A stretch of 40,000 nucleotides of DNA from an uncultured Rivularia sp. (GTDB lineage: Bacteria; Cyanobacteriota; Cyanobacteriia; Cyanobacteriales; Nostocaceae): assembly GCA_963665115.1 (NCBI GenBank), contig OY762007.1:7180679-7220678 (forward strand), written 5' to 3'. The translations under genes were made by a program, and so were the position numbers. Shown here in pieces: positions 1 through 40,000 of this stretch; within the stretch, counting starts at the first letter, position 1, and each line of letters begins with the position of its first letter. The notes beneath the pieces are model-generated. The model did no database searches and had not been told where the DNA came from. It saw only the letters and a list, made by a program, of their open reading frames with translations.

Positions 1-376
1 AACCTTGATTTTTACCTCTTAAACCAATGACTTCCTCAAGAGTGTCGTAGGGTGCCCCTGCCACTGCCAACATTTCATCGCCGGGACGAAGAACGCCGAA
101 TAATGCACAAGCTATTGCATGAGTTCCGGAAACAAACTGTACCCTTACAGCTGCGCTCTGTGCCCCCATTATTTGAGCAAAAACTTTATCTAAAGTGTCC
201 CTGCCTAAATCATCATGACCGTATCCCGATACGCCTGCAAAATGGTGTGCCCCTACACTATGATGGCGAAAGGCAGTAAGTACTCTTTGGAGATTTTGCT
301 TGACCTTCTGGTCAATTCCAGAAAAAATCGTTAACAGTGCTTGTTCTGCTTTTTGCAGCTGTTCCAAGCTGTTCAT
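1..376 (-). CDS. Methionine gamma-lyase family / aluminium-resistance-type PLP protein, N-terminal part (gene runs off the window start)
   Basis: Not in the ORF track because it hits the edge. Reverse translation from ATG (376-374) gives MNSLEQLQKAEQALLTIFSGIDQKVKQNLQRVLTAFRHHSVGAHHFAGVSGYGHDDLGRDTLDKVFAQIMGAQSAAVRVQFVSGTHAIACALFGVLRPGDEMLAVAGAPYDTLEEVIG. The GYGxDDxGRDxL...SGTHA pattern fits my recollection of the YnbB/Met_gamma_lyase family. Confidence 0.55.
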   Translation of the reverse strand, partial: MNSLEQLQKAEQALLTIFSGIDQKVKQNLQRVLTAFRHHSVGAHHFAGVSGYGHDDLGRDTLDKVFAQIMGAQSAAVRVQFVSGTHAIACALFGVLRPGDEMLAVAGAPYDTLEEVIGLRGKNQG

Positions 377-519
377 TAGTAAAACCGTTCTTAAATAATA
401 ATTATGCGGATTGTGGCGCTATGGGCGCTACGCTTTGCGTGAGATTCACGCAAAAAGCCCTGAAATGGGCATAACGGACGCGCAGATAATGGCTAATCAA
501 TTCTTAAACAGGTTACCGC

Positions 520-1341
520 ATGACACTTGCTTCATCAACAACTAGAGGACCATTAAATTGGTTGCACATTACATTTTTCGTCGGTTTACATTTTGGAATT
601 TTACTTGCCCTATTCCCCGCTTTTTTTAGCTGGAAAGCTGTTGGTGTCGCTTTACTGCTTTACTGGGTGACTGGAGGCTTGGGTATTACTCTAGGATTTC
701 ACCGTCTGATAACTCATCGCAGTTTTGAAACTCCTAAGTGGCTGGAGTATGTCTTAGCATTTTGCGGGACTCTGGCTTGTCAAGGAGGTCCAATTGCATG
801 GGTTGGAATGCATCGCATACACCATTTACATTCCGATCAAGAGTTAGATCCACATGATTCCAATAAAGGTTTTTTTTGGAGTCATTTACGTTGGATGTTT
901 TACCACTCTCCAGCTTTTGATGATGTTCCTCGCTTTACTAAGGACATCAAGGACGATCCATTCTACATATTTTTAGAAAAGTATATGCTACCAATCCAGT
1001 TCGCTCTGGGTGGATTGCTATTACTTTGGGGTGGCTGGTCTTTTGTGGTTTGGGGTGTTTTTGTTCGTCTTATTTTTGTATGGCACTGTACTTGGTTTGT
1101 CAATAGTGCAACTCATAAGTTTGGCTATCAGACATACGATGCAAAAGACCATTCCACAAACTGCTGGTGGGTAGCTTTACTGACCTATGGTGAAGGCTGG
1201 CACAACAATCACCACGCTTTCCAATATTCTGCTCGTCACGGGTTGCAATGGTGGGAAATTGACCTTACCTGGATGACTATCCAAGTATTACAATTCTTAG
1301 GTTTGGCTACCAATGTCAAACTCGCACCAGTGAAGCAGTAA
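520..1341 (+). CDS. desC: Acyl-lipid Delta9 fatty-acid desaturase
   Basis: 273 aa. Three histidine boxes (HRLITHR, HRIHHLH, HNNHH) and hydrophobic spans typical of cyanobacterial DesC. Confidence 0.9.
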   Translation: MTLASSTTRGPLNWLHITFFVGLHFGILLALFPAFFSWKAVGVALLLYWVTGGLGITLGFHRLITHRSFETPKWLEYVLAFCGTLACQGGPIAWVGMHRIHHLHSDQELDPHDSNKGFFWSHLRWMFYHSPAFDDVPRFTKDIKDDPFYIFLEKYMLPIQFALGGLLLLWGGWSFVVWGVFVRLIFVWHCTWFVNSATHKFGYQTYDAKDHSTNCWWVALLTYGEGWHNNHHAFQYSARHGLQWWEIDLTWMTIQVLQFLGLATNVKLAPVKQ

Positions 1342-1390
1342 TAAGGCTTTAATTATGCGGAAAGTTACTTTTCCGCACCAGATTTTGCAA

Positions 1391-1448
1391 GGTTCGTAGT
1401 AAGCGATTTATCGCTTAATCTCAGGAATAAATTCCTTACTACGAACCC
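1391..1448. repeat. Dispersed structured repeat: outer stem GGTTCGTAGTAAG/CTTACTACGAACC enclosing two small palindromes
   Basis: Outer inverted repeat read directly. Inner palindromes are AAGCGAtttaTCGCTT and AGGAATaaATTCCT. Related copies lie at 4112-4167 and 38014-38066. Confidence 0.6.
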
Positions 1449-1733
1449 GTCAAAGTTAATCAAAGAGATTATTCCGGAACCGTGTTCAAAATCAAAAATT
1501 TAAAATCTTTTGATTGGCTGGGTTTAATTAACATTTATTTACCTCCGCTTAATAATTCTTACTTAAAGGAATAAGCATGGTATAGCTCGTTTTGATCGGA
1601 AAATCGAGCTTTTTCTTGCGGAAGTGGTGTTAATAAATTGATATAATCCTAAACGCGAACGTTACGAAACTTCGCAAAAAGCGACTATGCTAGTTGCTTG
1701 TATGCGGAATTTTTTTATTTATAAAATTCATTC

Positions 1734-2792
1734 ATGACAACATCAGCAGTAAACACACAGAATAATTCACAGCCAAAACCGCCATCTGACTCCCAACTAA
1801 AGCTGACAGACGTGGTAAAAAGCCTTCCTCAAGAGTGTTTTGTACTAGATGCTCGTAAAGCTTGGTTTAGTGTAGTCAGTAATGTTTTAGCCGTTATTCT
1901 TGGCTACTTTTTTTTGGCGATCGCACCTTGGTATCTTTTACCGTTAGCGTGGATATATACAGGTACTGCTGCTACGGGATTTTTTGTCATCGGACATGAT
2001 TGCGCTCATCGTTCATTTGCGAAGCGTCGTTGGGTGAATGATGTAGTAGGGCATTTATTTATGATGCCGTTGATTTACCCTTTCCACGGTTGGCGAATTA
2101 AGCATAACTATCATCATGCTCACACCAATAAGCGGCTGGTAGATAATGCTTGGCAGCCAGTAGGAACTGAAGTTTATGAAAATAGTGGCATAGCTCTTAA
2201 ATGGGCCTTTAAAAGGTTTTTGCACAACCGTTTGTGGTGGATAGGTTCAATCGTACATTGGGCGCTGCATCATTTTAATTGGAATCAATTTCGTAAGCAA
2301 GACCAAGCAGAAGTTAAACTTTCTGTGGCTGTAGTCGCTCTGTTCGCAGCTATATGCTTTCCTACCCTAATTGCAACAACTGGTATCTGGGGATTTATTA
2401 AATTCTGGTTTATCCCTTGGATGGTGTACCATTTTTGGATGAGTACTTTTACTTATATTCACCATACCGCTCCAGATATCGCTTTTGTACCGGCAGATAA
2501 ATGGGATGCACTAACAGCCCAGCTATCCGGTACGGTTCACTGCAATTACCCTCGTTGGGTAGAATTCCTGTGTCACGATATCAACGTACACGTGCCTCAT
2601 CACATTTCCACAGCAATTCCTTCTTATAACCTGCGTCTAGCTCATAGCAGCTTACAAGAGAATTGGGGAAGCTATTTACATGAAGAATGTACGTTCTCTG
2701 TATCTTTGCTGAAGTACATAACTGATAGATGTCACTTATATACTCCAGAGAATGAATATATTTCCTTCAAGGATTATCACGCACAGCAATAA
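1734..2792 (+). CDS. desA: Acyl-lipid Delta12 fatty-acid desaturase
   Basis: 352 aa. Histidine boxes HDCAH, HNYHH and HVPHH. Position directly after desC, as in the desC-desA-desB arrangement known from Nostocales. Confidence 0.9.
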   Translation: MTTSAVNTQNNSQPKPPSDSQLKLTDVVKSLPQECFVLDARKAWFSVVSNVLAVILGYFFLAIAPWYLLPLAWIYTGTAATGFFVIGHDCAHRSFAKRRWVNDVVGHLFMMPLIYPFHGWRIKHNYHHAHTNKRLVDNAWQPVGTEVYENSGIALKWAFKRFLHNRLWWIGSIVHWALHHFNWNQFRKQDQAEVKLSVAVVALFAAICFPTLIATTGIWGFIKFWFIPWMVYHFWMSTFTYIHHTAPDIAFVPADKWDALTAQLSGTVHCNYPRWVEFLCHDINVHVPHHISTAIPSYNLRLAHSSLQENWGSYLHEECTFSVSLLKYITDRCHLYTPENEYISFKDYHAQQ

Positions 2793-2823
2793 TGAGTTCT
2801 GATTTTTTGAAGGACTTACATCT

Positions 2824-2858
2824 TTAACCCCCAAAAATGTATATTAATTGGGGGTTAA
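2824..2858 (+). terminator. Hairpin downstream of desA (10-bp perfect stem TTAACCCCCA/TGGGGGTTAA)
   Basis: Inverted repeat read directly, 32 nt after the desA stop. No clear U-tract follows, so terminator function is uncertain. Confidence 0.4.
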
Positions 2859-3023
2859 CAATAAATAAGAATACAGTCATGAAATTGAAGGTAAGAGACT
2901 ATTTTTTTTAGCGCATGACTAATTTTTGTAATGCCTAATTTTTAAAGTTCAGTCTTTTATACAAATTGATTTTACTGACTTTAATTTGCTCAAAGTTCAC
3001 TTTATATCCGGTAACTTAGCTCA

Positions 3024-4093
3024 GTGACATCTTCTACAATTAATACAGGCAATATTCCTCAAGATGCATCATCAGAGGAAATAACCAAACTTCCCTTTAC
3101 TCTGGGGGATGTAAAAGCAGCAATTCCAGCAGAATGCTTTCAGCCTCAAGTGTGGAAATCTCTGTTTTTCTTCTTCCAAGACATACTAATAATTGCTGGA
3201 CTTTATGCTTTAGCCCATTACTTAGACTCCTGGTTATTTTTTCCCATTTTCTGGGTAATGCAAGGAACGATGTTCTGGGCTTTATTTGTAGTAGGGCATG
3301 ATTGTGGACATCAATCATTTTCTCGTCACAAATGGTTGAACGATTTGATTGGACATTTATCTCATACACCGATACTTGTTCCCTATCATGGATGGCGGAT
3401 TAGTCACCGAACTCACCACAAAAATACTGGTAGTCTGGAAAATGATGAAAGTTGGTATCCGATATCGGAATCAGCTTACAACGAAATGGATATAGTTGAA
3501 AAAATCGGCAGACACTATCTGTTTTTACTGGCTTATCCGGTATATTTATTTAAACGCTCCCCAGGAAAAACAGGCTCTCATTTTTCACCCAGCAGTCCCC
3601 CTTATTCAAACCCTCGGAAAAATGGGATGTGATTACCAGCACCGTACTTTGGAGCGCAATGGTTGGTTTGCTGGCTTTCCTAACCTATCAATGGGGTTTC
3701 ATGTGGTTTCTTAAGTACTACGCTGCTCCATACATTGTATTTGTAATTTGGTTAGATTTGGTAACATTTTTACATCACACCGAGCCAGATATTCCTTGGT
3801 ATCGCGATGGAGAATGGACTTTTCTTAAAGGTGCGCTTTCCAGTGTCGATCGCGATTATGGTTTTATCAATCATATTCACCACGATATCGGAACTCATGT
3901 TGCTCACCACATTTTCTTAAATATCCCTCATTACAATTTGAAGAAAGCAACTGAAGCAATTAAGCCTGTTGTAGGAGAGTATTATCACAAAACTGACGAG
4001 CCAGTTTTAATTTCTCTTTGGAATTCTTTTAGAAAATGCCACTTCGTTCCAAATGAAGGCAAAAAGGTTTATTACACGTATCACTCGAAATAG
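3024..4093 (+). pseudogene. desB: Acyl-lipid omega-3 (Delta15) desaturase, split by one frameshift
   Basis: ORFs 3024-3632 and 3629-4093 together carry HDCGH, HRTHH and HVAHH boxes. They are collinear with DesB as I recall it (…GSHFxPxSPLFxPSEK…TST…). The reading frame changes at the C5 run 3597-3601. One added base restores SSPPLFKPSEKWDVITST and a 356-aa product. GTG start. Confidence 0.85.
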
Positions 4094-4111
4094 GTGTAGC
4101 TGTGTAACAAA

Positions 4112-4167
4112 GGTTCGTAGTAAAGGCTTAAGCCTTCAATCAAAGGACTGAAGTTGTTACTGCAAAC
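4112..4167. repeat. Dispersed structured repeat (GGTTCGTAGTAA… family), copy 2
   Basis: Starts with ggttcgtagtaaaggcttaagcctt (inner palindrome AAGGCTTAAGCCTT). The outer arm is degenerate. Confidence 0.45.
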
Positions 4168-4381
4168 TATTATCAATCAATTGGTGCGTGACGGCAAAAC
4201 TTATTTACAGCCCTTTGCAGCTAAATGAGGTACAAAGCTATATTCCGAAAGTCTTGTGGGATGGGCATCCCTGCCCGTCAGAATGTACTTCACCAAAACT
4301 AAATATGCTGTATCTCGTAATCTTTCGATAATTTATCGTAGCCGTCACACACCCTACAATTTGGAAATTTACGATAATAAA

Positions 4382-4410
4382 AAACCCGGTTTTTCCAAAA
4401 AACCGGGTTT
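4382..4410. terminator. Palindromic hairpin between convergent desB and desD (probable bidirectional terminator)
   Basis: aaacccggtttttccaaaaaaccgggttt has a GC core with A/T runs on both sides. An exact reverse-complement copy lies at 28524-28552. Confidence 0.6.
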
Positions 4411-4450
4411 CTGTATATGTTAAATCTTTGTCGAATCTTACGGTTGAAGT

Positions 4451-5569
4451 TTAGGAAACTTGGGCTGTAACTGTATTTATTTCCGGAGGATTGCCCATGA
4501 TTCTTAACCAACGATAGTTAGCGGCAATTGCTTTTGTAAAAGTTGGGTATACGTTGTACTGCACATTGTATTCTTCACAGACTTGCGCTAATATCGGAGC
4601 AATTTCTGGATAATGTATGTGACAAACATGAGGGAATAAATGGTGGACGGTTTGATAATTAAGCCCGCCCAGATACCAGTTTAAAAATTTGTTTTCTGGA
4701 GCAAAGTCAACTGTTGTTTTTACTTGAGCAATTGCCCATTCATCATCAACTGTATTATCTGGTAAACTTGGTTCGAGAAACTCTGCTGGTTCTAACACGT
4801 GAGCAAGCATAAAAACATTGCAAATTATTATGCCATAAACCATATTTACGATACATAATCCGATAATTACTTCAATAGGACTGTATCCCAAAGCTAATGG
4901 TATACCTGCGTAAAGTCCCAACCAAACAAATTTTGCACCTATTAAAGTCAATAATTCTAAGGTATTTGGTTTTGGGATATTATATTCGTAATATTTGCCT
5001 TTAAATAAAATAAGCTTGACATCAGAAAAAGACCAATAAAATGGAATTATTGCATATACAAAGTTAATCAATAAATGCTGAAATTTATGATATGACTTAT
5101 GCTCTCTTGCCGGAGACATTCTGACTAAACCACTACCATCAATTTCTACATCATGACCTAATATATTCGTATAGGTATGATGCAAATAATTATGACGAAA
5201 TTTCCATAGATAGCTGGAAAGACCTATGACAAAATCATAAGTTAAACCAATAGTATTATTAACCCATTTTTTCTTAGAATAACCGCCGTGGTTGGCATCG
5301 TGCCCTACACTAAAGCCTACACCAGCAAAACCCATTCCCAGCATGATACAGCCAAGTATTTTCATCCACATTACTGGGGGAGAAAAAAGAATAAATATCC
5401 AGGAAAAAAATACCCATCCTAAGATAATTGCACTTTTGAAGTACATGGCAGGATTATCTCTGGGAGTAAGATTTTCAGACTTAAAATAAGCGTCAACTCG
5501 TTTATTTAATTCTTTTCTAAAGCCAATATTTTTGGCAAAAGTTACTCTGGGAGCTTGAGTTTGGATCAT
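4451..5569 (-). CDS. desD: Acyl-lipid Delta6 (front-end) fatty-acid desaturase
   Basis: 372 aa. Boxes HDANH, HNYLHH and QTVHH (Q replacing H in box 3 is the front-end desaturase hallmark). Closely collinear with Synechocystis DesD as I remember it. No cytochrome b5 domain. Confidence 0.85.
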   Translation of the reverse strand: MIQTQAPRVTFAKNIGFRKELNKRVDAYFKSENLTPRDNPAMYFKSAIILGWVFFSWIFILFSPPVMWMKILGCIMLGMGFAGVGFSVGHDANHGGYSKKKWVNNTIGLTYDFVIGLSSYLWKFRHNYLHHTYTNILGHDVEIDGSGLVRMSPAREHKSYHKFQHLLINFVYAIIPFYWSFSDVKLILFKGKYYEYNIPKPNTLELLTLIGAKFVWLGLYAGIPLALGYSPIEVIIGLCIVNMVYGIIICNVFMLAHVLEPAEFLEPSLPDNTVDDEWAIAQVKTTVDFAPENKFLNWYLGGLNYQTVHHLFPHVCHIHYPEIAPILAQVCEEYNVQYNVYPTFTKAIAANYRWLRIMGNPPEINTVTAQVS

Positions 5570-5947
5570 AAAGAATATTTTCTCGCTTAAATTGGAAATT
5601 GATTTACAGCAAATTTCATATTTTTAAATTAAATTACATCTTGACGCGCAAGCATACCCCTGCTAGAAGAAGTTATTTTATTTAGAATTTGAAAATTGCT
5701 TTAAGCACATCTTACACATCTTACACTCTCAACTTAAAAAGTCCTAAAAATCAGTTTTTTTAACCAATCATTAAACTAATTCGATTAGCATTTTTGTTTC
5801 TTCCGTACTTTTTTCATTAACATAAAGGCAAAATCGATAAGTCTTACCTCGCTATTCAAGAAAAAATACACCCGATTTATTTGAGAATTCTCAAGGTGTA
5901 ACGTTAAACTATTATATTTATCAAAAGTGTCTAAACTATCTGCCCGC

Positions 5948-7231
5948 TCAAATTCTTCCATTTCCTTGAACAATATGTTTAAGGGTGGTCAAACTTTCCA
6001 AACCAATCAATCCCCTACGATGTCCTTTTTGATTGGACATTCCTAAAAATACGGCATCTCCCCATAATGGATTTCGGCTGAAACGCGGGGAAGCATTTAT
6101 GTATGTAGAAGCGCTATTTACGCCTAAAGCAAATTGTCTGCTTTCTTGATAAGATTCAGTCACAATACAGTCGGCGTGTCCGCTACTATATCGATTAATC
6201 CAATTAATTGCTGAATCTAAATTTTCTACAAGCTTGAATGCAACTGTCTTAGTGAAATAAGCATTTCCCCATTCACTATCTTTGACTGGTTGCAATTGAG
6301 GAAATGATTCTCTTAACTCGTCATCTCCCCTCAATAAAAAACCTTTTTCCTGCAAACTTTTTAACAAAGTACCGAATGAAGAAGATAAAGTTTGCCGGTT
6401 AATTAATACTTTTTCAATCGCATTTACAGGATCTGGAGAACTTGCATGGCTCTCATTAATCATCCAGCGCACCATATCCACCAAATTACCATTTGGCGAC
6501 CAGTATAGATAGCAATTACCCATAGCCGATTTTAAGACTGGTGCTGTAGATTGACGTACTACCCGATGAATTAGACTGTTACGTCCGTAGGGAATCACTA
6601 AATTCAAATAATGCTCTTGACTAACTAATTCCTGGATTAACGTACCATGCTCTGCCGTAACCAACTCTATTGAGCCTACAGGTAATCTTGCTTCGGCAAC
6701 AGCCATTTGGAGTACTTCAGCAATGGCTGCATTAGAATGACTTGCTTCCGTGCTTCCTTTGAGAATAATGCTGTTGCCAGTCTTGATACACAAACCTGCG
6801 GCAATAGCTCCTAACTCAGGGAATGCTTCATAAATAAATGCTATTACCCCCAGAGGTGTTGATTGAGAATAACTTTGTTCTTCACCAAGCTGGTAATCAG
6901 CAGTTCTCATTCGCCCCAGTGGATCTGATAACTCCTCCAACCGTTGCAGAATTTTTACCGTCGAATCCAAACGTTCTGGAGTTAACTTTAGCCAATCCAA
7001 GACTAAATCTGGTACCGCCATTTCCCGGCAAGCTTCCAGATCCAAAGTATTAGCTTCTAAAATATCGTCAAACGAGCGTCCTAACGCTTCAGCCATAGCC
7101 ATTAAAGCGCGACTGCGCTGCGCTCCTTTAGTGATGCCCAATTTAAGAGCAGCACCATGCGCGCGCTTAGCTATACGTAAAGCGTCGCCTTCTATCGCAA
7201 TCGGTTGGGAATTTTCAGCAAAAGCATCCAC
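5948..7231 (-). CDS. proA: Gamma-glutamyl phosphate reductase
   Basis: 427 aa. Aldehyde-dehydrogenase-like sequence with the characteristic ProA C-terminus (…GHADCIVTE…ASTRFxDG-type region and final GQxR-like tail). Confidence 0.85.
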   Translation of the reverse strand: MDAFAENSQPIAIEGDALRIAKRAHGAALKLGITKGAQRSRALMAMAEALGRSFDDILEANTLDLEACREMAVPDLVLDWLKLTPERLDSTVKILQRLEELSDPLGRMRTADYQLGEEQSYSQSTPLGVIAFIYEAFPELGAIAAGLCIKTGNSIILKGSTEASHSNAAIAEVLQMAVAEARLPVGSIELVTAEHGTLIQELVSQEHYLNLVIPYGRNSLIHRVVRQSTAPVLKSAMGNCYLYWSPNGNLVDMVRWMINESHASSPDPVNAIEKVLINRQTLSSSFGTLLKSLQEKGFLLRGDDELRESFPQLQPVKDSEWGNAYFTKTVAFKLVENLDSAINWINRYSSGHADCIVTESYQESRQFALGVNSASTYINASPRFSRNPLWGDAVFLGMSNQKGHRRGLIGLESLTTLKHIVQGNGRI

Positions 7232-7247
7232 AGTAATAATCAGCGCC

Positions 7248-7656
7248 TTAACGTCTGTAAGTCAGCCAAACCATAAGTGCAGGCAAAATAGCCAATAACA
7301 CTGCTACCAGTGCCCAAGTTATAATGCCAGGTCCACTGGCTAAACGCAATGCTAACGGTAGCCATATAATCACTAGCACGAAAATAATACCTAGTGCTAC
7401 TGGTAAATAACTTTCTCCCAGACGTGGATGAACAACTTTCCATCCAGAAACCCGTCCAGCGCCAAGCTCGTTTGTAGGGATAAGTAGTAGAAAGCTGCTC
7501 CAAAACGCGAGCATTTTCCTCTACCACGAATATCTGCTGACAGCGATCGCAACCGAAGGCTTCTGTCAGGGTAATCGGAATTAAGCGTCCCCGACGGCGA
7601 CAGGGACAGGGGTATTCGTTGTTGAAATCGATTTTTTCGGGCTTTTGTGGTTGCAC
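7248..7656 (-). pseudogene. Conserved cyanobacterial Zn-ribbon protein with C-terminal 2-TM region, frameshifted
   Basis: The N-terminus (CPCRRRG…CDRCQQ, from the 138-aa ORF) and the hydrophobic C-terminus (88-aa ORF, …YLPVALGIIFVLVIIWLPLALRLASGPGIITWALVAVLLAILPALMVWLTYRR) lie in frames offset by one. The switch is at the aaa/ccc runs 7448-7453. Removing one base gives a 135-aa protein. Confidence 0.6.
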
Positions 7657-8014
7657 TATACGGCTCTTTTTACAAGATCGCAGTTTACTAATAGGAATAT
7701 TTTAATATTCCCTTTAATTTACTATTCAGAGAAAAATGTTTGATACCGCAATTCTCTCTTCATAAATAATTTAAAATAAGCGAGCAGTTTACCCACTAAA
7801 ATTTCTTTATATCATTAACCGTTAAAAGTATTACTCTTTCTATATACATATTTTGCATTACACAACAATAATTATTTAACTCTCGATCGTATAAACCATA
7901 TTTAACAAACAAAGCCCTATGCTTTTATCATCATCCAGTGTAGTCCATCCCACTGAAAACAGAACGTTTATTTTTAATAAATGTAAATTTTCAAAACATA
8001 TTGATAAACAAACT

Positions 8015-8051
8015 AAAAGATGCAGAAAAATTTTGTTTTTCTGCATCTTTT
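8015..8051 (-). terminator. Perfect 16-bp palindrome downstream of tRNA-Gly
   Basis: aaaagatgcagaaaaa / tttttctgcatctttt with a 5-nt loop. T-runs on both strands. Confidence 0.7.
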
Positions 8052-8068
8052 AAATCATTATTTCTTAA

Positions 8069-8140
8069 AGCGGGTGACGCGATTCGAACGCGCGACATTC
8101 ACCTTGGCAAGGTGACGCTCTACCACTGAGCTACACCCGC
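8069..8140 (-). tRNA. tRNA-Gly (anticodon GCC)
   Basis: The reverse complement reads GCGGGTGTAGCTCAGTGGTAGAGCGTCACCTTGCCAAGGTGAATGTCGCGCGTTCGAATCGCGTCACCCGC. It has an acceptor stem, D-loop, anticodon loop TTGCCAA and T-arm GTTCGAATC. CCA is not encoded. Confidence 0.9.
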
Positions 8141-8216
8141 ATTTAATTGCTAAATAACAATATCTCATATGCATTCATATTTGTCAACACATTTTTTTAG
8201 AAGATGGGAATTGGGC

Positions 8217-8270
8217 ATGGGGTATGGGGTATGGGGTATGGGGTATGGGTAGAGGGGGTAGAGGGGGTAG
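8217..8270. repeat. STRR-like short tandem repeats (heptamer atggggt x4, then nonamer agagggggt x2+)
   Basis: Read directly. Together with 8371-8393 it forms the arms of an imperfect long palindrome (gggaattgggcat… versus …atgcccaatcccc). Confidence 0.8.
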
Positions 8271-8370
8271 AAAAATTATTAATTTACTACTCGCTACTTG
8301 CTACTTCTAACTCATAACTTCTCACCGAACACTTTTCCAATCTAAAATCCCTGCATCCTATGCCCAATCC

Positions 8371-8393
8371 CCAATTACCAATTACCAATTCCC
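8371..8393. repeat. STRR-like heptamer array (ccaatta x3)
   Basis: ccaattaccaattaccaattccc read directly. The same unit occurs inside a CDS at 21492-21533. Confidence 0.8.
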
Positions 8394-8410
8394 ATTCTTA
8401 AGCTTTCTCT

Positions 8411-8977
8411 TCAGATTGAGTTGGTAAGTTGTTTAAAGTTGCGCTTTTGAGAGAACCTGCCAAGGCTCCAGAGTTGGATGAATATTGCTGTTGCATACTG
8501 GGGACGCAGTTGACGCATCAAACTAGCCATTTCTAAGGCATTCATTGCGTAATCCCAACCGTGATTGCTTTTGATTCCTGCTCTTTCTAAGGCTTGCTGC
8601 ATGGTGTCGGCTGTTAAAACACCGAATATAACTGGTACCCCTGTCTGAAAAGCTGCTGCGGCAATTCCTTTGGCAACTTCTGCGGATACATAGTCAAAGT
8701 GAGGTGTTTGTCCTTTAATTACTGCACCCAAGCAAATTATCGCGTCGTAACTACCCGAAAGTGCTAACTGTCGCGCTACCAAAGGTACTTCAAAGCTTCC
8801 AGGCACCCAAACATAATCAACTTGAGAGCCGTGGGGATTAGTATCAATACCGTGACGCTTTAAACAATCTTGACATCCTTCCACCAGCTTGGTGGTTACT
8901 AGATCGTTAAATCTACCAATTACTAATGCAAAACGTAGGGGTTCTGTTTGAGCAAACGTTCCCTCGAAAATTGCCAT
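8411..8977 (-). CDS. ribH: 6,7-dimethyl-8-ribityllumazine synthase
   Basis: 188 aa. MAIFEGTF…[14 protein letters not shown]…[10 protein letters not shown]…[14 protein letters not shown]…GVLT is classic RibH. The last ~30 aa are probably out of frame. See the finding on the G4 run at 8500-8503, with an alternative stop at 8398. Confidence 0.88.
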
Positions 8978-8998
8978 AATTACCTCTTTATATATAAT

Positions 8999-9054
8999 CA
9001 GTTATCAGTTATCAGTGACCAGTTAACAGCGAGCAGTCAACAGTGACCAGTATT
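8999..9054. repeat. STRR-type heptamer array (cagtnnn x8)
   Basis: cagttat cagttat cagtgac cagttaa cagcgag cagtcaa cagtgac cagtatt read directly. A further short run follows at about 9074-9097. Confidence 0.8.
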
Positions 9055-9239
9055 TACCTTTCATGATAGGTTTGTCAGTTAACAGCAAACAGTAGTTAAA
9101 ATAATAAGAACAGATTTGGATTTCTGACGCAGAATAAAAGCTCTTGTTCTGATTCTCGTTACTAATAAACTTTATTAATATAATTTAATAAGGTAAAAGG
9201 TAATACACTAACTTTTTAATTACTGGTAACTGCTCGCTG

Positions 9240-9287
9240 AAAAAGAGCAGAAGATTAGCCACTTTATAAGCGGTATTCCTCTGCTCC
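9240..9287 (-). terminator. Putative terminator hairpin downstream of psbZ
   Basis: On the minus strand GAGCAGAGG…CTTCTGCTC is followed by TTTTT. The loop is long (~24 nt). Confidence 0.45.
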
Positions 9288-9322
9288 TATAAAATTTGTC
9301 GGCTGATGGTGAAAGCGGTGGC

Positions 9323-9511
9323 TTAAACTACGAAAAAGTTTAAAATTCCAACTACGACTACCAAAGCAAACCAAGCCGCAGAACCAATCCAGAGGAATCT
9401 CTTGGATTCAACCCAGGTTTGAGGAGTTGCATAAGCAACGGGTACGCCAACTACCATGACGAAAGATAAAGCAACTAAAGCTATTAAAGCAATTTGGAAT
9501 AGGATGGTCAT
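9323..9511 (-). CDS. psbZ: Photosystem II reaction-centre protein Z (Ycf9)
   Basis: 62 aa. [37 protein letters not shown]…LNFFVV is near-identical in pattern to Nostoc/Synechocystis PsbZ. Confidence 0.9.
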
Positions 9512-9792
9512 TTTTCTTTTCTCTTAGACGGAAAGTTCTAAAATTCTATATTCACTACAACCAATGTACATTATTGGTGTTAGATTCCAGACACTCTACT
9601 AGTTTAGATTTTTTGCGCTACTTGCTGCAAGGGGATGAGAAGGATTTTAATTTAGAATACGTGGCGGTTGAAACCGCGCGCCATTTGCTACAACGGAGGG
9701 AACCTCCGCAACGCAATGGCTTGTCTACACAAGCGAAACCCACCTTTGTAGGTTGTGGAAGCTTTTAGGTAATGTGAAAAAATTGCACTCAT

Positions 9793-10368
9793 TTACCAAA
9801 TCATCTGTAAATCCAACACGAAACCAGGTAAAACATCTTCACCATTCAAACTATTGGGATTATCGAAAATTTCTACTTCTTTTCCAATTCGATAAATTTC
9901 AACTTGGCGATTTTTACGATTAATCAACCAACCCAAACGTACACCATTACTTTTATATTCTTCCATCTTTTGTTGAGTTGTTTTCAAACTATCGCTTGGT
10001 GAAAGTAACTCAATGACAAAATCGGGAGAAAGCGGTAAAAATTTAGTTTTTTGTTCAGGTGTTAATGCATTCCACCGTTCTAATTTTACCCAAGAAGCAT
10101 CTGGAGAGCGATCGGCACCATTAGCAAGTTTAAAACCACCAGAAGAATCAAAGACAATTCCCAGGTTGTTTTTTTGATTCCATACCCATAATTGAGCAGT
10201 TAATCCTGCATTACGATTGCTGCTTTCTCCTCCCACTGGTGGCATAATTACTATTTCCCCGGTAGCATTGCGTTCAAATCTTAAATTTTGATTTGCTTGA
10301 CATAGCTGAAAGAATTGCTCGTCTGTTAAATCAATAATTGGGTTTAAATTTAGTGTTAAGCCTTGCAT
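9793..10368 (-). CDS. Uma2 (DUF820) family restriction-endonuclease-fold protein
   Basis: 191 aa. Typical Uma2 layout (…RFERNATGEIVIMPP…, …PDFVIELLSPSD…, …EYxxNGVRLGWLI…, …PGFVLDL). Confidence 0.8.
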   Translation of the reverse strand: MQGLTLNLNPIIDLTDEQFFQLCQANQNLRFERNATGEIVIMPPVGGESSNRNAGLTAQLWVWNQKNNLGIVFDSSGGFKLANGADRSPDASWVKLERWNALTPEQKTKFLPLSPDFVIELLSPSDSLKTTQQKMEEYKSNGVRLGWLINRKNRQVEIYRIGKEVEIFDNPNSLNGEDVLPGFVLDLQMIW

Positions 10369-10392
10369 GATATTAAAATAATATATTTATAA

Positions 10393-10731
10393 CTAAGCAT
10401 TGATAAACTTTTCAGCAGCATTCGCTAATGTTTCATCCATCCAAGCATTGATACTTTTACCGGATTTTTTCGCTGCAATAAAGATTTTGCGGTGATTTTC
10501 TGGAGTTGTACGGAAAGGAAGTTTACCAGAAAAAGGTTTTTCGGGTTTTTCACCTAAATCTTCGCAGTAAGCAAGATAATCATCGACTGAATTATGAAAT
10601 TCTTGACGTGCTTCTTCAACAGTTTCCGCTTTGAATGTTATTACGTCATTAATATCGATAACTCTGCCAAATAAAATCGATGCTTCTGTATCTACTTCAA
10701 TGATTGCTGTATAGCCTTTGTAAGTCATCAT
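10393..10731 (-). CDS. hicB: HicB-family antitoxin (copy 1, orphan)
   Basis: Start taken at MMTYKGY (112 aa). YKGYTAIIEVDTE…FGRV…ITF…VDDYLAYCEDLGEKPEKPFSGKLPFRTTPENHRK…AKKSGKSINAWM is the HicB N-domain plus RHH-like C-domain. About 90% nt identical to 12673-13011. Only 15 nt of the hicA 3' end remain upstream. Confidence 0.7.
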   Translation of the reverse strand: MMTYKGYTAIIEVDTEASILFGRVIDINDVITFKAETVEEARQEFHNSVDDYLAYCEDLGEKPEKPFSGKLPFRTTPENHRKIFIAAKKSGKSINAWMDETLANAAEKFINA

Positions 10732-10942
10732 AGTTCGATTTATGCTTTTTTCGATGATATCATGATACGATATCAATATAAATGCGTTCGCAAACCCCGA
10801 TCGCATTGGTGTGGTTTGCCAAATCTTGCACTTCTCGCAATCAACAAAAACGCCCGCGGGTTGGAAACCTGGGGCTACAGAAGCAAAGCCCGTCTAAGCC
10901 GCAGCTTCGCTGAACACGGGCTAAGATTATTTTTGTATAGAT

Positions 10943-11012
10943 TGTAGGTTGGGTTAGGCGCACAAAGAATATAAATTTTAATTAGGAATTAAATTGCAAC
11001 CTAACCCAACAT
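10943..11012. repeat. Dispersed hairpin element (TGTAGGTTGGGTTAGG … CCTAACCCAACAT family)
   Basis: Inverted repeat read directly. Related copies at 12630-12672, 30368-30437, 30895-30963 and 31407-31475. Confidence 0.7.
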
Positions 11013-11144
11013 TAACCCATTTTTGATCGTCTTTTCCCCACTCGTTTAGCAGTTTTAGTGCTTTACTAAATTTATTATAAATGTTATAAGATGCTATCAA
11101 AGGTTGGTTGGTAGTTGCAAGTTTAACGAAATAAATTAATTTAT

Positions 11145-11321
11145 ATGACAACTGATAAACTTTCTGAAGAAAAGGTTGAAAAAGTACAAATATTTCCACA
11201 CCCTTTAGCAAAAATTGCTGGTAAGTTTAAAGGAGAGTTTTGGGAAAGCACTTTGAAGAATATTCAGAATTTTAGAAAGAGAGAAAAAGAAGAAAATAAC
11301 AGGTTTTTTGATAATCAATAA
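11145..11321 (+). CDS. Small hypothetical protein (58 aa, below the ORF-track cutoff)
   Basis: ATG…TAA read by hand: MTTDKLSEEKVEKVQIFPHPLAKIAGKFKGEFWESTLKNIQNFRKREKEENNRFFDNQ. No family recognised. It sits in the toxin-antitoxin islet. Confidence 0.25.
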   Translation: MTTDKLSEEKVEKVQIFPHPLAKIAGKFKGEFWESTLKNIQNFRKREKEENNRFFDNQ

Positions 11322-11411
11322 TTGTTTGGGTAAGTTTAAGTGAATTAAACATTCTGAAAGACTGAATAAATAAATGATATAATTAAATTTAGTAACTATT
11401 TTGTTATAGTA

Positions 11412-11633
11412 ATGCCTCTCACAGAACTTTTACCTCATTTAAAACAACTATCCCAAAACGATAAACTTTTGTTATTGCATTTCTTAGTTAACGAAATGTT
11501 GAATGAATCTGGTTTAGTTCCATTAGATAATCAAGACAAAACATCAAACCTTGGTTTACATGACTCATTTGAAGCTGCTGCTGTTTTAGCACAAGCTTTA
11601 GCAGAAGCCAAAAAAGCACCAACAAATGGTTGA
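11412..11633 (+). CDS. Small hypothetical protein, upstream partner of the aspartic-protease-like gene
   Basis: 73 aa. Its stop overlaps the next start by 8 nt, suggesting translational coupling. Confidence 0.4.
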   Translation: MPLTELLPHLKQLSQNDKLLLLHFLVNEMLNESGLVPLDNQDKTSNLGLHDSFEAAAVLAQALAEAKKAPTNG

Positions 11634-12039
11634 TAAAGTCAGATTTCCATTCATTCAAGCAAATCCAGATTTGGGAGAATTAAGTACATTTCCCTATCTT
11701 CCTTTGACTTTAAGCTATCAAAATCAGTCTTGTAAGGTATTGGGTTTATTAGATACAGGTTCGAGCGTTAATGTCTTACCTTACGAAATCGGATTGAGAT
11801 TGGGAGCAATTTGGGAGCGTCAAACAATGTCCGTTCCTTTAGGAGGTAATTTATCTCGATTTGAAGCAAGAGCATTAGTTGTAACGGCAACAGTAGAATC
11901 ATTTTCTCCCGTAGAATTAGCTTTTGCTTGGACGAAAGATAGAAATGCTCCTTTAATTTTGGGACAGATGAACTTTTTCTTGGAATTTGATGTATGTTTT
12001 TATCGTGCTGATTTAGCTTTTGAGATTAGTAAAAAATAA
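11626..12039 (+). CDS. Retropepsin-like (clan AA) aspartic protease domain protein
   Basis: 137 aa with LLDTGSS (the D-T/S-G catalytic motif) and …PLILGQMNFF… near the C-terminus. Size fits single-domain bacterial retropepsin-like proteins. Confidence 0.6.
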   Translation: MVDKVRFPFIQANPDLGELSTFPYLPLTLSYQNQSCKVLGLLDTGSSVNVLPYEIGLRLGAIWERQTMSVPLGGNLSRFEARALVVTATVESFSPVELAFAWTKDRNAPLILGQMNFFLEFDVCFYRADLAFEISKK

Positions 12040-12044
12040 ATAAA

Positions 12045-12257
12045 TCAAGCCGACATCAAACCCCGCTTCGGTTCAGGAATATTATGTCCTAAATCTTGAG
12101 CAGTTTCAATCCACTCTTGCATAACTATCTCCACATTTTGCAAAGCTTCTTGATAATTTTCACCGTCAGCGGCGCAACCGGGTAATTCTGGTAATTCTGC
12201 AATAAATGCTTCGTCTTCTTGACTGTAGTAGAGGATGATTTTGTAGCGGAGTTTCAT
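12045..12257 (-). CDS. HicB-like / UPF0150 family antitoxin-type protein
   Basis: 70 aa. YSQEDEAFIAELPELPGCAADGENYQEALQNVEIVMQEWIE is the UPF0150 (HicB N-domain) signature. Confidence 0.65.
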   Translation of the reverse strand: MKLRYKIILYYSQEDEAFIAELPELPGCAADGENYQEALQNVEIVMQEWIETAQDLGHNIPEPKRGLMSA

Positions 12258-12310
12258 ATATCCTCTTCTAATTCTTTATTTGCTTCTGAGGAGATAATAT
12301 GTTGTTTCAT
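12254..12310 (-). pseudogene. 18-codon stub resembling the 5' end of a parE-type toxin gene
   Basis: ATGA overlap with the parD stop, and ATGA overlap with the next gene's start. Encodes MKQHIISSEANKELEEDI, which resembles the ParE N-terminus (MKxYxIxxxAxxDLxxI). Inference only. Confidence 0.3.
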
Positions 12311-12573
12311 GATTGATTCTCTCTAACTTTGCGTAGCTTCTCTCGCAGTCGCTCAACTACAACTTCGCCATCAATACCTTCACCTCTTTCTAATTGCTCA
12401 ACAGCAACTTCTACTTTTTGACGAGTTTCTTCAACCCATTTTTGATAGTCTTTTTCCCACTCGTCTAGCAGTTTTAGTGCTTTACTAATAACTTGTTCTG
12501 GATTTTCATATTTACCCTTAGCAATTTGCCCTTGAATAAATTGCTCATCTTCGGGCTTGAGTCTAATATTCAT
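12307..12573 (-). CDS. parD: ParD-family (RHH) antitoxin
   Basis: 88 aa. MNIRLKPEDEQFIQGQIAKGKYENPEQVISKALKLLDEWE fits the ParD/COG3609 N-terminal pattern. A ~55-bp fragment of the same sequence recurs at about 11020-11075. Confidence 0.6.
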   Translation of the reverse strand: MNIRLKPEDEQFIQGQIAKGKYENPEQVISKALKLLDEWEKDYQKWVEETRQKVEVAVEQLERGEGIDGEVVVERLREKLRKVRENQS

Positions 12574-12672
12574 GATTTTTTTGAATATGGATAAGCATGG
12601 AAGTACTTTTTATTATGACGCAATGGCTTTTAGATTGTAGGTTGGCTTCACGGTGTCCAACCCAACCTACTA

Positions 12673-13011
12673 CTAAGCATTAATAAACTTTTCAGCAGCA
12701 TTCGCTAATACTTCATCCATCCAAGCATTAATACTTTTGCCAGATTTTTTTGCTGCGATAAAAATCTTGCGGTGATTTTCTGGAGTTGTACGAAAAGGAA
12801 GTTTTCCAGAAAAAGGTTTTTCGGGCTTTTCACCCAAATCTTCACAGTAAGCAAGATAATCATCAACCGAATTATGAAACTCTTGACGTACTTCTTCAAT
12901 CGTTTTTGCTTTAAATGTTATTACGTCATTTATATCGATAACTCTGCCAAATAGTATTTCGGCTTCCGTATCTACTTCAATAATTGCTGAATAGCCTTTG
13001 TAAGTCATCAT
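12673..13011 (-). CDS. hicB: HicB-family antitoxin (copy 2)
   Basis: 112 aa, paralogue of 10393-10731. The ATGATG start overlaps the hicA stop. Confidence 0.72.
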   Translation of the reverse strand: MMTYKGYSAIIEVDTEAEILFGRVIDINDVITFKAKTIEEVRQEFHNSVDDYLAYCEDLGEKPEKPFSGKLPFRTTPENHRKIFIAAKKSGKSINAWMDEVLANAAEKFINA

Positions 13012-13270
13012 AGTTCGATTCCAGCTTTAATTAAAAATTCTCTAACAGATTTAACGGCTCCTTTATCGGTTTCTTTTTCTAGATGTAGTTCGTGAAAAAC
13101 AGCTTTTACATTATTCAATTTAACCCTTACCCGCGAACCTTTTCCTTGACTAACATTTACTCACCCAGGGCTACAAATAAACTTTCAATATTGTTCCAAA
13201 GGATATTTGCAGGTATTGGATCTGTAAAAATCAACTCTAGCGTTTTGTGTTGCTTGTTATTTAGATCCAT
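13008..13270 (-). pseudogene. hicA: HicA-family toxin, frameshifted (absent from the ORF track)
   Basis: Hand translation. The N-part is MDLNNKQHKTLELIFTDPIPANILWNNIESLFVALGE*. The C-part, in another frame, is VNVSQGKGSRVRVKLNNVKAVFHELHLEKETDKGAVKSVREFLIKAGIEL*. Together they match the HicA pattern (…GSRVRxxLNGxxAVFHxPHxxKETDKGAVKSVRxFL). One base is missing around 13160-13164. Confidence 0.6.
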
Positions 13271-13689
13271 TAGGAATACTCCTAATTACAAATGATATCA
13301 CTAAACGATATCATGAAAAAGCGATCGCCATTTTTATTTTTGCTGAAAACTACGGTAATAGCAATTCTGGACGAAAGCATTTAAAGAAAATTTGGTAATT
13401 ATTTTTATTTGACAAAAGAGTATCAGCGTTGTATTGTTTGCTACATAGCACTGAATTAAGTGTAGAGTTGGCAAGACGTGGTGTCTTGATAAACTAGAAA
13501 ATGGCAACCAGACCTTTAATTCCTTTTGGTCTGGTTGTAAAAAGCACAGTCAGGCATAAGCTAAGACTTAAGTTCACAAATTTATTGCTATTTATCTCTA
13601 TACTAAAAAACGTATTTTTCTCTTGGGTATTAGACAATTATATAAATCAGCTAAAATTGCCAATATAACTTTACACGAGATAATTACCA

Positions 13690-13890
13690 ATGAAAATTAA
13701 AGCGGTAATCTGGCAAGAAGATGATGTATGGTGCGCTTCTGTACCAGCTTTACCTGGGTGTCACACTTGGGGTAATAGTTATGAACATTTATTAGAAATG
13801 CTCGAAGATGCTATCCAAGGTTGGTTAGAAGTTGCAAGCGAAAGAGAACAGGTAGATCCACAGAAAAAATTAGTTGAATTATCGCTATGA
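13690..13890 (+). CDS. hicB: HicB-like / UPF0150 antitoxin
   Basis: 66 aa. WQEDDVWCASVPALPGCHTWGNSYEHLLEMLEDAIQGWLE. Overlaps the following hicA by 4 nt. Confidence 0.7.
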   Translation: MKIKAVIWQEDDVWCASVPALPGCHTWGNSYEHLLEMLEDAIQGWLEVASEREQVDPQKKLVELSL

Positions 13891-14096
13891 AAGCTGTATC
13901 AGGAAAAGCGCTGTGTAAAATTCTTGAGCAGCGAGGTTGGGTGCTAAAAAGAATGACTGGTAGTCATCATATTTATTCAAAAGAAGGAATAGATTCAATT
14001 ATTTCTGTTCCCGTTCATAGTAATCGCGATTTACCAATTGGTACATTGAAAAGCATTATGAAGGATGCACAACTTGAGGAAGATGATTTAAGTTGA
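13887..14096 (+). CDS. hicA: HicA-family mRNA interferase toxin
   Basis: 69 aa. …LEQRGWVLKRMTGSHHIYSKEG…ISVPVHSNRDLPIGTLKSIMKDA is the YcfA/HicA signature (GSHH…P H…L…GTL…I). Confidence 0.75.
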   Translation: MKAVSGKALCKILEQRGWVLKRMTGSHHIYSKEGIDSIISVPVHSNRDLPIGTLKSIMKDAQLEEDDLS

Positions 14097-14233
14097 TAGC
14101 AATTTTTCGTATTCAAAATCGTGCTTAATCCCCTCTGCGTACCTCCGCGCAAACCTCCGCGCCCCTCTGCGTTTAAAAAAAAACCGCACAAAGTACGGGC
14201 TAAAAAAACAACAAATTAAATCCGAATTTCTAC

Positions 14234-17200
14234 CTACTCAATCCCTTCAATCTTATCCTCAACCTGCTGATACAATTCCCGCAACTTATCCAAGTTACTT
14301 TCATCTGTATCCCAGTAACCTCTACCATTAGCTTCCAACAATGAAGTCACCATCTTTCTAAAAGAATGCGGATTTAAGTTCAATAACCTTTCCTGCATTT
14401 CCTGATCTTTCATAAAGGTGTCATTGGTATCTTCGTAAACCCAGTTATCAACAGCATCTGCTGTTGCACTCCAACCAACTGTATTTACTAAGCGTTTGGA
14501 TAATTCCCTCACTCCTTCGTAACCGTGAGATAACATCCCTTCATACCACTTAGGATTCAACAATTTAGTTCGAGAATCCAAGCGCACGGTTTCCGACAAA
14601 GTACGAACTTGGGCGTTTGCTGTGGTGGTATCTGCCATGTAGGATACTGGCTTTTTACCATCTTTCCGCAAGCTAGCTACTACTTTGGTGGGATCGGAAT
14701 CGTAGTAGTGGGAAACGTCGGTTAAACTAATTTCGGAGGAATCTAAGTTTTGGAAGGTGACATCGGCAGTTTGCAATGCACTTTCAAAGATTTTCCGCGA
14801 GTTTTCCATCATTCCTGGGTTATCTGCGGTGAATGCAAAGGATTTGCGTTTCAGGTACATTTCCTGTAATTCCCCTTCTTCTTCCCAAGTACTATTTTCC
14901 ACCGCTAAGTTGATGTTGGAAGAGTAGGAGCCGGAAGCGTTGGAAAATACGCGGGTTGCTGCTTGACGCAAATTAATTCCCATTTCTTCGGCTTGCTTGA
15001 GAGCGTGTTTTCTCACAAAGTTCATTTCTAAGGGTTCGTCGGCTTCTGCTGCCATTTTTACCCCTTGATCTAACAGGTTCATTTGGTTGACAAACAAGTC
15101 GCGGAATACGCCGGAGCAGTTAATTACTGCATCGATTCTCGGTCTTCCCAACTCTTCTAAGGGTACTAATTCTAACTTGTTGACTCTTCCCAAAGCATCT
15201 GGAACCGGCCGCACGCCTACCATCCACATTATCTGTGCTAGTGATTCCCCGTAGGTTTTTATATTGTCGGTTCCCCATAATACACAGGCGATGGTTTCGG
15301 GATATTCGCCGCCGTTGTCGCGCATTTGTCTATCTAACAATCTATCTACAACGACTTTCGCAGATTTAACTGCTGCCATTGTAGGAATTGATTGCGGATC
15401 TAAAGCGTGGATATTTTTACCTGTAGGTAAAACGTCGGGGTTACGAATTGGATCTCCTCCGGGGCCCCAGGTAAAACGTATTCACCTTCCAATCCTTTGA
15501 GTAATGCTCCGAGTTCGTTATCGGCGCATACTTGTTGTAAACAGAATTCCAAGTATTCAAATAAGGGTTTTAATGCTTCCTTATCAACATTGGGATAACC
15601 TGCTTGATGCAAAGCTTCTATCCAAGGTTCTTTTTTACCCATATTGAAGAAGTTCAATTTGGAAACCAGGGATACTCTACCTTCTGCGTCGATTTGCGCT
15701 TTCACCAATGCACCAACGGTTTCGCGGGTAGTAGTTGTGATGTGTTGCAGCAATTCCACATCTTCTAAAATACCTTTGTCGCTGTTACGATAAATTTCTT
15801 CGATGTCGCGTTTAATACTGTTAGCTATAATCCTTGGTAAGCTAATCAGTTCAGACTCTTCTCGATCTAACTCAGCGATATTAACCAAAGTAGCGATTGC
15901 TTCCTCTGCCGTGGGGGGCTTACCAACTACGTGTAAACCACATGGCAACAGTCGCGATTCTATCTCCATCAACCGACGGTAGACGCTACCAACGATATTA
16001 TCGCGCTCTTCTGCGGACATTTCCTTGCAACTGTCTTCCGGCAAGTTGATATCTTTATCTAAATTCACCATCCGGGCTTTATCCATGATGGTATCGACGA
16101 TTGCAACTCCTCTTCCGGTGTCTTTGAGGGTTTGGTAGGAACCAATTAGTTCGCTTAATTCTTTCAAACCTTTATATAAACCGGCGTTTTCTGCGGGGGG
16201 TGTTAAATAAGATATCGTTTCCGCATAGCTGCGACGTTTGGCAATTGTGGCTTCACTGGGATTATTTGCAGCGTAATAATATAAGTTGGGAATCGTACCA
16301 ATTAAACTATCGGGATAACATTCACCCGACATTCCCATTTGCTTTCCTGGCATAAATTCCAAGGAGCCGTGAGTACCGAAGTGCAGTACCGCGTCGGCAC
16401 CCCAAATTTTTTCCAGGTATGTGTAGTATGCAGCAAAACCGTGGTGGGGACTTGCAGAGCGGGAAAATAACAACCTCATTGGATCGCCTTCATAACCAAA
16501 TGTTGGCTGTACCCCAATAAATAAGTTACCGAAATGCTTCCCGTAAACTAATAAATTCTGTCCGTCGCTGTTTAAATTTCCTGGAGGTGCCCCCCAATTT
16601 TCTTCCAAACGCTGGGAATATGGTGTTAATTCTTCATATTCCGGAACCGACATCCGATAAGCAACGTTTAATTCGGGGCTGGCATACTGTGCCTGTACGT
16701 CGTGGATGACTTGTTCCATTAACTCTTTGGCACTACCAGGTAATTCGGGTAAATCGTAGCCATTATTTTGTAAAGCTTTCATTACCTCGTATATGGAACC
16801 GAATACATCTAAATATGCTGCGGTTCCGACATTACCTTTATCCGGTGGGAAGCTAAATACAGTAATCGCCACCTTCTTATCTAACTTGGGCTTACGGCGC
16901 AAATTCGCCCATTTCATTGCTCTTTGAGCAACTGCTTCAACTCTATCTTGGAGAGCGATCGCCTTCCAGTAGCGCCATCTTTACCAGATAAAATTATCGG
17001 TTCAATCGCACCATCTAATTCGGGTATGGCAATTTGTAAAGCGACCTGAATCGGATGCAATCCTAAATCGCTTTCCATCCATTCTTCGGTAGTTTGGAAT
17101 ACCAAAGGTAAGGCAACCATATACGGACGATTTAACCGCTTCAACGAGTCAATCGCCTTCGGGTGGTCTTGTCTGGCGGGACCACCAACTAAAGCAAATC

Positions 17201-18246
17201 CTGTTAAAGATACTACAGCATCAATTAAAGGAGTGCCTTCCTTATTACCTTTATTTAACGTAGAAGTTTCATAAAAATAAGCATCTACTGGCTTAGAAAA
17301 ATCCAAACCACCAGCGAAAACGGGAATTACCTTAGCTCCCATCGCTTCAAATTCCTGGACAAGTGCCACATAATGTGCATCATCACCAGTAACCAAGTGA
17401 GTCCGCTGCAATACTAAACCAATACAGGGCGCTAAGGGATCTTTTAAATCGTCAGAAATATCCTTACGGCTACTAAACCAGTTGAGATACTCCTTCACAT
17501 CCTCAAACATCGTCGGCGCTAAAGGATGCCAAACTCCCATATCGGGATACACAACCGGGGCTTGATATTCTTTTGCAAAAACGAAATTGCTTTGATCGAC
17601 ATCTTTTAAAACATATTTATCAGCCAGCATTAATAAGAAGTTCTCTAAATTATCAGAAGAGCCTCCCAACCAATACTGAAAACTCAACATGAAATTACGA
17701 GCATCTTGAGCCTTTTCAACCGGCAGATACTTTAATACAGAAGGCAGAGTCCCGCAGCAGCTTCAACATTCCATCTTGAAAAGACGAACCGGATTTCTCC
17801 TTGCGCTTCTTCATAAAGCTGGCGATCGCACTCTTTGACTGTCCCAAATTCGCCAAGGAAAAGCTACCCATCTTATTCAGACGCATAACTTCCGGCATCG
17901 AAGGGAAACATACAGCCACATCAAAGTTATCGCGATGGGGCTGCACTGCTGCAACTACCTTCTGAGCTAAATCTTCAATAAAAATAAGTGAAGCGATAAA
18001 AACATTCGCGGTTTCTACATCCTTCTGAAACTGTTCGTAATTTTCTGGCGAACGAAGTTCCTCAATCAAATAACCGCTGATTTCAATAGCAATGTTGGGG
18101 TGATTATCGTTTATAGTCCGTACCGCTTGTGATAAAGCACTCTGATACTGGGACTCTAACACGACATAGACCACCTTAATTAAATGTCGCCCTTCGAGGT
18201 TATCAGGCTTGATGTGTCTAATGGTGGACTTGACGTGAGTAAACAT
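14234..18246 (-). pseudogene. chlH: Magnesium chelatase subunit H, interrupted by three frame changes
   Basis: Four consecutive ORFs (18246-17716, 17690-16914, 16917-15400, 15379-14234) are collinear end to end with Synechocystis ChlH as I recall it (MFTxVKSTIR… to …VEDxIEGxE). The breaks are at ccc 17751-17753 (one extra base), cc 16962-16963 (one base missing) and ggggcccc 15461-15468 (two extra). Corrected length is 1336 aa. Confidence 0.9.
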
Positions 18247-18526
18247 ACGTTTCCTCGCTCCTATGATGCGTGTTCTCTGGTTCGGCACTAAATGTTTTTT
18301 ATCAGAAATTGCCGCCTTTATGGACGTTTTGTCGTCTAACTGACACAATTCGATAAATTTAAACAATTTTTGCTTTACATTACTTTACGTTTTTTTGGTG
18401 TGCTTACTCACATTTAGTAAATTATTTGTAATATTTATATTTGGTTATTTGGTTATTGATGGATAAAAGTTTATAAAACCTTACTAGAGCGCTAAGGACG
18501 CTAAGGGAAGAGGTTAAAGAGAGGTT

Positions 18527-19858
18527 ATGGTGCGGAATGTGGGTTATAAATGTGGGGTTTTTACGGAGAATTTTATGGATGTGGGAGAATTTTTGAGAAG
18601 GTATGAAGATGGGGAAAGGGATTTTTCGGGTATTGAAATTAGGGATGCGGATTTAAGCGGTATTGATTTATATGACAAAGTAATTCTACGAAAAGCTAAA
18701 TTAATCAACATTAATTTAAGTAATTCAAATTTATCGAAAGCTGATTTATCTGAAGCTGATTTAACTGGTTCAAATTTAAATAATGCTTTTTTATGGAAAG
18801 CTAATCTTACAAATGCTAATTTAAGTAATACAAATTTATTTTATGCGAATTTAGAAGCAGCTAATTTAAGAAATGCAATTCTCACAAGTACAGATTTAAG
18901 CTGTACAGATTTAATTGGTGCTGATTTAACTGGTACAAATATAGAAGCAGCTTTAAATTTAGCAAGTCATTACATATTTTTGGTGGATGAATCAAAAAAT
19001 AAAAATACCGAACTACTTACAGAACTGAGAAACTTAACAAGAGGACTTAATTATAGGTATAACTCAGAAGGTTCTTATTATTATGAAATTTTTCTATGGG
19101 ATACTGCATCGAGAGGTGATTTTAGCTTAGAAAAGTTTTTAGAAGCAGCGGTTTTTCTGGTAGAAGTTGATTCAATCGATTTATTTGAAGGGAAATTTTA
19201 TATTGATGAATTTAACTTTATCCTTAAAGATATCAAACAATATATTAAAAATAGAGAATATTTTTATTTGAAGCTCGATATTGGTTTATTCGATAGTGAA
19301 CCTATTCCTGTCTTGATTGGAAATACACAAGCAGGAGATTGGATTGGTATATGTCCTCTTTTTGATATAAAACGAGGTGGTGAAGAAGAAATCGGTAGGA
19401 TACAAGATAACGCATCTCATAAAATCGAATACGAACCATTAATATCAGCTTTGAAAAACTTAGAGACTGTAAAAATTTTTAATTCGGCTTTGATAAATTC
19501 TGAGCCTCTAGGAATTTTTCATCAGGAACTTGATTGTACTGTAGAAGGTGTCGCTTGGGAGATTGCGGAAAATAGAAATAATTTACTCCATAATCTTTTA
19601 AAATATTCTAAAATGATGCATTTTTATGATGATGGTGATTTTGGAGGAGAAGGTTTCTTTGGGGAAAATGATGAAGATATAAAAAAAGACTATCCTGAAG
19701 AATATAAGAGAATTCAGAGATTATCCAATATAATTAAAACTCGTTTCAAAGATATAAAAATTTATTGGATTGGTGATGGTGAGATTGATGTGTATATAGT
19801 CGGTAAAATTGAAACCGGGGATTGGATTGGTATTCGTAGTAGGTTGTCGCATACGTGA
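18527..19858 (+). CDS. Pentapeptide-repeat protein with C-terminal NuiA-like (nuclease-A-inhibitor-like) region
   Basis: About 100 aa of A(D/N)LSx pentapeptide repeats. The C-terminal segments SEGSYYYEIFLWD… and …IKIYWIGDGEIDVYIVGKIETGDWIGIRSRL recall Anabaena NuiA (SESEYPFEVFLWE…, …VYRLGEVELDVYVIGETP…G…). An internal echo occurs at …PVLIGNTQAGDWIGICP. A more likely start is MDVGEF at 18575. Confidence 0.7.
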   Translation: MVRNVGYKCGVFTENFMDVGEFLRRYEDGERDFSGIEIRDADLSGIDLYDKVILRKAKLININLSNSNLSKADLSEADLTGSNLNNAFLWKANLTNANLSNTNLFYANLEAANLRNAILTSTDLSCTDLIGADLTGTNIEAALNLASHYIFLVDESKNKNTELLTELRNLTRGLNYRYNSEGSYYYEIFLWDTASRGDFSLEKFLEAAVFLVEVDSIDLFEGKFYIDEFNFILKDIKQYIKNREYFYLKLDIGLFDSEPIPVLIGNTQAGDWIGICPLFDIKRGGEEEIGRIQDNASHKIEYEPLISALKNLETVKIFNSALINSEPLGIFHQELDCTVEGVAWEIAENRNNLLHNLLKYSKMMHFYDDGDFGGEGFFGENDEDIKKDYPEEYKRIQRLSNIIKTRFKDIKIYWIGDGEIDVYIVGKIETGDWIGIRSRLSHT

Positions 19859-19932
19859 TTAAATTTGGTAGCTCGGATATAAATTTACCTGGCGGTTGAA
19901 ACCGCCGGATATAATATTTCCAATGAAAAAAA

Positions 19933-20593
19933 TCAAACCGTATCTGGATCTATACCTAATTCTTCCAACTTCTTTCTCAACCTTTCGGCTTTTTCTTCAC
20001 TTTCCTTAAGTGCTTGTGCTAATTCGCTTGGTGCGAGTAATTTTTCCCCCGTATCTTCTCGATAAAAAGCAATTAATTCCGATTCAATTTCCAATCTAAG
20101 TTGCAAAGGTTCGCTTCTATTGTCAGTAATTTCTTCATAAACTTCTTTATCTAAGCGATAACCTTTTAATTTGTTTTCAATCCATTCCCCTTTAGGATCG
20201 AATAACCAATATTCTTTTACACCTAACTGTTCGTAAAGCGTTTTTTTGTAACCCGTATCTTTTTCCTTGGTTTCCTTCCGAGGTAATTTCAAATATCACC
20301 GCAGGTACTTGTTTCTCTTCCCAAATTTTATAATTATCCCTACCACCAGGAGCAACGTTAAAAATTACCATGACATCGGGTGCTACTCTGAGTCTGGGAA
20401 AACCTTGAGCGTAATATAAAAATTGGTCAGCTAAAACTGTCGCTTGCTGTCCCTGCAAATACTGTTTTAAAATTTCTAAGGTTACAAGGATTGCATATAA
20501 ATGAACGTAGGTTTCAGCCAAGGGTTCACCGTCTGAGCTAGGGTAGATGATTGCGATATCGGCTTGTTGGTTTGCTGATGCGAGAGATGTCAT
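19933..20593 (-). pseudogene. Uma2 (DUF820) family endonuclease-fold protein, frameshifted
   Basis: ORFs 20593-20192 and 20292-19933 join as …VPAVIFEITSEG|TKEKDTGYKKTLYEQLGVKEYWLFDP when one T of the ttt run 20271-20273 is removed. The corrected protein is 219 aa. Confidence 0.75.
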
Positions 20594-20964
20594 GGTTTCA
20601 CCAGCGGATAGTAATTTAGTTTAATTTTAATATAGGAATTTAGTTCGATTTTTAATAATTGCTTTTCTACATCCTCTACCCCCCTCCCACTTATCGTTGG
20701 TGCGTGACGCTATCTTCGCATTAATAACCACGTTCAAATTTTTTCAAAGCGTCACTAGGCTGTTGACTTTGATGGTTTTTGGCGAATTTTCCAAAAATAT
20801 AGACACAGAATCTGCATGAAGTCTTGCGGGCTAAAGGGTACAGAGTCAACACCCTAGTCACACACCCTACAAGAATAAAGGCTCTAATATTTGTAGCGCA
20901 AGCAAGAATACCCATTCTACAAAATTCTATTGATCGTTGATAATTGTTCATTGATAATTGATAA

Positions 20965-22260
20965 ATGTTTGATATCCTTATTCTTTCCAATGGCCCCGGT
21001 GAAATAACAACTTGGGTGCGTCCTGTTGTAAAATCGTTACGGGAAAAACTTGGTAATAACCGCGATAAAGTCAGAATTTCCGTTGTTTTATCTCCCTGTG
21101 CTAACGCTAGCGGTAAGGAAGCTGATATTGCTCTTTCTTATCCCGAAGTTGATAGAGTTCAATCTGCTCAAAATTTCTTTCCTTTTCTACTAACCGGGAA
21201 AACAGTTGATAATTGGGATTGGAGAAAAAAAGGTGTTGTATTATTCCTCGGTGGAGATCAATTTTTTCCCGTGGTAATTGGTAAAAGGTTGAATTACCGT
21301 ACTGTTATCTACGCTGAATGGGAAGCTAGATGGCATTCTTTAATTAATAGATTCGGTGTCATGAAGCCCGAAGTTGCTGCCAATGTTAAACCTAAATACG
21401 CTGATAAATTTACCGTTGTTGGAGATTTGATGGCGGAAGCTGGGGTGGAAGAGAGAGGGGGAGAGGGGGAAGAGGGGGTAGAGGGGGAAGCACCAATTAC
21501 CAATTACCAATTACCAATTACCCATTCCCATTTAATTGGAATTTTACCTGGTTCAAAAGCAGCTAAGTTAGCTCAGGGTGTCCCTTTGAGTTTGGCGATC
21601 GCTCAACATATCCACAACAAATTTCCTCAAACTAAGTTCTTCATCCCTGTAGCTCCAACTCTTGATTTACAAACTTTGGCTAGTTTCGCTGATGCACAAC
21701 AAAATCCGATGTCGCAATATTTTGAAAATACATCGGCAAAGTTAATAAATACAAATTCAGAAAAACCATATTTACAAACAGCAACAGGTTTAAAAGTCGA
21801 ATTATCTTTAGAACACCCGGCTTACGATCTATTATCTAAATGCAGTCTTTGTTTAACTACCGTTGGTGCAAACACTGCCGAATTAGGTTCTTTAGCCGTA
21901 CCAATGATTGTTTTACTCCCTACTCAACAATTGGATGCAATGCGCTCTTGGGATGGTATTCCTGGATTACTCGCTAATTTACCTTTAGTCGGCACTAGTT
22001 TCGCTAAGTTGATAAATTGGTATTTTATTAAACGTAAGGGTTTGTTAGCATGGCCGAATATATGGGCGCAGCAAGAAATTGTGCCGGAATTGGTAGGAAA
22101 ATTACAACCCTCTGAAGTTGCTGATATTGCCATAGATTATTTACAAAATCCTCAAAAATTAGCCGATATTCGTGGTAAGTTGAAAAGTGCTAGAGGTCAA
22201 GCTGGTGCTGCCGATAAACTGACTCAGTTGGTATGCGAAGAGTTAGAAAAACAAGTTTGA
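20965..22260 (+). CDS. Lipid-A-disaccharide synthase-related protein (LpxB-like, cyanobacterial type)
   Basis: 431 aa. MFDILILSNGPGEITTWVRPVV… and …TTVGANTAELGSLAVPMIV… are consistent with the cyanobacterial LpxB-related family. Carries an in-frame repeat insertion at 21451-21533. Confidence 0.65.
   Translation: MFDILILSNGPGEITTWVRPVVKSLREKLGNNRDKVRISVVLSPCANASGKEADIALSYPEVDRVQSAQNFFPFLLTGKTVDNWDWRKKGVVLFLGGDQFFPVVIGKRLNYRTVIYAEWEARWHSLINRFGVMKPEVAANVKPKYADKFTVVGDLMAEAGVEERGGEGEEGVEGEAPITNYQLPITHSHLIGILPGSKAAKLAQGVPLSLAIAQHIHNKFPQTKFFIPVAPTLDLQTLASFADAQQNPMSQYFENTSAKLINTNSEKPYLQTATGLKVELSLEHPAYDLLSKCSLCLTTVGANTAELGSLAVPMIVLLPTQQLDAMRSWDGIPGLLANLPLVGTSFAKLINWYFIKRKGLLAWPNIWAQQEIVPELVGKLQPSEVADIAIDYLQNPQKLADIRGKLKSARGQAGAADKLTQLVCEELEKQV
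21451..21533. repeat. STRR-like nonamer (agagggggN) and heptamer (accaatt) arrays inside the LpxB-like CDS
   Basis: gagagagggggagagggggaagagggggtagagggggaagc accaattaccaattaccaattaccaattacccattccc read directly. Translated in frame as …EERGGEGEEGVEGEAPITNYQLPITHSH…. Confidence 0.85.
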
Positions 22261-22329
22261 TTAATTCTAGATTTCTATTCTATTTACACAAACCTGCGAC
22301 AAAAAACTTGAAATTATAAATAATGCTAG

Positions 22330-22374
22330 ACAAGATATATTTCGATATTACGGTAATACCAAAATATATCTTGT
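22330..22374. terminator. Hairpin between convergent genes (11-bp perfect stem ACAAGATATAT/ATATATCTTGT)
   Basis: Read directly. The stem is AT-rich with a 23-nt loop, so function is uncertain. Confidence 0.35.
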
Positions 22375-22407
22375 TTAACCCATTCTAGTTAGATTTATGG
22401 TTCATTC

Positions 22408-22650
22408 TTAATTTTCATCTTTCTCAACTAGAATTTGATCGAGTCTGTCATTAGCATCTTTAGCAAGCTTCTGGAATTCCACAGCAGAAACTAAACCAGT
22501 AGCAGTAAGTACAGTTCCTTGTGGAACCTTGTTTGATAAAAGCATTCCCGCACCTGCTAAACTAATAAGAAAAGATAGGCTCGTTGCAAAAAATGCCATG
22601 TTAAAGCTATAACGCGCTTGACGTAAACGTTCTTCGATAATGGGTGACAT
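22408..22650 (-). CDS. Small 2-TM protein (possibly the cyanobacterial TRADD-N-associated 2-TM family)
   Basis: 80 aa with two hydrophobic spans and a …FQKLAKDANDRLDQI tail. That tail resembles my memory of the CyanoTRADDas_TM domain. Not verifiable here. Confidence 0.45.
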   Translation of the reverse strand: MSPIIEERLRQARYSFNMAFFATSLSFLISLAGAGMLLSNKVPQGTVLTATGLVSAVEFQKLAKDANDRLDQILVEKDEN

Positions 22651-22812
22651 ATTAAGTTGAAATACTTAACTACACTTCTAATATCACCTTCTGAAACTCC
22701 AATATTGACTACTCAATGATTGTGTTGTGAACAACTTGTGTTTCCTCTATGATTGTTTTATGACCAAGTTTTGATTGCGTAAGCGAAGCTGCTAAAACAC
22801 CCTAGCTCAAAC

Positions 22813-25401
22813 ATGACACAACATAAGCAAAGTGCTAGAAAAAAGAAAATTACTTATAAAGCCTCCTTGCAGGGTGTAGAGAGAGCACAAGCAGCTTTGA
22901 AACGGCATGGATTTGAGTCAAAAAGTAATTTCGCAAAGTCTCAGTTAATATCCCGCTCTACGGTTACAAAGTTTTTTCTGCGTCAACCAATTCAGCTTGA
23001 TTCTTTTAAAAGGATATGTGAAGGGTTGCAATTAAATTGGAAAGAAATTGCGGAGTTAGAAGATACTACGGAATTTCTAGAAGAAAAACAATTAGAACCG
23101 TTAAAAACAGTTGTTAAAAGTTCCTTAGCAATTAACCAAGAGGTTGAAGGAGAAATGACTCGCCGTCAAGTGACTGTGATAGATAAAGAAACGAAAACAG
23201 TTAAAGCAGTTATTACATTAGAAGGCGATATAAATTCAGTTATAAATTACAATATTCTCCAATCTATTTTACGAGGATATACGGGAAACACTATAAAAAT
23301 CAATGATAAACAACCAGGTAGTATTAAGTTAACTATAGAAGGTTCTCAAGAAGATATTGAAAAGCTTCGACAACTGATAGAATCTGAAGAATTAAATCAA
23401 TTAGATGGTTTTCCCGTTAAAAAGATTCAAATTTTGGGTGAAAGTTCAGATGAAAGTCAAAATAATCAAGCAATTGATAAATGGAGTTTGGCAAGTCAGA
23501 TAGTCTCCAAGCAAATTGAAAGCCTAGATTTGAGCGGCGTTGATTTGAGCGATACTTACTTAATTGGTGCTGACTTGAGTGGTTTGAACTTAAGTGGTGC
23601 TGATTTAAGTGGTGCTGACTTAAGCGATACAAATTTAATTAATTTAACTGAAGCTCTAGCTGCGGCTAGGGAGATTCAGAATGAGAGATTTCGCGCTAAT
23701 ATGCTAATTTCTTTAGCTGATAAACTGCCACCAGAATTATTAACTGAAGCTCTAGCTGCGGCTAAGAAGATTCAATATGAGGAATTTCGCGCTAAAGTGC
23801 TAATTTCTTTAGCTGATAAACTGCCGGAATTATTAACTCAAGCTCTGGCTGCGGCTAGGGGGATTCAAGATGAGTATAATCGCGCTAATGTGCTAATTTC
23901 TTTAGCTGATAAACTGCCACCAGGATTATTAATTCAAGCTCTGGCTGCGGCTAGGGAGATTCAAGATGAGTATAATCGCGCTAATGTGCTAATTTCTTTA
24001 GCTGATAAACTGCCACCAGGATTATTAACTCAAGCTCTGGCTGCGGCTAGGGAGATTCAAGATGAGTATAATCGCGCTAAAGTGCTAATTTCTTTAGCTG
24101 ATAAACTGCCGGAATTATTAACTCAAGCTCTGGCTGCGGCTAGGGAGATTCAAAATGAGAGATTTCGCGCTAAAGTGCTAATTTCTTTAGCTGATAAACT
24201 GCCGGAATTATTAACTCAAGCTCTGGCTGCGGCTATGGGGATTCAAGATGAGTATAATCGCGCTAATGTGCTAATTTCTTTAGCTGATAAACTGCCACCA
24301 GAATTATTAACTCAAGCTCTGGCTGCGGCTAGGGAGATTCAAGATGAGTATAATCGCGCTAAAGTGCTAATTTCTTTAGCTGATAAACTGCCACCAGGAT
24401 TATTAACTCAAGCTCTGGTTGCGGCTAGGGGGATTCAAGATGAGTATAATCGCGCTAAAGTGCTAATTTCTTTAGCTGATAAACTGCCACCAGAATTATT
24501 AACTCAAGCTCTGGCTGCGGCTAGGGGGATTCAATATGAGTATAATCGCGCTAAAGTGCTAATTTCTTTAGCTGATAAACTGCCACCAGAATTATTAACT
24601 CAAGCTCTGGCTGCGGCTAGGGAGATTCAAAATGAGCGCGCTAAAGTGCTAATTTCTTTAGCTGATAAACTGCCACCAGAATTATTAACTCAAACTCTGG
24701 CTGCGGCTAGGGAGATTCAAGATGAGTGTAATCGCGCTAAAGTGCTAATTTCTTTAGCTGATAAACTGCCGGAATTATTAACTGAAGCTCTGGCTGCGGC
24801 TAGGGAGATTCAAGATGAGTATAATCGCGTTAATGTGCTAATTTCTTTAGCTGATAAACTGCCGGAATTATTAACTGAAGCTCTGGCAGTGGCTAGGGAG
24901 ACTCAAGATGAGAACTATTACGCTAATGTGTTGCAAACCTTAGTAAAGAAATTACTATCGCATGATGGTAGCTTGAATAAAGTCAGTCAAAGTTTTGCCA
25001 ATTTAGAAGGTTCAACTTTGATTAATGCTGACTTGAGCAAAGTTGATTTAAGACGCGGTAATTTGAGAAAAGCCAATTTTAATAAAGCTAATCTAGAAGG
25101 TGCTTTTCTAAATGATGCCGATTTGAGTAAAGCAAAGCTGATTCAAACTAACCTGAGATACGCTTACTTAAGAGATGCCAAACTCGTTAGTGCTAAATTA
25201 ACAGATGCCAATTTAGCAGATGCTAACCTTGCAGGAGCCAACTTAATTGATGCTGACTTAAGTGGTGCTAATGTAAAAAATGCGAAATTTGGACACAATC
25301 AAGGAATTTCAGATGAATTGAAGCGCGATCTTCAGCGGCGAGGGGCTATATTTGTTGACGAGCCTCCTAGAGAAGATTCAAGGGTTTTAGTTCCTGTATA
25401 G
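22813..25401 (+). CDS. Multidomain repeat protein: N-terminal HTH-like module, unknown domain, pentapeptide block, 13-14 alpha-helical (HEAT/ARM-like) repeats, pentapeptide block
   Basis: 862 aa in a single uninterrupted frame. The N-terminus …SNFAKSQLISRSTVTKFFLRQPIQLDSFKRICEGLQLNWKEIAEL resembles the HTH module common at the start of cyanobacterial WD40/TPR/pentapeptide proteins. Pentapeptide runs lie at about 23530-23640 and 24990-25280. Confidence 0.8.
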   Translation: MTQHKQSARKKKITYKASLQGVERAQAALKRHGFESKSNFAKSQLISRSTVTKFFLRQPIQLDSFKRICEGLQLNWKEIAELEDTTEFLEEKQLEPLKTVVKSSLAINQEVEGEMTRRQVTVIDKETKTVKAVITLEGDINSVINYNILQSILRGYTGNTIKINDKQPGSIKLTIEGSQEDIEKLRQLIESEELNQLDGFPVKKIQILGESSDESQNNQAIDKWSLASQIVSKQIESLDLSGVDLSDTYLIGADLSGLNLSGADLSGADLSDTNLINLTEALAAAREIQNERFRANMLISLADKLPPELLTEALAAAKKIQYEEFRAKVLISLADKLPELLTQALAAARGIQDEYNRANVLISLADKLPPGLLIQALAAAREIQDEYNRANVLISLADKLPPGLLTQALAAAREIQDEYNRAKVLISLADKLPELLTQALAAAREIQNERFRAKVLISLADKLPELLTQALAAAMGIQDEYNRANVLISLADKLPPELLTQALAAAREIQDEYNRAKVLISLADKLPPGLLTQALVAARGIQDEYNRAKVLISLADKLPPELLTQALAAARGIQYEYNRAKVLISLADKLPPELLTQALAAAREIQNERAKVLISLADKLPPELLTQTLAAAREIQDECNRAKVLISLADKLPELLTEALAAAREIQDEYNRVNVLISLADKLPELLTEALAVARETQDENYYANVLQTLVKKLLSHDGSLNKVSQSFANLEGSTLINADLSKVDLRRGNLRKANFNKANLEGAFLNDADLSKAKLIQTNLRYAYLRDAKLVSAKLTDANLADANLAGANLIDADLSGANVKNAKFGHNQGISDELKRDLQRRGAIFVDEPPREDSRVLVPV
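23644..24960 (+). repeat. Coding tandem array: 13 near-identical units of 90-96 bp (30-32 aa) plus one degenerate unit
   Basis: Consensus unit is LTQALAAAREIQDEYNRAKVLISLADKLPPEL. Unit lengths counted by hand are 32,31,32,32,31,31,32,32,32,32,30,31,31 aa. Unit 14 (from 24871) is divergent. Confidence 0.9.
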
Positions 25402-25713
25402 TAAAAGAAATCAAGTTCGCTCAATTACTTATAAATACAAAGTATATTTGTAAGTAAGTTTGCAGAAATAAAACCAACTATGTAACGAAAAGTAATTTGC
25501 TCGAAACGGCTGGGATTGCTATCTCCCTCCGGGAGACGCTGCGCTAACGTCGTTCCTCCATTCCCTCAAAGGGAACACTCCGTGAACGCAATGACAAAGA
25601 ACAGTTATGTTTAATTACGCTCACTTACTTAGTTAGGCTTTAGTAATAAACACAAAAATTGATAAAAAGTATTTTGATATTTCCGTAAAATAGTAAAAAA
25701 ATATTATTACCTA

Positions 25714-26583
25714 TTACCCATTACCTAAATCATTCCGAATAGCTTTGAGTAAATCTTGATGAACTGATTCGGAAGTTGCGATAATTAATCCTGGTAATTT
25801 ATAATCCTCGCAAGTATTTAGTGCAGGTAAAGCAGAACCTTCCAAATTTGTCACCTTGCAACCTGCTTCTCTAGCAAGAAAAGCTAAAGCTGCACCATCA
25901 ATAAACTGACCAAACCTTTTCACAGCACCGCTTATATCGCCAGTTAAAATGCCGTTAAGATTGGGCATTTGAACTGAGCTAGAATAATCTTCGACTGCAT
26001 TAATGATTTTGTATTTATCTTTTAATGAAGTTGTTAGCGAACTCATCGCCGTACCTAATAATATAGTAGGTTTATCTGTGGAATCTACTTTTAATAGAGT
26101 GCATTCGTCCAAATTCATTTCTAAAGTACCTTTAAAAGCACCTTTACCTCTCAAAGCGTAATAATACACATTTTCGCTGGGAGATATAGCAATTACGGCT
26201 TCATAATCATCTGTATTTAGAATACTGAGAATAATTTGATAATTAGAATGTCCATCTATATAGAACTTTGTACCGTCGATTGGGTCAAGAGTGACTAAAT
26301 AATCATCTTTTTCGCCAAAATCAACAGCACGAAAATATTTTGTATTGGGAGAGCTTTTATATTCTTCCCCATAAAAACGGATGTTTGGGAAATTACCTAA
26401 TAAAGCAACTTCTACAAAATTTTGAATAGCTAAATCCGCTTCAGTTAAAGCCGCAGAAAAAAAGCTTTCTCCACCATCTTTGTCAGGAAGAGCAGCAATT
26501 TTCGGTTGTAGGAAACGAGCATAACCTGCTGCTGCTTTTAAATGTGGAAGTAAAGTTTCTAAAATAATCCGAGGTGAGGGCAT
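25714..26583 (-). CDS. Inositol monophosphatase / FBPase-superfamily phosphatase
   Basis: 289 aa with …FYGEEY… and …VTLDPIDGTKFY… metal-binding motifs (the EE and DPIDGT signatures). Confidence 0.72.
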   Translation of the reverse strand: MPSPRIILETLLPHLKAAAGYARFLQPKIAALPDKDGGESFFSAALTEADLAIQNFVEVALLGNFPNIRFYGEEYKSSPNTKYFRAVDFGEKDDYLVTLDPIDGTKFYIDGHSNYQIILSILNTDDYEAVIAISPSENVYYYALRGKGAFKGTLEMNLDECTLLKVDSTDKPTILLGTAMSSLTTSLKDKYKIINAVEDYSSSVQMPNLNGILTGDISGAVKRFGQFIDGAALAFLAREAGCKVTNLEGSALPALNTCEDYKLPGLIIATSESVHQDLLKAIRNDLGNG

Positions 26584-26586
26584 AAA

Positions 26587-26643
26587 AGGTAATAGGTTAA
26601 AGGTTAAAGGTCAAAGGTAAGAGATAAAAACTGATAACTGATT
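26587..26643. repeat. STRR-type heptamer arrays (aggtnaa x5, aactgat x2)
   Basis: aggtaat aggttaa aggttaa aggtcaa aggtaag … aactgat aactgat read directly. Confidence 0.75.
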
Positions 26644-27031
26644 ACTGTTCGCTGTTTTCCCCATCTCGTCTTCCTAATTCATAAACTCCGCAACTCATAC
26701 AGGCGAGAATTCCGGTACTGATACCCCAACTTCCCCCCAAACTGATTTCTATAATCCAATTGGACAAAGCACCAAATATTAAAAAAGGTATGATGCTGAA
26801 AACCGATGCATAGAAAGCGTTTTGCGATTCTCTTGCTTTGCGAGTTTTTTCAAATTCAGTCTGACTGGTATACATAAATCGCTCGGCAAAATTGAACCAG
26901 CGATTCAGCTGTTTTGTTACCCATTCACTAAGCGGGGAAAAACCTAGATACAGTGCCAAAGACCATAAAGTCGCTCCAGCAATGGCTAATGTGTCTATAT
27001 CGAACCTGAAAGGAAATATATCAGTTAACAT
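26642..27031 (-). CDS. Hypothetical integral membrane protein
   Basis: 129 aa with 3-4 hydrophobic spans. Co-directional with the phosphatase gene. No family recognised. Confidence 0.5.
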   Translation of the reverse strand: MLTDIFPFRFDIDTLAIAGATLWSLALYLGFSPLSEWVTKQLNRWFNFAERFMYTSQTEFEKTRKARESQNAFYASVFSIIPFLIFGALSNWIIEISLGGSWGISTGILACMSCGVYELGRRDGENSEQ

Positions 27032-27750
27032 AGTTTGCGAAGATACGAGAAATTCTTAAATTCACTTGCAAGCTTTATATTATCGCTAACAATAATTCTT
27101 TTTAATGTTAGATTTTACAGCATTTGCGGCGATTGGTAAAACTTCTCTTCAAGGCTTGCAGTAATTATTGCAGTATTTTAGCTAATTCTCGATCCAAATT
27201 ATGCGGATGGGAAGATATTGTTTTGATTATCCGTCTGTTGACTATTCATATTTATAGAAAACTTGATTGCGGGGGAACTTTATTACTGGCAATTGATACT
27301 TATTTATAGGTCAGTTTGGATCGAGATTGTAGATGTTCGGCGATCGATCGTTTGACATAGGCAAAGATACATAAATCCTATTCATATCGTAACAAGGAAC
27401 CAGAAAATATTTAAAGAGGTATATTCTCGTCAATAAAAGTATAAGCAATACCAGTAATAATCTAATTGTTTTTTTCGTCAATTTTTATTTTTTAAGTATT
27501 ATCCCATATTATTTTTGTTTTTCTCAATGCTTTTTGATTAAGTTTTGAGCATTTTTACTGAAGCCAAATATATCTAAAAAGCTTTCAATAAAACATAAAA
27601 TTACTTACTTGACATTACTATATCTTCAAGTAGGATAATGCAAATAAAGGGATGCATATACAGAAAAGACAGATTAAAGCTAAATTTATCGTAGTTTTTA
27701 ATTTGACCGTAATATAACTATTAACTAAGTAAAATTTTCAGGATAAAAAT

Positions 27751-28416
27751 ATGAATAAACGAATATTAAATTCAAAAGTTTTAGCATTTTTTCTTGTAGG
27801 TTTGACAGCTATATTAATTAGCTCAAATATGGTGAAAGCTGTAGAAAATAACCCTACACTCTTGGCTCGAAATAACATTTGGTCATCAGCTTCTTTCCCC
27901 GTCGAACGTTTTCAAGCTTACACATCCCCTTTTGGATATCGTCGCTCTCCAAGAGGTGGACGTATGGAGTTTCACAACGGTTTAGATATTGCCGCACCTC
28001 AAGGTAGCTACATCCGCAACTGGTGGGGAGGTACGGTAATTAAAGTAGGCGATCGCGGTGCTTGCGGTACCCATATCATCGTTCAGTCTGGTGACTGGAA
28101 ACACAGCTATTGCCATATGAAAGGACGGGTAGAAAAATCCAACGGTCAGCTTTATATGGTCGATCGCGCTGGCGGTATTCAAATCGCTAAAGGTCAGCGA
28201 ATACCCGCAGGTTTCCGAATTGGACGTATCGGAATGACTGGGCGCACTACGGGACCTCATCTCCACTGGGTACTTAGATACGGGAAGAATTATGTTGACC
28301 CAGCAAAGGTTCTCCGAGCTATGCATACCAAGCAGCAAGTTAGCAATACATCAAATATTAATAGTAATCAAAGGTATCAAATAAAACTTGAAGAATCAAA
28401 GCTGATTAATCAGTGA
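27751..28416 (+). CDS. M23-family metallopeptidase (secreted)
   Basis: 221 aa. N-terminal signal-like hydrophobic segment. HNGLDIAAP (HxxxD) and GPHLHW (HxH) zinc motifs. Confidence 0.85.
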   Translation: MNKRILNSKVLAFFLVGLTAILISSNMVKAVENNPTLLARNNIWSSASFPVERFQAYTSPFGYRRSPRGGRMEFHNGLDIAAPQGSYIRNWWGGTVIKVGDRGACGTHIIVQSGDWKHSYCHMKGRVEKSNGQLYMVDRAGGIQIAKGQRIPAGFRIGRIGMTGRTTGPHLHWVLRYGKNYVDPAKVLRAMHTKQQVSNTSNINSNQRYQIKLEESKLINQ

Positions 28417-28523
28417 GCAGTTTGATATGTACTTGTTATGCGGCATTAAATAGTTGTAAAAGAGGGAACAGAGGAAGAAGATTGTATTAGTCCCAAATAA
28501 ATCCTAAAAATGAATAATCGCAG

Positions 28524-28552
28524 AAACCCGGTTTTTTGGAAAAACCGGGTTT
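28524..28552 (+). terminator. Palindromic hairpin, exact reverse-complement copy of 4382-4410
   Basis: aaacccggttttttggaaaaaccgggttt, 108 nt after the M23 peptidase stop. Confidence 0.5.
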
Positions 28553-28965
28553 CTAATTACTATTACTCTGCCCCGTTTACCATAAATTAGCAAAGCTCAA
28601 GCTAAGGCTTTAGGAGAATTTTTTCATGTAGATGCAGATTTATTTAAACCATTGGCAACAAACTATTAAGTTAACTTGATATAGATAAATTTTTTGTATA
28701 TATATTAATTGATTCCGAATTAATACTTGCTTAGGTGGGAGTTACTCTAAAGATGCGATACGATTCACCTCAAACCTAGAACCTGCAATATTCTGGAAGC
28801 TCTGCATCTCTACAAAATCAGGGACAAAATTCTTCTTGAAAGAAATTAAGTTTATAACAACCATAATTAGTCAATCTCTCTAAAGGAATATAGAAATAAT
28901 TAAATAACTATGTGATTATACGTAAATGAAATATTTATACAGATAGATTTTTAAGGTTTTACTAG

Positions 28966-30358
28966 ATGACATTGCCTAATACTTTTAAAACTCCCTCCTT
29001 TCTACAAAAGGTGCAGTGGGTAGCCGATCCTGTCGCATATATGGAAAAAGCGGCTCGGCAATATCCTGATATTTATACAGCGGAAGTGGTTGGTTTTGGT
29101 AATACTTTGGTATTCGTGAATCATCCCGAAGGAATAGAAAAAGTTTTTAGCAATGACACAAAAGAATTTGTCGCGATAGGAGAAACCAATAAGACATTTG
29201 AGCCGATAATTGGGGAATATGGATTGGTGATATTAGATGGCGATCGCCACAAACGACAGCGAAAGTTGATGATGCCATCTTTTCACGGTAAGCGGATGCA
29301 TTCCTATGCAGAATTGATGTGTCATCATAGCGAAAAAGTTTTTGCTAACTTACCTATTAACGAAACATTTTCGGCTAGTGAAGCAACTTTAGATATTTCT
29401 TTGGAAGTTATTTTGGGTGCTGTATTCGGTTTATCGGAAGGGGAACGTTATCAGCAAATTAAAAATAAACTGCTTTCAATGTTGCATATTGTTTCTTCAC
29501 CTTTGACTGCTAGTTTCCTACTTTTCCCCGCTTTACAAAAAGATTTAGGGGCTTGGAGTCTTTGGGGTAAGTTTGTCCGTTTGCGAAAGCAGCTTGATGA
29601 CTTAATTTATGCCGAAATCGCCGAACGTCGCAATCATCGCGATGCAGATAGGGTTGATGTTCTTTCCATGTTGATGGAAGCGATAGATGAAGAAGGGCAG
29701 GCGATGACAGATAAGGAGTTGCGAGATGAGTTGATAACTATGTTGCTCGCAGGGACATGAAACCTCGGCAACCGCTATGGCTTGGTCATTATATTGGGTT
29801 CACCATACACCGCACGTGAAGGAAAAACTGCTCGCAGAAATCGATAACTTGGGTGAAAATCCAGATCCAATGGAAGTATTTCGACTTCCTTATTTAACTG
29901 CTGTATGTAACGAAACTTTACGGATTTGTCCGGTATCTATGACCACGTTTCCGAGAGTAGTTAAAGAACCTGTGGAATTGTTGGGACATAATTTAGAACC
30001 GGGCACAGTAATAGTAGGAAGTCTTTACAATTTGCATCGTCGGGAAGACTTGTATCCTCAGTCCAACAAATTTAGACCAGAACGTTTTTCAGAAAGACAA
30101 TATTCACAATACGAACTTTTCTCTTTTGGTGGAGGTGCGCGGAGGTGTGTTGGAGAAGCTTTTGCGATGTTTGAAATGAAGTTAGTTTTAACAACAATAC
30201 TTTCAAAATATCAACTGGAATTAGCAGATAACAAACCAGAAAAGCTTCAGCGTCATGGTGCATTTAATCTTGCGCCAGCCAACGGAGTCAAAATGTCAAT
30301 TACAGGAATGCGCCCTCAGCCTCAATTAGCTGTAGCTATGGCTAGTGAAATAAATTAA
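28966..30358 (+). pseudogene. Cytochrome P450, frameshifted
   Basis: ORFs 28966-29760 and 29777-30358. Removing one G from ggg 29752-29754 restores …LLAGHETSATAMAWSLYW… (the I-helix AGxET motif). Cys-ligand loop is FSFGGGARRCVGEAFA, with an ExxR-like ETLR. Corrected length is 463 aa. Confidence 0.85.
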
Positions 30359-30367
30359 TTTGTAGTT

Positions 30368-30437
30368 TGTAGGTTGGGTTAGACGCACGAATAATATTAT
30401 TGTTAACGAAGAAGTTTGATGCGTCGTAACCCAACAT
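30368..30437. repeat. Dispersed hairpin element abutting the stop codon of the 93-aa gene
   Basis: tgtaggttgggttagacgcac …(~35 nt)… gatgcgtcgtaacccaacat. The arms pair as GTTGGGTTA…ACGCA. Confidence 0.75.
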
Positions 30438-30718
30438 TACTTAGTCTTACGATTTCTATACCAATATATACCGCAACCTGATATAATCGCCCCAACAATC
30501 CCAGTTAGACTGCGAAGTGTTTCGTTATCTACCCTATATATATATTTGATTAACTCTTCAATAGCTATCCCGAGAAAAGTCCCTAAAAAGAACCAAAAAA
30601 CTAGTGGTAGGAAATCTGCTGTTGACCAATAATTGTTCTTCTGAGCTGAAAGACCGACCGCAATTGCTATAGGTAAAGCAGTTAGCATCGTAATTACAAA
30701 TGATAAAGGGTCTAGCAT
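30437..30718 (-). CDS. Small 3-TM membrane protein (paralogue A)
   Basis: 93 aa. Shares …YWSTADFLPLVFW…LGTF…ELIKYI…SGCGIYWYR with the neighbouring gene. GGAG lies 9-12 nt upstream of the ATG. Confidence 0.6.
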   Translation of the reverse strand: MLDPLSFVITMLTALPIAIAVGLSAQKNNYWSTADFLPLVFWFFLGTFLGIAIEELIKYIYRVDNETLRSLTGIVGAIISGCGIYWYRNRKTK

Positions 30719-30860
30719 AATTCCACGCTCCGTAATTCTTTTGTTAAAGAATGGTGAACTTGAATATTACATAAAAGTTTTTCCACACGAATCAGCCATT
30801 AGTACTATCAACTGCAATCAATTATTAGCAATATTTATGTTGATAATTGATTAATATTTA

Positions 30861-30900
30861 TAGTTTGTAGTTTGTAGTTTGTAGTTTATAAGTTTGTAGG
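30861..30900. repeat. Heptamer array (tagtttg x3-5)
   Basis: tagtttgtagtttgtagtttgtagtttataagtttgtagg read directly. Present only in the first cassette junction. Confidence 0.75.
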
Positions 30901-30963
30901 TTGGGTTAGACGCACGAATGATTTATTGTTAACGAAGAAATTTGATGCGTCGTAAACCAACAT
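30895..30963. repeat. Dispersed hairpin element downstream of the 96-aa gene
   Basis: Near-identical to 30368-30437. Confidence 0.75.
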
Positions 30964-30968
30964 TTAAA

Positions 30969-31259
30969 TTACTTGCTCTGCTTCGGCGTGCGAGTTCTAT
31001 ACCAATATATGCCGCAACCCGATACGACTGGACCAACGAGGTAAACCAACTTAAGAAGTATTTCACTATCTACTCTAAATATATATTTGATTAACTCTTT
31101 TGCAGCTATCCCGATAAAAGTTCCTAATAGTGTCCAGAATACTAGTGGTAGGAAATCTGCTGTTGACCAATAACTGTTTTTCTTAGCTGAAAAACCAATT
31201 CCAAGTCCTATAGGTAAAGCAGCTAACGTCGTAATTACATATGATAAAAAATCTGACAT
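30969..31259 (-). CDS. Small 3-TM membrane protein (paralogue B)
   Basis: 96 aa. About two-thirds of residues are identical to paralogue A by eye. Confidence 0.6.
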   Translation of the reverse strand: MSDFLSYVITTLAALPIGLGIGFSAKKNSYWSTADFLPLVFWTLLGTFIGIAAKELIKYIFRVDSEILLKLVYLVGPVVSGCGIYWYRTRTPKQSK

Positions 31260-31406
31260 AATTTCACGCTCCGTAATTCTTTTGTTAAAGAATGGTGAAC
31301 TTGAATATTACATAAAAGTTTTTCCACGCGAATCAGCCATTAGTACTATCAACTCCAATCAATCATTAGCAATATTTAGGTTGATAATTGATTAATATTT
31401 ATAGTT

Positions 31407-31475
31407 TGTAGGTTGGGTTAGACGCACGAATGATTTATTGTTTACCAAGAAGTTTGATGCGTCGTAACCCAACAT
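31407..31475. repeat. Dispersed hairpin element downstream of the GFA gene
   Basis: Third copy of the same element, 12 nt after the GFA stop codon. Confidence 0.75.
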
Positions 31476-31486
31476 TTACTTTGTTA

Positions 31487-31936
31487 TCATTCTAAGGAAG
31501 CTGAATACTCTGCAAAAACCTCTTCCCCAGTCATATTTTTAGTTTTATTTGCAAAGCTGTAAAAAGACGGTTTCTCATCAATAAAAATTTGTAATTCGAG
31601 AGCAAAATTTTCCTCGTCATCGAGCAAGCCAGCAGGAAGTGCATAATAATTTGCTTCTTTTAAACGGTAGAAAAGATGGGTTCCACACTTACTACAAAAT
31701 CCACGCTCTGCCCATTCAGAAGAACTGAAGACAGATATATTTTCATTACCTTCAAAATTCACATCTTGACCGCATTGAATCGCAAGTAAAGGGCCACCCG
31801 TCCATTTTCGACACATATTGCAGTGACAAGCGTCTACATTATTGCTTTTCGTCTTAACTGAAACCTTTACTGCACCACAGAGACAGCTTCCTTGTTTTTC
31901 AAGTTCGTTTGCCATAACTTTCTCCTCAGACTGCAT
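31487..31936 (-). CDS. GFA (glutathione-dependent formaldehyde-activating enzyme) family protein
   Basis: 149 aa. Cys clusters GSCLCGAV, CHCNMCRKWTGGP and FCSKCGTHLF match the GFA/CENP-V zinc-site pattern. The true start may be the second Met (31915). Confidence 0.78.
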   Translation of the reverse strand: MQSEEKVMANELEKQGSCLCGAVKVSVKTKSNNVDACHCNMCRKWTGGPLLAIQCGQDVNFEGNENISVFSSSEWAERGFCSKCGTHLFYRLKEANYYALPAGLLDDEENFALELQIFIDEKPSFYSFANKTKNMTGEEVFAEYSASLE

Positions 31937-32025
31937 AACTAGATTATTATGAAAAGCCAGTAGATTGAACTAAAGGTTTATGAATAATTATTATGGTTAA
32001 GAAAAAATGACATAGTGTAAATCAA

Positions 32026-32751
32026 TTATTCAAACTTTGATATTCTTTCACCGTGAGAAACGTAAACACCATATCCATCCACAAATTGAATCGCGGGTTT
32101 ATCTTCGCCGTGTAATTTATGTTGGTTATCAAAAGTAAGTATAGAAGGGCGATCGCACACTACACAAAGTTCTTGATAAGAAGCTATCCATCCACAGTTT
32201 TTGACAATTTCTTGAAAAGTTTGCCAGATTTCAGAATCTTCATCACATTTTAATTCAAAAACAGAAAAATCTAATCTAGCCATTTCACTACAGACAGTAT
32301 CTGGTTGACGAGTACCTTCTTCAAATTCTTCAGGAATCATAAAAAAAGATGGCTCGTCTGATTCACAATCGAGTTCCTCTAAGTCTTCTCTTACTATTTC
32401 ATGAATATCACAAGTTTGCAGCCATAATTGATAGTCATCTTTATCTTTTAATGAAACAGTAGAATTTAAATATTTTACTAGCTTTTCCCAAAACCTATCA
32501 ATCATATCGCTATAATCAAGTTGCAAACAACCTATTTCATGACACAATTTATCAAGGGCTACAACAGCAGCATAAGGGCTATCAAAAAAGAATATTTGTG
32601 GTTGTGGTTCGTCAATTAATGTATATGCTGTTTTAATTGCTGCTTCTGCTTTCTCACGGTTAATTGGCTCGGTTGAAAGAGCAATTTTTCGCCATTTTTC
32701 TAAATAATTTAAAAATAAAGTTTCTTGTTGTGGAGTTAGTTCTTCAGTCAT
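32026..32751 (-). CDS. DUF6745-like protein, apparently C-terminally short
   Basis: 241 aa. The N-terminus LTPQQETLFLNYLEKWRKIALSTEPINREKAEAAIKTAY and the C-terminus CGWIASYQELCVVCDRPSILTFDNQHKLHGEDKPAIQFVDGYGVYVSHG match my memory of this cyanobacterial family. Homologues, as I recall, continue beyond this point. Confidence 0.5.
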   Translation of the reverse strand: MTEELTPQQETLFLNYLEKWRKIALSTEPINREKAEAAIKTAYTLIDEPQPQIFFFDSPYAAVVALDKLCHEIGCLQLDYSDMIDRFWEKLVKYLNSTVSLKDKDDYQLWLQTCDIHEIVREDLEELDCESDEPSFFMIPEEFEEGTRQPDTVCSEMARLDFSVFELKCDEDSEIWQTFQEIVKNCGWIASYQELCVVCDRPSILTFDNQHKLHGEDKPAIQFVDGYGVYVSHGERISKFE

Positions 32752-33336
32752 AGGGACTTACGCAAAAGCAACGTAACTGCGTCATTACGAGCGACAGCGA
32801 CGTATATGTCCTATCGGACACGCTCCGCTAACGCAAAAACCCTGCGATTGCTTCCCTACACTGCGTTCCGATCGCAATGACAAATCTCCATAGCGTAAGT
32901 CCTGAGTCATTTTAAACAAATTTATATTAAGCTTTGGTTTTATATAAAATTATAATTAGTAGCGACTGTCTTGAATGTCAACCGCGACGGCGCAACTGGG
33001 GAACCGCTACGCTGCGGAAGGCGGTACCAGGTAGGGGCATAACAGCAAATAATCGTGTTCAGGGACAAGACGTTTTAGCAGTATTACCAGAAATTGAATT
33101 AACCCTTACTCCCAATCGAGTTTTTGGATGGTTAAAGATAAGTTAGTGAAATAACCCACGGAGGTGGGTTTTGCTTGTGTAGCCGCGATTTCCAATCGCC
33201 AAGGATTAAAAAAAATTATAATTTTAAACCTATTTATTAGACATTAAAAATGTTGCGTTACGGCAATTTCACATTTATTATGTATTATTGTAAACTCACG
33301 TAGCCGTAACACACCCTACAAATAAAATACAACTAA

Positions 33337-33579
33337 TCAATCAAAATTACGTCGAAATCTACGATCAATTTTATCGGTCTTTTTACGATTGCAACTAAAG
33401 CATAAAGTTTGTAAGTTGCTGATATCGTTGGAACCACCACGAGCTAAAGGGATAATATGGTCAATTGTTAAATCGGTTTCACCATGTTGTTTACCACAGC
33501 TTTGACATTGGTATTTATTCCGTTCAAATACATATTTTCTCACTGCTGAAGGAATGGGAATACGCGGTGTTTTGCTCAT
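33337..33579 (-). CDS. HNH endonuclease (small, stand-alone or C-terminal domain of a fusion)
   Basis: 80 aa. CQSCG…DHIIPLARGGSNDISNLQTLCFSCNRKK has two CxxC pairs plus the H-N-N catalytic core. Confidence 0.8.
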   Translation of the reverse strand: MSKTPRIPIPSAVRKYVFERNKYQCQSCGKQHGETDLTIDHIIPLARGGSNDISNLQTLCFSCNRKKTDKIDRRFRRNFD

Positions 33580-34012
33580 AGAAGTTTTTAAAAGAGATTG
33601 TTTCTATATTATCTTGTGTAAATGTTTCTTCAGCTTCTTGTTCTTGAAGAGAGAAATCTAGCAAAACTTTTAAATCAATATATTCTTGATTATAATTTCC
33701 TTGACTTGAAAAGTCTAAAATAATTTTGATTTGTAATTCATCTAATCGTCTAATTTGATCGAAGGCAATCAATTCACATTGAATATCTTCTTTTAACCAA
33801 AATTTCCATTCGATGCGGTTATATATTCCTTGGTTGTTTACTTCTCTGAAATATTTTTTAATCAATTTATTTTTGCAGCAAAAATTTAAATTGCCCTTTC
33901 TTGGTTTAAAATCCTTAACAATACTCTCTTTAATTTGATTTGTGTTAAAAACGATTTTGTTTAGAACAATAAATTCGTTCTCTTCCGTAAAAGACTCAAA
34001 ATTACAATGCAT
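33524..34012 (-). CDS. Hypothetical protein, possibly a divergent KGK-like domain
   Basis: 162 aa. …WKFWLKEDIQCELIAFDQ…ELQIKIILDFS…QEQEAEE parallels the W-F-x-E-x-x-C-E-x-L … I-K-x-x-L-E-F … acidic-tail layout of KGK proteins, but lacks the KGK triplet. The last 19 codons overlap the HNH start out of frame. Confidence 0.45.
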   Translation of the reverse strand: MHCNFESFTEENEFIVLNKIVFNTNQIKESIVKDFKPRKGNLNFCCKNKLIKKYFREVNNQGIYNRIEWKFWLKEDIQCELIAFDQIRRLDELQIKIILDFSSQGNYNQEYIDLKVLLDFSLQEQEAEETFTQDNIETISFKNFYEQNTAYSHSFSSEKICI

Positions 34013-34227
34013 ACTTATGATTTAGCTTTATATTCAAGATAGTTAATTTTTGAGAAGCCAATTCGATCGCACAGTAAAATTTTTATGCGTGAAAATAGGT
34101 GACGATGATATAGATTTCATCTTAATCGCGTAAATGAAACCTTTATGATTATTATGTCCGCTTATTTACCTGACAAACATTAAATATTACAAGACGGAAA
34201 TTATATTTAATAAAACTATTTCAAATG

Positions 34228-34668
34228 TTATGCAGCATACATCATGTCGTCAAAAGACAATTTAGGCTGTTGAACTTGATGTTCTTCAGATAAGAATTCT
34301 AAGTTAAACTCAATTTTAGCTATTTTGCTAGAATCTTTCTCATTGGGAAAGAAATCTATAGATGACTGAGTTCTGATCTTTCCTTTCTGCCAGCTTGTAG
34401 CACCAAGTCTAAGAATCTCGCAATGATTCCCTTCTTCTGAGGAAGATAAGGTGACGCTGATATTGCAATAGCTAAAAGATGTATTGATTAATTCATATAT
34501 TCTTTCTTTGCTGTTACAACCATCATTTTCTTTTGTGAGAAGATAGTTCACCTTCTGCCACAACTCATTTTCTAACTGTTGCTTAAATTGACTAAATTTA
34601 ACCAGACTGCCGTTGTATGACAAAACATCGTCATCGTTGCAACTCAAAGATTTGAATTTACTTTCCAT
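34228..34668 (-). CDS. KGK-domain protein
   Basis: 146 aa. …NDDDVLSY…GNHCEILRLGATSWQKGKIR…IEFNLEFLSEE…LSFDDM matches the cyanobacterial KGK domain as I recall it (DDVLS…CEVLKLG…WQKGKxRIK…LEFxPDE…PLDDIR). Confidence 0.6.
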   Translation of the reverse strand: MESKFKSLSCNDDDVLSYNGSLVKFSQFKQQLENELWQKVNYLLTKENDGCNSKERIYELINTSFSYCNISVTLSSSEEGNHCEILRLGATSWQKGKIRTQSSIDFFPNEKDSSKIAKIEFNLEFLSEEHQVQQPKLSFDDMMYAA

Positions 34669-34751
34669 ATTCGCTTACATCATGTACTACAATTTCCAAT
34701 TAAGTTACCAATCTTTTTACAGTTTCTCTGTTACCAAGACAACATCAATTG

Positions 34752-35045
34752 TTAAACTTCTATAGTTTCAGCTACACCGTTATTTTCAAACGATGCACTA
34801 TCAACTATTTCTGCCTCCGGTGACTCGATTACGGGTAATAAATAATCGTACAATTGCATTGCTTCTAAGCAACCGTTAATGGCAGACACGGATTGATTGA
34901 AACTAGCAATTTTATCTTTCGCTGCATCCAATCGTCGCTTGTTATCAGCAACTTTCTCTTGCGCTTCTTTTACTAAAGTTTTCTCTAAATAAGCACGCGC
35001 TTGAGGATACTGCTGCAAAATTTCGTCACTTTTGATATCCGCCAT
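34752..35045 (-). CDS. Hypothetical helical protein, or the C-terminal extension of the dynamin-like protein
   Basis: 97 aa, predicted helical/coiled-coil by eye. The 100-nt spacer upstream has no stop codon in this ORF's frame. Confidence 0.45.
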   Translation of the reverse strand: MADIKSDEILQQYPQARAYLEKTLVKEAQEKVADNKRRLDAAKDKIASFNQSVSAINGCLEAMQLYDYLLPVIESPEAEIVDSASFENNGVAETIEV

Positions 35046-35145
35046 TGGTAAAAGCTGAGTTTTAAAGCTTTGATTAATGGTTTGTCGGAATGTGATGCGA
35101 ATTGTTCTGCTAACTTTGGGTTCAAAATCTAACTTTAACAGTTGT

Positions 35146-40000: not shown

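Follow-up and report, generated by a model that had tools for sequence, protein, structure and literature searches.

The α-solenoid array

The 40,000-nt stretch of DNA analysed here (the window) contains an intact reading frame of 862 amino acids (22813–25401, forward strand; Pfam Pentapeptide, E 4.9e-34, and TRADD-like_N, E 1.5e-13) in which one short coding unit is repeated in tandem. The ORF translation showed 13 near-identical units of 90–96 nt (30, 31 or 32 amino acids), which span 23644–24870 on the forward strand and are described below as a hypervariable α-solenoid on the basis of Tandem Repeats Finder, the translation, unit comparison and AlphaFold. A degenerate unit 14 (LTEALAVARETQDENYYANVLQTLVKKLLSHD, with the core …ANVLQTLVKKLL…) follows at 24871–24966 on the same strand as a C-terminal cap, and equivalent cap units are present in the related sequences P0002, L001a, L001b, L002 and L003. 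The whole array, including the degenerate unit, occupies 23644–24966 in frame within the 862-residue ORF. The initial annotation had counted 13 full units and one degenerate unit, which the translation confirmed; of the bounds it had given, 23644–24960, the start is correct, but the degenerate unit ends at 24966. Tandem Repeats Finder itself reported 23644–24912 with a period of 96, 13.4 copies, 92% matches and a score of 2016. The unit consensus is LTQALAAAREIQDEYNRAKVLISLADKLPPEL, and the mean pairwise identity between units stands at 0.82 for the protein sequence and 0.88 for the DNA. The array is a single open frame, for which the ORF list contains no overlapping ORF of at least 80 amino acids, and the tandem repetition is far beyond chance.

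When we aligned the units, the LISLADKLP scaffold described as invariant was indeed unchanged across units 1–13 (columns 21–29). The differences fall, as had been noted, at fixed columns, namely 3 (E/Q), 9 (R/K/M), 10 (E/G/K), 13 (D/N/Y), 15 (Y/R/E/C), 16 (N/F), 19 (K/N), 20 (V/M) and 31 (E/G), with singleton variants at columns 2, 4, 6 and 18. The mosaic distribution of cassettes was also reproduced, with NERF in units 1 and 6, YEEF in unit 2 and DEYN in eight units. The toggling between 30, 31 and 32 residues is real, its PP/P indel tracking CCA-CCA versus CCG, and the 6-nt deletion reported for unit 11 is exactly AGATTT, missing relative to a NERFRA unit so that AATGAG is joined to CGCGCT. 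Neighbouring units had been said to differ at only a handful of nucleotides, and internal units are 2–6 nt apart; the edge units 1 and 2 are the most divergent, at 9–13 nt from the other units. Every unit has a sequence of its own. Since all unit lengths, and hence the differences between them, are multiples of 3, phase variation by frameshifting was rejected.

Host protein and locus

The protein is composed, in order, of a predicted HTH module, a TRADD-N domain, a short pentapeptide block, the 14-unit α-solenoid and a pentapeptide β-helix. The N-terminal HTH module (amino acids ~12–80; 22846–23052, forward strand) is predicted from AlphaFold helices at residues 19–79 (pLDDT 78–88). The N-terminus of the window protein gave no Pfam match; its homologue P0084 matches Pfam HTH_26 at amino acids 36–83 with 25 bits, and the N-terminal module of the homologue L003, a 950-residue protein of Calothrix sp. 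PCC 7103 (WP_019496514.1), is catalogued as 'TRADD-N-aHTH1' by Kaur et al. (2021, eLife 10:e70394). The TRADD-N adaptor domain (amino acids ~117–207; 23161–23433, forward strand) is matched by PF20694 at amino acids 146–207 with 50.8 bits against a cutoff of 23.7 (E 1.5e-13), and its model contains β-α-β elements at moderate confidence only (pLDDT ~60).

The first, short pentapeptide block (amino acids ~226–277; 23488–23643, forward strand) has its best Pfam Pentapeptide stretch at amino acids 239–275, contains a period-15 array found by Tandem Repeats Finder at 23558–23624, and ends at the junction ...SDTNLINL, which is kept in related loci. The second block (amino acids ~720–830; 24970–25302, forward strand; Pentapeptide_4 at amino acids 756–826) is modelled as a right-handed β-helix of regular five-residue strands (pLDDT 76–93), and Foldseek matched it to the Nostoc pentapeptide proteins alr1298, Np275/276 and HetL. 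The PF00805 match with an E-value of 4.9e-34 is made up of four stretches lying on both sides of the array. Pfam and NCBIfam searches found no NTPase domain in the 862-residue protein.

A divergent gene on the reverse strand (22408–22650) encodes an 80-residue protein with two TM segments, which matches PF20712 CyanoTRADDas_TM (E 1.8e-19) and is a candidate partner or effector; a homologous small 2-TM gene lies in the same position at L001, L002, L003 and L004. The divergent intergenic region 22651–22812, to which no strand is assigned, is a candidate promoter/operator and 5' leader, and when five loci, one of them from Calothrix PCC 7103, are aligned, it shows long invariant blocks. Rfam has no family in or near the gene, including this intergenic region, and no PADLOC model matches the protein. 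The neighbouring genes are housekeeping genes (LpxB-like and inositol monophosphatase-like) and do not form a defence island. The TRADD-N/HTH/pentapeptide host, the 2-TM partner gene and the homology to NLR-like sensor arrays described below are context that was absent from the initial annotation.

Fold of the array

The array had been expected to form a HEAT/ARM-like solenoid, and AlphaFold2 with an alignment bore this out, giving helix-turn-helix hairpins at amino acids 310–680 with pLDDT values of 89–98. Each unit of 30–32 residues forms a helix A, a turn and a helix B in the AlphaFold2 model, with the helices at unit positions 30–9 and 14–25. The single-sequence AlphaFold model was good for the array only, while the alignment-based model was good overall. 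When we searched with Foldseek, the best long natural matches were HEAT structures (Kap121p, SF3B1, the PP2A-B55 entry 8uo5_A and transportin-3; TM 0.30–0.37), and TPR structures matched less well (LGN, ~0.13). The array is not TPR, as its units have 30–32 residues and not 34; the sole TPR-named Pfam entry, TPR_IPO5, reached 12.9 bits (E 0.13; cutoff 27).

Pfam HEAT, HEAT_2 and HEAT_PBS gave no match at E ≤ 1 in the 862-residue protein, and in the homologue P0006 HEAT_2 reached 23.7 bits, below its cutoff of 27.7. The lack of a profile match and the TRADD-N and NLR context led us to set aside a PBS-lyase (phycobilisome) HEAT function. Sum-score matches of Pfam and NCBIfam families to the repeat region (SidC_C, AlphaC_N2, GlfT2, PaaA2 and others) were dismissed as repeat artefacts with zero significant stretches. 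A PDB sequence search with the array returned designed toroid repeats only (E 0.05), and the unit profile against the PDB returned TON_1535 (3zpj) with an E-value of 9.9e-6 and nothing else meaningful.

In the AlphaFold2 secondary structure, the strongly variable positions 9, 10, 13, 15, 16 and 19 cluster around the A-B turn and occupy the exposed side of helix B; by helical-wheel analysis, every variable position faces outwards on its helix. Positions 3 and 31, which vary mildly, are located at the other end of helix A, opposite the main variable cluster. Secondary structure and helical periodicity together suggest that the variable residues would lie on one face of the solenoid.

Relatives carrying the repeat

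The repeat type is carried by 3,578 cluster representatives at E ≤ 1e-3, which are mostly STAND NTPases; it has no Pfam model, and our literature search found no paper describing this 31–32-residue repeat. About 95 retrieved NB-ARC/NACHT STAND NTPases match the array only and carry 10–24 units each at the C-terminus, and their N-termini include EAD4, EAD10, TIR and CHAT. Many cyanobacterial NLR-like NTPases of this kind end in an array of this repeat type. Among HTH + TRADD-N + pentapeptide proteins, a small clade carries the array, placed between two pentapeptide blocks, and some 25 relatives of 490–620 amino acids are without it.

Hypervariable positions and selection

We calculated per-position entropy in the 19 NLR arrays with high internal identity, and it peaks at unit positions 13, 15, 16 and 19 (1.3–1.7 bits, compared with at most 0.7 elsewhere). 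The per-position profile of the window array correlates with that of the NLR arrays (Spearman 0.59, p 3.5e-4). In the window gene, codons 13, 15, 16 and 19 are again the main diverse ones, with 9 and 10 variable too; in both cases the four positions fall at the turn and where helix B begins, within an otherwise homogenised scaffold. These four of the 32 codons account for 10 of the 24 minimal mutation events (p 3.4e-4), and in them pN is 0.30 against a pS of 0.004, the scaffold pS being 0.024. The pN/pS ratio at these codons is at least 3 in five of six arrays; in L002 it is 0.8, a value based on very few synonymous sites. The scaffold ratio is 0.43–0.69 in the four more diverged arrays. Over the whole window array, pN/pS is 1.84 with 21 non-synonymous and 3 synonymous events (p 0.11, not significant), and we relied on the contrast between site classes because this whole-array value is only suggestive. 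Hypervariation driven by a DGR was set aside, as no reverse transcriptase was seen among the window ORFs of at least 150 amino acids scanned against Pfam. The variation is spread across the 13 units, and the first base of codon 13 alternates between G, A and T.

Recombination and copy number

The array had been proposed to have expanded recently, with ongoing unequal recombination or gene conversion, and the relationships among units agree with this. Of the 13 window units, 12 have their closest counterpart within their own array, and the same is true of 23/24, 10/10 and 15/15 units in three related arrays. Moreover, all four combinations were present in 11 of 21 variable-site pairs in the four-gamete test. 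The high divergence of the edge units, given above, fits the same picture. These results indicate that the units evolve in concert within each gene and that the variable sites are recombined mosaically. The copy-number variation predicted for the array is seen between loci, with 4, 11, 15, 16 or more, and 25 units in related loci, compared with 14 in the window. Exact-match look-ups of two window proteins, made in search of alleles, gave no record. The initial annotation had also feared assembly collapse, which is less likely than supposed because the longest exact repeat within the array is only 90 nt.

Proposed function and alternative explanations

The array encodes a HEAT-like α-solenoid of 14 repeats, with which, we suggest, a cyanobacterial TRADD-N protein of a predicted conflict system probably recognises its target. 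Intragenic recombination, by unequal crossing-over or gene conversion, keeps the scaffold residues near-identical, and the same process alters unit number and shuffles the variants. The diverse ridge along the A-B turns may bind a ligand that varies, the likeliest candidate being a protein from an invading element. The TRADD-N adaptor might then relay binding to the neighbouring 2-TM protein, to the HTH of the protein itself, or to both, and this would happen with no NTPase switch in the chain. Since the protein carries neither an NTPase nor an enzymatic effector, any such signalling route is conjecture. A more far-reaching version, in which a TRADD-N clade took over an NLR-like hypervariable sensor array, works free of an NTPase, signals directly through the TRADD-N adaptor to a 2-TM effector and/or the HTH, and recognises invader or non-self proteins, is put forward tentatively and is rather unlikely.

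Three other explanations need to be considered here. The array might be an artefact of assembly, collapsed, expanded or chimeric, in which case neither the unit number nor the mosaic pattern would be real. Frameshifts interrupt several window genes (ChlH, split into 4 pieces, a P450, a desaturase and a Uma2 gene), and assembly quality is therefore imperfect; in addition, the 4-unit P0002 comes from a short-read megahit contig and L002 contains frame-breaking units. However, the 2.6-kb ORF stays intact across all 14 units with length differences in multiples of 3 throughout, no exact repeat exceeds 90 nt and no pair of units is identical, and comparable arrays occur in five independent assemblies, one of them an isolate genome, so that we consider this explanation very improbable. 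If the array is real, it could still be a structural spacer or scaffold, a stiff rod of adjustable length that spaces or orients the two pentapeptide blocks or promotes multimerisation, with neutral differences between units left behind by repeat turnover. Kaur et al. (PMC7159879) stress superstructure-forming and scaffolding roles of HEAT, TPR and pentapeptide repeats, the unit number ranges freely from 4 to 25, and the whole-array dN/dS is not significantly above 1. Against this, diversity falls at the same four exposed positions in the window gene and in independent NLR arrays, and codons 13, 15, 16 and 19 retain a pN of ~0.3 against a pS of 0.02 in the homogenised remainder of the unit. 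Diversity concentrated in these four codons is not what neutral turnover is expected to produce, and we regard a spacer role as quite unlikely.

The protein could instead be a cellular regulator, either an HTH transcription factor or a HetL-like pentapeptide regulator, whose solenoid binds an endogenous partner in development or in self/non-self recognition between filaments. The predicted N-terminal HTH would suit such a role, as would the location among housekeeping genes with conserved synteny and the conserved divergent promoter region; in NCBIfam, the C-terminal block comes closest to the pentapeptide proteins HetL and Alr5209, with every score far below its cutoff. Highly internally conserved repeats of fungi act in allorecognition, according to a preprint (bioRxiv 10.1101/2020.01.06.895854). 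On the other hand, neither hypervariable contacts nor rapid change in copy number would be expected if the partner were endogenous and conserved, and homologous arrays sit on NLR-like proteins with death or effector-associated domains. A regulatory role is, in our view, unlikely, its allorecognition version being compatible with our data, and recognition of a variable target within a conflict system is the reading that we prefer.

The locus joins two things that have been described separately, the repeat shuffling and site hypervariation of the fungal NLR type and the predicted bacterial TRADD-N conflict systems. It also draws attention to a repeat family of ~3,600 representatives, mostly STAND NTPases, which has no Pfam model and shows four clear specificity-type positions. 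The TRADD-N protein offers a compact, NTPase-free two-gene case for testing sensor recognition in filamentous cyanobacteria, and the behaviour of such arrays in assemblies matters for annotation and for long-read work. If the more far-reaching version is true, the protein would be a minimal NOD-independent receptor of innate immunity or allorecognition, and the repeat family would be a natural programmable binder scaffold with a specificity code in ~4 residues per unit.

Comparison with known systems

Kaur et al. (PMC8195603) describe bacterial TRADD-N proteins with pentapeptide, TPR or HEAT repeats as predicted conflict systems; that they act against invaders or in programmed cell death is likewise a prediction there. 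The Calothrix homologue WP_019496514.1 is catalogued together with its TM neighbour by Kaur, Iyer, Burroughs and Aravind (2021, eLife 10:e70394, Figure 3 source data 1). Their class 'TRADD-N-aHTH1 + TRADD-N + Pentapeptide (+TPRs)', as given there, matches the window pair in domain order and in the 2-TM neighbour. Most TRADD-N-aHTH1 + TRADD-N + Pentapeptide members are without a helical array, unlike the window protein. The helical repeats are named 'TPRs' in the accessible tables and text, a label that appears to be generic, and the near-identity of units, the hypervariable positions, the copy-number change and the homology to NLR arrays are not discussed in those portions of the 2021 paper.

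As for the fold, 3zpj TON_1535, a hypothetical protein of Thermococcus onnurineus, shares the motif ALxxAxxIxDxxxRxxaLxxLA with the window repeat; it is archaeal, its repeats are spaced ~40 residues apart and are not internally conserved, and the match is weak and extends over single half-units. Repeats of the HEAT/PBS-lyase type are, like the window unit, ~31-residue two-helix hairpins that stack into a solenoid. Artificial alphaRep binders were reportedly built by Urvoas et al. in 2010 on 31-residue HEAT-like repeats, and the variable residues of the window array, on one helix near the turn, presumably resemble the positions randomised in them.

In behaviour, the array is like the highly internally conserved (HIC) repeats of NOD-like receptors (fungal HET-E/HET-D WD40, ANK and TPR), whose tandem units are ~80–90% identical, as here; the HIC class also takes in WD/TPR arrays that Dyrka et al. 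noted in bacterial NLRs. Both HIC repeats and the window array have few exposed variable positions with a non-synonymous excess there, and both show shuffling of units, recombinational change in unit number and assemblies that are hard to resolve. In NLRs, repeats of this kind have been associated with binding specificities that diversify rapidly (bioRxiv 10.1101/2020.01.06.895854). The window repeat is also homologous to arrays on NB-ARC/NACHT proteins. Compared with the HIC NLRs, however, the window host protein has no NB-ARC or NACHT module, its repeat is a helical hairpin of 31–32 residues and not WD40, ANK or canonical TPR, and its array is not C-terminal but internal, flanked by pentapeptide β-helix blocks.

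The repeat array and its gene context

Tandem Repeats Finder identified a single array at 23644-24912 (period 96, 13.4 copies, 92% matches), and the whole of it is contained in one intact 862-aa ORF (22813-25401, + strand), which no second ORF of at least 80 aa overlaps in the window ORF list. When the translation was cut at the recurring L(T/I)(E/Q)(A/T)L motif, units 1-13 (23644-24870, +) were each 30, 31 or 32 aa long, and a degenerate unit 14 followed at 24871-24966 (+). The codon-level alignment reproduced the unit consensus of the initial annotation, LTQALAAAREIQDEYNRAKVLISLADKLPPEL, and its invariant LISLADKLP scaffold. The variable sites that the annotation had placed at fixed positions were located in columns 3, 9, 10, 13, 15, 16, 19, 20 and 31, together with four singletons; the toggling linker length corresponded to a PP/P indel between units, and the 6-nt deletion noticed in unit 11 was exactly the absence of AGATTT. 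The in-frame array and its high internal conservation are real. Internal units are 2-6 nt apart from one another, edge units 1 and 2 are 9-13 nt away from the remaining units, and the last unit is degenerate, a gradient of edge-to-centre divergence that is characteristic of arrays which unequal exchange has homogenised.

In the encoded protein, Pfam detected a TRADD-like N-terminal domain (aa 146-207; PF20694, E 1.5e-13) and pentapeptide repeats on both flanks of the array (PF00805, E 4.9e-34). Immediately upstream, a divergent 80-aa ORF (22408-22650, -) gave a hit at E 1.8e-19 to PF20712, 'Cyanobacterial TRADD-N associated 2-Transmembrane domain', and this 2-TM gene adjoins a homologous TRADD-N gene in four other loci. 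The gene context of the array is TRADD-N, pentapeptide and 2-TM. The pair is flanked by LpxB-like and inositol-monophosphatase-like genes, and a related metagenome-assembled genome preserves this gene order. No PADLOC model matches the TRADD-N protein. In the divergent intergenic region (22651-22812), long blocks are kept in five loci, the distant Calothrix included, for example TCAATGATTGTGTTGTGAACAACTTGTG, and GTTTTGATTGCGTAAGCGAAGCTGCTAAAACACCCTAGCC directly before the ATG. These blocks may constitute a leader element or an operator bound by the HTH of the TRADD-N protein itself; Rfam gave no match in 22651-22812. In Calothrix sp. PCC 7103, a 964-aa AAA_35 + CHASE2 protein (L003 2068-4962, +) adjoins the pair, and CHASE2 modules are mentioned with related TRADD-N systems by Kaur et al.

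Elsewhere in the window, a second pentapeptide-repeat protein with a fused C-terminal NuiA (nuclease A inhibitor-like) domain lies 3 kb upstream (18527-19858, +), a tRNA (8069-8140, -) adjoins short G-rich heptamer arrays (8206-8271), and a 704-aa dynamin-family GTPase is encoded at 35146-37260 (-).

Predicted fold and variable surface

The AlphaFold2 model of the TRADD-N protein (48-sequence alignment, mean pLDDT 80) comprises a helical bundle (aa 19-79, pLDDT 78-88), the alpha/beta TRADD-N region (aa 117-200, pLDDT ~60), a short beta-helical block (aa 238-275, pLDDT 59-74), 28 helices in regular hairpins (aa 278-716, pLDDT 89-98 across 310-680) and a pentapeptide beta-helix (aa 727-830, pLDDT 76-93). 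A close family member matches the Cro/C1-type HTH_26 model where the N-terminal bundle lies. Within the repeat, helix A is formed by positions 30-32 of the preceding unit and 1-9, followed by a four-residue turn (10-13), helix B (14-25) and a short loop. With Foldseek, the best long natural PDB matches were HEAT-repeat solenoids (TM 0.30-0.37), including Kap121p, RanBP5, SF3B1, the PP2A-B55 entry 8uo5_A, transportin-3 and VPS35L; TPR proteins reached a TM of only ~0.13, and the C-terminal block matched Nostoc pentapeptide proteins. No solved structure was related by sequence, save for a weak profile match to TON_1535 (3zpj, E 9.9e-6). A HEAT-like solenoid is confidently predicted by the model.

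A helical-wheel calculation placed each variable position opposite the hydrophobic moment of its helix. Positions 9, 10, 13, 15, 16 and 19 flank the A-B turn, and positions 3 and 31 are at the far end of helix A. Since the A-B turns of consecutive units line up in solenoids, a ridge made up of the main variable residues would be expected to run along one edge and the neighbouring face of helix B.

Repeat family and origin of the array

A homologue search of the TRADD-N protein against 5.8 billion proteins returned two classes of match. The first consists of ~25 proteins of 490-620 aa with HTH, TRADD-N and pentapeptide regions and without helical repeats. The second consists of ~95 NB-ARC or NACHT STAND NTPases of 1,100-1,500 aa from Nostoc, Calothrix, Scytonema, Okeania and others, whose N-terminal domains include EAD4, EAD10, TIR and CHAT; they resemble the TRADD-N protein in the array only, through 10-24 C-terminal units of the same repeat (NLR arrays). 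When three units were used to search 1.84 billion cluster representatives, 3,578 proteins matched with E <= 1e-3, of which 567 reached E <= 1e-30; most are 1,000-2,000 aa in length. Four of six sampled matches carry NB-ARC, CHAT + NB-ARC, KAP or AAA_16 P-loop domains, and the other two have no Pfam match. No Pfam model covers the repeat, the sole trace being a sub-threshold HEAT_2 match in one homologue. In five NB-ARC/NACHT proteins (P0001, P0003, P0004, P0006 and P0013), a conserved ~70-aa tail closes the array (…LFPLWQDTLHxLSLRTRPNLLQDIKALxPVIFALGGEAA…ARAIxDVARWW); no Pfam model covers this tail, and it is absent from the TRADD-N version.

Five genes besides the window's encode an array-bearing TRADD-N protein: P0002 on locus L004 (587 aa, 4 units, short-read contig), the tandem paralogues L001a (850 aa, 15 units) and L001b (805 aa, 11 units), the frame-broken syntenic orthologue L002 (25 units, length not given) and L003 of Calothrix sp. 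PCC 7103 (950 aa, 16 or more units). Both the left junction (...SDTNLINL / first unit) and the right junction, with its cap unit ...VLQTLVKKLL...SQSFANLEG, are kept in all five relatives. This favours a single ancestral event in which an NLR-type array entered the pentapeptide region, with unit number changing afterwards. The array of P0002 may have only four units because the short-read assembly collapsed it. In L002 the units are even more uniform than the window's, and at 7600-8076 two units, of 95 and 94 nt, put four units out of frame until the frame is regained; a recent pseudogene or errors in a long-read consensus may account for them. In the metagenome-assembled genome carrying L001 (2588-5140, 6001-8418 and 8439-10916), the 2-TM gene is upstream of the second paralogue only, and resolvase-like and TnpB-like ORFs that resemble an IS607-type element come after the two paralogues.

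Evolution of the array and hypervariable positions

Identity within arrays was higher than between arrays for every gene compared. The closest unit was in the same gene for 12 of 13 units in the window, 23/24 in L002, 10/10 in L001b and 15/15 in L003, indicating concerted evolution or independent recent expansions. All four allele combinations were present in 11 of the 21 variable-site pairs among the 13 window units, so that variants have recombined in short tracts, and multi-unit blocks recur in L002 (QDEQY, QDQYH, QDQYH, QNEKF), indicating block duplication. The array sequences show concerted and mosaic evolution with a variable unit number.

In 19 NLR arrays of high internal identity, per-position entropy peaked sharply at 13, 15, 16 and 19 (1.3-1.7 bits, versus <=0.7 elsewhere), and the window profile correlated with it (Spearman 0.59, p 3.5e-4). 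Judged by sequence comparison, the window array is homologous to the NLR-like NTPase arrays and has hypervariable positions in common with them. We set these four codons as an a-priori class from the NLR-array entropy; in the window array they hold 10 of 24 minimal mutation events (binomial p 3.4e-4), and their pN is 0.30 versus a scaffold pS of 0.024. Across six arrays their pN was 0.24-0.30 regardless of scaffold divergence, and for the four more diverged of these the scaffold had a pN/pS of 0.43-0.69. That the array is a neutral spacer or scaffold is a less likely rival reading, against which this clustering speaks. The whole window array has a pN/pS of 1.84 (21 non-synonymous versus 3 synonymous events; p 0.11, not significant alone), on which we did not rely as evidence.

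An assembly artefact is a further and improbable reading of the array. Four conserved window genes are frameshifted: Mg-chelatase ChlH/CobN (14234-18366, -; four ORFs), a cytochrome P450 (28966-30358, +; two ORFs, with an additional A within the AGHET motif near 29757), a fatty-acid desaturase (3024-4093, +; two ORFs) and a Uma2 endonuclease (19933-20593, -; two ORFs). This suggests indel errors in the assembly or many pseudogenes, and the split genes bear on trust in the repeat lengths. The TRADD-N ORF is intact despite these frameshifts. Since no two units are identical, the longest internal exact repeat is 90 nt and all unit length differences are multiples of three, collapse is less probable here than it would be with perfect repeats. 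The desaturase belongs to a cluster of fatty-acid desaturase genes at 520-5569 with three intact members and one split.

Comparison with known systems

In the literature, bacterial TRADD-N proteins are predicted counter-invader or cell-death components with variable repeat modules (PMC8195603; PMC7159879). We suggest that the array would serve as a recognition module, its ligand might be an invader or non-self protein, and output would pass via TRADD-N to the 2-TM protein, the HTH, or both. An endogenous regulatory or allorecognition role of the TRADD-N protein is a less likely rival of such a defence function. Three aspects appear to be undescribed in the searchable literature, namely the 31-32-aa repeat family with four hypervariable positions, the repeat homology linking NLR arrays and the TRADD-N clade, and the recombinational dynamics of the repeat in an NTPase-free protein. 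That NLR repeats can be highly conserved internally is already known; in fungal NLRs such conservation accompanies rapid diversification of binding specificity, and it has also been remarked on in bacterial NLRs with WD and TPR repeats (bioRxiv 10.1101/2020.01.06.895854). The architecture is likewise already catalogued, because Kaur et al., in Figure 3 source data 1, list the 950-aa Calothrix homologue, together with its TM neighbour, as TRADD-N-aHTH1 + TRADD-N + Pentapeptide (+TPRs).
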